Virus record (IMG/VR): IMGVR_UViG_3300001269_000001 | Location: 1 to 64,000 of that record | Strand: one strand, 5' to 3' | Source of the DNA: a virus | Length of the DNA stretch: 64,000 nt | Shown: positions 1-64,000 of the stretch, piece after piece | Numbering within the stretch: the first letter of the stretch is position 1 | Layout: the number at the start of each line of letters is the position of its first letter | Position numbers and translations under genes: made by a program | The notes under the pieces: model-generated | Told to the model about the DNA's origin: nothing | Database searches by the model: none | Seen by the model: only the letters and a program-made list of their open reading frames with translations

Positions 1-48
1 TTCTGATAAAATAAATTTTGCTAATTTTACTAAATTATTTTTGTTCAT
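1..48 (-). CDS. First 16 codons of a further CGTxGC-family paralog (my label); the rest lies off the left edge
   Basis: Reverse complement reads ATG..=MNKNNLVKLAKFILSE, the family N-terminus. nt 1-38 are identical to 2166-2203. Confidence 0.6.
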   Translation of the reverse strand, partial: MNKNNLVKLAKFILSE

Positions 49-105
49 AATTTTTATTATTAAATTAAAGATTTTTGGTTATTTAGATGTGGTGTTTAAT
101 ATGAT

Positions 106-381
106 TTAATCAATATCCAAGTAGGAGCTATCCCTTTCAATTATTTCAAATCTCCTAACCCCTGAAACAACAACCACACCACCACTACCCTTATACGTTA
201 TAATATCACCACCCTCTAGTGAGGTTAGTTCTGGTGAGTATTTACTTAAAACACTTACGGTGTCCTTGTCACTGTTATAGTAAACAACAGCTATTTTTGA
301 TTTGTATACAAGGCCCTTCCTAGAAGAGCATCCAAACACCACTAAATTTAGTAGCAAAATTATTTTTATGAGAATATTCAT
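106..381 (-). CDS. Small putative lipoprotein
   Basis: 91 aa. N-terminus MNILIKIILLLNLVVFGCSS is a hydrophobic signal ending in a lipobox-like VFGC. ATG start. It sits inside the paralog array. Confidence 0.5.
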   Translation of the reverse strand: MNILIKIILLLNLVVFGCSSRKGLVYKSKIAVVYYNSDKDTVSVLSKYSPELTSLEGGDIITYKGSGGVVVVSGVRRFEIIERDSSYLDID

Positions 382-402
382 TAATTATTTTTTTAGTAAG
401 GG

Positions 403-828
403 TTAATAGTTGTAAATTTTATTTGGGTTAATTTCTTCGTACTGACTTGTTGTTTTAGAAAAAACAACACCACCTTCAAGTAAATAAATAACTCTCTTAA
501 CAAAACCTTCACGAGTGTTGTCAGCATCACACCAACAACCATTAAATAGAAAACCCCACTGTGGGGTTTTAATAACCCCAAAAACTCTTTTAGAATATAC
601 ATAAAAGCATAACTCACCAAAACAGTCAAAATCACCCTCAACAACTTCCAAGCCTTTCACAAACGGTGCCCAACCTAAAGCACAACCAATTGTACCACAA
701 TCGTTTTTTGATTTGAAATCACAGGGGTCTCCACCACCAATAGACCTAAAGCTTTCCATGTTGAATTGATCATCAGTGACTTTTTCAAGTATAGACTTTG
801 CTAATTTTACTAGATTTTCTTTATTCAT
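403..828 (-). CDS. CGTxGC-family paralog (intact)
   Basis: 141 aa with MNKENLVKLAK, DCGTIGCALGWAPFV, DNTREGFVKRVIYLLEGG and INPNKIYNY. ATG start. Confidence 0.85.
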   Translation of the reverse strand: MNKENLVKLAKSILEKVTDDQFNMESFRSIGGGDPCDFKSKNDCGTIGCALGWAPFVKGLEVVEGDFDCFGELCFYVYSKRVFGVIKTPQWGFLFNGCWCDADNTREGFVKRVIYLLEGGVVFSKTTSQYEEINPNKIYNY

Positions 829-884
829 AATTTGTTGTTGTTTTTTTGATACAGTGCAAAGTTAACTATTATTTGGACTAAAAC
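829..884 (-). promoter_or_regulatory. Array spacer cassette with a -7-like box TAACTTTG (857-864 on the plus strand)
   Basis: Minus strand reads ..TAACTTTGCACTGTATCAAAAAAAACAACAACAAATT-ATG. It matches TAnnTTTG and is homologous to the other array spacers. Confidence 0.45.
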
Positions 885-1316
885 CTAATATTCGTAAATT
901 TTATTTGGGTCAATATTTTTGTACTGGCATGTTTTTCGTTTAAGATCATTACCACCTTCAATTAAATAAAGAACTCTCTTAACAAAGCCTTTTCTAGTAT
1001 TGTCTATTGTTGACCAACCACTATCGAATAGAAAATACCAACATAGTTCACCATCGTTAATTTCAAAAACTCTACTTGAGTACTTATAAAATATTAGCGC
1101 ACAATTACGTGGGTTAAATTCAGTTTCAACAGCCTCCAAGCCCGGTACAAAAGGAGACCAGCCCAATGCACAACCTACAGTCCCACAATCATTTATTGAT
1201 ACGAAGTCTTTAGAAAAGCCATAGATGTCACGCCTATATTTACCCATATTAAACTGGTTATCAGTAACTCCTGAAAGAATGTATTTTGCTAATTTTACTA
1301 AATTTTCTCTATTCAT
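885..1316 (-). CDS. CGTxGC-family paralog (intact)
   Basis: 143 aa with MNRENLVKLAKYIL, DCGTVGCALGWSPFV, DNTRKGFVKRVLYLIEGG and NIDPNKIYEY. Confidence 0.85.
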   Translation of the reverse strand: MNRENLVKLAKYILSGVTDNQFNMGKYRRDIYGFSKDFVSINDCGTVGCALGWSPFVPGLEAVETEFNPRNCALIFYKYSSRVFEINDGELCWYFLFDSGWSTIDNTRKGFVKRVLYLIEGGNDLKRKTCQYKNIDPNKIYEY

Positions 1317-1369
1317 AGTTTTGTTATTTTTTTTGATAGTACATAGGTAGTTATTATTTGACTGAAAAC
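1317..1369 (-). promoter_or_regulatory. Array spacer cassette (degenerate box TACCTATG, 1342-1349)
   Basis: Minus strand reads ..CTACCTATGTACTATCAAAAAAAATAACAAAACT-ATG. It shares the (A/G)TATCAAAAA core with the other spacers. Confidence 0.35.
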
Positions 1370-1804
1370 CTAGTAATTGTTTATTTTATTTGGATCAATA
1401 TTTTTGTAAGGGTGCTTTTTATTTATAGAAAGGTCTTTACAATCTTCCAAGAAACAAACAACCCTACTTACAAAACCTTCTCTGGAATTATCTATTTTAG
1501 ACCAACCACTATTGAAAAGAAAGCTCCATTGACAATCTTCCTCATCAACTCCAAAAATCCTGTTTGAGTACTTATGGAATACTAACCTACGACTCAACCG
1601 GGCGTAATCACTATCAATAGCCTCCAAACCCTCCACAAAGGGAGACCAACCCAAAGCACACCCTACAGTACCACAATCTTCTTTTGATTTGAAATAAGTA
1701 GAAAATCCATAATTGTCAAGCCTATACCTACTCATATTAAACTGATCATCAGCAACATTGGTGAAAATATATTTTGCTAATTTTACTAAATTTTCCTTAT
1801 TCAT
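1370..1804 (-). CDS. CGTxGC-family paralog (intact)
   Basis: 144 aa with MNKENLVKLAKYIF, DCGTVGCALGWSPFV, DNSREGFVSRV and NIDPNKINNY. Confidence 0.85.
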   Translation of the reverse strand: MNKENLVKLAKYIFTNVADDQFNMSRYRLDNYGFSTYFKSKEDCGTVGCALGWSPFVEGLEAIDSDYARLSRRLVFHKYSNRIFGVDEEDCQWSFLFNSGWSKIDNSREGFVSRVVCFLEDCKDLSINKKHPYKNIDPNKINNY

Positions 1805-1852
1805 AACTTTTGTTTTTGATAGTGTAAAGGTGTTGATTTTTTATCTTAAAAC
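1805..1852 (-). promoter_or_regulatory. Array spacer cassette (box CACCTTTA, 1825-1832)
   Basis: Minus strand reads ..CACCTTTACACTATCAAAAACAAAAGTT-ATG. Confidence 0.4.
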
Positions 1853-2203
1853 CTAATATTCGTAGATTTTATTTGGATCAATGTTTTCGTAATTACTTTT
1901 TGTTAGTTTAAAATTCTTACCACCTTCAATAAGATAAATAACCCTTTTTACAAAACCTTCTCTGGAATCTTTCTGAATAATTAGCAAACAACAGATCCCC
2001 TCCCCAATAGCAAAAATCACTACCAATAGTCTCCAACCCCGGAACAAAAGGTGACCAACCTAAAGCACAGCCTACAGTACCACAGTCGTTTTTTGAGAAG
2101 AATTCTATCTCAGACCTATCATAGTTTGATCTAAATTCTTCCATATCAAAATTCTCATCAGTAACTTCTGATAAAATAAATTTTGCTAATTTTACTAAAT
2201 TAT
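1853..2203 (-). pseudogene. Decayed CGTxGC-family unit with no start codon, no spacer and an internal out-of-frame deletion
   Basis: Two ORF fragments lie in different frames (1926-2144 and 1853-2047). The N-terminal remnant NLVKLAKFILSEVTDENFD has no ATG. YSER is joined directly to DSREGFVKRV with a frame change. Confidence 0.75.
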
Positions 2204-2566
2204 CTAGTATTCGTATATTTTATTTGGGTTAATATTTTTGTACTGATTTGTGGATAGTTCAAGATCATCACCACCTTCAATAAGGTATAAAACTCTTTTT
2301 ACAAAACCCTCTCTGGAATTATCTATTTTATACCAATCACTATTAAAAAGAAAGATCCAGCAATCGTCAATACACCCAATACCGAAAACCCTTTCTGAAT
2401 AATCATTAAAACCCAGACTACCTAGACAGCAAAAATCATATTCAATAGTTTCCAAGCCCGGTACAAAAGGAGCCAAACCTAATGCACACCCTACAGTTCC
2501 GCAACTCTCTTTTGAGAGGAATTTTAGATTAACCCCTAAACTAGGGTTAGATCTAAAATATTTCAT
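2204..2566 (-). CDS. N-terminally truncated CGTxGC-family paralog (possibly a pseudogene)
   Basis: 120 aa starting at the family-internal Met (..QFYM|KYFRS). It keeps SCGTVGCALGLAPFV, DNSREGFVKRVLYLIEGG and NINPNKIYEY. The upstream remnant LTNVSDEQFY is out of frame with ATG 2611-2613, across an A9 tract. Confidence 0.6.
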   Translation of the reverse strand: MKYFRSNPSLGVNLKFLSKESCGTVGCALGLAPFVPGLETIEYDFCCLGSLGFNDYSERVFGIGCIDDCWIFLFNSDWYKIDNSREGFVKRVLYLIEGGDDLELSTNQYKNINPNKIYEY

Positions 2567-2638
2567 GTAAAACTGTTCGTCAGAAACATTGGTGAGATTT
2601 GTTTTTTTTTCATTTGATATTGAATTGATGGTTAAATC

Positions 2639-3049
2639 CTAATATTCATAGATATTTTTTACATCTATTGTGTTAAAAGCAGTAGTTGACAGTTCATATC
2701 TGTCTAGACTACCTACTCTTAAAATAGCAATAAACCTTTTTACAAACCCCTCCTTGGTTCGGTCTCTAAAAAACCAATCACCATTAAATAAAAAATCAAA
2801 CAAACCCATACTATTAATTAGGTATGCATTCGGGCAATACTGACTAAAAAGTGATAACAGGTCTTCATCAACCCTGCTAAAATCAATACTTGACTTAAGT
2901 GGGTAAAAACCGAAAGTTTCATAAAAACCCGATATCTCTAGTCCTTTTTTATAAAACCTATCAGATGTAGTCTTAAAATGATGGTCTGAAATATTTTCAA
3001 AAATATACTTTGACAATAAAATAAGGCTTTTTTTATTTATACTGTTCAT
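2639..3049 (-). CDS. Divergent CGTxGC-family paralog lacking the Cys motif
   Basis: 136 aa. It keeps LILLSKYIFENISD, FDFLFNGDW..DRTKEGFVKRF and NTIDVKNIYEY. It has no DCGTxGCALGW block. Confidence 0.7.
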   Translation of the reverse strand: MNSINKKSLILLSKYIFENISDHHFKTTSDRFYKKGLEISGFYETFGFYPLKSSIDFSRVDEDLLSLFSQYCPNAYLINSMGLFDFLFNGDWFFRDRTKEGFVKRFIAILRVGSLDRYELSTTAFNTIDVKNIYEY

Positions 3050-3099
3050 AATTTTGTTCTTTTTGATAGTGTAAAGGTAGTGCTTATTTATCTTAAAAC
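3050..3099 (-). promoter_or_regulatory. Array spacer cassette (box TACCTTTA, 3072-3079)
   Basis: Minus strand reads ..CACTACCTTTACACTATCAAAAAGAACAAAATT-ATG. Confidence 0.4.
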
Positions 3100-3555
3100 C
3101 TAGTAATTATTTATTTTATTTGGGTCAATGTTTTTGTACTGGCATGTTTTTCGTTCAAGATCATTACCACCTTCAATTAAATAAAGAACCCTCTTAACAA
3201 AACCTTCTCTGGTATTATCTATTTCATACCAAAGACTATGAAAAATAAATTTCCAACAGTCTTCACTACAATCAATTCCAAAAACCCTTTCTGAGTATTC
3301 ATAAAATACCAACCTATTGAACCCTGCAAAGATCTCAATAAAATCATCTTCAACAACCTCTAACCCTTTTACGAAAGGAGACCAGCCTAATGCACAACCT
3401 ACAGTACCACAATCTTCTTTTGAGTAAAATTTTACATCACACTCTTCACCACTAGACCTAAAAAATTCCATATCAAATTGTTCGTCAGAAACCTCTGATA
3501 AAATATATTTTGATAATTTTACTAGATTCTTATTATTCATAGCTTTATATTTCAT
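3100..3555 (-). CDS. CGTxGC-family paralog (intact)
   Basis: Carries DCGTVGCALGWSPFV, DNTREGFVKRVLYLIEGG and NIDPNKINNY. The family-type start MNNKNLVKL is the ATG at 3540. The ATG at 3555 gives a 5-aa extension. Confidence 0.85.
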   Translation of the reverse strand: MKYKAMNNKNLVKLSKYILSEVSDEQFDMEFFRSSGEECDVKFYSKEDCGTVGCALGWSPFVKGLEVVEDDFIEIFAGFNRLVFYEYSERVFGIDCSEDCWKFIFHSLWYEIDNTREGFVKRVLYLIEGGNDLERKTCQYKNIDPNKINNY

Positions 3556-3895
3556 TTATAATCAACTTAACATCACCTGTTTTAAAATGGTAAGACCTCC
3601 AAATACCAGCCTTACCAATCCTTAAAACTACACCCCTAGTAAGTATATAGGGGTTCATATCAAACTCACCAACAGAGTTAGTGGATAATTTAAAGGTTGA
3701 ATAGCCAAGGGCTTCTTCAAAAGTGTATGCCATGATGGGGAAGGTTCTTTTAAAAGAACCCTCTTCACCATCTTCATAAATAACTTCTACCTCAAAAGAA
3801 CCCCGACACATACGGTATTCAAAATGTATCTCACCACACTTACTACACCAAAATCTATCGTCATTAAAATCTCTTGTTTTTATAGGGTGACTCAT
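3545..3895 (-). CDS. Hypothetical protein with a CxxC..C motif
   Basis: 116-aa ORF, tightly packed between neighbours. The CSKCGEIHFEYRMC segment is weakly zinc-ribbon-like. Confidence 0.55.
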   Translation of the reverse strand: MSHPIKTRDFNDDRFWCSKCGEIHFEYRMCRGSFEVEVIYEDGEEGSFKRTFPIMAYTFEEALGYSTFKLSTNSVGEFDMNPYILTRGVVLRIGKAGIWRSYHFKTGDVKLIINEI

Positions 3896-3897
3896 TG

Positions 3898-5073
3898 TTA
3901 TATGTAAAAGTCAACCTTTCTAATAGAAACATCTTCATCATTTGCAATAAGTAGGTATAATGAGTTATTATCCTTGTGCTTGACGATAGATACAACCCCT
4001 CCGTTAAACGCCTCATCAGATCCATAAAGAGGCTGGTTAAAGTTAAACTTGTACACATTATCACTTTTAAAGTCTATAACCAAAGACTCACTAAACCTAC
4101 CCGGGTTTGTAACCAAACAAACATCATCTTTTATGTGTGTTATCTTATGGTTAAATGGAACATTATGGTAGTCATAAAGGTATGGAACCCCATTATAATC
4201 AATCTTTGTTACTGGGGTTTCTGAGCTTATGTCAGTATAACACATAACATAATTACCGTTCGTAAGTGTTGCAAGAGATGTGTTAAAATCAAACTTACCG
4301 GGCTTACTAACCAATTTCTCAAGATGTGGGCCTGATCCAGTCTTAACCACTTCAATAAGGTTTGGTTTGTCGTTTGAGATCATATCCATCCTTGGGTTGA
4401 AGTTAGCTCCTGCAAAGTAAAATGAGCCATCTTCACTAATTTGAATGGAGTCAGAGAACCTTTGGTAAGGACTATTGTTAACACCACTTTCAAAGTTGAA
4501 GATAGGGTTCTTCCCATCAGGAAGTATTTCATTGAATTCAAGAGTTTTTTCATCCCTTTGTAGGATTGAATAACTCATAAGGTTTGGCTCATCATTCCAT
4601 TTCATACCCGGCCTCAAGTGCTTCCTACACTTCATGTAAACTCTTCCGTCAATGTCATCAAAAGATACATAGCTAAATCCAGCACCTTTTATATCCTCTG
4701 GGTTTATTTTAACCATTTCGATATCACCATCGCCTCTTATAGAAGTTGTTGAAATATACCCGTTAAATTCTGCACTATTGTGCATATTACCGACAAGATA
4801 CAGCCTGTACTGTGGATCTATATAAACACCAAATGTGTTATGGATATCTTCCAGATAATCTTCTTCTAGGTAAATCTCTGAAATCAACAAATCATCTCTA
4901 TATATTAATACATAGTGAGAACCATTCTTTAGAGTAATTACAGTTGCTAAGTAATTATCCCTAAGGGCTATGTTTTGTGATATTGAGTTTAGCGTTGTTG
5001 ATAAAAGGTCTCTCTTAAGAACCCTAGAAAACTCTAATGTTTTTTGTTTTGTTATAAATGGCAGTCTACTCAT
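3898..5073 (-). CDS. Hypothetical protein (beta-rich)
   Basis: 391-aa uninterrupted ORF with an ATG start. No motif recognised. Confidence 0.7.
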   Translation of the reverse strand: MSRLPFITKQKTLEFSRVLKRDLLSTTLNSISQNIALRDNYLATVITLKNGSHYVLIYRDDLLISEIYLEEDYLEDIHNTFGVYIDPQYRLYLVGNMHNSAEFNGYISTTSIRGDGDIEMVKINPEDIKGAGFSYVSFDDIDGRVYMKCRKHLRPGMKWNDEPNLMSYSILQRDEKTLEFNEILPDGKNPIFNFESGVNNSPYQRFSDSIQISEDGSFYFAGANFNPRMDMISNDKPNLIEVVKTGSGPHLEKLVSKPGKFDFNTSLATLTNGNYVMCYTDISSETPVTKIDYNGVPYLYDYHNVPFNHKITHIKDDVCLVTNPGRFSESLVIDFKSDNVYKFNFNQPLYGSDEAFNGGVVSIVKHKDNNSLYLLIANDEDVSIRKVDFYI

Positions 5074-5135
5074 AAAAATTATTTAAAATGTTTAATTTAA
5101 AACTAATAAAAACCTTGTTCACTATTATATATGGA

Positions 5136-5705
5136 CTAATCCATATTATTTACTGAAACTGATACAGTGTTGAATGGAGCACATACAGATGGGCTATAAA
5201 ATGTTGAAGCCTTTAGAGCATTTATTAAAAAGGTTTCAATATCATCCTCAGACTTGGGTGGGTTGATGTTTTGTGAAAACATAGATCCATAGGCGTAAGA
5301 GCTTCCAGAACCAACACTCTCAAAGTTCATCAAGCTTTCACCAACTTGAAAATCAGAGTCTATTTTAAATAGCCTGCCTGAATAACCAGCCAAAAAACAC
5401 CCGCCAGATTCAACATTATTTGAAGAGCTAAGAAAACCACCCTCCTTAAGTGATTTTCTAACTTCGTCAATAAATAGGGTGTTCATATACTCTTCAACAG
5501 TTATTGAAGGCCTATGTTGAGGTGGTTTAAAGGAATATTTCAAAATATTTATAATTCTAAAAGATGATGTTGCACCAAAGGCAAAATCACCATTAACCCA
5601 AACCTTAGAGTCCTTTCTAAGGGTTATTCGGTTTGGGTTAAACCCAGCACTGTCACCAGCTATCTTAACTACTTTTCCGTTTGAAAAACCTACTATACAA
5701 GTCAT
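5136..5705 (-). CDS. HslV/proteasome-beta-like Ntn (T1-type) peptidase
   Basis: MTCIVGFSNGKVVKIAGDSAG aligns by eye with HslV TTIVSVRRNGHVVIAGDGQ, with Thr at position 2. Later ..FESVGSGSSYAYG aligns with HslV ..IAIGSGGPYAQ. Confidence 0.6.
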   Translation of the reverse strand: MTCIVGFSNGKVVKIAGDSAGFNPNRITLRKDSKVWVNGDFAFGATSSFRIINILKYSFKPPQHRPSITVEEYMNTLFIDEVRKSLKEGGFLSSSNNVESGGCFLAGYSGRLFKIDSDFQVGESLMNFESVGSGSSYAYGSMFSQNINPPKSEDDIETFLINALKASTFYSPSVCAPFNTVSVSVNNMD

Positions 5706-5777
5706 ACCATACTTTTTTTACAAAAATAATTAAAAAAACATCTATACCTAACGTTTATCTATTTTTATTCAGAGTTA

Positions 5778-6170
5778 TCATAATTTACTTCTATTTAAAT
5801 CAGATAAAGTTTTTTCTTTATGACAGTCTAGACATAGTGTTTGAAAATTCTCTAAAGAACACCCTCCACCTCCTAAGTGTACTGGTTTTATGTGGTCGGC
5901 CTGCCAGCTTTCTGACTCAACCCCACACATATGGCAGAAGCCAAAGTCCACTTTGAACAATTCATCACGGATTACACCAATATCACCTTTTATTACAGCA
6001 AACTTTCTGTAAGACTTGTCACTACAATTTTTAGAGAACCACTTTCTTTTACGTTTTGGAAGCTCTCTACCGCACCCACAAGCACAAAAACCCTCAACTT
6101 TTGGAAACATACTGGTCATTGAAAGACCTTTCTGATACCTTTTGTACCTATCTATTTTAAAGGACTTCAT
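5778..6170 (-). CDS. HNH endonuclease
   Basis: CHMCGVESESWQADHIKPVHLGGGGCSLENFQTLCLDCHKEKT is a classic HNH motif with flanking Cys pairs. Confidence 0.85.
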   Translation of the reverse strand: MKSFKIDRYKRYQKGLSMTSMFPKVEGFCACGCGRELPKRKRKWFSKNCSDKSYRKFAVIKGDIGVIRDELFKVDFGFCHMCGVESESWQADHIKPVHLGGGGCSLENFQTLCLDCHKEKTLSDLNRSKL

Positions 6171-6678
6171 GTGGCTCTATATCTATTTTTCTGTAAAAGT
6201 ATGAGTTCATCTCCATTCTTACATTGTCAAACTTATCCTCATGCTTGTACTTGGTACCACGAATTATCTTTTTTGAGTCTTTACATATATAGCTCTTACG
6301 TACCCAAATTCTTAGGTACCCATCCTTATCACAATCCATTTCTAAACCTTCAAAGCTACACCCTCTAGCCTTGCAGTAATGCTTCATGTATTCAAAGCTA
6401 GGGAAATCTAAATCAATGAAGCAGCCAACGTACTCAGCAAATAAAGACATTCTCTCAGCACCACCACCCTTTTTCCAATAAACAGGGCCTTTAGTGTCAC
6501 AAACCTGAGATAGTTTGTCCAACACTTGTGATTTAAGGTGGTAAAACCCTTCACTATAAACAATTACTAGCTTTTCTAGGTTTAAGTGATTAGCAGCTTT
6601 TACAAGCAAATCTTCAAGATTTAATTTAATTATCATACCATTAGTTTTTATAGTACCAAAGCTTGTTTCTAAGTTCAT
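6157..6678 (-). CDS. Hypothetical protein
   Basis: 173-aa ORF. The internal ATG at 6636 (MIIKLNLEDL) would avoid overlapping the amidase gene. Confidence 0.6.
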   Translation of the reverse strand: MNLETSFGTIKTNGMIIKLNLEDLLVKAANHLNLEKLVIVYSEGFYHLKSQVLDKLSQVCDTKGPVYWKKGGGAERMSLFAEYVGCFIDLDFPSFEYMKHYCKARGCSFEGLEMDCDKDGYLRIWVRKSYICKDSKKIIRGTKYKHEDKFDNVRMEMNSYFYRKIDIEPHEVL

Positions 6679-7264
6679 CCAAAGGGAATGCTGGCCCGGG
6701 GTCTGTTTTCCTACCTACAGATATCTCCTCATGCCCAACAACACTTGAGATAGACGGGTAGTGATCTATTAGTGATTGGCAAAGTTGAAAGCATTTTTCA
6801 ATCTGAATGTACGTGTATTTATGCCAAAATTCTTCATGATCTTCACTGCTATTCCTATGAACCGCCTTAACAACCTCATTATCAGAATAACCACCCCCAA
6901 ACCAAGATCTATAATAGTCATCACTAATCTTTTCAAGTTTACCTGCATTGTCAATTTCAATGCCTATAGAAAAGTTATTGTAGTTTTTTCTACCTAAGAA
7001 ACTGCTTTTACCAGCATGCCAAGCAATTTTGTCAAAGGGTACACACTGGTAAATATGACCACTTCTATCCAGTACAATATGGGCAGAAGCCCTAACCTTA
7101 TCATTACAAAGATGTTTTGCCGATGATATTCCATCAGAACCACCTGTATAGTGTATGACTATTGAATCTGGGCTTGACCTAAACCTCTTATAGTTCTTAT
7201 GGCATTCAAAGTTTGTAACCTCTGAATTTGATTTAAGCCTATTGTTTAAATTACTTATTATCAT
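6641..7264 (-). CDS. N-acetylmuramoyl-L-alanine amidase (Amidase_2/PGRP-type endolysin)
   Basis: IVIHYTGG, AHIVLDRSGHIYQCVPFDKIAWHAGKS, NNFSIGIEIDNAG and VVGHEEI..KTDPGPAFP. It overlaps the holin gene by 4 nt. Confidence 0.85.
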   Translation of the reverse strand: MIISNLNNRLKSNSEVTNFECHKNYKRFRSSPDSIVIHYTGGSDGISSAKHLCNDKVRASAHIVLDRSGHIYQCVPFDKIAWHAGKSSFLGRKNYNNFSIGIEIDNAGKLEKISDDYYRSWFGGGYSDNEVVKAVHRNSSEDHEEFWHKYTYIQIEKCFQLCQSLIDHYPSISSVVGHEEISVGRKTDPGPAFPLDELRNKLWYYKN

Positions 7265-7719
7265 AAATATTCATCCTTTCTGTCTTTCTTTTTTAAAAAA
7301 GATATGTCAGCATTCTTAGTTAGATTGTGTGCAACCTTTTCCATAGACCTTCCAATAACATAACCTCCAAGACCTAACTCCAAAAGATCCCAAAATTTTT
7401 CAGGAAGTGTTTCACTAACCTTTATTGCATTTGGGAAAAATGCAGGTTGAAGAAAGTATGTGTAAAAAACTATAAATGCAAATGAAACCATTACGACCGG
7501 CCTCCAATTTCTTTGCAAAGCGTTTCCTTTAACCTCAGCAAGTGCAACCTTATGTTGAGCATCTTGTAAAGATGAAAGTGACTCTAAGACTATTGAAGAA
7601 AGGTCTGTCTTAGCTTGGTTCTTCTCATCGTCTGTTGAGGTGATATTGTCAATCACCTTTCCAGCTCGGTCTATTATTTTAGACCCCTCCTTATTTAGAA
7701 GTTTTCCTATTATACCCAT
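7261..7719 (-). CDS. Holin (resembles the GTA/3-TM holin family)
   Basis: Soluble N-terminal part with TSTDDEKNQ..AQ..ALAEV, then NWRPVVMVSFAFIVFYTYFLQPAFF and a second hydrophobic segment. It lies immediately upstream of the amidase. Confidence 0.6.
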   Translation of the reverse strand: MGIIGKLLNKEGSKIIDRAGKVIDNITSTDDEKNQAKTDLSSIVLESLSSLQDAQHKVALAEVKGNALQRNWRPVVMVSFAFIVFYTYFLQPAFFPNAIKVSETLPEKFWDLLELGLGGYVIGRSMEKVAHNLTKNADISFLKKKDRKDEYL

Positions 7720-7722
7720 TTT

Positions 7723-8187
7723 TTAAGTTTTAATACCATAGATATCGTTAACATTAACTTTTTCATATATACCAATCATCTTTTCTGAAAAAGAGAATCT
7801 TGTCCCACTGTATTCAGAAAAGTACTCTTCACCATTTTTTAATAAAAAAACAACCCTTTTGATAAAGCCTTCTTTTGTATTATCAAAAGAAGCCCATCTT
7901 GAGGAAAAAAGGAAGGCCCATGCTAATGAATGCTTAGGTTTTCCTAAAAACTGCACTATATGATCATATCTACTCATAGAATTCAAACATGGCTTAAATA
8001 CATCCCTTAAAATTCCAAGTGGGCACTTTTTCAGAAAACCACCTATAAAAACCTCATAAGTATTCATGTCAAAACTTCCATCAGGTGTGTTTTCAAATAT
8101 GTACTTTGCTAATTTTACTAAATTTTCTTTATTTATCACTCTCTCTGATAGGTTAAAGTAAAAAAATATCTTCTTCAAAAACTTCAC
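7723..8187 (-). CDS. Divergent CGTxGC-family paralog lacking both the Cys motif and the canonical ATG
   Basis: INKENLVKLAKYIFENTPDGSFDM, WAFLFSSRWASFDNTKEGFIKRVVFLLKNG. The family ATG is ATA here. The possible starts are GTG 8187 or GTG 8139, and 8139 fits the family N-terminus better. Confidence 0.55.
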   Translation of the reverse strand: MKFLKKIFFYFNLSERVINKENLVKLAKYIFENTPDGSFDMNTYEVFIGGFLKKCPLGILRDVFKPCLNSMSRYDHIVQFLGKPKHSLAWAFLFSSRWASFDNTKEGFIKRVVFLLKNGEEYFSEYSGTRFSFSEKMIGIYEKVNVNDIYGIKT

Positions 8188-8620
8188 TGTTGTAAATTAC
8201 AAACAGCTCGTGTAAGTTGCCAATCTTATTAACCAACTCCTCACCAAAGGACAGGAGAAACAAAACCCTTTTCACAAAACCTTCTCTGGAATTGTCAATA
8301 AAAGACCACTCATCGCTAAACAAAAAGCTCCAAGTTGACTTGACTGACTTAAAATCAACTCCAAAAACTCTTTTTGAGTATTTAATAAATGATAGTGCCT
8401 TATATTCATCACCATCTTCTGGTAGGTTCTCTAAACCCGGTACAAAAGGAGCCCAACCTAAAGCACACCCTATGGTGCCACAATCTTTTTTTGAATAGAA
8501 TTCTACCTCAGAGCTATCATAGTTTGTTCTAAATGTCTCCATATCAAACTTCCCATCATCAACTTCTGACAAAATAAACTTTGCTAATTTTACTAAATTA
8601 CTCTTATTTTCTTCGTTCAT
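8153..8620 (-). CDS. CGTxGC-family paralog with a divergent C-terminus
   Basis: 155 aa with NLVKLAKFILSEV, DCGTIGCALGWAPFV and DNSREGFVKRVLFLL. The usual NIDPNKIYEY tail is replaced. Confidence 0.8.
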   Translation of the reverse strand: MNEENKSNLVKLAKFILSEVDDGKFDMETFRTNYDSSEVEFYSKKDCGTIGCALGWAPFVPGLENLPEDGDEYKALSFIKYSKRVFGVDFKSVKSTWSFLFSDEWSFIDNSREGFVKRVLFLLSFGEELVNKIGNLHELFVIYNSEVFEEDIFLL

Positions 8621-8672
8621 AATCTTTGTTTTTTTTTGATAGTGTAAAGGTAATGTTTATTTGACTGAAAAC
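8621..8672 (-). promoter_or_regulatory. Array spacer cassette (box TACCTTTA, 8645-8652)
   Basis: Minus strand reads ..CATTACCTTTACACTATCAAAAAAAAACAAAGATT-ATG. The spacer plus the adjacent 3' gene end resemble 1317-1400. Confidence 0.4.
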
Positions 8673-9080
8673 CTAGTAATCGTAGATTTTATTTTCATCA
8701 ATTTTTCTGTAAGGGTGTTGTTCAGTTATTTCAAAATCCTCACCACCCTCCAAAAAATAGATAACTCTGTTGTCAGTATTAGACCAATAACCTCCAAAAA
8801 GAAATTGCCAATTAGACACACGTTCAGTTCCAAAAACTCTTTTAGAGTATATTTCAAAATCTAATGCCCCGTTTTTATAAATATCTGAATCAACAACCTC
8901 CAACCCTTTCACAAAAGGAGCCCAACCTAATGCACACCCTACAGTACCGCAATCATTTGGTGAATAGAATTTCTTTAAAGAATCACCCTCATCAGATCTA
9001 AAATGCTTCATGTTAAACTGTTCGTCAGAAACCTCTGAAAGAATGTATTTTGCTAATTTTACTAAATTATCTTTGTTCAT
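8673..9080 (-). CDS. CGTxGC-family paralog with an in-frame loss of the TREGFVK block
   Basis: 135 aa with MNKDNLVKLAKYIL and DCGTVGCALGWAPFV. It reads ..SNTDN|RVIYFLEGG where the others have DNTREGFVKRV. Its ATG overlaps the end of the upstream unit. Confidence 0.75.
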   Translation of the reverse strand: MNKDNLVKLAKYILSEVSDEQFNMKHFRSDEGDSLKKFYSPNDCGTVGCALGWAPFVKGLEVVDSDIYKNGALDFEIYSKRVFGTERVSNWQFLFGGYWSNTDNRVIYFLEGGEDFEITEQHPYRKIDENKIYDY

Positions 9081-9528
9081 ATTCGTAAATTTTATTTGGA
9101 TTAATGTGCTTATAATTATTTGTTGTTAATTCAAAGTTCTTACCACCTTTCAAAAAGTATACAACCCTTTTTACAAACCCTTCTCTGGTGTTGTCAATTT
9201 CAGACCACCCGCACCCAAAAATAAAACCCCAAGAAATATTTATAAAATAAGAATTCCCAAAAACCCTTTCTTTATAATAATAAAAACTTAAACGTTTACT
9301 ATCATGGGTCTCACTTTCAATAAAATCACCCTCAACAGCCTCCAAACCTTTCACAAAAGGTGCCCAACCTAAAGCACAACCAACTGTACCACAATCGGTT
9401 ATTGATTTGAAGATTTTTTTTAAACCCTTGTCACCTCTGCAAAAACTCATATCAAATTGCTCATCAGAAACTTCTGACAAAACAAACTTCGCTAGTTTTA
9501 CTAAATTTTCCTTGTTTTCTTTTTTCAT
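9067..9528 (-). CDS. CGTxGC-family paralog (intact, 3' end fused to the next unit)
   Basis: 153 aa with ENLVKLAKFVLSEV, DCGTVGCALGWAPFV, DNTREGFVKRVVYFLKGG and INPNKIYEY. It then reads through EQR into the next unit's start. Confidence 0.85.
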   Translation of the reverse strand: MKKENKENLVKLAKFVLSEVSDEQFDMSFCRGDKGLKKIFKSITDCGTVGCALGWAPFVKGLEAVEGDFIESETHDSKRLSFYYYKERVFGNSYFINISWGFIFGCGWSEIDNTREGFVKRVVYFLKGGKNFELTTNNYKHINPNKIYEYEQR

Positions 9529-9537
9529 ATTTTTGTT

Positions 9538-9999
9538 TTAATTTACACAAAGTCTGTAGTCTATTTTAAAAGACATCACAAGAGACTCTGCATGTAGGTC
9601 AAATAAGCAACAGTTTTTTGGAACCATTTTTATATAATAGCTACCATCTTCATCATTGACACCATAATCAATTGAAAAGTCTCTAAATAAAACCTTAAAT
9701 CTTGAAGATATTTCAATATCACTTACAGTTTTTTGTTCCAAGTAGCTTTTCTTTAGAACAAAAGAGAGGAAACCTTTTACAAACCTTGATATTAAAAGGT
9801 CACTATTTTTAGTGTCTAAAAGCTCAACAGCTTCGCTTTCATGAAAAACATTATCTATTATTAGTAAGATAAGTTCATCAGAAAACAAAGAGCCACTGCT
9901 TTTAACAAGATGCTTTCTAATATCACTTTCTGTGAAGAGGTTATAACCTAAGGGAACCTCCTCCACTTCTTCTAAAGAACTATAAACTATCATTTCCAT
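9538..9999 (-). CDS. Hypothetical protein
   Basis: 153-aa ORF with an ATG start, 9 nt upstream of the first array unit. Confidence 0.65.
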   Translation of the reverse strand: MEMIVYSSLEEVEEVPLGYNLFTESDIRKHLVKSSGSLFSDELILLIIDNVFHESEAVELLDTKNSDLLISRFVKGFLSFVLKKSYLEQKTVSDIEISSRFKVLFRDFSIDYGVNDEDGSYYIKMVPKNCCLFDLHAESLVMSFKIDYRLCVN

Positions 10000-10156
10000 T
10001 TTTTATATCTCTAAGTAATGGTTTGTACTCTGTCTCTGACCTCCACTCCCAACAACTTATCATAGCGGAAAACTCTTCAACACTATTCTTAAGCATATCG
10101 AGGCCTAGCCAGAACATTTCAGAATTGCTTTTAAATTTTTCTTCATTTTCGCTCAT
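9980..10156 (-). CDS. Small hypothetical protein (58 aa, below the ORF-track cutoff)
   Basis: Hand translation gives MSENEEKFKSNSEMFWLGLDMLKNSVEEFSAMISCWEWRSETEYKPLLRDIKNGNDSL. It follows a promoter-like box and overlaps the next gene by 20 nt. Confidence 0.35.
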   Translation of the reverse strand: MSENEEKFKSNSEMFWLGLDMLKNSVEEFSAMISCWEWRSETEYKPLLRDIKNGNDSL

Positions 10157-10190
10157 AAATATTTTGTTTTGTTTTAATTTTCTTGAAGTA

Positions 10191-10198
10191 CAAAGTTA
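10191..10198 (-). promoter_or_regulatory. -7-like box TAACTTTG
   Basis: Minus strand reads CTAACTTTGTACTTCAAG.., about 35 nt upstream of ATG 10156 and just downstream of a terminator. Confidence 0.4.
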
Positions 10199-10207
10199 GA
10201 AAAAATA

Positions 10208-10240
10208 AACAAAAAAAGCAACACATTTCTGCATTGCTTT
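10208..10240 (-). terminator. Intrinsic terminator after the beta-helix gene
   Basis: Minus strand reads AAAGCAATGCA-GAAA-TGTGTTGCTTT followed by TTTTGTTTATTTTT. That is an 11-bp stem (two G-U pairs), a GAAA loop and a T-run. Confidence 0.6.
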
Positions 10241-10260
10241 AAAAAAAAATAAACAACCTA

Positions 10261-11688
10261 CTACTTCAAATAATCTATTATTGACTTTAACTGAGATTTT
10301 CTAACCTTTATTGTAACTTCAACGTAATCCTCATCATCGTTTGGGCAGTCACAATCACCACCACCTTGTTTAGAAGCGTTGTATCCATATCCTAAGTTAC
10401 TCCAATACTCATCCCTGACACTTTCATGGGTTATTGATGGCTTAGGGTGTATTGAGGGTTTGGACGCTTCAACAGACGTTTCTGGCCTTCCAGAAAAGTT
10501 CCTGTTAGTATACTCAAAATACCTATTTTGATCGCTGTCTGTATGAACGTTTTTTGAAAGAATATCCACCTCAAGATCAGCACACTTAATAACAGGGTAG
10601 GTTGAAGTATCAACTCCATAAACGTGAAGACCATCTATTTCAATAGATCCTGTACCAAACCTGTTAACCATTTTTAACAGGTCTTGATAATGGGCTTCAC
10701 TTGGATCTGTTGAGTTTAAAATATTTTGCCTTATTTCCTCATACTTTTTGTGCCTTCCAATAAATATGGAACTTTCTTCTGGGTCTACCAGAACATTGTC
10801 CTTAATTTTTAAGTTACCAGTTTGAAGGTACATGTTAAACTGGCCAGCACCAACAACTATGTTTTTTTCAAAAACACCGGCTTTAGACTCTCCAATTTGA
10901 ACAGCGTTTTGTTGAACATGACCCTCTGTGTAGTCAATACCTGAGTTAATTATTGTATTGTTTCTGATAATACAGTTATTGGCATGTGCTATTTGTATTG
11001 CCTCAAGACCAGAGTTAACAAACATACAATTTTCAACGACAACCTCACCAGACTCGTGGCTAGGCTCTTTAGTTGATCCAAAATACAACTGCTCTTTTGA
11101 GCAACTACCCTCTTCTATTGTCTGGGTTTGTCCTGTCTTACCTGAAACAGTCCTTGGTGCCTTAGGCTTCCAAAACAAGCAGTCCTTTATGTAAATATCA
11201 CCATTAGACCTGTAAATAGGATGATGGTGGTGGCTTTCTGGGTAACGAACACCTTCAAGTCTGTATGGGTAGTCCATGTAAAACTCAAGAGCTGAATCAT
11301 TTGCAGGAGGGTTTGTTTTAGCACTAATTGTTGCAACCCTAAAATCTAGCAATGAAAACTCAACATTCTCAACAGTAAGGTGGGAGGAGAACAGCTCAAA
11401 TTCCAAATGTATTTGGAAATCAATGGACTTTTTACCGTCAGAGTTTGTCAGGCCTCTAAATACAATATTCTGGCAGTTAAAAACTTTAACAGTGTAGCTG
11501 TGGGCGCTTGTAAATGTAGCTACACCCTCATCAGGCCCTTCTATAACTAAAGGGTTCTCTTTAGTTGCTACTATATTCCTAAAGATCATCCCGCTATACT
11601 CACCAGCACCTAGCTTCAACAACCTTTCTTCACCTATATTTGTGGGGTCTAACCTCCTATAACTTGTACTTGGAAATAATGTTATCAT
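10261..11688 (-). CDS. Right-handed parallel beta-helix repeat protein (putative polysaccharide depolymerase/lyase)
   Basis: 475 aa with repeated beta-helix-like turns (NCQNIVFRGL, VENCMFVNSG, NNCIIRNNTIINSG, FEKNIVVGAG). Confidence 0.5.
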   Translation of the reverse strand: MITLFPSTSYRRLDPTNIGEERLLKLGAGEYSGMIFRNIVATKENPLVIEGPDEGVATFTSAHSYTVKVFNCQNIVFRGLTNSDGKKSIDFQIHLEFELFSSHLTVENVEFSLLDFRVATISAKTNPPANDSALEFYMDYPYRLEGVRYPESHHHHPIYRSNGDIYIKDCLFWKPKAPRTVSGKTGQTQTIEEGSCSKEQLYFGSTKEPSHESGEVVVENCMFVNSGLEAIQIAHANNCIIRNNTIINSGIDYTEGHVQQNAVQIGESKAGVFEKNIVVGAGQFNMYLQTGNLKIKDNVLVDPEESSIFIGRHKKYEEIRQNILNSTDPSEAHYQDLLKMVNRFGTGSIEIDGLHVYGVDTSTYPVIKCADLEVDILSKNVHTDSDQNRYFEYTNRNFSGRPETSVEASKPSIHPKPSITHESVRDEYWSNLGYGYNASKQGGGDCDCPNDDEDYVEVTIKVRKSQLKSIIDYLK

Positions 11689-11713
11689 ATATTTTATTTA
11701 ATTGTTTTTAAAA

Positions 11714-12118
11714 CTAAGAGATGCTGTCAATCCTTACAAAAGGAACATTACCTCTATCTATGTCACCCCTAAGTATTTTAGACAGGTTTACAGTTTTTGT
11801 GGATTTAATGAATACATACTCAACCTTTAAAATTCGACCCACTATATTTGGTAGCTTTAGCTTAATCCTATCCCAAATAGTCTTAGGCTCTTTTCTAATA
11901 AACTCAACATCAAAACTATAATTTGATGTGTATATATTGGACATAAACTCAGCACTAATCATCCCACCCAAACTATTTGCAACCTCATAAATGTTTAAGT
12001 CTATATCTTGGCTAATGTTATAAAGAGGTGTGTCTACTAAGCATCTTAAACACTCTCTTTTAAAGACCTCTGACTTAATTTTTAAGTTATCTGATACAGC
12101 TCTTCTGTGGCCTATCAT
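11714..12118 (-). CDS. Hypothetical protein
   Basis: The ORF-track start at 12238 is a TTG. The first ATG in frame is at 12118 (MIGHRRAV..). Confidence 0.55.
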   Translation of the reverse strand: MIGHRRAVSDNLKIKSEVFKRECLRCLVDTPLYNISQDIDLNIYEVANSLGGMISAEFMSNIYTSNYSFDVEFIRKEPKTIWDRIKLKLPNIVGRILKVEYVFIKSTKTVNLSKILRGDIDRGNVPFVRIDSIS

Positions 12119-12290
12119 TTTTTTAATATGTTTAAAATAAAAGAAAAAAACTTCATTAAAATGACTAGAAACGGGTACATTGGTATGTAAAAGGTTTTTG
12201 AGGCCAACCCTGACCTTACAAAACCTTCTGAAAACCAAAGAAATAAGCAGGAAAATATTTGAACGAGCAGTAACACTAAAAAAGTATTCA

Positions 12291-12683
12291 TTACTTTAAT
12301 TTCTTTTTAGTGTCGATGTGGCTTAAACTTTTCTCAAACCTTCTCTTATCACTGTCAGGAAGCTTTGGCATTATTTCCTTTTTAAAGTGAAGCTTTGACC
12401 TGTTACTTCTCTCCTTTTGCTTTTTCTTTAAAAGGTCTTTTTCACTAACAGTAGTACCTCCATCCATGTTTAACAGGTGAGGTGTTGTTGGAACTCTTTT
12501 CCAAGAAGTTCCAAGTGAAATTTTTTCAAGACATCCAGACCCTTCTAAAATACATGGGCAGGTAGACTCGTTGCAAGATGTTTTAATTTGAGTTTCTTCA
12601 CTCGGATTATCAACCTCACTCATTGAGTGGAATATGTCCTCCTGCTTCAAGCAAAGAGGACATTCATAAATGTATGTTGGCAT
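12291..12683 (-). CDS. FmdB-type zinc-ribbon protein (putative regulator)
   Basis: N-terminus MPTYIYECPLC..IFHS matches the FmdB-family opening MP.YEY.C..CG..FE. A second Cys cluster is CNESTCPC. The start lies 2 nt after the sigma-factor stop. Confidence 0.6.
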   Translation of the reverse strand: MPTYIYECPLCLKQEDIFHSMSEVDNPSEETQIKTSCNESTCPCILEGSGCLEKISLGTSWKRVPTTPHLLNMDGGTTVSEKDLLKKKQKERSNRSKLHFKKEIMPKLPDSDKRRFEKSLSHIDTKKKLK

Positions 12684-12684
12684 A

Positions 12685-13518
12685 TTAAGATAATTTTGTT
12701 TTTAATTTGTTCATGGCACTATTTAGCAAGTATAGGTATTCATTTCTTGAAATGCCTAATGATTGCTGTATAGACTTAACAGACCTAACTGTATGGTCTT
12801 GTAGGCCAAACTTTAAGGTTATGACATCTCTTTCTTTCTTATTTAAACTTGATATTGAATCAGATAGTCTTGATGATGACTCAGAGTTTATAACTTTGAA
12901 ATCTGTTTCCATACTGTCAGATGTTTCAACTCCTTCAAAATTACTTGAAATTGTATTGTCACCAACCATGTAGCTTTGGTAGTACTCTAAAGCCTCCCTT
13001 ATATCGCTGTATGAGAATTGAAGTCTAGAGTTAACCATAACCTCCTCTACAGTAGGGGTTCTGTTGTTTCCTTGCTCAAATGTATCTATAAAAGACATTA
13101 CTTTGGCTATTAAAGCAATTCTGTTTATTGGAATTCTGACAGTTCTAGAATTTTCGGAAATTGCTGAACGAACCTTAAGCCTAACCCACCAAATAGCGTA
13201 AGATATAAACCTAACCTCATTCTTAAGAGTATACCTTTTAGCAGCTTCAATAAGCCCCAAATTACCCTCATTAATTAAATCCTCAACTGGAACCCCCATT
13301 GAACTATACTGCTTGGCAACACTAACAACAAACCTGAGGTTAGACTCTATTATTTTGTTAAATAATAGTCTGTACTCATCAGAACTAGGGCTTAATGATT
13401 CCATAGCCTTAAAATAAAGCTTTTCCTCATCTATGGACATTAAACTTTTCGACCTTATATCAGTAAAGTAGCTAGACAAAACCCTACCTTTATCTACTAT
13501 ATTGTTTTTTAACACCAT
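12685..13518 (-). CDS. Sigma-70-family RNA polymerase sigma factor with regions 1.2, 2, 3 and 4
   Basis: NLRFVVSVAKQY..DLINEGNLGLIEAAKRY..RFISYAIWWVRLKVRSAI..RTVRIPIN covers regions 2.1-2.4. ERDVITLKFGL..IQQSLGISRNEYLYLLNSAMNKLK covers region 4.2. Confidence 0.9.
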   Translation of the reverse strand: MVLKNNIVDKGRVLSSYFTDIRSKSLMSIDEEKLYFKAMESLSPSSDEYRLLFNKIIESNLRFVVSVAKQYSSMGVPVEDLINEGNLGLIEAAKRYTLKNEVRFISYAIWWVRLKVRSAISENSRTVRIPINRIALIAKVMSFIDTFEQGNNRTPTVEEVMVNSRLQFSYSDIREALEYYQSYMVGDNTISSNFEGVETSDSMETDFKVINSESSSRLSDSISSLNKKERDVITLKFGLQDHTVRSVKSIQQSLGISRNEYLYLLNSAMNKLKTKLS

Positions 13519-13519
13519 A

Positions 13520-14008
13520 CTATATTGTTTTTGTATATTTGTAGTGAGCTATAAGAGTTGCATCAACAATCCCGTCATGAGGAACTGTTGACCTTTTAGT
13601 TGCTAAAAAATCGTAACTTGGATATAGCCTTCTAGCAGAATTTAGAGAGGTTTTTTTAGTATCTCTGGGAACTTTATCGCTATTAATCCATACATTTTTT
13701 TGCCATTCTTTTGGGGGAACCATTTCAAATGGAATCTTTGATTGTCTAACAACAAGTTCTGTTATGCCTACAGACTTACCAAACCCAAAGTTTGATTTTG
13801 CAGAAGCCCCCGGTATACTATGAACGTCCTCCAAAACTATAGTGGAACCTCCACTAATATGGTTTAGGTAGTTCAAAATTCCTAAAAACTCACTACCATC
13901 TATTAGATTTACTTTTTTAAAGAGTGGAACTCTGAAATAAGTCAGAGCTCCACTTTTACTTATCATAGATATTCCACCCTTGTTACCCGGGTCAATTCCA
14001 ATTACCAT
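13520..14008 (-). CDS. RuvC-like Holliday junction resolvase
   Basis: MVIGIDPGNKGG, VLEDVHS and HDGIVDATLIAHY show the RuvC-fold acidic-residue pattern at the expected spacing. Confidence 0.7.
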   Translation of the reverse strand: MVIGIDPGNKGGISMISKSGALTYFRVPLFKKVNLIDGSEFLGILNYLNHISGGSTIVLEDVHSIPGASAKSNFGFGKSVGITELVVRQSKIPFEMVPPKEWQKNVWINSDKVPRDTKKTSLNSARRLYPSYDFLATKRSTVPHDGIVDATLIAHYKYTKTI

Positions 14009-14075
14009 TAATCATTTTTCTTTATTGAAATACAAAGTAAAGAAAAAAAAACAACAAAGTCAAGTGGCTATCTAA

Positions 14076-14888
14076 CTATTTTAAAATATATTTTACTTCA
14101 TTGACAATTAACTCACTAATAGTCCTTGGGTCAACCGTTCTAAACCTTGTTGAACCCATTGGTGCCTCAAGATCTGTAAAGTATATTCGACCACTGTTGT
14201 CGTAAACCCCTTTAGTATAACCCTTCAAAACCCTAACCTCACCTGAATTTTCAAGCTCTTTCTTAATTATCTTCTTAATATCAGACTCAGTGGGGTCTTT
14301 TGATCCAAAACCACTGTCTCTAAAAATAAAACCCATTTTTACATTTTTGAAGATTCTGTTAACGACCTCATCGACATCAGTTTTCTTTAAGAACTTAACA
14401 GACATTGCAGTTAAAGGGTTTTCTTTGATCTTATCAATCATGGAAGATCTAGAAACCTTTTCTACAGTTTTAAACTGGTTTGCAGAGCTTAAGTACTTAT
14501 CAAGATAGGTGGTACTAACACTGATAGTTTCATCGGTCTCCAAGTTTCTTAGTGAAGAGTACCCAGACCTTCCAAACCTAGAAGAAGGTTCTTCTAGAGT
14601 GTAAAACTGTGTTTCAGAAAAAACCTCACCAACAACTGGTTCAGTAACACTTTCTATAACTTCCTCTTTAGGTTTCTTCAAAGATGGCTTAACCTTAACG
14701 TCTGGGGTGTCAACCCCAAAACCAACTCTAACAGTGTTAGAGTTAGCAATCTTATCCTCCAAATACTTAACACACTCTTTGTACATTTCATCAACAGACC
14801 CTGAGAGTATGCCATGCCTTTTGCAAAGTTTTTTTCGATAGCTTTTATTTGCTTTCTTAAGTCGTTTTAATTCAAATAAATAGTCCAT
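14076..14888 (-). CDS. Hypothetical protein
   Basis: 270-aa ORF with an ATG start. No motif recognised. Confidence 0.65.
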   Translation of the reverse strand: MDYLFELKRLKKANKSYRKKLCKRHGILSGSVDEMYKECVKYLEDKIANSNTVRVGFGVDTPDVKVKPSLKKPKEEVIESVTEPVVGEVFSETQFYTLEEPSSRFGRSGYSSLRNLETDETISVSTTYLDKYLSSANQFKTVEKVSRSSMIDKIKENPLTAMSVKFLKKTDVDEVVNRIFKNVKMGFIFRDSGFGSKDPTESDIKKIIKKELENSGEVRVLKGYTKGVYDNSGRIYFTDLEAPMGSTRFRTVDPRTISELIVNEVKYILK

Positions 14889-14933
14889 ATTATTGTTTAC
14901 GTTTTATAATTATTATTTTAAAAAAGTTGTTTA

Positions 14934-15296
14934 CTAGATCATCTCATAGGTCACAGATGGAACCTGCTTAACTTTAACAAAGCTCAAAGATGCTGGTAGG
15001 GACTCGTAATAGTCTTCACAATTTACATCTACAATGCAGCAACAAGCATAATAGTTATCCTTAAACCCAAATACAAAAAGACCATGATTATACCATTTTG
15101 ACTCATCACAAACAATTTTAACAGTCCTTGTTTTTGAAAAACTATCAACGAATTTATTTGTTGATCTTTCAAAAGTCTCCCATTGATCCTTTGACAGGTC
15201 TTCTTCCCAGTCAACACTTCTTTGCACAATCTCTTGATCTTCAATTTGTTGAAGAAACTCCTCAAATTCCTTTACATTATCTATTTTCTTTGACAT
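14934..15296 (-). CDS. Hypothetical protein with an acidic N-terminal half
   Basis: 120-aa ORF abutting the ThyX-like stop. Confidence 0.6.
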   Translation of the reverse strand: MSKKIDNVKEFEEFLQQIEDQEIVQRSVDWEEDLSKDQWETFERSTNKFVDSFSKTRTVKIVCDESKWYNHGLFVFGFKDNYYACCCIVDVNCEDYYESLPASLSFVKVKQVPSVTYEMI

Positions 15297-16214
15297 CTAA
15301 TCTTTTTTGTTTGAAAAACCAGAAACATTATTTTCATTGTTAAAATCCTTTCTATGCTGTATGAACCCTTTAAATGGGCCTAAACGACCATATTCACGAA
15401 ACAGCTTAATACCATCAACTTCACAATTAGAATCTTCTTTAGAAGAAGGAGTCCTTGTTACTGAATAAGCATTATATTCAGAAGAGCTCATTGATCTGCA
15501 AACATGTTCAAATGGAGACCAGTGTTGATTTTCAACCAACCAATCATACAACCTAAAGTCATCATCAAAGGATGAGTTTCCATTAAAATTGTAGTAGCTA
15601 ACCCGTGCACATCTTGCAACTGAAACCTTAATCTTATCAAAGATTGAGAGAGAGTTAAATTCTTTTGAATAAAATGGTAGGTGATATTCACCACTGTTTA
15701 GTGTTGTTGGTGTTGATTTTCTATAAGAAGCTAACATTTTTACAGCTAGATCCCTAAAGTGTATTTCAGTACCTTCTCCAAGCCTTTGACTAAAAAAGTT
15801 ATCTAGATCTGTTGCAGTGATAATCAACTCACTATATAAAAATGGCTCTAGAAGCCTGTTAGATATTTGCTTTGTAAGACCCTCCTTGTTCAAGGAAGAT
15901 GCACTTTCTTTCATTGAGTCTAAGGCTCCTAACCAAATTCTTTTTAATTCAGATTTTTCGGAAGGATCTTTAAAAAAAGAAGAGCCCTGCATTCCTTTAT
16001 GATTTTTCATCCAACTTATTGGTATAACAGGTTCTTTAGACACTTTTTCTAACATCTTAGAGAAAGGAACAGCCCTAGATGATGCTGAATTTCTAGCAAA
16101 CATTCTATGTGTTAGAAGTTCAGACTGAATAAATCTAGGCATCTTGACCTTGAATGAGATTATTTCATCCCCTTTTTCGTTTATTGAATGTCTTAAAATT
16201 TCAGATTGAATCAT
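15297..16214 (-). CDS. thyX: ThyX-like flavin-dependent thymidylate synthase
   Basis: SELLTHRMFARNSASSRAV fits the ThyX signature RHRxxSxxxxSxR, except T replaces the first R and A replaces the first S. The track start at 16238 is a TTG inside the promoter box, so ATG 16214 is preferred. Confidence 0.6.
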   Translation of the reverse strand: MIQSEILRHSINEKGDEIISFKVKMPRFIQSELLTHRMFARNSASSRAVPFSKMLEKVSKEPVIPISWMKNHKGMQGSSFFKDPSEKSELKRIWLGALDSMKESASSLNKEGLTKQISNRLLEPFLYSELIITATDLDNFFSQRLGEGTEIHFRDLAVKMLASYRKSTPTTLNSGEYHLPFYSKEFNSLSIFDKIKVSVARCARVSYYNFNGNSSFDDDFRLYDWLVENQHWSPFEHVCRSMSSSEYNAYSVTRTPSSKEDSNCEVDGIKLFREYGRLGPFKGFIQHRKDFNNENNVSGFSNKKD

Positions 16215-16235
16215 GCTTTGTTTTTTAATGCTTTG

Positions 16236-16243
16236 CAAAGGTA
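16236..16243 (-). promoter_or_regulatory. -7-like box TACCTTTG heading the leftward arm
   Basis: Minus strand reads TGTACCTTTGCAAAGC, about 22 nt upstream of ATG 16214. It matches TAnnTTTG. Confidence 0.45.
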
Positions 16244-16569
16244 CATATTTATTTTTTCTAAAGCAAGAGTTTTTTTTTAAATTTACAAAAACTTACCAAT
16301 GCTTTTTTTACTATTTAAATCGTTTCTAAGAGTCTTTCTTATTTTTAACTGTAGATTTATCATTGAAAACAATAAAGTCCCTTAGAATTGATTTATATAC
16401 CCTTGTGTGGTGTTTGTAGTCTAAACCTTGAGTGTGCTAGTGTGATTTGGTAATAAGATCATTATTTGCCACCCTAGAGAATTTGTTTTTTAACATGTGG
16501 CTTGGGTTTATTTTTGACTAGGTGGTTTGCAAGAAAAGAAAAAGAACCAAAAAGAAAAGAATTACCTTA

Positions 16570-16800
16570 ATCTTTTAATCTTTATTTAAAGTAAACTTTA
16601 ATTAAGCTTTAATATAAGCTTATAATATATATATATTAATAATATTTACTATGATTTATTAAAGCTTAAAAAAATATAATATTATATATACTATAATAGT
16701 ATACATAAATGTATACTATAGTATATAATATTATATATATAAAAAAATAGTAAAAAATATTTTAATAAACAAGTAAATTAAGAAAAAAAAATAAAAAAAC
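16570..16800. other. Almost pure A+T tract with palindromes; candidate DNA-unwinding or origin region
   Basis: There are very few G or C by eye. TATA runs are present and AAGCTT occurs at 16604, 16616 and 16662. The tract lies between the divergent arms. Confidence 0.35.
16685..16727. repeat. Near-perfect inverted repeat
   Basis: Perfect 9-bp arms AGTATACAT (16698-16706) and ATGTATACT (16709-16717). The pairing extends to TATATACTAT..ATAGTATATA with a 3-nt bulge in the left arm. Confidence 0.7.
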
Positions 16801-16830
16801 TTTTAATTTGTTTTTTACAGAAAAAGTTCG

Positions 16831-16838
16831 TTACTTTG
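16831..16838 (+). promoter_or_regulatory. -7-like box TTACTTTG heading the rightward arm
   Basis: GTTACTTTGTGAAAC lies 21 nt upstream of ATG 16860. It is an imperfect TAnnTTTG. Confidence 0.35.
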
Positions 16839-16859
16839 TGAAACACAAAATAATTAGAT

Positions 16860-17267
16860 ATGATTAACTTGATTTATATTTCTATTCAAATTCTGTCACT
16901 AGCTCTCATTGAAGTTTTTTATGACCAATTACTTTCTAAAAACTTTGATGAAACGAATAAGTTGCTTAAGAGAAAAAGAACTAGTGGTCAAAACAAACTT
17001 TTACATGAGGCCCAGATACCATTTAGAGTTTTGGTTATCGTGCCTTCTGTTTTAATGCACTCGAACCCTTTTAATGTTTTTTATTGGGTGTTTTCAGTAA
17101 GCTTTTTCTGGTTAGTTTTTGATATATTTGTAAATATTCTTTGGTTAAAGAAGCCGTTGTTTTACTGGGGAGGTACTTCAAAAATAGATCTTTTTTTTGG
17201 AAAGCACCATGTTTGGGTTAAGTTGTTGTTAGTGTCTAGTTCATTGTTGAAAATATTACTTACATAG
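16860..17267 (+). CDS. Integral membrane protein
   Basis: 135 aa with several long hydrophobic segments (ISIQILSLALIEVF, VLVIVPSVLM, VFYWVFSVSFFWLVFDIFVNILW). Confidence 0.6.
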   Translation: MINLIYISIQILSLALIEVFYDQLLSKNFDETNKLLKRKRTSGQNKLLHEAQIPFRVLVIVPSVLMHSNPFNVFYWVFSVSFFWLVFDIFVNILWLKKPLFYWGGTSKIDLFFGKHHVWVKLLLVSSSLLKILLT

Positions 17268-17276
17268 AGAAAAAAA

Positions 17277-18764
17277 ATGAAGCCAAGTAAAGAGCAATTA
17301 GAAGTTTACAATACTGTTAGGAATACAAACAGCCATGTTGTCATAATGGCAGGCCCGGGTAGCGGTAAAACAACTACAATAGTTAATGCTTTGAAGTACC
17401 TACCTACCAATGCTAGTGCTGTTTTCATAGCATTCTCGAACAAGATAGTTAAGGAGCTTAAAGGTAGGGTTCCTACAAATATTGACTGCTCAACGATGCA
17501 TTCAATAGGGTATAACGCAATTATTGATTCAGGCAGGTCTAAACTTGATGATAAGAAGGTTTTTAAGATTGTAAAAAACCTTTACAAAAGAGACATTGCA
17601 TTTGATTCAAAGCAAGCTTTTAGTAAAATATTTGATGTTGTTAACTCAGTAAACCTTATTAGGTCTACATGCTGTAGTTACAATGAGTCTGATGTAACTG
17701 AAATGCTTTCAAACAGGAACATAACCCTTAGTGAGCGTGAAATGATGAATTCATTTTTAACACTAAAAAAGCTGTCTGAGTACAACGATAAAATGTATAA
17801 GGATGTTAATGTGATTGACTATCAGGATATGATAGAGCTTCCAGTAAATTATAGTGATGATTATTTACTACCAAGATACGATTACGTTTTTGTTGACGAG
17901 GCTCAGGATACTTCAAACCTTGATCGTAAGTTCATTAAGCTCCTTTTAAAAAATGACAAGAGTCGTTTAGTTGTTGTTGGAGATAAGAAACAGGCTATTT
18001 ATGGGTTTCGTGGTGCTGAGGTAGATTCTATGGATAGATTTATTGAAATGGAAAACACTAAAAAACTTAGCCTTTCAGTATCATACCGGTGTGCTAGTAA
18101 AATAGTTGATGAAGCCAACAAAGTATATAGTGGATTGAGTGCTTCTAAAAATGCAAAAGAAGGGGTTGTTAGGACTGGTCTCTTAGAAGATGTTTCAAAA
18201 GGAGATCTTGTTATTTGCAGATCTACATCTCCATTAGTTGAGGCTTACTTTAACCTTGTTAGTTTAGGAGTTAACTGCACAATTGTTGGTAAGGATATTG
18301 AAAAGGGTCTTGTATCTATCTCAGAATCCGTTCTAGCAAACACCCTTAGTGAGGTAGATAGTAATTGTAAGGAACTATTGGAGAGTGTTGCTAATGAGTT
18401 GATAGGGAAAAGGATTCATTCCTTTAAAAACCATCCTAGGTACCAACAGATGGAGGAGAAGGTTGAACTTATTAAGATACTTTCTGAAAAGTATCAAGAT
18501 AGGCTTCTTGACCTAACCAACATAATTGAATCAATATTCAATAGTAAGCACAGTGATGTACAGCTAATGACAATACACAAGTCAAAAGGCTTGGAGTCAG
18601 ATAGAGTTTTTTTTATTGAAAAACTAAATGGAAAGAACTTAATACCCTCAAAGTACTCTGTAACTGATGGCCAGCTTATTCAGGAAAAGAACCTTACTTT
18701 TGTTGCAATAACAAGAGCTAAATCAGAGCTTATATTTGTAGACCTAAAAACTAAAGACATTTAA
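17277..18764 (+). CDS. UvrD/Rep/PcrA-like superfamily-1 helicase
   Basis: MAGPGSGKTTT (Walker A), VFVDEAQDTS (motif II), VVGDKKQAIYGFRGA, SYRC, MTIHKSKGLESDRVF and FVAITRAKSEL. Confidence 0.9.
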   Translation: MKPSKEQLEVYNTVRNTNSHVVIMAGPGSGKTTTIVNALKYLPTNASAVFIAFSNKIVKELKGRVPTNIDCSTMHSIGYNAIIDSGRSKLDDKKVFKIVKNLYKRDIAFDSKQAFSKIFDVVNSVNLIRSTCCSYNESDVTEMLSNRNITLSEREMMNSFLTLKKLSEYNDKMYKDVNVIDYQDMIELPVNYSDDYLLPRYDYVFVDEAQDTSNLDRKFIKLLLKNDKSRLVVVGDKKQAIYGFRGAEVDSMDRFIEMENTKKLSLSVSYRCASKIVDEANKVYSGLSASKNAKEGVVRTGLLEDVSKGDLVICRSTSPLVEAYFNLVSLGVNCTIVGKDIEKGLVSISESVLANTLSEVDSNCKELLESVANELIGKRIHSFKNHPRYQQMEEKVELIKILSEKYQDRLLDLTNIIESIFNSKHSDVQLMTIHKSKGLESDRVFFIEKLNGKNLIPSKYSVTDGQLIQEKNLTFVAITRAKSELIFVDLKTKDI

Positions 18765-18776
18765 AATTTAAACCAT

Positions 18777-19019
18777 ATGAACCGGTTATTAAACTTCATA
18801 TTTCCAAATTCAGACATTGACTCTTGTGTTTTGCAGATTGATTATCAGTATGATACAAGCAAAGAATTTGGACTTAAAAATAGAGAGTTTGTTGTAATGA
18901 GTAGGAATTTGAAGTTTGATGACGGAGATCATTTTATAATTGAAGTAAAAAAGTTGTTGCAGAAGAAAAACGCTTTTCATTACATAAAAAGTATTGATTG
19001 CGTGTCTAATGTGATGTAA
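18777..19019 (+). CDS. Hypothetical protein
   Basis: 80-aa ORF with an ATG start, in the operon gap. Confidence 0.5.
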   Translation: MNRLLNFIFPNSDIDSCVLQIDYQYDTSKEFGLKNREFVVMSRNLKFDDGDHFIIEVKKLLQKKNAFHYIKSIDCVSNVM

Positions 19020-19108
19020 TTTAACGGTTTTTTTGTTAAAACTGGTTGAAAGGATAACTTTCTTAGAAAAAATAAGTAAATTTACAATTAACAATAATAA
19101 TAAACATT

Positions 19109-20197
19109 ATGAGTAAAAGATTTAGGCCACAGTTCCCCCTTAGTTTTAAGGATGAGTCATTATTTCAAGAAATAAAGGCTAAGATTGTTCAAGATGGTCT
19201 TGCAAAAACAAGCATTGCTCTTGGAATTTCAAGTAACTCTAAAAAATCAACTTCTGGTTTGGAGAGGGATATTTTGTCGGGAAATTTTTCCATATACGAT
19301 CTTTCAGGGAGGCATGATGTAAGTGTAAGTGTTGTTGAATCAGTCGTTACATCTCTTCTTGAGAGTGGTTACAACCTTGTTATAAACAAGCAGGGCGATG
19401 TTATGATATCAAATGTGATCCCAAAACTCCCTACAAGAGAAATTAAAATAGACAAATCTGGTGAGTTTCTATTTGGTGCCGTTGGTGATAATCATCTAGG
19501 CTCTAGGTATGAAGACCTAGGGGCTTTAAATGCTCTTTATGATGTGTTTGAAGAAGAGGGTGTTAAGACTGTATTTAACACAGGTAATTGGATTGATGGT
19601 GAGGCTAGGTTTAACAAGCATGACCTTCACACTCATGGCTTAGACAATCAGCTAAAATACATGATTGAAAAGTACCCTCAGAGGGATGGTATTAAAACAT
19701 ACTATGTTTCAGGGGATGATCATGAAGGCTGGTACACTCAAAGAGAAGGTATTGATGTAGGTAGAAGGCTTGAGCAGGATGCAAATGACTCAGGTCGATA
19801 TGATCTTATAAACATAGGTCATATGGTGTCTGATGTTTTAATAGATACTGGTACTGAAAACAAGCTTAAAGTGTGTGTGCAGCACCCGGGAGGTGGGTCT
19901 GCTTTTTCACTAAGCCACACAACCCAAAAAATAGTTGAGTCTTTTGGTGATGGTGAGAAGCCAGATATCCTTCTTTTGGGTCACTATCACAAAGCTTCAA
20001 GTTTCTTATTTAAAGGGGTTCACACCGTTCAAACTGGGTGTACTCAAGAGAGAACCCCTTTTATGAAAAAGAAGCTTCTTAGCGCTCACATTGGTGGCTT
20101 TGTAATACGTGGAACTGTAAGTAAAGATGGCACTATTAGCTCTTTCACTCCAACATTTTATAACCTTGCGAAAGGTGGTTGGGAATACAAATGGTAA
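19109..20197 (+). CDS. Calcineurin-like metallophosphoesterase with an extra N-terminal domain
   Basis: GAVGDNHLG, NTGNWIDG, SGDDHEGW, QHPGG and LLGHYH match the metallophosphatase motif order. Confidence 0.7.
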   Translation: MSKRFRPQFPLSFKDESLFQEIKAKIVQDGLAKTSIALGISSNSKKSTSGLERDILSGNFSIYDLSGRHDVSVSVVESVVTSLLESGYNLVINKQGDVMISNVIPKLPTREIKIDKSGEFLFGAVGDNHLGSRYEDLGALNALYDVFEEEGVKTVFNTGNWIDGEARFNKHDLHTHGLDNQLKYMIEKYPQRDGIKTYYVSGDDHEGWYTQREGIDVGRRLEQDANDSGRYDLINIGHMVSDVLIDTGTENKLKVCVQHPGGGSAFSLSHTTQKIVESFGDGEKPDILLLGHYHKASSFLFKGVHTVQTGCTQERTPFMKKKLLSAHIGGFVIRGTVSKDGTISSFTPTFYNLAKGGWEYKW

Positions 20198-20213
20198 AAA
20201 AAAGAAAAAAGTT

Positions 20214-20669
20214 ATGGCTTCTAAAAGGTCAAATAAAATAGCTGCAATGAACCGGAAGAAAGACATCTTTGATATGATGTTGAAAGGTAGCAGTGATTAT
20301 AAAATAAAGGGGATGCTTATGGAAAAGCATCTCCTTTCCATTGAAAGCTCTAGGGTTGAGCTTATAAATGCAAGAAAGGAACTTGACAAAAAGAAAGAGT
20401 TCACTGTAGAGAATATAATAGATGTACACATCCCAAGGTATGAATCTATGTATGAAGACCTTATGGACTTAGGTGCTGATAACACAGCCATAAATGTCCT
20501 TAAGCAAAAAGAAAAGTTTTTGGGAATGAATCAGGAACACTTAACATTTAATGTTTTTTCTGGTGGTGATGATAGTGACATTGATAAAAATTATGAAATA
20601 AACAACTTGACTCCTGATGAGCAAGGTAGGTTTTCATCTCTAATGAGTAAAATATCAATAAATGAGTGA
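20214..20669 (+). CDS. Putative small terminase subunit (TerS-like)
   Basis: Its 3' end overlaps the TerL start by 8 nt. Small, basic N-terminus. The ATG at 20214 follows the stop of the previous gene. The longer track ORF from 20127 would overlap that gene. Confidence 0.45.
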   Translation: MASKRSNKIAAMNRKKDIFDMMLKGSSDYKIKGMLMEKHLLSIESSRVELINARKELDKKKEFTVENIIDVHIPRYESMYEDLMDLGADNTAINVLKQKEKFLGMNQEHLTFNVFSGGDDSDIDKNYEINNLTPDEQGRFSSLMSKISINE

Positions 20670-22161
20670 TTCAAGCTCTGAAAAAATACCAGTAGATAGG
20701 AAGTACAAGGTCATTGAGAGGTTGGAAAAAAAACTGGAAAGATCAATTTGTGAGGAAAGGTTTTATGAGTTTTTTATAAGAGCTTTTTGCCAGCTTCATC
20801 CGGGAACACCTTATGATGAAAACTGGCACGCAGAATACTTATGTGACAGGTTGCAGGAGGAGGCTGAAAGGGTTTGGGATGGTAGGCCAAGAGGTAAGGA
20901 TTTGATAATAAACATGCCATTTAGGGCTGCAAAGTCAATGATAACTACTGTTATCTTCCCTGTATGGTGTTGGATAAGAAACCCTAGGACTAAATTTATA
21001 TGTGTTTCTTTTGCTGAAAGCTTAGCGCTTGAACACTCCCAATATAGCAGGAACCTGATACTTGGAACTTGGTTTCAAATGCTTTGGGGTGATAAAATAT
21101 ACTTTGATGCTAATCAAAATAGTAAAGCCCATTATGCAAACAGTGAGGGTGGTTCTAGGAAATCAGTTGGTACAGGAGGTCAAATAACCGGTTCTGGTAG
21201 TGATATCATCATCATAGATGACCCACAAGACCCTAAAAGAGCTGCATCAGAGGTTGAGCGTCAAAACTCAATAGACTTTTACGACAAAACACTTTTTTCT
21301 CGACTTAATCAGCCTGATGTTGGGGTTAGGATAATTGTAATGCAGAGGCTTCATGAGGGTGACCTTTCAGGGTACCTTTTGGAGAATCGTCCAGAAGACC
21401 ACAACCATATATGCATACCTGCTGAGTGGGATGAAGATATAGCTTCTCCAAAAGACATTAAAAAGCATTATGTTGATGGATTGTTTTGGAGTACTAGGTT
21501 TAATAGAAAAACATTAAAGTCTTTTGAGAAAACATTAACACCGCTTGGGGCTGCTGGGCAACTTCAACAAAGACCTGCACCTTTGAGTGGAAACCTTGTT
21601 AAGCGCGACTGGTTTCCAATTATACCAGCAAGTTCTGTAAAAAGAAATGACAGGATCCAGCCTATAATGTTCTTAATGGATACCGCATATACTGCCAAGC
21701 AGGAAAATGACCCCTCTGGCATTATGGCCATATTCAAAGATGAGTCTGAGGACTGTATATACATAGTTAATGTATCAGAAGTTAGGCTTGAGTTTCCAGA
21801 CCTAATAAAATATACAAAGGAGTATGTGGCTAGAAATGGATACTCAGGGTCTAGTTCAATATGGGTTGAGCCAAAGGCTTCTGGAAAATCTCTTGTTCAA
21901 CAGCTAAAGGCTTCTGATAACTTCAATATATCTGAAATATCAGGGGATTTTCTGTCAGATGATAAGCTAACAAGGCTTTCGTCAGTATCCCACTTGATAT
22001 ATTCAGGTAGGGTTAGGCTTGTTGAAGGTGATTGGAATGAAAAGTACTTAAACCAACTATGCATGTTTCCTAGCGCTAAACATGACGAGTTTGTTGATTT
22101 AACTTGTTATGCATGTTTTTTATTCTTAACGGGATCTAATTTTGACTTCTTCTTTATATGA
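20662..22161 (+). CDS. terL: Terminase large subunit
   Basis: ATPase half with SDIIIIDDPQD (Walker B) and VMQRLHEGD. Nuclease half with FLMDTAYT..NDPSG, EPKASGKS and KHDEFVDL. Confidence 0.85.
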   Translation: MSDSSSEKIPVDRKYKVIERLEKKLERSICEERFYEFFIRAFCQLHPGTPYDENWHAEYLCDRLQEEAERVWDGRPRGKDLIINMPFRAAKSMITTVIFPVWCWIRNPRTKFICVSFAESLALEHSQYSRNLILGTWFQMLWGDKIYFDANQNSKAHYANSEGGSRKSVGTGGQITGSGSDIIIIDDPQDPKRAASEVERQNSIDFYDKTLFSRLNQPDVGVRIIVMQRLHEGDLSGYLLENRPEDHNHICIPAEWDEDIASPKDIKKHYVDGLFWSTRFNRKTLKSFEKTLTPLGAAGQLQQRPAPLSGNLVKRDWFPIIPASSVKRNDRIQPIMFLMDTAYTAKQENDPSGIMAIFKDESEDCIYIVNVSEVRLEFPDLIKYTKEYVARNGYSGSSSIWVEPKASGKSLVQQLKASDNFNISEISGDFLSDDKLTRLSSVSHLIYSGRVRLVEGDWNEKYLNQLCMFPSAKHDEFVDLTCYACFLFLTGSNFDFFFI

Positions 22162-23006
22162 GCGATATTGAACCAAAAAATAATCTCAGAGGTAAAAGAA
22201 TGCCTAAAGAGATAAAAGAAAAAATACCACAGCTAGTGAATGATGTGGCAAAAATGCTTGGTGAAAACCTTTCAAAAAAAGATATAGCAAAGGAGCTTTC
22301 AAAAAAAATACCGTCAAACCATGTTACAATAAATTTTGTAAATAAACTGGTTATTGATGCAAATAAAAAGGCAACATCTCAGATAAATAGAAGTATGAGC
22401 TATGTCTTCAACCTTCATGTTAGAAGGTATGAGAAGATATATCAGGACTGCATGGATGACATATCTGATTGGAGGACAAGGCTTGAGTTTAAAGGTAGGC
22501 ATTTTAAGTTTATAAGAAGTAAGATACTTATAGGATTAAAGGCGATGAAGGCTAAAGAGGAGCTTTTGGGTATGCATAGCAATGCAATGGAGGTTAATAT
22601 CTCAAGTGATAGTGTATCTATGAAAAGAAAAAGGTCTCATAAAGAGGGGTTGATACCATACCGAGTTGACAACTTAAGCCACGATGAGAAAAAAGAATTA
22701 CTTAAACTGATACAAAAAACAAAAATATCACCTGTGGAAGGTGTCCACCCACTTATATTTAAAAAAGTTGATTTTGAAGCTGTAAAGGTTCTAAATGTTA
22801 GGGGTGTTGGTTCTACAAACACTCAAGATATATCTTTTGAAGAGCTTCCACCAGATAAAGTATCCCAGTTTATTAAAAAGGAAAGTGTTGAGGAGGAGCC
22901 TGTAACCAAGGTTCCTGCAAAAAATCTTGATGAAGTATTAAGTAAATTGAATAGTTCAGATATGGATGTTTTTAAAAACTTTTTAAAGTTAGGAAATGAT
23001 GAATGA
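22158..23006 (+). CDS. TerS-like paralog with a long C-terminal extension
   Basis: Four colinear blocks are shared with 20214-20669. Examples are HVRRYEKIYQDCMDD vs HIPRYESMYEDLMDL, and LKAMKAKEELLGMH vs LKQKEKFLGMN. Confidence 0.45.
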   Translation: MSDIEPKNNLRGKRMPKEIKEKIPQLVNDVAKMLGENLSKKDIAKELSKKIPSNHVTINFVNKLVIDANKKATSQINRSMSYVFNLHVRRYEKIYQDCMDDISDWRTRLEFKGRHFKFIRSKILIGLKAMKAKEELLGMHSNAMEVNISSDSVSMKRKRSHKEGLIPYRVDNLSHDEKKELLKLIQKTKISPVEGVHPLIFKKVDFEAVKVLNVRGVGSTNTQDISFEELPPDKVSQFIKKESVEEEPVTKVPAKNLDEVLSKLNSSDMDVFKNFLKLGNDE

Positions 23007-23244
23007 TAGTATATCAGTAGTTCAAATTGAAGGTATGAGCCTTTCAGGTGTTGAAATGTTAAGCATAGGTCAGTCAAATAGGCTTATAAGCTTGTACATA
23101 AGTGATAGGGCAGGTGTTATGGTTAAACCTAACATCATGTCAAACATTTCACTTGGTGAAAAGTTATGTACAATTGCTACAAACTACTTTAAATCCATGG
23201 CTGAATCAAAAAATTTCTCAGGTTCATTCGTTAGTTTCTCATAA
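22996..23244 (+). CDS. Hypothetical protein
   Basis: 82-aa ORF filling the gap between its neighbours, with an ATG start. Confidence 0.45.
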   Translation: MMNDSISVVQIEGMSLSGVEMLSIGQSNRLISLYISDRAGVMVKPNIMSNISLGEKLCTIATNYFKSMAESKNFSGSFVSFS

Positions 23245-23248
23245 AATT

Positions 23249-23842
23249 ATGACTAAAACACAGGATAATTGCTCTAAGTGTGATTGTGGAATGAAGAGGT
23301 ATATTGTAAACAAAAAACACTATCTTTGTCAGGAGAAAAACTATGAAAGAATTCATGGATGTAAAAACATAAAGAAGCCTATTAAAAAGTTTAATGGAGA
23401 CTCTAGTAAGGAAGATCTATCTATTTTAAAGAAGAAGTTTTCTATAAGAAAAATATCGCCACAGGAGAGGTATAGGTGTTCAGATGGGTCTTTAGTGTCT
23501 CAGGTTCAAATAAACAGAAAGTATGCAGAGTGCATCGATAAAATAGCCTTAGACAGACCACCTATTTGTGAGGGTACTGGTCGTGGAGATCTACCTGTTA
23601 GTTTCTCTCATACAATATCAAGGGTTAGGTGTAAGCAGATTGGTAAGACAGAGCTAATATGGGATGCAGAAAATATTGAGATAGAATCTTTTCATGAAAG
23701 GTCTTCAAACCCTTTTGGTGCCCATAACATATGGGAAGATGGAAGCCTTGAACAAAAAAAAGGTTTGATAAACTTTTCAAAAAAGATGTCTTTTATAAAA
23801 AAACACGACATGGAGCTTTATAAAGAAAAATTCAATGAGTAA
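23249..23842 (+). CDS. Cys-rich hypothetical protein, tentatively NinG/HNH-like
   Basis: The ATG at 23249 (MTKTQDNCSKCDCG) lies 4 nt after the previous stop. ICEGTG..SFSHTISR..WDAENIEI..FHE loosely recalls NinG-type motifs. Confidence 0.5.
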   Translation: MTKTQDNCSKCDCGMKRYIVNKKHYLCQEKNYERIHGCKNIKKPIKKFNGDSSKEDLSILKKKFSIRKISPQERYRCSDGSLVSQVQINRKYAECIDKIALDRPPICEGTGRGDLPVSFSHTISRVRCKQIGKTELIWDAENIEIESFHERSSNPFGAHNIWEDGSLEQKKGLINFSKKMSFIKKHDMELYKEKFNE

Positions 23843-24119
23843 CAGTTTAATTGAAAGGCAAGTTATAGACTTGTTTGAGAGTCTTGAGATATCTTCTGAT
23901 AATGTTGTCTGTCCAGTTTCGGAGGGGTTGGCAATCATATATGAAAATGTTAAGAAGATATCTATTCCTGCAATATCTAGCTGTGATATTGGTAGGGTTA
24001 CCTCAGTTTCTGTATGTTCAGCAATAGAATCTGGAATGACCATTAGTGACTTTTCAAAAATATTTAATATGGGTTGGTATATTGATGAGGATAACGAACT
24101 ATCATTTGATATTAAGTAG
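23835..24119 (+). CDS. Hypothetical protein
   Basis: 94-aa ORF overlapping the upstream stop by 8 nt. Confidence 0.55.
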   Translation: MSNSLIERQVIDLFESLEISSDNVVCPVSEGLAIIYENVKKISIPAISSCDIGRVTSVSVCSAIESGMTISDFSKIFNMGWYIDEDNELSFDIK

Positions 24120-24192
24120 TTATTTGTTGTTTGATAACAAATAAATGATTAACTTTGCATTCTATGCAATAAATAAACTAAAATAGCTAAAT

Positions 24193-32763: not shown

Positions 32764-34361
32764 TGCATCAAGATGATTTTAATTTTCACGTACCTATTGA
32801 GATTGAAAAAGGTGGTGATTCAAAAGAAATGAGGATTAAGGGTATTGCCTCAACTGTTAAAAAAGACAGTGATAAGGAGGTTCTTATACCAAAAGGTTTT
32901 GACCTTAACTTTTTTAAAAGCAGTGGGTTCTTAAACTGGAACCACTTATCTGGAAAAGACCCTAGTGCAATAATTGGAGAGCCTACCGATGCTAAAATAA
33001 CAGAAAACAACGAGCTTTACATTGAAGGGATTCTCTATCCAGAAAGTGCAAAGGCTAAAGAGGTTTGGAGTCTTGCAAAGTCCCTTGAAGGTTCTTTGAG
33101 TAGAAACCTTGGATTTTCTATTGAAGGAAAAGTTATTGAAAGAGATCCCAATGACAAAAACAAGATAACAAAGGCCATGATTACTGGCTGTGCAATCACA
33201 CCGTCCCCTAAAAACCCGGGTACACTTCTTGAGATTGTAAAAGGTGACTACACACATTCTGACCCAATTTTTGATACTGAAAAATCAGAAGATCCAAATG
33301 GAGGTAAAATAGAGGAGTATATTATAGACATAACTGATGATAGTGGAGTTAGGAGGACTGTAGATAAAAACCTAAACATAAAGGTTATAAAGATGGATAC
33401 TACAGCAACAGCCCCCTTAATGATGGAGTCAGTTGAAGGTCATACAAAAAATAAAGTTAAAAAGCAAGAATTTTTTCAAAAAAATGAAGGTAGGCTGTCA
33501 AAATCAGAAATGTTTACTGAAATATTAAGTATATTTGAAATTGACGACGTAGAGAAAGGTGTAATGCTTCTCTCATTAATGGATAGTGTTGAATCAAAAA
33601 ATAATAATGATAACAAAATGAATAGTTACTCACAAGATACTATAAAAAAGGCTTTGGAAATCTTGAAGCTGGCTGAGGGTGTTGATTTTAAAAAAGGAGA
33701 CCTTCCAGAAGGTGAAGAAGCAGACAAGAAAGAGGCTGTTAAAAAGGATGAAAAACCAAAAGAAACCCCTAGTGAGGATTCTGTTGAAAAGATGAAAGAG
33801 GACTATGACTCTTACATGAAAAAGGCAGAAAGCCTTAAATTTAAGATTGAAAATTCACAGGCTAGTGAAGAAACTCAAGGAGGTAAGATCACTACTATCA
33901 AAAAGGGTGAAGAGATTACATCAGTTTTGGGCGAACTTGTTGGTGAAATTAAGTCACTTAAAGATGACTTAAAGAAAGGTAACGAACCCAGCACTCCTGT
34001 AGAGAATGTTGAGCCAGACAAGAGTGGTGATGAGATAAAAAAGGCTATTGCACTCCTTACTGGTGAGATATCGAAACTAAAAGACGAACCTCTACTCCCT
34101 AGAAGTGTTAGTGTAAATGGTTACACTGAGCGTTTTGAAAAAGGAAATGGTAATGACACCCGCTCTAAAATGTCTATTAGAGGTGATAAAAAAGCTTTGG
34201 TTGACAAGCTTTATGATATGTCAGGGCTTGAAAAGGGTGAAAATGTCAACCAAACACTTGTTAGAGGCGCTCAAAACCTAGAATTTGCAGGTAACTTTGG
34301 GAACCTGCAAGACACAATACTCAAGTCTTTAGAGGCTGAGAATATTTTTGTAACTGACTAG
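32763..34361 (+). CDS. Prohead protease (HK97/S78-like) fused to an acidic scaffold-like C-terminal region
   Basis: MRIKGIASTV..D.EVL, LNWNH, LGFSIEG and ITGCAITPSPKNPGT. The C-terminal half is rich in K, E and D and looks helical. It lies just upstream of the capsid gene. Confidence 0.8.
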   Translation: MHQDDFNFHVPIEIEKGGDSKEMRIKGIASTVKKDSDKEVLIPKGFDLNFFKSSGFLNWNHLSGKDPSAIIGEPTDAKITENNELYIEGILYPESAKAKEVWSLAKSLEGSLSRNLGFSIEGKVIERDPNDKNKITKAMITGCAITPSPKNPGTLLEIVKGDYTHSDPIFDTEKSEDPNGGKIEEYIIDITDDSGVRRTVDKNLNIKVIKMDTTATAPLMMESVEGHTKNKVKKQEFFQKNEGRLSKSEMFTEILSIFEIDDVEKGVMLLSLMDSVESKNNNDNKMNSYSQDTIKKALEILKLAEGVDFKKGDLPEGEEADKKEAVKKDEKPKETPSEDSVEKMKEDYDSYMKKAESLKFKIENSQASEETQGGKITTIKKGEEITSVLGELVGEIKSLKDDLKKGNEPSTPVENVEPDKSGDEIKKAIALLTGEISKLKDEPLLPRSVSVNGYTERFEKGNGNDTRSKMSIRGDKKALVDKLYDMSGLEKGENVNQTLVRGAQNLEFAGNFGNLQDTILKSLEAENIFVTD

Positions 34362-34376
34362 AAAATACTTTAAAAT

Positions 34377-35882
34377 ATGAGTTCAATAAATAGTGATGCC
34401 ACCAACTATGATGGCTATGGCGACTCTAGGGCCGCCAATGAATTGATAAAGGCCATCTCTGCTGGTCAAATTACTGGTAGGGACACTGCAAACCAAATAC
34501 TTGGTGGTGAGCCTTTGAAGATGGAAAGTGTGGAGAGGGTTCTTAAGAACCTTGAGTTTAGAATGAAAGACATCAAGCTTTGGAATGGTATTCCAAAAGC
34601 GCCAACAACCAACACTGTTGATGAGTTTTTACAACTTAACAGCTATGGTTCTAACCGTGGTGGCTTTTACGATGAAGGGGAACTTTCTGATACGGAGGAT
34701 TTTGAGACTATCCGTAGGTCTGAGCAAGTTAAGTATATACAGGTTACTGGTGAAGTTACATTGCAGTCTCAGATGACAAGGAATTTTGCTGATGTAATGA
34801 GGCTTGCTGTTGATTCTAAGGCAATGTGGATACTTAGAAAGACCAACGAGTCATTAGTTAAGGCAGATAGTAGCATTGTAACTCAAGAGTTTAATGGACT
34901 ATATAAGCAACATCAAGCGATTGGTTCTGAAAATGCAGATATTTATTCTTCTTTAAACGACTGGCAGGACTCTTCTTCTGTAATAGACTTAAGGGGTGGG
35001 TCTCTTACACAAAATGATCTTGAAGATGCGTCTGTAAATGTTGACGAGGCTTTTGGAAGTGTGTCTCATGTTTACGCACCACCTACTGCAATTTCAGGCC
35101 TATCTAAGAGCTACTTTGAGGTTCAAAGGATTCTTCAAGGAGGCAGTTCTTTCAACGGAACTATTGGAACCACTCCTAAATCGATCGGAACTTCTTTTGG
35201 GGACATAGGTTTGATGACGGACAAATCCATGAAACGTGATCCTGCTAAAAAATTAAGCACCACAGCAACATCTCTTAAAGCACCAAATGCACCTGTTGCA
35301 AGTGCTGTGAATGTTGTTGCTTCTGATCCTTCTAGTCGTTATGCGGCCTCTGATGTTACTAGTGCAACAACTCAAGGTACTTGTTTCTATGCAGTAAGCT
35401 CAATAAACAAGTATGGTGAATCAGCACTTACAGTGATGCCTGATGCAACTACAGCAACAACTGTGGCGGCAGGTAGTTCTGTTGACCTTACCTTTACGGA
35501 TGGTGGTGGAGCAACACCAGCAACTGGGTATGTAATCTATAGAAGTTTAACAACCGCTGCTGCCAATGCAAGCACTGGGGATGTTACTTTTTACCCTATA
35601 TTTAAAGCAAGTAAGGCTAATTTAATCAATGGTTATGATGGCGCTGCTGCTGGTAGTATCCGTGACAGAGGTAGGTTCTTACCCAATACAGAAGATGGAT
35701 TTGTTAGTGAGATGAGTGAGGATGTTATGTCATTTAAGCAGCTTGCACCTATGTCAAAACTTGACCTAGCAGTTCAATCAACCTCTAAAAGGTTTATCAT
35801 GTACTTATATGGGACCCCTCAACTTTACGCACCTCGTAAAATGGTTAGGTTTATAAATATTGGGCCTTACGTGGCCAGTTAG
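34377..35882 (+). CDS. Major capsid protein
   Basis: 501 aa, directly after the protease-scaffold gene and followed by a strong terminator. Confidence 0.7.
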   Translation: MSSINSDATNYDGYGDSRAANELIKAISAGQITGRDTANQILGGEPLKMESVERVLKNLEFRMKDIKLWNGIPKAPTTNTVDEFLQLNSYGSNRGGFYDEGELSDTEDFETIRRSEQVKYIQVTGEVTLQSQMTRNFADVMRLAVDSKAMWILRKTNESLVKADSSIVTQEFNGLYKQHQAIGSENADIYSSLNDWQDSSSVIDLRGGSLTQNDLEDASVNVDEAFGSVSHVYAPPTAISGLSKSYFEVQRILQGGSSFNGTIGTTPKSIGTSFGDIGLMTDKSMKRDPAKKLSTTATSLKAPNAPVASAVNVVASDPSSRYAASDVTSATTQGTCFYAVSSINKYGESALTVMPDATTATTVAAGSSVDLTFTDGGGATPATGYVIYRSLTTAAANASTGDVTFYPIFKASKANLINGYDGAAAGSIRDRGRFLPNTEDGFVSEMSEDVMSFKQLAPMSKLDLAVQSTSKRFIMYLYGTPQLYAPRKMVRFINIGPYVAS

Positions 35883-35910
35883 TCAAAGTTTATTATTTAT
35901 TGTTACGTTT

Positions 35911-35946
35911 ATAGGGCGGGAGGAGACTCCTGTCCTATTTTTTTTG
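35911..35946 (+). terminator. Intrinsic terminator after the capsid gene
   Basis: ATAGGGCGGGA-GGAGAC-TCCTGTCCTAT forms an 11-bp stem (two G-U pairs) followed by a T8 run. Confidence 0.75.
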
Positions 35947-35955
35947 TATATTTAC
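35944..35955 (+). promoter_or_regulatory. Late-class promoter-like motif variant TTGTATATTTAC
   Basis: It directly follows the terminator T-run and lies 38 nt before ATG 35994. It lacks the A of TAGTAT. Confidence 0.3.
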
Positions 35956-35993
35956 AATGCACGTAACAATTTAAAACAAAAAAAACAAATATT

Positions 35994-36416
35994 ATGAGTA
36001 AAAATTTTTTCTTAAAGCAAGAAGATTTTGCTGGAAGGGTTATTTTACTTCCCTTTTCTGGTAAAACCTCTTTTGACAGTGAAGGCAAGGCCCTTGTGAA
36101 GAGTGAAGAGATTGGTTCTGAAACTGTAAGGGCAACTCAAGGTTTATTTAACCTTGAGTTAGTTTCAGTTGAATCTGATGGTAAAGAGGTATCTGTAGGC
36201 GTTGATGTTGATGACACTACTGATGTGGATGAAGGGCCTTCCGTAGAGGACGTTATTGAAACCTTAGAGAACAAAGCAACAAGTGTTAACCAGCTTAGGC
36301 AGTTTGCAGCTAACTACTTTAAGGACAAGAAAGTTGAAGATTCTGAGTGGGAAAAGCTAAAGAAGGCTGAGCTTTCAGAGTTCTTAGTTTCAAAGGTTAA
36401 AGAATTTTCTAAATAA
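35994..36416 (+). CDS. Acidic hypothetical head-module protein
   Basis: 140-aa ORF after the capsid gene. Confidence 0.6.
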   Translation: MSKNFFLKQEDFAGRVILLPFSGKTSFDSEGKALVKSEEIGSETVRATQGLFNLELVSVESDGKEVSVGVDVDDTTDVDEGPSVEDVIETLENKATSVNQLRQFAANYFKDKKVEDSEWEKLKKAELSEFLVSKVKEFSK

Positions 36417-36425
36417 ACATCCAAT

Positions 36426-37220
36426 ATGCCATCTGCTGAACTTTCAATAAGGTATTCTAAGAACTCTTCACTGATAATGTCTCCTGAGGATTTGAAGGGC
36501 AGGTATTTATTTGGAATTCCCCTTGAAGATTCTGATGGGAATAAGATACCCGACGAGAATATAAACTTCTATATAGAGGCCGCTCAGAAGGAGGTTGAGA
36601 ACTATCTTTCGATAAAGTTCAACAAGCAGGCATATAAGGAGAGTGGAGACTTTCAGTATAATAACTGGGTTGAGTGGGGTTTTATACCTACAATGTACCC
36701 AGTTCATGAACCTGTTAGTCTCCAAGGTTTTCTTAACTCATCATTGCAGATAGACTTTCCTGCTGGTTGGCTATCTCACAAAACACAATCTGCTGACAAA
36801 GACTTATATCATAGGCAGATGAGTTTAGTACCATTGACCGGAACTGTTAACTCACTAAGTAATAGTGTTGTTTATACAGGTATATCCCCACATATTGGTT
36901 ACTTTGGGGGTTCTCACATACCCAACTATTGGGAAATAACATATATAACAGGTTTTGACACCCCACCAGCGGACTTAATTAATATTGTAGGCAAGCTGGC
37001 TTCAATAAACTTGTTCCACATATTAGGGGATTTAATCGTAGGTGCTGGTATAGCATCCAAATCTATAAGTGCTGATGGGTTGAGCCAGACCATTAACACT
37101 ACATCTTCGGCCACCAATAGTGGTTATGGAGCTAGAGTTCTGGCATATACTAAGGAAATTGAAAAAGCCCTTGCTTTAGCTAAGGCAAGGTATACAGGGA
37201 TAACATTTGCAACTGCATGA
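36426..37220 (+). CDS. Hypothetical structural protein (head-tail joining region)
   Basis: 264-aa ORF. The call rests on position only. Confidence 0.6.
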   Translation: MPSAELSIRYSKNSSLIMSPEDLKGRYLFGIPLEDSDGNKIPDENINFYIEAAQKEVENYLSIKFNKQAYKESGDFQYNNWVEWGFIPTMYPVHEPVSLQGFLNSSLQIDFPAGWLSHKTQSADKDLYHRQMSLVPLTGTVNSLSNSVVYTGISPHIGYFGGSHIPNYWEITYITGFDTPPADLINIVGKLASINLFHILGDLIVGAGIASKSISADGLSQTINTTSSATNSGYGARVLAYTKEIEKALALAKARYTGITFATA

Positions 37221-38161
37221 CAAGGATTTCTGATAAGTTTATACGTAATTACACACCGGTTTCAGGTAAATCAGTTCTTCCTGATTTTGACCGAAGTGAG
37301 TTTGACTTTACACTTAGGGATAAAGGCTACTCTGTAATTTATGAAAAGGCTTATAGGTGTCCATGTTCTACATCAGGAAATGATCATTTAGATACTTGCA
37401 AAAATTGTGGTGGAACTGGTTGGTTCTGGGCAAATCCGGTTCAAACAAGGATGGTTTTAACATCTATAAATTCTGAAAAGAGGTATGAAGAGTATGGGAG
37501 AGATGATGTTGGTATGGTTAATGTCACATCATACGAGTTTGATAAGCTGTCTAGAATGGATAGGATTGTGGTTAATGATGCTACAACGGAGCATAACGAA
37601 GTTATTTTTCCAGTTACTTTACAGGATGGTTCTGGCATGTTCTGTTATACAAAGTACAATATCAAGTATATTGAAAGTATAATGATGTTTGATGGTGCTG
37701 AGAATAAGCTTATAAAGTGGTCTGAGTTTGACGACTATTCATTTAGGTCTAATGTATTGACAATACCAAATGTTTTTGAGGGAGATGTTTCTTTGTCAAT
37801 AAGGTATGGGCATAGCCCTACATACTATATATGGGATATTGGTAGGGATTCCATGGTCACTAGACTTAGTGAGGGTGGTGCTGATACACCAATACAGATG
37901 CCTATAAATGCTGTAGCTAAAAGGGCACATTTAGTTAAAGATAGTGAGAACTTTTCAGGAGATAGGCTTTTTGACAACTCTTGGATAAAAGATAATTGTA
38001 TCGTGGGTAAAATTGAAGGTATAACTGACTTTGAACGATCAATAAAATATAGGGGTGTTCAAGACATTTTTGATGCATTGACAGATGATCAGAAAAATGA
38101 AATTTCTAATCTTTTAAAGGAGAATGATTTTCCTTTTACATTACCATTTAAACTAACATAA
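37217..38161 (+). CDS. Hypothetical structural protein with a CxC..CxxCxGxG zinc motif
   Basis: CPCSTSGNDHLDTCKNCGGTGWFW. It overlaps the upstream stop by 4 nt. Confidence 0.6.
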   Translation: MTRISDKFIRNYTPVSGKSVLPDFDRSEFDFTLRDKGYSVIYEKAYRCPCSTSGNDHLDTCKNCGGTGWFWANPVQTRMVLTSINSEKRYEEYGRDDVGMVNVTSYEFDKLSRMDRIVVNDATTEHNEVIFPVTLQDGSGMFCYTKYNIKYIESIMMFDGAENKLIKWSEFDDYSFRSNVLTIPNVFEGDVSLSIRYGHSPTYYIWDIGRDSMVTRLSEGGADTPIQMPINAVAKRAHLVKDSENFSGDRLFDNSWIKDNCIVGKIEGITDFERSIKYRGVQDIFDALTDDQKNEISNLLKENDFPFTLPFKLT

Positions 38162-38163
38162 AT

Positions 38164-38532
38164 ATGCCATCTATAACTTATGGAAATAAGTCGGATGGGG
38201 ATACTTTCACATCCTCAGACGCTAATGAAATAAAGAATGTTGTTAATGCAAAAGGTGACGGTATTACAACCAGAACTTTTGTAAATACATTAACCTTCAA
38301 CACAAACTTTAGGATGGTTTCCACCCAAGTTGGAGATATTAACTTTACAGTTACATCAGGTGGAAATGTGGATGGCGTTACTGGAAAGATAGTTCTTACT
38401 GGTGACAGTACTGGTACAGTAACATTTCCATCTAGCTGGGTGAGTAAGAATGGAGTTGATTTTGACAACACAAAAGTTAATATTATTGAACTTGAGTATG
38501 AGTCAAACGTTTTTTATAGCGTTTTTAATTGA
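38164..38532 (+). CDS. Hypothetical structural protein
   Basis: 122-aa ORF. Confidence 0.55.
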   Translation: MPSITYGNKSDGDTFTSSDANEIKNVVNAKGDGITTRTFVNTLTFNTNFRMVSTQVGDINFTVTSGGNVDGVTGKIVLTGDSTGTVTFPSSWVSKNGVDFDNTKVNIIELEYESNVFYSVFN

Positions 38533-38538
38533 TTTAAA

Positions 38539-39324
38539 GTGATTCAAATATTTATAGACATATCATCAATGCTTGACGATGTGACCTTATCAGAGGGTCA
38601 GGTTGACAGCTTAATAAACAATACCGTAGACTCTGTTGCTCAACAGTTTTCAGAGCAGTGGAAGGATAGTGCTTTAAAGCAGTTGGGATCAACAAGTGAT
38701 GTGTATATAAATAGTATTGAAGTTGACTCAAGTGGTTCTGGTAAAGCCACAGTGTCCTTAAATGGTTGGTTGCCAAATGCTATAGAGTCTGGTAATCCAC
38801 CTTTCGACATGAAGTCTTCACTTTTGTCTGGGCCAAGTGCTAAGACAGGAAAAGACGGTACTAAATACAACACAGTTCCTTTTGGTTTTAAGACCCCTAA
38901 CAGAGGGTCTAAGGGAGAAACTTCACTTCCAAGGTCTGTATATGATGTTGTAAGAGTTAAGCCAGCTAACATCCCCGTAGGATCTTCTGGTAAGGTAAGG
39001 TCTAGTGGACTTAGGCCGGAAGAGATACCTTCAAATTTTAGAGAGCCTAAAGCAGTATCACTCCCACCAATGAGTGGTGGTTCAAGAACTTATGAGCATA
39101 AAAGCTCAATATATGAGGGTGTGCATAAGGTTAAAGAACCAAGCTCTTCTAGAAGTGAGTACACCTCTTTTAGAAGGGTTTCTGAGAAATCTGACCCAGA
39201 TAGTTTTATACACCCCGGGTTTAAGAAGTCAGACATTGGCCAAAATGTTTATGACTCCTTTGATTTGGACAAGAAAATTGGCGAGTCTGTAAATAGTTTT
39301 TTAAGTGAATTTGGGTTGATATGA
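38539..39324 (+). CDS. Hypothetical structural protein
   Basis: 261-aa ORF. The track start is a GTG, and the first ATG is 10 codons downstream. Confidence 0.55.
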   Translation: MIQIFIDISSMLDDVTLSEGQVDSLINNTVDSVAQQFSEQWKDSALKQLGSTSDVYINSIEVDSSGSGKATVSLNGWLPNAIESGNPPFDMKSSLLSGPSAKTGKDGTKYNTVPFGFKTPNRGSKGETSLPRSVYDVVRVKPANIPVGSSGKVRSSGLRPEEIPSNFREPKAVSLPPMSGGSRTYEHKSSIYEGVHKVKEPSSSRSEYTSFRRVSEKSDPDSFIHPGFKKSDIGQNVYDSFDLDKKIGESVNSFLSEFGLI

Positions 39325-39998
39325 ACTTTGACAATAACAATTTTATAGTGCCTGATATAGTTCTATTCGAGGTTCTTAACAAATCTCTTGATTTTTTAAG
39401 GATTGATTATGAAACTTACAAAAGCACACCAGCTAGGTCTTACTTAAATCAAATATTCAAATCACTAAACCTAGGGAAGTATATAATGTTTGATGAAGCC
39501 GTTAGTTTAATATCGAACAACAAGGAGTCAACCCCATATGTGTTGAAGGTTTCAACAGCATATGATCCACAGAGTAGTTCAAGGCCTCAAATACATATTT
39601 CAATGCCTTCTGAGTCAAACTCTGGCGATGGTATTGGTATGGATGAAGGGTATCGTGAGGAATTGGTTATAGGGGATGACTCTTATAAAAGTATATATAC
39701 AAGGCGTTTTGCAGCAACATACCAGCTTGTAATAACAACTGACAATAAAAACTCAGTCCTTTGCTTATATCACATAATAAGGGCTATATTGATATCATCA
39801 CAAACATACCTAGAAACGATAGGTATGCAAAATATAAAATTTGGTGGGTCTGACCTGTCACTTAGACCTGACATTGCTGATAGAACCTTTATAAGGTCTC
39901 TTTCTGTCTATGTTGAGTATGACACGTCTGTTCCTGAAAAGTTTGCTTCTGCTATATGTAGAAATATACGTGTTAATTCTATTATAAAAACTGAATAA
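39321..39998 (+). CDS. Hypothetical structural protein
   Basis: 225-aa ORF overlapping the upstream stop by 4 nt. Confidence 0.6.
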   Translation: MNFDNNNFIVPDIVLFEVLNKSLDFLRIDYETYKSTPARSYLNQIFKSLNLGKYIMFDEAVSLISNNKESTPYVLKVSTAYDPQSSSRPQIHISMPSESNSGDGIGMDEGYREELVIGDDSYKSIYTRRFAATYQLVITTDNKNSVLCLYHIIRAILISSQTYLETIGMQNIKFGGSDLSLRPDIADRTFIRSLSVYVEYDTSVPEKFASAICRNIRVNSIIKTE

Positions 39999-39999
39999 A

Positions 40000-40218
40000 A
40001 TGGAAGATAATAAAAAAAATGAAGCTAGTGCAGTAACTAAGGGTAAAGCTGAAAAAGTTGGGACTAATCCTGCTAGCGTTTTAAAACATGACAAGTACTC
40101 TGATATAAAAGGTTTGCAGAAAAGGGATCGAAATGTTATATCTATGATGTTTCCCGACCAAGCTCATACTATTGAAGATTGGGATAAAATGCTTGCCAAC
40201 ATTGTCAATTTCAAATAA
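40000..40218 (+). CDS. Small hypothetical protein
   Basis: 72-aa ORF with an ATG start. Confidence 0.5.
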   Translation: MEDNKKNEASAVTKGKAEKVGTNPASVLKHDKYSDIKGLQKRDRNVISMMFPDQAHTIEDWDKMLANIVNFK

Positions 40219-40232
40219 ATTGACGAATATAT

Positions 40233-40244
40233 TTAGTATATTTA
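40233..40244 (+). promoter_or_regulatory. Late-class promoter-like motif TTAGTATATTTA
   Basis: Lies 23 nt upstream of the sheath start codon. Confidence 0.4.
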
Positions 40245-40267
40245 TAATCAAATAAAACAACAAAGAA

Positions 40268-42232
40268 TTGGCAACGCAATTTATATTCAACAATAAGATA
40301 CAGCAGATACCCGGAGCCTTCTCTGTGGTAAGATCTGGTATCAGGAACCCTGCTCTAGACCTTGATTTTGGCAATGTATTGATTATTGATGCAGGTGGAG
40401 GTAATGGAAATCAGTATGGTGGCGGTCGTGGCATTACATCAAACGTGGATAGCTTGTATGACCCATTTTACACATTCGACAACTCAAGGGACTTTCAAAC
40501 ACATGTACATGGTGGCGCTAACTATGTAATGGGTGAAATTTTATTTAACCCCGGTGGTGGTGCTGTAAATGGATCGTCTTCCGTTACATATGTAAGAGCT
40601 GCAAGCACTACAGCGCCTGTAATTAATATGAGCTTTGATGCAGGTGCTAATGGAGGATCTATAGGTATAACTTGCAACAATGAGGGTTATGTAGGTAATG
40701 GTGTTGAAGTTGATGAAACAAGGGCTGTATCTGTTTTAAGTGTAAGTAGTAGTCCAGCAACTGGCGACACTTTAAGTGTATTGTTTGATGGTGTTGTTGT
40801 AGGTACTTACACTGCTGCATCAGGTGATGATACAAATGACGCGGCTACTGGTGTGGCTGCTGCAATAAATGAGGTTGGCATACTATCAGCAACCTCCACA
40901 ACCAATACAGTTAGTATAGCTGCATTACGTGGTAAAGGAGCTTCAGCGAACACTGAGACATTGACTATTGTAAATAATGGGTCTATAGCCTCAACAGCAT
41001 CTGCATTTTCAGGGGGTGTTGATGGGTCTCAACTAACACGTGGCTATGCTGGTAGGCTTTTAGCCGGAACTTCGGACACATCTAAGTACTCATTGTATTT
41101 TTACAAAGGCACTTACAAAGGTAAGGATAGTAAAATATCACTAGATACTGGTGCAGATATAGGTGGTGTTTCAGAGGTTGAATCTGTACCTGAGCTTTTG
41201 GCTAAATCTCCTGAATTCTCAAACTTACAGGAAGCAATTGATTGGATGGAAACAAACCAGTCTTTCAATGATTATTTCACGCTAACCTCATCTGACATTG
41301 TAGGTACAGGTGCTTTAGTTGCAGGTGACCTTACAGCATTAGTTGGGAATAGCTTGGCTGCTGGTGGTAAAGAGGTTTACTCTGTTGCTGAGTTAGATAA
41401 TGTACTAGACTCTATTGACTCTCAAGAGTATGATTTTATCATTCTAGAGGATAGTGGAGATTTAGCTAGGTCTGCTAACAATTTAAGGATTTTCTCATGG
41501 GCAACTACTGAGGCAGTAAATCCTCCAAGTTTAATTGTTGCAGGCGGTACATATTCGGTGGACTTTTCTTCTACAATTACAAATGCTGAGGCTTATAACA
41601 GTGAAAATGTAACACTTGTTCATGGTGGTGTTTTGAGATCAGATACTACAGCTCCAAAAGGCTTTAAAAGATTTAATTCATTATACCACGCCTACTCAAT
41701 TTTGGGTCGTGAATCAGGCTTGGAACCTCAGGTACCTACTACATTTAAGGGTGTTGGGATTGAAGGTTTGGTTCATAAGCTTAAAAATTCAGAGATTGAG
41801 CAAGGCCTTGATTCTGGTGTTTTGATGACTAATAAGTCAGGTAGGTTCTTTGACATCGTAAAAGGTGTTAATACACTTCAAAAAAACGACTTCATTGTAA
41901 ATGAAGATGGTACAACCTCCTCTAAGCAGCTTAAGAGGATTGTGAGGCAGCTAAACAAAGAGATTATAATTAACTCAAAAGAGTCTTTATTGAAAAAGCC
42001 TGATGGCACAAACAGAAACACTTTAGGTGAGGAAGATGTTGCCGCTTGGATTGAAGGTTTTTTATCCTCAAAAGTTGCAGCAATAGCTGATGACGATAAC
42101 TTGATTTTATCATATCAAGACATCGCAGTTACAAGAAACCAAGATGCATATGAGATAACTTATGCTATAGTTCCTAATACTGAGATTAGCTTTTTATTCT
42201 TTACAGGATTTTTAATTGACCCAAATAACTAA
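40268..42232 (+). CDS. Contractile tail sheath protein
   Basis: 654 aa, immediately upstream of a tube-sized gene. N-terminus ..IPGAFSVV resembles the sheath PGVY motif. It starts at a TTG, and the next in-frame ATG lies well downstream (past residue 80). Confidence 0.7.
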   Translation: MATQFIFNNKIQQIPGAFSVVRSGIRNPALDLDFGNVLIIDAGGGNGNQYGGGRGITSNVDSLYDPFYTFDNSRDFQTHVHGGANYVMGEILFNPGGGAVNGSSSVTYVRAASTTAPVINMSFDAGANGGSIGITCNNEGYVGNGVEVDETRAVSVLSVSSSPATGDTLSVLFDGVVVGTYTAASGDDTNDAATGVAAAINEVGILSATSTTNTVSIAALRGKGASANTETLTIVNNGSIASTASAFSGGVDGSQLTRGYAGRLLAGTSDTSKYSLYFYKGTYKGKDSKISLDTGADIGGVSEVESVPELLAKSPEFSNLQEAIDWMETNQSFNDYFTLTSSDIVGTGALVAGDLTALVGNSLAAGGKEVYSVAELDNVLDSIDSQEYDFIILEDSGDLARSANNLRIFSWATTEAVNPPSLIVAGGTYSVDFSSTITNAEAYNSENVTLVHGGVLRSDTTAPKGFKRFNSLYHAYSILGRESGLEPQVPTTFKGVGIEGLVHKLKNSEIEQGLDSGVLMTNKSGRFFDIVKGVNTLQKNDFIVNEDGTTSSKQLKRIVRQLNKEIIINSKESLLKKPDGTNRNTLGEEDVAAWIEGFLSSKVAAIADDDNLILSYQDIAVTRNQDAYEITYAIVPNTEISFLFFTGFLIDPNN

Positions 42233-42237
42233 AAGAT

Positions 42238-42711
42238 ATGTCAAACGTATTAACCGGTGCCCTTGCTATTATTAGAGTGAATGGCACAGCTTTAGGCAAA
42301 ATGAGGAATATTCGTGTTACAGAGAACCAACGTCGGGTTAACGTCAGTGGTCTTGGCACAATATTAACACTTGAAACTCCTGTGGTGGAGTGGACTGGCT
42401 CTCTAACATGTAGTTTCTATGAGATTGATTTTCAGTCTCAGGGTGTTAAGAATGCTATCAGGAGAGATGTTCAAACATCTCAGGATTTTGAGAGAGAGAT
42501 ACTTCTAAATGAAGATGGAATTCAGTTAGATATTTTTAAAAGAGTCAAGGACTTTGTTGGTGACAATGGTGATACTGTTGAGAAAGCAGTTCCTTATGCA
42601 ATAATTAAACGTTGCTTCCCTGACTCAGAGTCGTTCAATATAGATTCAGGTTCGGTTGCAGGTAGAGATCAATCATTTAGATACCTTGATCCAATCATAT
42701 TCCCCTCCTAA
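42238..42711 (+). CDS. Tail tube protein
   Basis: 157 aa, directly after the sheath gene and followed by a terminator. Confidence 0.65.
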   Translation: MSNVLTGALAIIRVNGTALGKMRNIRVTENQRRVNVSGLGTILTLETPVVEWTGSLTCSFYEIDFQSQGVKNAIRRDVQTSQDFEREILLNEDGIQLDIFKRVKDFVGDNGDTVEKAVPYAIIKRCFPDSESFNIDSGSVAGRDQSFRYLDPIIFPS

Positions 42712-42735
42712 TCTTTGAACTGTTTTTTTTTGCCA

Positions 42736-42771
42736 AACAAGGGGGTTCTGTGAATCTCCTTGTTTTTTTTT
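42736..42771 (+). terminator. Intrinsic terminator after the tube gene
   Basis: AACAAGG (42736-42742) pairs with CCTTGTT (42758-42764), followed by a T-run. Confidence 0.6.
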
Positions 42772-42781
42772 AGTATTTTTA
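42770..42781 (+). promoter_or_regulatory. Late-class promoter-like motif TTAGTATTTTTA
   Basis: Directly after the terminator, 25 nt before ATG 42807. Confidence 0.4.
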
Positions 42782-42806
42782 TCAAAACAAACAATAAATA
42801 ATTATT

Positions 42807-43172
42807 ATGAGTAATAAAACACCAAGTCGAGATATAACAATAGAAATTGAGGGTAATGAGTACTCCATTAAGTTCCCAAACAATGGGCAGCTTCTAGACA
42901 TAGAATCTAAAAAAATACTGATAAGCAATGACACAATGTCAGGGCTGCTTCATTCAACAAGCTTAACAGGACAAGCTGCATACCTTCTAGTAGAGGCTAT
43001 AAGTGTGTTTTCAGTCCTATTAAAGGACGATGATAGGTTTCAAAAAGATATGAATGTTGGCTCTTTACTTGACTTAGACCTTATACAGTCAAAATCTTTA
43101 ATTGATGCATACAAGGATGTTTATAGCCCTTGGATGTCTTCTTGGATGAAATACCTATATGAAGGTAAGTAG
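42807..43172 (+). CDS. Putative tail assembly chaperone
   Basis: 121 aa. It is the first of two small ORFs between the tube and tape-measure genes. Confidence 0.5.
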   Translation: MSNKTPSRDITIEIEGNEYSIKFPNNGQLLDIESKKILISNDTMSGLLHSTSLTGQAAYLLVEAISVFSVLLKDDDRFQKDMNVGSLLDLDLIQSKSLIDAYKDVYSPWMSSWMKYLYEGK

Positions 43173-43174
43173 GT

Positions 43175-43450
43175 ATGAGAGAGTCAATAGTCAGGTGGAA
43201 CAACATGTTTGCGCACGACCTTTGGTTTCGGAGAAAATTCAACATACCTTTTAATTCTGAAAAACATAGGGAGATGTCTCAGATTGACATCTCTTTCATG
43301 TATTACGAAGACGTTATAATTGAGGAACAGCGCGAAAAAGACCTAGAGGATTTAAGAAGGAAAGAGAACTTTGAGAAAACTGGCAACTGGTTAAGTAATT
43401 CTGAGAACAAAAGCGCAGAAGACAATCTTTTCGACAAAATAAAATTTTAA
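43175..43450 (+). CDS. Putative second tail chaperone ORF
   Basis: 91 aa, in the -1 frame relative to 42807-43172, with its own ATG. Confidence 0.45.
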   Translation: MRESIVRWNNMFAHDLWFRRKFNIPFNSEKHREMSQIDISFMYYEDVIIEEQREKDLEDLRRKENFEKTGNWLSNSENKSAEDNLFDKIKF

Positions 43451-45378
43451 TGGCTAAAAAGAGGTTTGAGTTTGAAGGTGTAGACAACGGGTTGTCATCA
43501 ATGATGAGCCGTCTGAGAGAAGATTCTAAAAAACTTGGTAGTGAACTCATCTCAGACGCTAGAAGATACAGCTCCTCCCTAAAGGAGCAGAATGACTTTA
43601 TAAATGATCAAATAAGGGCTCTAGAGAAGAGGTCAAGGCTAGAAACACAACAGAATAAATACTTTGCCTCTAAAAGGCTTGAGTCTGGTGATATTAACAG
43701 ATCAGAATATAGGTCTGAAATGTCTTCAATATCTGAGTCATCAAAAGAGTCAAAGCTATCAACAAACCTATTAAGAGAGGTAATTGATACAATAAAGAAA
43801 ACCTCAAAGGATGAGATAGCTTCGGATCGAAATAATGTTGAGCGTGCTGTAGGTAGAGATCTTCCCCGTCTAGAAAACCAAGCCTCAAGGGGTATATATA
43901 GGGACAATGAAAGGTTCTTAAAACTTAAGGAGCAGCAAAACATCCTGTCAGATAAGGATGAGAGAAAAGGTAACAGCTTTTTTGAAAGCCTGTTACTTGC
44001 TGATATGGTTAATAGGGCTGCAAGGGTTGTTGGAGGGATACCTACATCACAAACAGGCTTAGATCTTGTATCTCCATCTGTTCAACTTGGAGGTGCTGCA
44101 ATGGGTGCTGGTGCTGGTGCTGCTGTTGGTGCTTTAATACCCACAGAAAGCCTTGGAATTGTAGGTGCAAAAATAGGTGACGCTGCTGGTGAGTTCTTTG
44201 GCAAAGCTGCTGATAGAACAATAAGGCTTAGAGAGTCATTAAGTGTTGAGAGGGGCCGTCAACTTGGTATAACTGGAACCAACCAGCCAATAAATGATAT
44301 ATCAAGATATGGTTATGATGCAATACAGGCTAATTCAATTGCAAACCAGCTAGCTCTATCGTCTGGGTCTTCATACAGGCTTGATTCTAGAACAACCCAG
44401 TTTGCTGCATTGCAAAGGGGTTTTGGGCTTGATGAAAGCACTATAATGGGTCAGTCTTCATTATCTAGAATCGGTCAGGATTATTTCCCTGCCGCAAGGA
44501 TTGGTGAACTATTCCAGCAAGCTGTTGATAACACTAACATAATTGGATCTAGTGACAGCCCTGATAACTCAAGGTTTAGGGATTTGGTTCGTAACCAAAC
44601 ACAGATACTTACCCAGTTTAGTCAAACATCTGAGAACCCATCCGCTATAAGGGCTAACCAGTCAATGTTTGATTTAAACATACTGGGTGGTGGTTTTAAG
44701 GTTGGTGACCCAAGGTTTATGCAAAGGTTTTCTGGAATAAATCAAAACCTTTCAAACCCAGAGTCTGACATTGCAAAAGCACAAAATTTTGCTGTTTTAA
44801 GGTCTATGAACCCTGATGCAGGTCTTTTTGATATAATGAAAAGTCAGGAGCAGGGTCTTCAAACACCGGGCTTTCTAAAGGCTGTTGTTGACAATGTTGT
44901 TTCAATGGGTGGTAGTGAAGACTTTCAAAAGCTTAGTTTAAGATCAAGGCTACCTTCACTATCACTTAGTGCAGTTGATAGGTTGTATGGAAACAGAGAC
45001 CTAATAGGCAATTTTGAAGATATGGAGAGGTTGGACGGTAGTGCTGGAAGGCTTAAGGCTGTTAAGGATATTGAGGAGCGTGGTGTTGAATCAACTCAAG
45101 GGCTTCAAGTATCTTCTGCTGCTGTAACCAACGCGTTCATTGCTGGAATATCACCCGGTGTAAAGGAGGTGTCAAGGCAATACAAAACATTTATGACAAA
45201 GGCTTCTGAGGAGATTGGGAAGGTTTTTAAGGAGGTTATGGATGAAGCCCTTGACGGAATGAGAAACTCTATCAGGGATAACAATGATGAAAACTCTAAA
45301 AACAATCAAACATTACAATCATCCATACAGGCTTCTGGTCAAATGGGCGTTTTAGCACGAAAAACACTAAGTGAATAA
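43450..45378 (+). CDS. Tape measure protein
   Basis: 642 aa, helical and charged at the N-terminus. It has a Gly/Ala-rich hydrophobic patch GGAAMGAGAGAAVGALIP. Position is as expected. Confidence 0.75.
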   Translation: MAKKRFEFEGVDNGLSSMMSRLREDSKKLGSELISDARRYSSSLKEQNDFINDQIRALEKRSRLETQQNKYFASKRLESGDINRSEYRSEMSSISESSKESKLSTNLLREVIDTIKKTSKDEIASDRNNVERAVGRDLPRLENQASRGIYRDNERFLKLKEQQNILSDKDERKGNSFFESLLLADMVNRAARVVGGIPTSQTGLDLVSPSVQLGGAAMGAGAGAAVGALIPTESLGIVGAKIGDAAGEFFGKAADRTIRLRESLSVERGRQLGITGTNQPINDISRYGYDAIQANSIANQLALSSGSSYRLDSRTTQFAALQRGFGLDESTIMGQSSLSRIGQDYFPAARIGELFQQAVDNTNIIGSSDSPDNSRFRDLVRNQTQILTQFSQTSENPSAIRANQSMFDLNILGGGFKVGDPRFMQRFSGINQNLSNPESDIAKAQNFAVLRSMNPDAGLFDIMKSQEQGLQTPGFLKAVVDNVVSMGGSEDFQKLSLRSRLPSLSLSAVDRLYGNRDLIGNFEDMERLDGSAGRLKAVKDIEERGVESTQGLQVSSAAVTNAFIAGISPGVKEVSRQYKTFMTKASEEIGKVFKEVMDEALDGMRNSIRDNNDENSKNNQTLQSSIQASGQMGVLARKTLSE

Positions 45379-47597
45379 TGAAGACTTTTTTCTACATACT
45401 ACCTCGCACAACAGTAGGCGAGTTCTTAGCAAGTCGTGATGAAATAAACTTGACAGCACAAGAGTTTATTGAATATGAGAATAACTTTGGACAGCTTTCT
45501 AAAACATACACAACAAGCGAGTTTAGAGAGAATAACTCTTTTAGGGATAGTGGTGATTATGGTAGTATTTTAATAAAAACAGGGTCTTACTTATCCATAC
45601 CAAACTCACTGACAAGGCGTAACGTTCTGGTTGAGTCAACACAAGAGCCTGTAGTAACAACAGATACTAAGGCATTTATGTCTAGACAGTTGGAGAAGCT
45701 TCTTAGAGACCCAAACTATACTAAGTTTGATAAAACAGATAATTTAGGCGTTACTGTAAGTAAAAACAGTGGTATTTCCGTGTATATGTGGGTTAGGTCA
45801 CTTTCAATTGATGAAGGTTCGTCAGAAGGTTCTTGGATTAACGTATCATCATTTGTAGATAACTTAACAACAAGTGTTGAGAAACTTGGAGGTTCCTTTT
45901 CAATGTCATTACCACCACTTTCTATTGGTTTGTCAGATGATGACAGGTGGTCTATAGATCAGATAAAGTCATACTCAGGAGGTTCAAATGATAATTACTC
46001 TTCAACAGTGTCCCTATCTAGGGTTGACGGTTTTGAAGGAGAGTTTGAAAGAAACCCACTGTTCTTTAACACAGTGGTTCAAAAAAATGACCTTGTTTAT
46101 ATAAGGTTTGAGAGGCTTACTATTGATGGCGAGGTTAACGAAGATATTTCTGAAATATCTCCGGGAGATATTGTTGGTAAAACGTATGATATGATAGCCC
46201 TTGTAGATAGTGTATCTCAATCTACAACAGCCTCTAATACAAGTGTGTCAACAAACATATCAGGAAGGGACTTGATGAAAATACTTACTGATGACTCAAG
46301 CACATTCTTTCCTAGTGCATTTGCAACAAACCTTTTTGTTAACTCAAGTGATGGTGTTTTAGCTAGAAGAAACCTTTCTGAATTGTTCTTAAGGCAGCTT
46401 AACATTGTCACCTCAAAGTCTGTTGAAACAAACCTTAAATTTATACTTAATAAGTATAGTAATATTGGGTATGTTCCTGACAGTGTATTTAATAATTATG
46501 GTGAAAGGGCGGTAAAAGAAAAGTACTCCTTTTCAAATGTTGATGGCCCTTTTGGAGATATTGACCCTTTCCTAGGTCAGGATAGGCGTGGAGTTTGGAG
46601 GATTGTTGACTTCTTATTTGAGCCTAATGCTTCAAAAAGGTCTACGGCTGACTCAGGTATAACACAGGAGGAGGGTGCTATTGTAAATACAATAAGGAAG
46701 TTTTGTCAGGAACCACTTGTTGAATTTTTTGGTGACACATATGGGGATAAGTACTACTTTACAGTTAGAAAACCTCCTTTTGACAAAAGCTCTGCCACTG
46801 GACTTATATATGACAACATTGATAATGAACTTTCAAACAGCTCTCTACCAATAAGTGATGCTGAGTCTATTGAATTAGGCAGTGTCTCTGATGAAGGGAA
46901 TAGGACACCTTCACTAAGTGATTTGGTTTTAGTTGTAAATGAGGAGGATGTTTTGCAAGAGAATTTAGTGTATGATGATCGTGCATATAGTTGGTACCAG
47001 TACAACCCTCAAGGCAACTTTTTTGGAAACAGTCAAACAACAACACTAGCTTATATACCGTTGGTTGCACTTGATGAATATGCTGAGGTTTTTGGGAACA
47101 ACCCATACTCTATAACATCAACATATACTCCATTTACATCTCTAGAACAAGAGGGTGAGGAGCTTAGTCAAAACTCAGTTGAATCACAGGCATTCTTAGA
47201 CCTTAAATACATAATAGAATCGACTCAGGCGCTTCCTTTCACCCGAACTGGTACTATCACTATAAATGGAGATAGAACGTTCAAGAGAGGGCTTTATATT
47301 CATTATAAACCAACCAATGAGGTGTTCTATGTAAACAAAGTTCTCAATTCTAGGTACCAGAACACTCAAGGTAATGACAGAACCACTACTCTATCAGTCT
47401 CTAGGGGTATGAGAGAGCCTTACATTAGAGGTGTTGAGATAGATATAAATGGGTCAACCCAAAGTGTTAGCTACTTTAATTTGGTAAATACTGACCTTGG
47501 TGAGAATATAAGTATAAACAACAACGATTTTTTAAAAAATTGGAGGGTTAACAGCGATATATTTAATTTCTTTTTACAAAGACGACAATGGCAATAG
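45378..47597 (+). CDS. Large tail-tip or baseplate hub protein
   Basis: 739 aa, immediately after the tape measure gene. The call rests on position only. Confidence 0.5.
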   Translation: MKTFFYILPRTTVGEFLASRDEINLTAQEFIEYENNFGQLSKTYTTSEFRENNSFRDSGDYGSILIKTGSYLSIPNSLTRRNVLVESTQEPVVTTDTKAFMSRQLEKLLRDPNYTKFDKTDNLGVTVSKNSGISVYMWVRSLSIDEGSSEGSWINVSSFVDNLTTSVEKLGGSFSMSLPPLSIGLSDDDRWSIDQIKSYSGGSNDNYSSTVSLSRVDGFEGEFERNPLFFNTVVQKNDLVYIRFERLTIDGEVNEDISEISPGDIVGKTYDMIALVDSVSQSTTASNTSVSTNISGRDLMKILTDDSSTFFPSAFATNLFVNSSDGVLARRNLSELFLRQLNIVTSKSVETNLKFILNKYSNIGYVPDSVFNNYGERAVKEKYSFSNVDGPFGDIDPFLGQDRRGVWRIVDFLFEPNASKRSTADSGITQEEGAIVNTIRKFCQEPLVEFFGDTYGDKYYFTVRKPPFDKSSATGLIYDNIDNELSNSSLPISDAESIELGSVSDEGNRTPSLSDLVLVVNEEDVLQENLVYDDRAYSWYQYNPQGNFFGNSQTTTLAYIPLVALDEYAEVFGNNPYSITSTYTPFTSLEQEGEELSQNSVESQAFLDLKYIIESTQALPFTRTGTITINGDRTFKRGLYIHYKPTNEVFYVNKVLNSRYQNTQGNDRTTTLSVSRGMREPYIRGVEIDINGSTQSVSYFNLVNTDLGENISINNNDFLKNWRVNSDIFNFFLQRRQWQ

Positions 47598-48457
47598 GAA
47601 AAACATCAGGTTTCAGGAATACATCCACATTGTGGAGGGTTTACTTACCAGTTGATATAGACAGGAGTCTTTATATAAAAAGCTGTTATAACACCTCTAC
47701 AGTATCACTTATAAATGACAACTCTGAGATATACTCAGGAGTTCCTGTTGGTAAGACCTGCATTCAGTATATAGAGTTTCCTGAGGACAGTGACCAGCTT
47801 GGTTCTCATGTTATGTGCATAACAGAGCCTAGGTCTAATAAACCTTTTGTTATAGAGGTATTTAACTCTAGTGATGAGTATGATTTTGTAGAAGAAAACC
47901 AGCACTTTATACAGCAAAAAACCAGCTCAGGGTCTGCCAACATTTCTGTTGATGGTTTAAATGGGCTGGTTTCAATATCCTCAAACAGCAATGTTTCAGA
48001 CAGTGGTGTTACTGTATCCTCACACAGCGAGTCTGGTGATTCTTCTATCTCACTAGAGAGTGATATTGTTAGTGTAAAAAGCTCTACAGAGTTTAGTGTA
48101 GAAAGTGAAAATAAAATTTCATTAAAGGTTTCTGACAACCAAGAGGATGAATTGTTTGGTGAGATATCTTATGAATTGGGTTCTGGGTTAACATACGTTG
48201 ATGAATTTGACAACTCTATAACAATAGATGATAACGGGCTCAAGGCTATATCTAAAAAAATAATGCTTGGTGAGGGATCTGAACCAATCCTTTTAGGTCA
48301 GAAAACGGTTGATTTGGTTGGTGATCTAATTACTGAAATAGCTTCAAGCATGGTTATTACATCAACAGGTAATCAACCGCTTATAAACTCTCAAAAAATA
48401 CTAGCTTTTAAGTCAAAGCTAGATGAATTAAAAAGCAACTTATCATTTACTGATTAA
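47588..48457 (+). CDS. Putative central spike-like protein
   Basis: A Ser/Val-rich repetitive middle region (SISSNSNVSDSGVTVSSHSESGDSSISLESDIVSVKSS) suggests a beta-helix or spike repeat. Confidence 0.4.
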   Translation: MAIGKTSGFRNTSTLWRVYLPVDIDRSLYIKSCYNTSTVSLINDNSEIYSGVPVGKTCIQYIEFPEDSDQLGSHVMCITEPRSNKPFVIEVFNSSDEYDFVEENQHFIQQKTSSGSANISVDGLNGLVSISSNSNVSDSGVTVSSHSESGDSSISLESDIVSVKSSTEFSVESENKISLKVSDNQEDELFGEISYELGSGLTYVDEFDNSITIDDNGLKAISKKIMLGEGSEPILLGQKTVDLVGDLITEIASSMVITSTGNQPLINSQKILAFKSKLDELKSNLSFTD

Positions 48458-48529
48458 TAATGAAGTACTGTGAGGTAAGCCCTAGGGCTTGTAAGTGTAA
48501 TGGGAATAAATGTTTAAACTTTAGTAAAA

Positions 48530-48763
48530 ATGGCAATACAAAGAGGGGTAATAAAAGCTCAGATAGCTTCAATGATAGAAAGAAACAAGGCAAATAATGC
48601 AGAGGATGGTGAAGAGTTTTTTGCAGAAGAACTCACAAATATTGTGGTAGATGCAATATTATCAATAACCATAACAATACCTCCAAGTGCTATAGTTACG
48701 GTTGGAAGCCCTTCAACACAATCAAATGTAGCACCTGTTGTTTTAACCAATACAGTGACCTAA
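48530..48763 (+). CDS. Small hypothetical baseplate-region protein
   Basis: 77-aa ORF. Confidence 0.5.
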   Translation: MAIQRGVIKAQIASMIERNKANNAEDGEEFFAEELTNIVVDAILSITITIPPSAIVTVGSPSTQSNVAPVVLTNTVT

Positions 48764-48769
48764 AAAAAA

Positions 48770-48780
48770 TAGTATATTTA
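48770..48780 (+). promoter_or_regulatory. Late-class promoter-like motif TAGTATATTTA
   Basis: Preceded by an A8 run and only 7 nt before ATG 48788. Confidence 0.35.
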
Positions 48781-48787
48781 CCAAGCT

Positions 48788-49546
48788 ATGGCAGTACAAG
48801 ATATAAAGAATAGATTTAATGAGAGGTTGGGTGACTTAGGGTCTGCTGCAATGCACGCCCTGTTCCCAAATGACTTTGAGTATTATTTGTTTGCGTTAGA
48901 GCTGGTGAACTCTGCTGGTGACAGTGTTGAGTACTTCACTTTTCCAGTAACACCACAATCAGTGGAGGAGGTTAAGAGGGAGATTACAAATGTTAGAAAA
49001 TCAATGGGTGGTGTTAACGTTATAAAGAACCCATCGTTTGTCCCTAGGGAAATTAATATAATAGGTGACTTTGGCCGGGTGTTTAAGGTTGTTATAAATA
49101 GCCAGCGTGTTGAGTTCTCAGGGCTTAGATTCTCAACAAACAATGGTTTTTTTAAGAAACCTAACCCCGGTCAAATAAGCAGACCAACACCTGTATTTTC
49201 ATCATTTGCAAAAACAGGTTATGGGTGTGTTAAAATTATTGAGGCTATTCGGGAGAAGTCAAAGCAGCTTGATGAGTTCAACAAGCCATATGGTCTATAC
49301 TGTTACAACCCTATCTTAGGTAATAATTACCAAGTTGAGTTTGTATCAATGACACACAGGCAGGATAAGGAGTCAAACAACATGATTCCACGATACAACA
49401 TACAGCTAATTGCAACAGCGCCCCTTGAGTCCCTTCTTTCTAGCAGAAAAAATATAGCTTCTGCAATAAGGAATTTGTCATTTGCAAATATTCAAAAAAC
49501 AGCAAACAGGCTTTCTTCTAGGATCAGAAGGTCTATAAATATATAG
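48788..49546 (+). CDS. Hypothetical baseplate protein
   Basis: 252-aa ORF. Confidence 0.6.
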   Translation: MAVQDIKNRFNERLGDLGSAAMHALFPNDFEYYLFALELVNSAGDSVEYFTFPVTPQSVEEVKREITNVRKSMGGVNVIKNPSFVPREINIIGDFGRVFKVVINSQRVEFSGLRFSTNNGFFKKPNPGQISRPTPVFSSFAKTGYGCVKIIEAIREKSKQLDEFNKPYGLYCYNPILGNNYQVEFVSMTHRQDKESNNMIPRYNIQLIATAPLESLLSSRKNIASAIRNLSFANIQKTANRLSSRIRRSINI

Positions 49547-49548
49547 GT

Positions 49549-50487
49549 ATGGAGTCAGTGTCACAGGAAGTAATCGATAGATTTTTCAAACTAACAAGGT
49601 TTGATATACAAACATTTTTTGATGATTATGTAAGTTTTATTGAAACTGACTACATAAATATAGTCTCTTTCTTTCAGGGTAGATCTTTAAATCCTAATGC
49701 ATCATCCTTTGGTAATCTTGAAGATTTAACAAAAAGGCAAAAGCAAATAATTGATCTTTTTGTATTAAACGCATCTTCATTCAATACATATGAGTATTGG
49801 ATACTTTTAGAGGCTGTTGAGGATGTAGGTTCACAGCTAGATACCACAAACAACTTGAATAAGTGGTTAAGGTCTTCATCTACTAAATCAGGTGGTGGTT
49901 TTGTTAGGAAGGTAGAGGTTGACTATTCTGCAAAACAAGGTGAGGATCTAGAGGAGATTAGTAGGAACGTATCCCTTTCAACAGACCCTGATTCATGGGT
50001 TGACATAGCTATTAACAACGGGCTTGATGAGGAGGATTATTCACTTGATGGTGGTTACTTGATAAAGCTAAATTTTCAGAACCAAGACAATATACAGATA
50101 CAATCTGTCGTATCTCCAATATCCTCTATCTCAGACTCAAGAGGACTTGATTTTGATAGGAAAATAAGCTTTGTTGATAATAACTTAAAATATTTGACAG
50201 GTAAGGAGACAATAGTTCAATCATCAGAGATACTTCTTTCATTGGAGCGTGGAGACAACCCTGCTTTTCCTAATGATGGGATTGACACAAGAAATATTGT
50301 TGGAAATAGCTTGGCTGCTGTTGTTTATCCATCTATAGTTCGTCAGGTTTCTGACTTATTCTCTAAAGATGACACATTTTCATCAATAGCGGTCACTGAT
50401 ATCTCAAAAGAACAAGATGCATTGTTCATAGATGTTGATATAAAATCAGTTGCAGGTGATTTGGTGCAAAAAAAGATTAGGATATGA
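49549..50487 (+). CDS. Baseplate protein with a possible gp25/GpW-like C-terminal domain
   Basis: The C-terminus RGDNPAFPNDGID..IVRQVSDLFSKDDTFSSIAVTDISKEQDALFIDVDI resembles the gp25-like pattern (G..P..P.fG...; ..v.v..d.l.i.i). Confidence 0.45.
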   Translation: MESVSQEVIDRFFKLTRFDIQTFFDDYVSFIETDYINIVSFFQGRSLNPNASSFGNLEDLTKRQKQIIDLFVLNASSFNTYEYWILLEAVEDVGSQLDTTNNLNKWLRSSSTKSGGGFVRKVEVDYSAKQGEDLEEISRNVSLSTDPDSWVDIAINNGLDEEDYSLDGGYLIKLNFQNQDNIQIQSVVSPISSISDSRGLDFDRKISFVDNNLKYLTGKETIVQSSEILLSLERGDNPAFPNDGIDTRNIVGNSLAAVVYPSIVRQVSDLFSKDDTFSSIAVTDISKEQDALFIDVDIKSVAGDLVQKKIRI

Positions 50488-50870
50488 TGTTTCAATACAT
50501 GGATCGTGAAGAGTATACACGATGTATAGCCTTTACAAATCAAGATGAAGCTTTGGAGTATATAAAAGAAGGGGTTGATTCTGGGTTATTTGAAGAATCA
50601 GATATAATATTCAAAGGAAATCCATATTATATACACCCAAACTTTTTAAGAACAATATATCTTCGTATATTTGCATCTGACAAAAACGTGTTCTTTAAGG
50701 ATTATGTAACAGGTGGTGATATAAACTACAACCCCACACTAGATACAAGGTTTAGAGGGGGTGTTTCTTTTCAAAATAATTATTGGTTGACATTTACATC
50801 ACTTCATTACAGCCTTAATAGGCCAGAAATTATTGTTATAATAAAAAAAACAGAATGGGATCAGGAATAG
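50484..50870 (+). CDS. Hypothetical baseplate-region protein
   Basis: 128-aa ORF, overlapping on both sides. Confidence 0.55.
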   Translation: MMFQYMDREEYTRCIAFTNQDEALEYIKEGVDSGLFEESDIIFKGNPYYIHPNFLRTIYLRIFASDKNVFFKDYVTGGDINYNPTLDTRFRGGVSFQNNYWLTFTSLHYSLNRPEIIVIIKKTEWDQE

Positions 50871-52060
50871 TTAGACTTACAACAGAGAGTGAACTTAGAA
50901 GCGTTCAAACAGAGGCTTTTATTAACAACACAGGTGAGGTTAATAAAATATCTGATAACTCTGCATTGTCAGGAATTGTTATTGGGAACAGTAAGGTTGC
51001 TAAGAAAGCTATTAAGGATATTGCACTTGCAGTTTCTAGAATGTTTCCTGACTCTGCTACAGGCTCAGATTTAGATGATATAGCTTTAGAACGTGGTATA
51101 GCTGCAAGGTTCTCTTCAAGTCAGTCAACAACCTATGTTAGGGTTGTTGCAAGTACTGGCACATCATATACACAGGGCACTCACACATTTAGTGGCCCTA
51201 ACGGTGTTGTTTTTGATTTACAGGAAAGCTTAACCGTAGGAGATGATGGTTATGGGTATGTTAAGATTAGAAGTCAGGAGTCTGGATCTGTAACCAATGC
51301 AGACCCTTACACTATAAATAAAGTTTCACCAATACCCTCGGGACACATTGGTGTAATAAACGAATATGCCTCAAAAGGGGGTAGGGACTCTGAGCAAGAT
51401 GATGTCTTTAGAGCAAGAATTAAATCTGGGCCCAACATATTATCAAGAGGTACTTTAGAGTACATAAACCAAGCCTTTATGTCGGTTAACACTGATGTTT
51501 TGAGAACAGTTTATGAGGGTGTTGATAGTGATGGTAAGGTTGTTCTTGGAGTTCTTACACAAAATGGTATTGACTTGACAGATACTGAGCTTACAGCACT
51601 TCTTGAGGGGTCTAGCAGGTACCTGTCATTAAATGAATTAAATCCAATTGGAACCACATCATTTGGCCTTAAAATTAAGAATGTGACATATCAGGCAATT
51701 GATGTTGAGTTTAGGGTTGATCTTCTTGATATTTCAGATCTTCCAGAAATTTCTGCTGATATACAAGCTAAGTTTTCAAAAAATGTTGACTTTAGGTTTT
51801 GGGACTCCTCTAAAGATACTATTGACTGGGAGGATTTGTTGTTTATAGCCCAGAATTCTGATGGTGTTAGGTCACTTCCAGACAGGTCTTTTGAACCTAG
51901 CTCAGATATAACCCTTCCAAACAATGTATTCCCTAAATTTAGGGGGTTTATAGTTCGTGACTTAGATGGAAATATAATTGAAGATCAGTCAGGTAATATA
52001 AATCCTGTGTTTTACCCAAACGACCCTGACGAATCATTTCAGCAAACAGTTTTATCTTAA
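50855..52060 (+). CDS. Baseplate J-like (gpJ/gp6-type) wedge protein
   Basis: FPDSATGSDLDDIALERGIAARFSSSQSTTYVRVVAS..GT.., VKIRSQESGSVTNADP and NEYASKGGRDSEQDDVFRARI match the Baseplate_J pattern. Confidence 0.65.
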   Translation: MGSGIVRLTTESELRSVQTEAFINNTGEVNKISDNSALSGIVIGNSKVAKKAIKDIALAVSRMFPDSATGSDLDDIALERGIAARFSSSQSTTYVRVVASTGTSYTQGTHTFSGPNGVVFDLQESLTVGDDGYGYVKIRSQESGSVTNADPYTINKVSPIPSGHIGVINEYASKGGRDSEQDDVFRARIKSGPNILSRGTLEYINQAFMSVNTDVLRTVYEGVDSDGKVVLGVLTQNGIDLTDTELTALLEGSSRYLSLNELNPIGTTSFGLKIKNVTYQAIDVEFRVDLLDISDLPEISADIQAKFSKNVDFRFWDSSKDTIDWEDLLFIAQNSDGVRSLPDRSFEPSSDITLPNNVFPKFRGFIVRDLDGNIIEDQSGNINPVFYPNDPDESFQQTVLS

Positions 52061-52063
52061 GAT

Positions 52064-53716
52064 ATGGCAGTAACTACAATTTCGTATGAAACAACCCCCT
52101 CTGGCGGTGCAGTTAAGGTTGACACTACAGATGAGTACTCAGCACTTGTTTTTGTAGCACTATCTTCTTTTTCAGATAGTAGTGTGGATGGTGCTGGTGA
52201 AAACTTCAATAAACAGTATTCTATTGGCAGCTCTGACGGTACTGTATTTGGTGACTGGACTGATTACACAACAGAAAATATTCGTAACTTTGAGGCTAGT
52301 AACTTAACGGAGTTTCATGTTAGGTGGCGCTTTCTTTTAGATGGTGCCGACCCTGTTAGTCCGGGTGTTGGTGAGGAGGTTTTAGTATCATCACTGGACA
52401 GTGTAGGTAACACACAATCCTTTAACAGAAGTGCATTTTCAACATACTTCAATGCAGGTGATGTTAGGTGTATGAACTGGTGCATAAACGTTTTAGAAAA
52501 AGTTTATGAGGAAGGGATTGTACCTAATTATATGGAAAGGCGTGAGGGCTCTGTAACCCTAGACATAGACTATATAGAATATTGGAAGTCAGTTACTATT
52601 TTCTTCTCATACCTAGTCGTTATTGCTAGAACTGTTGAGGGTTACTTAGATGATGTTGAAGTGGCTAAAGAGTACCTTACCCAGTTTGGTGTTCAGCTAT
52701 GTGGTGGTGAATCACTCTTTGAACTTCAAACAATTGCTAGATCTATCTTTAAGAACTTTAGGGAGAGAGGTACTATAGAGTCATTTAAAAAATCCTCAGA
52801 AAGGGATTTTATAGTCCATGGAGAAGTTCTTAGGATGATTTGTTTTGATGATGACGACGACGACTTTTTTAAGGTAAGTGTTAATAGACCCTATGATATT
52901 GGGTGGTCTTTAAACAACTCATCACCTCTTTATACAGGTACGCGTGGTGTTCTTCCTTTAAACTTAGGATATGATGATACTATAGGTATTGATGAAATAA
53001 CAAATTACCCCATAAATTTTCAAAACGCAACAGGTGTTAGTGCAGTTGTTGATGCAAATACTTTTGATGGTTCTCAAAATGTTTTCGAAGTAACTCCCGG
53101 AACTGGTCAGGGTGGTGTTGGATCACCTTTTTATGGTCAGGCCAACAACTTTGCAATAACAATAAATCCAAACATATCATATGAGATAACAGCTAAGGTT
53201 AAGCAGAACTCAAACAATAGGAACGGGTTAACTTTTGGGTGTCATGCACTTGTGTCAGGCTCAACTTCAATAACAAACAATGCACTTGGGGATGTCTCAA
53301 ATTCAGATACGCCATCAGACTTCTTCTTTCAACAAGCAGCCCTTCCAATTGAGGATCAGTATTACTTGTTTAGTGGTATTATTTTTGCGTATGGAACCAC
53401 AATAACAGATGCAACACATGCTATATCAGGTATTGGTCAGAACCACTTAAGGTTTCTTAATCAAGATGTTATAAAAATACTGCCTTTCTTTTACACAGAT
53501 CCTGATGGAGCAACTGACTATACACTAAGCATATATGACATAAAAGTTAAGCCACTGTCTCTTGGATACTCTAAGTCTTTCTTAAATCAAAGTAATTTTA
53601 TAGACATTGTATGTACAAATAACAATTCATCGCTTTCAAATGATGATGTAGACCGTAAGTTGAGGGGTAGTTTCATCCCATACAACACATCTTTTAAAAC
53701 TTCATATTTACAATAA
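52064..53716 (+). CDS. Baseplate or tail-fibre protein
   Basis: 550 aa, downstream of the J-like gene. Confidence 0.5.
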   Translation: MAVTTISYETTPSGGAVKVDTTDEYSALVFVALSSFSDSSVDGAGENFNKQYSIGSSDGTVFGDWTDYTTENIRNFEASNLTEFHVRWRFLLDGADPVSPGVGEEVLVSSLDSVGNTQSFNRSAFSTYFNAGDVRCMNWCINVLEKVYEEGIVPNYMERREGSVTLDIDYIEYWKSVTIFFSYLVVIARTVEGYLDDVEVAKEYLTQFGVQLCGGESLFELQTIARSIFKNFRERGTIESFKKSSERDFIVHGEVLRMICFDDDDDDFFKVSVNRPYDIGWSLNNSSPLYTGTRGVLPLNLGYDDTIGIDEITNYPINFQNATGVSAVVDANTFDGSQNVFEVTPGTGQGGVGSPFYGQANNFAITINPNISYEITAKVKQNSNNRNGLTFGCHALVSGSTSITNNALGDVSNSDTPSDFFFQQAALPIEDQYYLFSGIIFAYGTTITDATHAISGIGQNHLRFLNQDVIKILPFFYTDPDGATDYTLSIYDIKVKPLSLGYSKSFLNQSNFIDIVCTNNNSSLSNDDVDRKLRGSFIPYNTSFKTSYLQ

Positions 53717-53721
53717 AAAAA

Positions 53722-56106
53722 ATGTCAAAACTAATATTAAAATCAAACCTGATGATTGGTAGTCAGGAACTAGGTAGGTTTCAAAAATTCATGCAGGAGG
53801 ATGGGTATAAGAGACACATAATTGAGACAACATCTAACTTTGGACTCATTAAAAATGATAGTGGCGACTGGTTGAATGGTAAAATAACTCAAGGAAGTGT
53901 TTCAGGTACAATAGATATTGGTGAAGTAAGCGCGATAGATCAGAATGGAGACTTCATAACTAAGGGCGCTCAGACAAACGTGGCTGTAATACAGGACGAT
54001 CAATGGAGGTGGGTTGCTGTTTCTTATGCAACCACTAAAAATGAAGAAGGAACCATATCGGTAGGGTCTAATGGAGCTATTACGGGTGTTGGTACTAAGT
54101 TCACTGAGGTTCTTAGAGGACAGCCAAATATTGCTTCATCAATAAAGATTACAACATCAACAACTTCAAACACTAGTGTTTATGAGGTTTTAGAAGTTAT
54201 ATCTGATACAGAGGCTGTTCTTCAAGGTACATTTACAAACGAGTCAGACCTTAACTGGGCAGTGGTTGGCTCGTTTGACCCCGGGGTATCTCCAACATTA
54301 GAAGCGGACTACCCTTTTGAATATGACAGTGCTAGTATTGAGTACTTTTTAATGGTTCCTCAGACTGAACCACCAACACTTCCTTTCTTTTTAATTGAAG
54401 GTGAACAATTTTTACTTGGAAGGGTTCGTGGTAGAGCTGGTACTGTAGAAATTGAGGATTGGAGGCAAAACTATGTCTACAAAAGTAAGGATGAGTCACT
54501 AACAAATACTGTTGGATTTAGCGCCAACCCGTTGATAGCTGTTGAATCAGTAAAATTTAAGCCTAATAATTCATCCTTAATGGACAATATTGTTCAGGTT
54601 GGATGGGGTATGAGGTCTTCAAACTATACAATAGACGGTAACTCAAACACTTTAACTATAAATTCAGGAGAAGGTGGTGTTTTTAAATCAACTGCTGACT
54701 TTACAAATGGTGATTTTGATGGTTGGAGGGTTTACAGTGCTTTTCAGGAGGAGTATTCAACAGTTGTTACTAGTAGCCGTACAACTACACAGATAAATCT
54801 TTTGCTTGACACCATTAATGGGTCTGAATTTGGTGGTGAAATATCAGTAGTTCCACCTTCAAACAACATAACCATAACATCAACAGCATTTGATAATGAT
54901 GGAATATCAGTGCAGCTAGATAGCTCATCAAATAGGGTTGATACTTTCTTAATGAGAGATGGAGTTGGATACATTGAACTTCCTGTTTTTAACGACCCAA
55001 GTGTTTACCAACTTTCTTATGGGTACTCTACAGGGTCATCTGGAATAAATCTTTCAAACTTCCCTGACGACACTGTTGGTTATTATGACGAGTCTTCTTT
55101 CCAAGAAAATGGTAGTTTAAACTCAAATCCTGTTGACAGGACACGAGTTCCAAACACAACTGGCAGGGTTACGCTACAGCTAAGTAATAACTCTTATTCA
55201 AACTTTAAGAGTAGAGTTGATCCCGGAGATGCTTTTGGGGCTGAGGTTTTGGAACTTGATAATGCATCTCCAATAGTTGAGGTTGAAACTGGTGATGACT
55301 TGCAGTATCAGTTAGTGGATGCAGGGATAACCCTTACAATAGACCATTTTATCAGCCTAGAGACTGTTAATGCAAGTAATGGAAACAGGTTTTTGTTTAG
55401 GATAAACAAAGGTGATGGTACTCTTGATAGAGGTTCTTTTTCTTTGAAGTTTGTCCAAGATTATGTTGACTTGGTTGATACAGGTACCGAATTACTTGAT
55501 ATTGATGACACCTATGAGGTGTATATAAATGACTCCAATAGTGGTAATCTATTGATAGAGTTTATATTTGATGGAACTAATTGGCTACCACAATCTTACG
55601 TTTCTGCATATACAGCCCCTAGAAGGGATGGAGGGGTTACTTTAACCGGTGTTCAAGATTATAGCACTGCTTTTGATTTGTCAGATGAAGGTAATACTGC
55701 TTTGACTCACAAAGGATATGTTGATAGTGGACTTACAAGCAAACTTGATAGCTCTAAAATTGATTTAGCCACTGGCAGTAATAATATTAGGTTTAAAACT
55801 ATTGACATTGGTGCTTGGAATATGGATACTACTGCTGCTGTAGGTATAGCACATGGTTTAGGGTCTAACTGGTTAAATGTGGCTTCAATAAACGCAATGA
55901 TATATGGTGAAGATGAAGGCCCGGGTCAGATTGTAAGACCACTCGTTGGAGCTGAGTCAAATACGGATGGTGACAGCTCAGGAACTATTACTTTAAACTC
56001 GCTTAACATAACACTACTTAGGCTTGATGGTGGTATTTTTGATAATGCTCTTTTCAATGATACCTCTATAAACAGAGGAAAAATTATTATAACATATACA
56101 GTCTAA
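53722..56106 (+). CDS. Tail fibre or receptor-binding protein
   Basis: 794 aa. It is the largest complete ORF in the window, lies at the end of the tail module and is rich in Thr, Ser, Gly and Asn. Confidence 0.55.
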   Translation: MSKLILKSNLMIGSQELGRFQKFMQEDGYKRHIIETTSNFGLIKNDSGDWLNGKITQGSVSGTIDIGEVSAIDQNGDFITKGAQTNVAVIQDDQWRWVAVSYATTKNEEGTISVGSNGAITGVGTKFTEVLRGQPNIASSIKITTSTTSNTSVYEVLEVISDTEAVLQGTFTNESDLNWAVVGSFDPGVSPTLEADYPFEYDSASIEYFLMVPQTEPPTLPFFLIEGEQFLLGRVRGRAGTVEIEDWRQNYVYKSKDESLTNTVGFSANPLIAVESVKFKPNNSSLMDNIVQVGWGMRSSNYTIDGNSNTLTINSGEGGVFKSTADFTNGDFDGWRVYSAFQEEYSTVVTSSRTTTQINLLLDTINGSEFGGEISVVPPSNNITITSTAFDNDGISVQLDSSSNRVDTFLMRDGVGYIELPVFNDPSVYQLSYGYSTGSSGINLSNFPDDTVGYYDESSFQENGSLNSNPVDRTRVPNTTGRVTLQLSNNSYSNFKSRVDPGDAFGAEVLELDNASPIVEVETGDDLQYQLVDAGITLTIDHFISLETVNASNGNRFLFRINKGDGTLDRGSFSLKFVQDYVDLVDTGTELLDIDDTYEVYINDSNSGNLLIEFIFDGTNWLPQSYVSAYTAPRRDGGVTLTGVQDYSTAFDLSDEGNTALTHKGYVDSGLTSKLDSSKIDLATGSNNIRFKTIDIGAWNMDTTAAVGIAHGLGSNWLNVASINAMIYGEDEGPGQIVRPLVGAESNTDGDSSGTITLNSLNITLLRLDGGIFDNALFNDTSINRGKIIITYTV

Positions 56107-56134
56107 CATAAACCAATATTTAACAACAAATAAA

Positions 56135-56659
56135 GTGATAAACTTATTATTTTCAGTCTTAGTAGCTTCATCAATGATTGGTGACACTACTAAAAACAGT
56201 GAAATGTTCTACATTTACACTCATACGAATGAGATCCTTCTATCTTATGATAAGTCTAGGATTGATCTTTATGTAGGCGGCTTGATATACAATGAACATA
56301 GGGAACTGCCTGCTTCAACATTGGTAATCCCTGTTGTTGACCTTCATTTAAGAAATGGGTCGATAATTGGGCATGGCTCTGTTATGAAAGCAACACCTTT
56401 TGTTAAGGTTTGTAGTAAGAAAACAGCACTTTCAAACTGGAAAGAGGGTGGTGTTAGGTTTATAACATGCAAGTCAAGTATTTTAGATAGTGTTATGTTA
56501 CTTGATGTTGAGAAGGCAGATATGTCTGTTGTTATAATGGGGTTTGATGAGTCTAGAAAAATGCTTTTTACAATAAAAAAGTATTACAAGGATGTAACTA
56601 AAACATTTATAGACACACAAACCCAGTTTTTAAATGGAAAAAAACCAAGACTTAGATGA
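56135..56659 (+). CDS. Hypothetical protein with an N-terminal signal-like segment
   Basis: 174 aa with a GTG start and N-terminus MINLLFSVLVASSMIG. Confidence 0.45.
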   Translation: MINLLFSVLVASSMIGDTTKNSEMFYIYTHTNEILLSYDKSRIDLYVGGLIYNEHRELPASTLVIPVVDLHLRNGSIIGHGSVMKATPFVKVCSKKTALSNWKEGGVRFITCKSSILDSVMLLDVEKADMSVVIMGFDESRKMLFTIKKYYKDVTKTFIDTQTQFLNGKKPRLR

Positions 56660-57234
56660 TAGAAGTTTACTATACTAACTCTAGTAGTTTTAATTCTGAA
56701 CAGGATGACCCCACCAAATCTCTTGGTGGGTTTATTTCCTGCTCAAGGGTAGCGAATGGTAGCCTTGACAATGTTTTTGGGCCCTTAACAAGCTATAGTT
56801 CCTCTGAAAGTCAGGAGGAATATAGGGCAATTGCTGTCAAGAATGTCTCAGGATTCACACTTACTTCCTTGAAGGTCTGGGTTTCTTATGCTAATGATGG
56901 TGGCTCACCAGTGTCAGAAAACACTAATACATCCATAATTGATATAGGTTTTCAAGAGCCTGTTGTTGATGACTGTAGCAATCTTAAGACAGAGCTTCTA
57001 CCTAACAGATTTTCAAGGCCATTTTTAGTACAGTTTGAAGGTGCTGAGAATGAAGTGAATGCATTGAGTCTACCAAATCTTTCAAACGACAGCTACATAG
57101 TTATTTACCTTAAAAGGTCTGCTTTAGAGTCTTCTAAAACACCCACATCAACTGATGAGTGCATTAGTATATTGAATGGAGAGACAGAAAAGATAATGTC
57201 AGAAGACATTTCTTTGTTTTTAGGTTGGGTTTGA
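56656..57234 (+). CDS. Hypothetical protein
   Basis: 192-aa ORF overlapping the upstream stop by 4 nt. Confidence 0.55.
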   Translation: MIEVYYTNSSSFNSEQDDPTKSLGGFISCSRVANGSLDNVFGPLTSYSSSESQEEYRAIAVKNVSGFTLTSLKVWVSYANDGGSPVSENTNTSIIDIGFQEPVVDDCSNLKTELLPNRFSRPFLVQFEGAENEVNALSLPNLSNDSYIVIYLKRSALESSKTPTSTDECISILNGETEKIMSEDISLFLGWV

Positions 57235-57247
57235 TGTTTTTTATTCG

Positions 57248-57255
57248 TACCTTTG
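57248..57255 (+). promoter_or_regulatory. -7-like box TACCTTTG before the replication block
   Basis: CGTACCTTTGTGGT-ATG. This is the same GTACCTTTG as at 16236-16243, and it lies only 4 nt from ATG 57260. Confidence 0.4.
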
Positions 57256-57259
57256 TGGT

Positions 57260-57769
57260 ATGGATAAAAAAGAAATAGTTCAGAAGCTGTACACCCTATT
57301 TCAAAGTAGGGTGTACAGTGGAAGTAGGATAGAGAAAATTAAAGACACCTCATTAAACAAGTTCTTATCATCCTTAGATAAGAAGTATGGATATGGATCT
57401 GTAGGCGTAAACTTCTTGCTTGATTACTTTTCATTCCAATACAATTATTGGAGCCAGCTAGATCCTGAGAGAAACCCCAACTCTAGTTGGATTATTGGTA
57501 ATAAAGCTATAAAAAGGTGGTTTGACAAGCCTGATAACTACTCTTATTTCTCAGGTCTTTTAAGGAGAAAATACAGGATATCAATAGACCATGTTATTGA
57601 ACATCATAGTGGGTCTAACCAGAATACAGACTTAGATGACACCTTTAGAAAAAGATGTTCTGACCCTAATTACCAGCTTTTACACTGTTCAATCTTGGGT
57701 TTGAGTTACAGCTTTAGAAGTTCAACATGTATAACATGCTCTCACAGAAAAAAATGTAAGGAATCTTAA
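57260..57769 (+). CDS. Hypothetical protein
   Basis: 169-aa ORF. Confidence 0.6.
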   Translation: MDKKEIVQKLYTLFQSRVYSGSRIEKIKDTSLNKFLSSLDKKYGYGSVGVNFLLDYFSFQYNYWSQLDPERNPNSSWIIGNKAIKRWFDKPDNYSYFSGLLRRKYRISIDHVIEHHSGSNQNTDLDDTFRKRCSDPNYQLLHCSILGLSYSFRSSTCITCSHRKKCKES

Positions 57770-57780
57770 AAAATAAATTT

Positions 57781-59154
57781 ATGAATGAAAATCTTCTTTA
57801 TGAAATACTAAAGGGGTGTTTTACTGGTAATTCTTTCTTAGAAACCATAAAACCACATCTTAAATACTCATTTTTACCAACAGAGCCTTATAAAAAAATA
57901 TTTAAGGCTCTTTTTGACTACCATACTATAAATGGAAGACCTCCAACTATTGGAATTATATCACAAGACCTTGAGAATGACTCTGATGTTAATTCAATAC
58001 TTAGCAGGGTAAAGAACATTGACCTTGGAGGTAGAAAAGACCTTGTAGCATTTAAGTTTGAGGAGTTTATAAAGCACTCAAGCTTTCAGGATATGTTTTA
58101 CAGGGCTAAAGACTTGTTTTCAGAGGGTAAGAAGGAGCAGGCTATATCTCTTGTTGCTAAAGAATCTGAGCAGATAAATAGATTCTCAATGGCTTCAAAG
58201 GTTCACGGAGAGCTGTATGGCGGTTTTATGTCTAGGCATAAGGATAGGCAAGGAGAGGATCAAAATGTTAGAAAGATACCTACTGGAATACCTCAGTTTG
58301 ACTATCATACACGTGGTGGATTGGAGTTTGGCACATCACTACTGGTTACAGCTAGGTCTGGTATAGGAAAATCCTTTCTTTTAAGATTTCTAGCATTTCA
58401 AGCTTCTATACGGGGCTTTAATGTTGTCCACTTCCAAGCTGAGGGTACAGAAAAAGAGTGTTACAACTACTATGATTCAATGTGGACTGGAATACCTATA
58501 GAGAAGTTAAAGATTGGTGAGTTAGGAGACCTTTCACCAGATAAGATGATTGAAAAGGTTAAAAAATTTAAGGGTCAGTGTGGTAGAATATTTGTCATTG
58601 CCTTTGAGCAATTTGATAGTGTGGACGCAAAACAATGCAGGGATAAGGTTGCTGAGTTAATGGGTATTTGTGATATACATATGGCGGTGTTCGATTATGT
58701 CGATAAAATACACCCCGGAGATGGTATACGTTATGGAGCTAATAATGAAAAGCAAAGAAAGAAAGCATCTTCCGATAAACTGGTTAACATAAGTACAGAA
58801 TTTAATATTGTTGTTGCAACTGCAACACAGTGTGATAATGTACCTAAAGACCTGTGGAACGATCCTACAAAAGTTATTGACAGGAGTAACATATCAAATG
58901 ACAAGGAGACAATTCAACCATATGCATACCACCTAACACTTAACCAGACGATTGATGAGAAGGACTCAGGAGTAATTAGGATACATGAGGATAAAATAAG
59001 GCATAACGATGTGCCTTCATGGGAGAGTACATATAAGGTTCAAGGAGATAGGGGTCGTGGCATGTTTCTATCGATAAAGGAGACTAACAATAAATTTTGG
59101 GATAAAGAAAACAAGAAAATAAAAAACCATGCACCTGTCAAGAAAAGTACTTGA
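57781..59154 (+). CDS. DnaB-like replicative helicase
   Basis: GTSLLVTARSGIGKSFLL (Walker A) and MAVFDYVDKI (Walker B), with a RecA-like C-terminal domain after a helical N-terminal domain. Confidence 0.75.
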   Translation: MNENLLYEILKGCFTGNSFLETIKPHLKYSFLPTEPYKKIFKALFDYHTINGRPPTIGIISQDLENDSDVNSILSRVKNIDLGGRKDLVAFKFEEFIKHSSFQDMFYRAKDLFSEGKKEQAISLVAKESEQINRFSMASKVHGELYGGFMSRHKDRQGEDQNVRKIPTGIPQFDYHTRGGLEFGTSLLVTARSGIGKSFLLRFLAFQASIRGFNVVHFQAEGTEKECYNYYDSMWTGIPIEKLKIGELGDLSPDKMIEKVKKFKGQCGRIFVIAFEQFDSVDAKQCRDKVAELMGICDIHMAVFDYVDKIHPGDGIRYGANNEKQRKKASSDKLVNISTEFNIVVATATQCDNVPKDLWNDPTKVIDRSNISNDKETIQPYAYHLTLNQTIDEKDSGVIRIHEDKIRHNDVPSWESTYKVQGDRGRGMFLSIKETNNKFWDKENKKIKNHAPVKKST

Positions 59155-60031
59155 ATCACTTCTTGAGAAGCCAAGGCTATCCCCGGGAGGTAATGATTTA
59201 TATGCAATATGTCCTTATTGTGGTAAGGATGAGTTTGGGATATCTCTTAAGAAAAACCACAAGTTCAACTGCTTTAGAAAGAAACACTGTGGAGAGCCCG
59301 GATCTATATTTAAACTACTAAAACATTTAGGTAGAGAAGACCTTCTTGAAAACATTCACCAGATAGACCTCTCAAAGGGTCTAGACTTTGATCTAGTGGA
59401 CGAATTTGTTAATGATGAGGTGTTGGAGCCAATTGAAGTTCCAAGGCTTTACAGGCGCTTATATAAAGATAGTTATCTAGAGAGTAGGGGTCTTACCAAG
59501 GAGGATTTTGAAAAGTATAACATTGGTTATGAAATAAACAGGAAGGACTTTGTTATATTTCTAGTTTATCACAATAAAGAGGTTGTTGGATTGGTAAAAC
59601 GTTGCAAAAGTAAAAAAATTTACCTAAATTTGGGAAACTTATCCTATACGTTCTTTGGGGTTGATGATTTGTCAGATAGCGTTGATACTGTAATTCTTGT
59701 TGAAGGGATATTTGATAAGTTAAGCATAGACAGGTCTCTTTTACTAAACAACAATGAGAATGTAAAGTGCCTAGCCACTTTTGGTGCAAAGCTATCTGAC
59801 TCACAAATTAGGATACTAAAGGAAAATAGTATAAAGAACTTATACTTCATGTTTGAAGCTGATGTTCTTAAGAAAGTTAAGTCTGCATCAATGAAGGTGG
59901 ACTCATTGTTTGAAAAGGTTAGAGTTGCTTATTTGCCGTCAGAAGACCCTGACGATATGACAAGAGCTCAGGTTATTGATAAGTTAAATAACTCAAAACC
60001 ACCTTTTAATTTCTATTACGACTACATTTAA
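59129..60031 (+). CDS. DnaG-like primase (zinc finger plus TOPRIM)
   Basis: CPYCGKDEF..NCFRKKHCG is the zinc ribbon. VILVEGIFDKLS carries the TOPRIM Glu. The acidic LPSEDPDD follows. Confidence 0.75.
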   Translation: MHLSRKVLESLLEKPRLSPGGNDLYAICPYCGKDEFGISLKKNHKFNCFRKKHCGEPGSIFKLLKHLGREDLLENIHQIDLSKGLDFDLVDEFVNDEVLEPIEVPRLYRRLYKDSYLESRGLTKEDFEKYNIGYEINRKDFVIFLVYHNKEVVGLVKRCKSKKIYLNLGNLSYTFFGVDDLSDSVDTVILVEGIFDKLSIDRSLLLNNNENVKCLATFGAKLSDSQIRILKENSIKNLYFMFEADVLKKVKSASMKVDSLFEKVRVAYLPSEDPDDMTRAQVIDKLNNSKPPFNFYYDYI

Positions 60032-60043
60032 ATTAACAAAATA

Positions 60044-60733
60044 ATGATTGAGAAGAAAAAAATAAGTACGTTTGAATTATTGTGTGACCTACAGGAAGAG
60101 TACATTCAAACCCTGATTAGGATTAAGGTGTACCCTAGAAAAAAAGATAAGGTTTTTTTTAAAGAGCTTTTAGCTAAGAAGGAGTCTAAGATTGACAGCA
60201 TATCAAAAAGAAACAGAATCAACACCCTTTTAGACAGCTCAGAAGAAAAATCTTTTTGGTGGGGTAAGGTTCTTCAAGATTTTGGAATGCCAAACTTTAA
60301 CTATACAAACAAGTATGATATGCCAAGCTATTTTGGTAAGGAGATACGTGGAACACCTATGATAGGTACTACTGTTTTAGTTGAGTCAGATCTTTTTAGC
60401 TCTGAAAGAACACTTGCCATTGTTGACTCAGTTGACCATGATAAAGGTGTTGTTGTTGTTAAAAGCAACCCACTACCTGTATGTGAATATAATTTAGGCT
60501 ACCCTATACCTAAAGAAAGTGTTAGGCCACTTACTCAGGAGGAGAATGACATACACTTCTTTCACTACCATAACAGTGAGATGTTTTTGAAAGGTGGTGG
60601 GTTGTCTTTGAAAAGAGTTGTTTCTAAAGGTCTTGATGTCAGCAATGATTTTGATACAGTTAGGGTTGTTGATGATAAAGGTCATAAATCTTTAGTGAAA
60701 ATATCTGATAGGGTTCTTAAAAGAGTAGTTTAA
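60044..60733 (+). CDS. Hypothetical protein
   Basis: 229-aa ORF. Its stop overlaps the dnaE ATG (TAATG). Confidence 0.6.
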   Translation: MIEKKKISTFELLCDLQEEYIQTLIRIKVYPRKKDKVFFKELLAKKESKIDSISKRNRINTLLDSSEEKSFWWGKVLQDFGMPNFNYTNKYDMPSYFGKEIRGTPMIGTTVLVESDLFSSERTLAIVDSVDHDKGVVVVKSNPLPVCEYNLGYPIPKESVRPLTQEENDIHFFHYHNSEMFLKGGGLSLKRVVSKGLDVSNDFDTVRVVDDKGHKSLVKISDRVLKRVV

Positions 60734-63700
60734 TGAACGACTTACTTAAATGGTTTGTAGATAACGACCTAAATGTATCAAGCTCTGGTATAAAAAACAC
60801 TATTATTATTGGTGACAAGAAATATCTTGTTATGAGTAATAGGAGCAAGGTATTAAAATACTCTTCAAAGAATAAGGCTGCAAAGCTTAATTTAAATAGC
60901 TCTGAGGTTGATATATTTGGGTCAGGAGATGTTGATTTTATAATATTCAAGATGGGTAGTCGTTTTTTTTACACAGACTGCTCAGAGAATGTTTCTTTTA
61001 ACCAGTTAAGGTATCTAGGTTCTTGCTCAACAAAACACCAGTTCGCAGTGCCAAACTTAGGCATTCGTGGTAACTTTGAATTATGTAACGGATCTGGTTC
61101 ATATAAGGACTGGTGTGCAAAGGCTAAATTTCTTGGACTACCAGCTATTGGTATTTGTGAGAAAAATACACTTGCAGGTGTTCTTGAATTTCAAAAAAAC
61201 TGTCATAGGTATGGTTTGAAGCCTATTTTAGGTGAAACAGTGTCAGTTTCAAGTGATAAAGATATATACGAAGTTTCGTTGTATGTTTCAAACGAAGAGG
61301 GTTGGCGTAACATACTAAGGATAAATAAGGAGATAAATGTTACAAATGTTGATAACAGAGTTGTTTCTGAAAAAAACCTTATAAAAAACAGTGGTGGGCT
61401 TTACTGCATGATATCATCTTCAACACCCCTTTCTAGGGATATGGTATCAATTTATAAAAATTCTAACTTTATTGAAACTTATTATCAGTTTGATTTGTCA
61501 AAGTATTCATCACCATATAGGGATTCTGAGATACTATCAAACATTGAAAGTTATTACAAAAACTATTCAAATGATTTAGGTGCTTTAATTGTTAATTATT
61601 CATTTTACCTAGAGAAGGAATACTCTCACATAAGGCATAAATTGAATAAGATTTACAAAACTTTTGAATACCAAACAGAGGATTCTTATTTTAAGACCCC
61701 TACTGAGGCAATGTCTTCAATAAAGTCTGTTTTTAAAGAAGACTCTGATTACAAAAAGTTTTTAATTAAATCACTTACAAACACCATTGAGGTTGAAAAA
61801 GGGTGTAATTTTACAATTGAGACCTCAACTTTTAAGCTTCCAGAGTATAAGATGACTGCTGAGGAGGTTGAAAAATACAGCAACCCTGAGTTAATGATCA
61901 GGTCATTAATAAAAGAGGGTTTAAAGAAAAAAATACTGGATTTAGGGAACTTTTTTGGTAAAAGTGAATCCGATTACTTAGACAGGGTTGAGAGTGAGCT
62001 TAAGGTTATAAAAAAAGGTGGTTTTATAGACTACTTCTTAATACTTTGGGATATATGCATGTATGCAGATAGAAATGGAATCCTTAGGGGTATTGGTAGA
62101 GGTAGTGCTGGTGGGTCTCTTGTAGCCTACTTACTAGACCTTACAAGAGTTAACCCTATGCAGTACAACCTTATATTTGAAAGGTTTTTGAATGAGGGTC
62201 GTATTGGTGGGTCTTTACCTGATATAGATACTGATTTTGCAGGAGAAAGGCGTGGTGAGGTTAAGAGATATATGGAAGATAAATATGGAAAACATAATGT
62301 TTGCTCTATAGGGACTTATGGAACTTTTAAGCCAAGGCAAGCACTCAGTGATTTGTGTAGGCTTGATAAGGTTCCAACACAAACAGCTCAGTATTTTTCT
62401 TCACTAATATCCCCTAACTCCTCTAGTTATGGAGATATCTTCAATGATGCTGTTTCAAAAGAACCTTTAAAGAAGTTTGTTAATGAAAAGTTTGATCTTA
62501 TTGAGGATATAATGATAATTGACGGACAGTGTAAAAACCAATCTGTTCATGCTGCTGGGGTGATAATTACACCAGAAGTTGACGCTTCTGGAAACCCAAT
62601 GCAGATTTATGATTGGATGCCTGTTAAAAGCATGGATGGGGTTCTTGTAAGTGAGTGGGAGAAGGATTTGCTTGAGGATGCTGGGTACCTTAAAGAAGAT
62701 ATCCTTGGTATTAAGCAGCTTGATAAGTTTGATCTAATATTTAAGTTGATAGAATCTCGTGGTGGGAAAGCGCCTGACTTTGAAACTATTGATTATAATG
62801 ACCCAGAAGTTCTAAAGATGTTTGGCCAAGGGTATAATCAAGACCTATTTCATTTTGGATCTAAGGGGCTGTCTAAGTACTCAATGCAAGTAGATCCTGA
62901 CAGCTTTGAAGATCTTATATCTATAATATCTTTATACCGTCCCGGTGTTATGAAGTCAGGCTCTCATGAGAAATTTATACAGCTTAAAAGAGGTGAGATT
63001 GAGCCTGAGTATGACTTTGGAATGGAGGAGATAACAAAGTCAACACTTTCATTAGTTGTCTATCAAGAGCAGATTATGATGGCCGTACAATCATTAGGGT
63101 CAATGTCTTTGGTAGATGCTGATAATGTAAGGAAAGCCATGGGTAAGAAAGATATGAATAAGATGGAGGGGTATAAGAAAGTGTTCATTGACAGTGCAGT
63201 TTCTAAAGGTTGTGATGAATTTGAAGCTGAGTCTATATGGAATAAGCTTGCAAGGTTTGCAGAGTACGGGTTTAACCGAAGTCATGCTGCTGCTTATGCA
63301 ATGACAGGCTATTTCTGCCAGTATTTAAAAAAATACCACACAATGGAGTACTGGGCTGTATCTTTGTCCTACTCAAAGTCAGATGAGGTTGTCTATAGGG
63401 TCGGAGAAATACAAGAATCTGACAATGGTATTAATGTGTTGGGCCCAGACATTAACAAATCAGGGTCTAATTTTGAAGCTGACTTTAAGTCAAACAATAT
63501 TTACTGGTCTATAAAGTCAATAGATCAAATAGGCCCTATTGCTATGGAGGCTATAATTAATTGCAGGGATGAGGGTGGTAGTTTTTATTCCTTTGAGGAG
63601 TTTTACAAAAGAATAGATAAGTCAGTTGTTAATAAAAGGGTGATATCAAACATGATAATCTGTGGGTGCTTTGACTCATTGTTTGATATAAGCCAAGAAG

Positions 63701-64000
63701 ATATTCATAAAAGAGTGATTATATTTAAGGAGCTTCAAAGGATATCAGGCAACTATGAAATTCCAGACATAAAGACTAAGCAAGATTTCCTACTTGCTCA
63801 GAAAAGTCTCTGTGGATATGGCTTCTTAGATTTCTTGGAGATAACGGCTAAGTCAGGCATACCTAATGGTGTTGAAAAGTACACTGACCCTATTGGTATA
63901 TTGATGGAGGACAATGTTGGCTGCCATGTTGTTTGTACAGGAATAGTTCATGATATTTTTGTTAAAAAATCAGTAAGGGGTGATTTTGCAAAAGTTATGA
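60733..64000 (+). CDS. dnaE: DNA polymerase III alpha subunit (DnaE-type), truncated at the 3' window edge
   Basis: It is absent from the ORF track because no stop occurs in the window. Hand translation is open from ATG 60733 and contains [50 protein letters not shown] and RAMGKK-like MGKKDM. Confidence 0.9.
   Translation, partial: [1089 protein letters not shown]

Follow-up and report, generated by a model that had tools for sequence, protein, structure and literature searches.

A tandem multigene family of a ~140-aa protein with a conserved cysteine loop in an uncultured phage of Bacteroidota-type bacteria

A long tandem array of one small gene in a phage genome raises the question of how the array arose and what its proteins do. 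The window analysed here is a 64,000-nt stretch of viral DNA (positions 1–64,000 of IMG/VR record IMGVR_UViG_3300001269_000001). Between positions 1 and 9528, its minus strand carries 12 units of one ~140-aa family in two blocks. A family HMM applied to stop-to-stop ORFs detected 11 units with E values of 1e-20 to 1e-56 and the 3′ fragment of a pseudogene unit with an E value of 4e-5. The units lie at, or a few codons off, the coordinates first claimed for them in an earlier note on this DNA, and its 488-nt spacing of the starts at 828, 1316 and 1804 is exact (432+56 and 435+53). The likely start of unit 3100–3555 is 3540, not 3555, and that of unit 7723–8187 is a GTG at 8139, not 8187, in agreement with the public gene calls P0001 and P0025, respectively. 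The array occupies 4,992 nt including spacers, of which 4,648 nt are coding, and an ORF of at least 120 aa is kept in 10 of the 11 complete window units. The units and the spacers between them are as follows.

1–48, minus strand: partial unit; first 16 codons MNKNNLVKLAKFILSE; continues beyond the window start
403–828, minus strand: intact canonical unit, 141 aa (P0003); HMM E value 1e-53
829–884, minus strand: conserved inter-unit spacer (TAGGTTTT...CTTTGCACTGTATCAAAAA), candidate regulatory element
885–1316, minus strand: intact canonical unit, 143 aa (P0002); family-HMM match
1317–1369, minus strand: conserved inter-unit spacer
1370–1804, minus strand: intact canonical unit, 144 aa (P0004); family-HMM match
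1805–1852, minus strand: conserved inter-unit spacer
1853–2203, minus strand: pseudogene unit lacking a start codon, joined directly to the upstream unit's stop
2204–2566, minus strand: unit of 120 aa (P0012) truncated at the N-terminus; first helix short of ~9 codons by deletion
2639–3049, minus strand: divergent unit, 136 aa (P0015); CGTxGC loop gone, C-terminal half retained; HMM E value 7e-20
3050–3099, minus strand: conserved inter-unit spacer
3100–3540, minus strand: intact canonical unit, 146 aa (P0001); longest ORF to 3555; AlphaFold2 model made
7723–8139, minus strand: divergent unit, 138 aa from GTG (P0025); no CGTxGC loop, longer C-terminus
8153–8620, minus strand: unit of 155 aa (P0008); ~125 aa canonical, then a divergent C-terminus
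8621–8672, minus strand: conserved inter-unit spacer
8673–9080, minus strand: unit of 135 aa (P0010); 7-aa deletion (TREGFVK)
9067–9528, minus strand: intact canonical unit, 153 aa (P0005); opens block 2; an independent Logan assembly contains it too

The array extends past the window. The source contig (96,731 bp) contains 21 family gene calls, 10 of them outside the window, and the contig total is at least 21 units, including the 12 in the window. In the window, the array borders a lysis cassette, with the holin gene (7261–7719) adjoining unit 7723–8139 and a β-helix, tail-spike-like gene nearby, and its strand is opposite to that of the structural module.

An assembly artefact, whether through repeat collapse or expansion or as a strain chimera, is unlikely, and its probability is minute. 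The independent Logan assembly (run SRR2835694) ends at window position 9052 within a 34-nt exact repeat, which indicates that short-read assemblers struggle here and that the unit order could be wrong. However, the units differ by 26–42% in DNA and each has its own indels and lesions, so they cannot be copies of one sequence, and the Logan contig equals the window over 10,477 bp (9052–19528), including the first unit of block 2.

Many of the units are individual genes, each with its own start codon and an A-rich leader that lacks a Shine-Dalgarno sequence. A 48–56-nt spacer (TAGGTTTT...CTTTACACTATCAAAAA) is conserved upstream of five units with a mean identity of 0.72, higher than the identity at synonymous sites (roughly 0.42). 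The proposal of per-unit promoters is thus partly borne out by an upstream element before these five units, but the other units are spacerless, and scans of the array for sigma-70-type and Bacteroidota-type promoter consensus sequences found neither enriched above the chance level. Unit 8673–9080 overlaps the end of the upstream unit 9067–9528 by 14 nt at its start, with no spacer. Exact repeats of 20–38 nt occur at the same position in many units, and the fragment at 1–48 matches 2166–2203 exactly over 38 nt. Units 885–1316 and 3100–3540 share the exact repeats 916–940/3131–3155 and 942–974/3157–3189, and the near identity of their 3′ 59 nt indicates a conversion tract.

The description of the family as unassigned was upheld by searches of Pfam, NCBIfam, PADLOC and the PDB. 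The family has no match in Pfam or NCBIfam and no sequence match in the PDB. Pfam returned nothing for 110 relatives at E ≤ 0.01, and nothing at E ≤ 10 for six distant members and three source-contig copies. PADLOC models gave one chance-level match among 110 members, and PHROGs gave only marginal matches, of three relatives to two unannotated families, and no structural annotation. The family comprises 1,679 clusters at 50% identity, whose representatives match the profile at E ≤ 1e-3. Two AlphaFold models are confident (pLDDT 89 and 86) and mainly helical, and Foldseek comparison of both with the PDB found nothing below E = 3. The models place the N-terminal helix within the fold (pLDDT 95–98) and the Cys loop directly ahead of a helix.

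Nine of the 11 scorable window units carry the C-G-T-(V/I)-G-C-A-L-G loop; the two that have lost it are 2639–3049 and 7723–8139. C44 and G52 never vary over 110–122 distant relatives, and conservation is ≥90% at C49, G45, G48, P55, R28 and Y82. R117 is invariant in one of two alignments and conserved at ≥90% in the other. The relatives with the invariant residues span phages of Bacteroidota, Proteobacteria and Cyanobacteria. Near-invariance of the Cys-x4-Cys motif in ~120 relatives favors a shared chemical site over a pure binding scaffold. The N-terminal helix is also highly conserved and ends in I-L-S-E in the phage studied. The alignment contains the shared motif blocks that had been listed, and a conserved scaffold with variable segments is supported. 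The variable segments are real (pN of 0.47–0.54, near saturation), and the same segments are variable family-wide.

Several known groups were considered and rejected. A thioredoxin-fold oxidoreductase is incompatible with a motif that is C-x4-C rather than C-x-x-C, with the absence of a thioredoxin-type match in Pfam and with the Foldseek result. The C-x5-R loop of low-molecular-weight phosphatases and ArsC is absent because residues +6 and +7 are Ala and Leu and the Arg is missing, and the models are mainly helical without a PDB neighbor. DNA-mimic anti-restriction proteins (ArdA and Ocr) were dismissed on the lack of a PF03230 match and on the pI values of the paralogs, which range from 4.6 to 9.1 and are not uniformly acidic. 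A diversity-generating retroelement target was rejected, with no reverse-transcriptase family among the 58 window ORFs of ≥90 aa and with inter-copy differences spread across all bases and the entire gene. Membership in Pfam DUF6197 (PF19698), a ~100-aa uncharacterized phage and prophage family, is opposed by the lack of a Pfam match and by an hhalign probability of 1.7–2%. DUF6197 shows the same motif order along the chain, with an N-terminal helix (DL.A.R.LL, compared with NL.KLA..L in the array family), an aromatic residue followed by (A/Y)R, a variable loop, two Cys residues followed by (A/L)(L/M)G, and an NDT/DNT motif that opens a long helix. However, DUF6197 has C-x-C plus H-x-H, whereas the array family has C-x4-C and no His pair. 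Kinship with DUF6197 is a lead only, as the similarity is statistically unsupported. One locus has a DUF6197 gene at a distance of 4 kb from its family member.

The family is almost wholly phage-borne, with only two loci in 185,579 cellular genomes. The array phage is an uncultured phage of Bacteroidota-type bacteria and has no close relative in any collection. Its closest cultured relative, Chryseobacterium phage MA9V-3, is colinear and lacks the family. Members annotated as "hypothetical protein" occur in Chryseobacterium phages MA9V-1 and MA9V-2, Agrobacterium phages OLIVR5/6, Rhizobium phages LG08/IG49/IC12, Alishewanella phages Slickus01/Slicko01, Ochrobactrum phage ORM_20 and Synechococcus phage BUCT-ZZ01 (tblastn E values reach 1e-10 for the window protein as query and 2e-22 for a distant member). 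MA9V-1 contains three adjacent copies (MA9V1_011–013), and the gene after them, the fourth in the row, is about as long. The cultured-phage relatives belong to the same family but have one to three copies per genome, compared with at least 21, and lack the lineage-specific C-terminal motif IDPNKIYEY of the array copies. The array had been called unusually large for a tailed phage, and the 35 other independent loci indeed hold one to four copies each; arrays of such size are rare in tailed phages. No neighbor gene is conserved across 36 independent loci. Single-copy relatives are mostly found in the company of small ORFs of early or accessory type. There is an 8-nt overlap between one of them and an ArdA-like gene, and others lie near Lar, DNA methylases, RadC, and genes of NAD-salvage type, PRPP-synthetase-like plus NAMPT-like.

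The divergence of the copies bears on how the array arose. They are 58–74% identical in DNA, and a dS of 0.7–2.4 indicates saturated synonymous sites. The dN/dS ratio between copies is 0.16–0.51, with ω values of 0.11–0.15 in the conserved blocks and 0.4–0.8 in the variable loops. A neighbor-joining tree groups the contig copies in a single clade; bootstrap support is 73/100 for the canonical copies and 47/100 when the two divergent copies are included. Decay is also evident, consistent with the tandem expansion with pseudogenes described previously. Pseudogene 1853–2203 has a 71-nt internal deletion that causes a frameshift and leaves two ORF fragments (1926–2144 and 1853–2047). Truncated unit 2204–2566 has no in-frame start upstream, only an out-of-frame ATG and then an A9 run just upstream, and internally deleted copies occur outside the window. 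Saturated dS, dN/dS below 1, a single clade, and the pseudogenes, truncations and conversion tract together identify the array as an old, in situ, lineage-specific birth-and-death multigene family. A single ancestral gene for a phage-restricted globular domain of ~140 aa was duplicated head-to-tail many times. Purifying selection then acted on the copies over a long period of divergence, with some removed by deletion, truncation or frameshift and with occasional recombination between units.

The earlier reading of the array as a gene accordion, in the poxvirus sense, is not supported by these measurements. Gene accordions consist of recent, near-identical copies with unstable copy number. The array resembles the poxvirus K3L accordion in the head-to-tail amplification of a small viral gene, but its copies are only 58–74% identical, old by dS and under purifying selection. 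The loop ω does not exceed 1, and the loops vary family-wide, so these segments resemble loops under low constraint more than a proven mark of an arms race. With ω below 1 everywhere, an arms race is not directly signaled, though saturation would mask one. A parallel is MGF360/505 of African swine fever virus, for which effects on host range or immune evasion have been shown. Both comprise tandem, old, diverged paralogs of accessory rather than core proteins with pseudogenes, lineage-specific copy number and birth-and-death dynamics, but the proteins and hosts are unrelated, and the array resides in a ~97-kb tailed phage. The head module of the array phage resembles that of the SPO1-like/Twort-like group, whose host-takeover clusters likewise contain many small, close-packed genes in a large myovirus. 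Those clusters consist of unrelated genes, whereas the array consists of paralogs, some with their own upstream element.

The function of the copies can be argued along several lines. A small conserved enzyme or a cofactor, metal or redox protein for phage metabolism, possibly with a thiol-disulfide or metal site whose substrates are nucleotides or some universal small molecule, would explain the near-invariant Cys pair, Gly-rich loop, Arg and Tyr in distant phages of many host phyla, and the array would serve dosage or minor substrate variants. The whole-gene signal of purifying selection fits this role, as do ThyX and other metabolic genes neighboring the array and a thioredoxin gene near one relative, and dosage would presumably help stoichiometric proteins. 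Dosage amplification, however, predicts near-identical copies rather than those observed. The Cys loop is wholly lost in two intact copies, neither fold nor sequence matches known enzymes, and the absence of the family from colinear MA9V-3 and most phages argues against a core function. We consider such an enzyme unlikely.

A low probability is given to a largely neutral or selfish array, in which a gene-plus-spacer unit spreads by unequal recombination at the shared 20–38-nt stretches. Long-term selection on the proteins is indicated by dN/dS values below 1 past synonymous saturation together with the retained ORFs, and the unit contains no nuclease or transposase, although the regularly placed exact repeats, the pseudogene, truncated and fused units and a G+C content slightly below that of the remainder of the window are features that such spread would produce. 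About 10% of useless DNA would also probably be costly under packaging limits. There is a slight chance that the proteins are packaged in or decorate the virion, like T4 internal proteins, and act on host defenses on delivery. The I-L-S-E end of the N-helix resembles the L-x-E context at which T4 capsid-targeting sequences are cleaved, but that context is not conserved family-wide and the helix is modeled inside the fold. The position beside lysis and tail-spike-like genes and the two OLIVR5 copies that follow terminase and baseplate-hub genes suit a virion role, against which stand the lack of PHROG structural annotation, the strand opposite to the structural module and the location of most relatives among early-type genes.

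The explanation that we favor, at just short of an even chance, combines the old birth-and-death family with host-directed accessory proteins bearing a Cys-loop site. Its functional part, a soluble, cytoplasmic, host-directed accessory set built on the Cys-x4-Cys loop, is more tentative. The copies would act as host-takeover or counter-defense factors rather than as virion or replication parts. The C-G-T-(V/I)-G-C loop capping a helix may form a shared site for a ligand, a metal or a reactive thiol pair, to which the conserved Arg, Tyr and DNT motif may contribute. The low-constraint flanking loops, which differ by copy, could give each isoform a distinct specificity, in line with the diversified surfaces suggested by the pI range of the paralogs, and the two copies without the Cys loop may be non-catalytic binders or partners. 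That the proteins bind or inhibit host defenses is speculation from the gene context of single-copy relatives; this context near anti-restriction genes comes without background statistics or a conserved partner. Several observations count against a host-directed set: invariant residues over many host phyla better suit a conserved enzyme, ω nowhere exceeds 1, the promoter scans are at chance level, and the window array lies beside a lysis cassette rather than in a recognizable early module.

A bolder version, which we regard as rather unlikely, is that the CGTxGC domain has a novel fold and belongs to a novel class of phage effector for anti-immunity or takeover, with a panel of 21 isoforms whose loops would each fit a different host variant. 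The Cys-loop site would then bind or modify a conserved host or signaling molecule. If true, this panel would parallel, in a phage, the multigene families by which large eukaryotic viruses evade immunity.

The CGTxGC ORFs of the window lie on the minus strand of positions 1-9528 and are arranged in two blocks (1-3555 and 7723-9528). All scorable units match a profile made from relatives of the family with E values of 1e-20 to 1e-56, and a search of the window for additional divergent members found none. The family accounts for 4,648 nt of coding sequence in the window, or 4,992 nt with the spacers. A MAFFT alignment of 10 array ORFs contains the motif blocks named in the earlier note, namely NLVKLAKYIL..V.D.QF(D/N)M, DCGT(V/I)GCALGW(A/S)PFV.GLE, YS.RVFG, W.FLF..W..DN(T/S)REGFVKRV.YL.EGG and Y.NI(D/N)PNKIY.Y. 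The 488-nt spacing of the starts at 828, 1316 and 1804 is likewise borne out. The units of the array are as follows:

1-48, minus: start of a family unit cut by the window edge
403-828, 885-1316, 1370-1804, 3100-3540 and 9067-9528, minus: essentially canonical units
8153-8620, minus: essentially canonical unit with a divergent C-terminus
8673-9080, minus: unit with a 7-aa deletion that overlaps the end of the upstream unit by 14 nt, start codon included, and has no spacer
1853-2203, minus: dead unit without a start codon, fused to the preceding stop and carrying a frame-shifting 71-nt internal deletion
2204-2566, minus: unit lacking about nine codons of the first helix, with no in-frame start upstream
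2639-3049 and 7723-8139, minus: intact ORFs without the CGTxGC loop that keep the C-terminal half (W.FLF..W..D.T.EGF.KR)

Just upstream of unit 2204-2566, an out-of-frame ATG is followed by an A9 run. A 91-aa ORF (106-381, minus) with a lipoprotein-type signal peptide (MNILIKIILLLNLVVFGC) is located between two array units; it has no match in Pfam or PHROG and could be a spanin-like or exclusion lipoprotein.

The array extends beyond the window. A family-profile search of 5.8 billion proteins yielded 21 gene calls on one 96,731-bp JGI contig. The 12-unit array claimed in the earlier note is thus borne out and exceeds the size described there. Eleven of these calls are window ORFs, and the other ten (P0006, P0007, P0009, P0011, P0013, P0014, P0016, P0017, P0027 and P0062) lie outside; the family therefore occupies roughly 9-10 kb, about one-tenth of the contig. 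Outside the window, additional units are truncated, frameshifted or internally deleted, and a 190-aa tail is fused to one copy.

The units differ from one another by 26-42% in DNA, with indels particular to each. Window positions 9052-19528 recur without a mismatch (10,477 bp) in an independent Logan assembly of run SRR2835694, which confirms the first unit of block 2 (9067-9528) from a second source. The Logan contig stops at 9052, within a 34-nt exact repeat shared with unit 885-1316. Short-read assemblers encounter repeated k-mers at this point, so the order and number of units are provisional. This break speaks for an assembly artefact as the source of the array, an explanation that the divergence between units, their separate indels and the mismatch-free Logan match render highly implausible. 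Many units share an identical run of 20-38 nt where NLVKLAK(Y/F)IL is encoded (window 9035-9068 and 1271-1304, with similar sites in most units). This identity, which persists despite saturated synonymous divergence elsewhere and coincides with the break site of the independent assembly, may be due to strong AT-biased codon choice.

The array is embedded in the genome of a phage with the following features:

1-16238, minus: gene block
from 16860, plus: gene block with helicase, primase, terminase, portal, protease, major head and baseplate genes
5136-5705, minus: HslV-family (HslV-like) peptidase, between the array blocks
5778-6170: HNH endonuclease, between the array blocks
6641-7264: amidase, between the array blocks
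7261-7719: holin, between the array blocks
12685-13518, minus: sigma-70-type sigma factor, upstream of block 2

Genes for a beta-helix protein, a resolvase and ThyX are also found upstream of block 2, and the peptidase and sigma factor share the strand block of the array. The strand-switch region (16239-16859), whose G+C of 0.29 is the window minimum, contains AT-rich tandem repeats (16592-16741); a replication origin or divergent promoters may lie here. A Pfam overview of window ORFs of at least 90 aa identified an ADP-ribosyltransferase exoenzyme domain, a patatin-like phospholipase, a NUDIX hydrolase and a GDSL lipase, which are possible host-modifying functions. The window contains no tRNA or Rfam match.

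The nearest cultured relative is the Chryseobacterium phage MA9V-3 (103 kb), which is matched by 29 of 58 window proteins at 25-55% identity in mostly colinear order. MA9V-3 carries no CGTxGC copy anywhere in its genome; the family is therefore accessory, and its expansion is lineage-specific. Copy number in related phages, which the earlier note had proposed comparing, was examined at 35 other independent loci, where most have one copy within about 10 kb and none has more than four. The contig copies form one clade (73 of 100 bootstraps, canonical copies) and have in common a C-terminal motif that is absent elsewhere in the family, so the expansion arose in this lineage.

Pairwise dS between units is 0.7-2.4, which is saturated, and dN/dS is 0.16-0.51. 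Omega differs by region: the conserved N-helix and Cys-loop block give 0.11-0.15, the C-terminal blocks 0.31-0.42 and the variable segments 0.39-0.82. No region exceeds an omega of 1, in a test that is weak owing to the saturated synonymous sites. The variable segments are also variable and indel-prone family-wide and have low confidence in both AlphaFold2 models of the family; they are family-wide low-constraint loops and no special trait of the array. The earlier wording of a hypervariable arms-race set is not supported by these values, within the limits that saturation places on the test. The term gene accordion also lacks support, as the copies are old: the array is a birth-and-death multigene family and not a recent accordion. 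At the nucleotide level, units 885-1316 and 3100-3540 are 72% identical apart from their 3' ends, where a 59-nt tract differs at a single position; this points to occasional conversion or recombination between them. The analysis shows that this phage-only accessory domain expanded in situ long ago and has been maintained by selection while some copies decayed.

A conserved 48-56-nt spacer, TAGGTTTT(A/C)AG..AAATAA...CTTTACACTATCAAAAA, precedes five units. Its mean identity is 72%, versus approximately 42% at synonymous sites of the same genes (pS 0.48-0.72), and the spacer is therefore constrained and probably a regulatory element. The per-unit promoters proposed earlier stand only as this conserved spacer: a sigma-70-type promoter scan was at chance (42 matches versus 41 expected), the Bacteroidota TTTG/TAnnTTTG pattern was not enriched, and the promoter-like motif of the spacer is not reused elsewhere in the window. 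No conserved RNA structure was found in the spacers.

When 1.84 billion cluster representatives (clusters defined at 50% identity) were scanned exhaustively with HMMER, 1,679 fell within the family at E<=1e-3, of which 419 remained at E<=1e-10; those proteins that were listed carry no Pfam domain and are named only as 'hypothetical protein'. The window copies have no Pfam or PHROG match above chance. For 110 distant relatives, Pfam, NCBIfam and PADLOC gave nothing above chance, and PHROGs gave marginal matches (E about 4e-4) of three members to the unannotated phrog_889 and phrog_1122. A PDB sequence profile search returned no match, ten longer members contain no recognizable fused domain, and literature searches turned up no work on the family or on similar arrays in phages. 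The description of the family as unassigned thus withstands all of these searches. AlphaFold2 models of a window protein (pLDDT 89, pTM 0.85) and a distant member (pLDDT 86, pTM 0.83) agree in predicting a mainly helical domain with the Cys loop immediately ahead of a short helix. Foldseek comparison of the two models with the PDB gave nothing below E=3, and comparison with the BFVD viral models gave weak matches to uncharacterized phage proteins only. Two alignments of 110-122 relatives show no variation at C44 and G52. R117 is invariant in one of them and keeps at least 90% conservation in the other, and C49, G45, G48, P55, R28, Y82, F100 and W104 are each at least 90% conserved. The sequences contain no signal peptide or membrane segment, and the pI of the paralogs ranges from 4.6 to 9.1.

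The Pfam family DUF6197 has the same motif order along the chain and looks suggestive by eye. Membership was rejected, with a profile-profile probability of 1.7-2% and no Pfam report even at E<=10; neither a solved structure nor functional literature was found for DUF6197. A DUF6197 gene (3539-3847) is located 4 kb from a 250-aa family member at locus L053; this part of the Sphingopyxis indica chromosome record CP076394 is T4-like, with rIIB and endonuclease VII.

In culture, the family is carried by about a dozen large myoviruses with Chryseobacterium, Agrobacterium/Rhizobium, Ochrobactrum, Alishewanella and Synechococcus hosts, and every copy is annotated as hypothetical. Chryseobacterium phages MA9V-1 and MA9V-2 have three family copies side by side and, after these, a fourth gene of comparable size; phage OLIVR5 has two copies. 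Only 2 loci were found among 185,579 cellular genomes. Over 36 loci, no conserved neighbour gene was found, the most widespread neighbour family occurring at 3, and the CGTxGC gene therefore works alone. Family genes are usually surrounded by runs of small unknown ORFs. At one locus, an ArdA-like gene overlaps the family gene by 8 nt, with RadC also present, and Lar, DNA methylases, and PRPP-synthetase-like and NAMPT-like genes are close to it at some loci. This anti-restriction or accessory context is suggestive and carries no background statistics. On other viral contigs, a second, unrelated family of about 200 aa (42 ORFs, 3 independent loci) occurs in tandem directly upstream of the CGTxGC homologue, at locus L008 (1606-3495) and also at L010, L032, L020 and L029. 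At L008 (3515-3993), L010, L032 and L033, the homologue is split by a frameshift into two overlapping ORFs. Because several contigs assembled independently show the same split, it represents a genuine frameshift site or else a pseudogene that has become fixed.

In the mechanism that we tentatively propose, the invariant Cys-x4-Cys loop would be the working site, the copies would differ in the loops around it, and the proteins would serve as takeover or counter-defence factors in the cytoplasm of the host. We rate this joint reading somewhat below an even chance. Its main rival, in which a small conserved enzyme or cofactor protein would have been amplified to raise dosage or widen the substrate range, is unlikely in view of the two intact copies without the Cys loop, the age of the copies and the absence of the family from MA9V-3. 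Neutral or selfish spread of the units is a still more doubtful account, and packaging of the proteins into the virion appears slightly less probable again.

The array is a striking phage case of a known pattern, the viral multigene family, built from undescribed and structurally unmatched proteins. In the tightly packed genomes of tailed phages, paralog sets rarely grow beyond a handful; that 21 or more copies of a single small protein are kept under selection, on about one-tenth of the genome, implies a strong and diversified need. A family of 1,679 clusters that occurs almost only in phages, without annotation or structural relative, constitutes a sizeable portion of viral dark matter, and cultured phages with one to three copies (MA9V-1, OLIVR5) make it experimentally accessible. 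The array flags the family as functionally important and provides a natural panel of variants for mapping its key residues.
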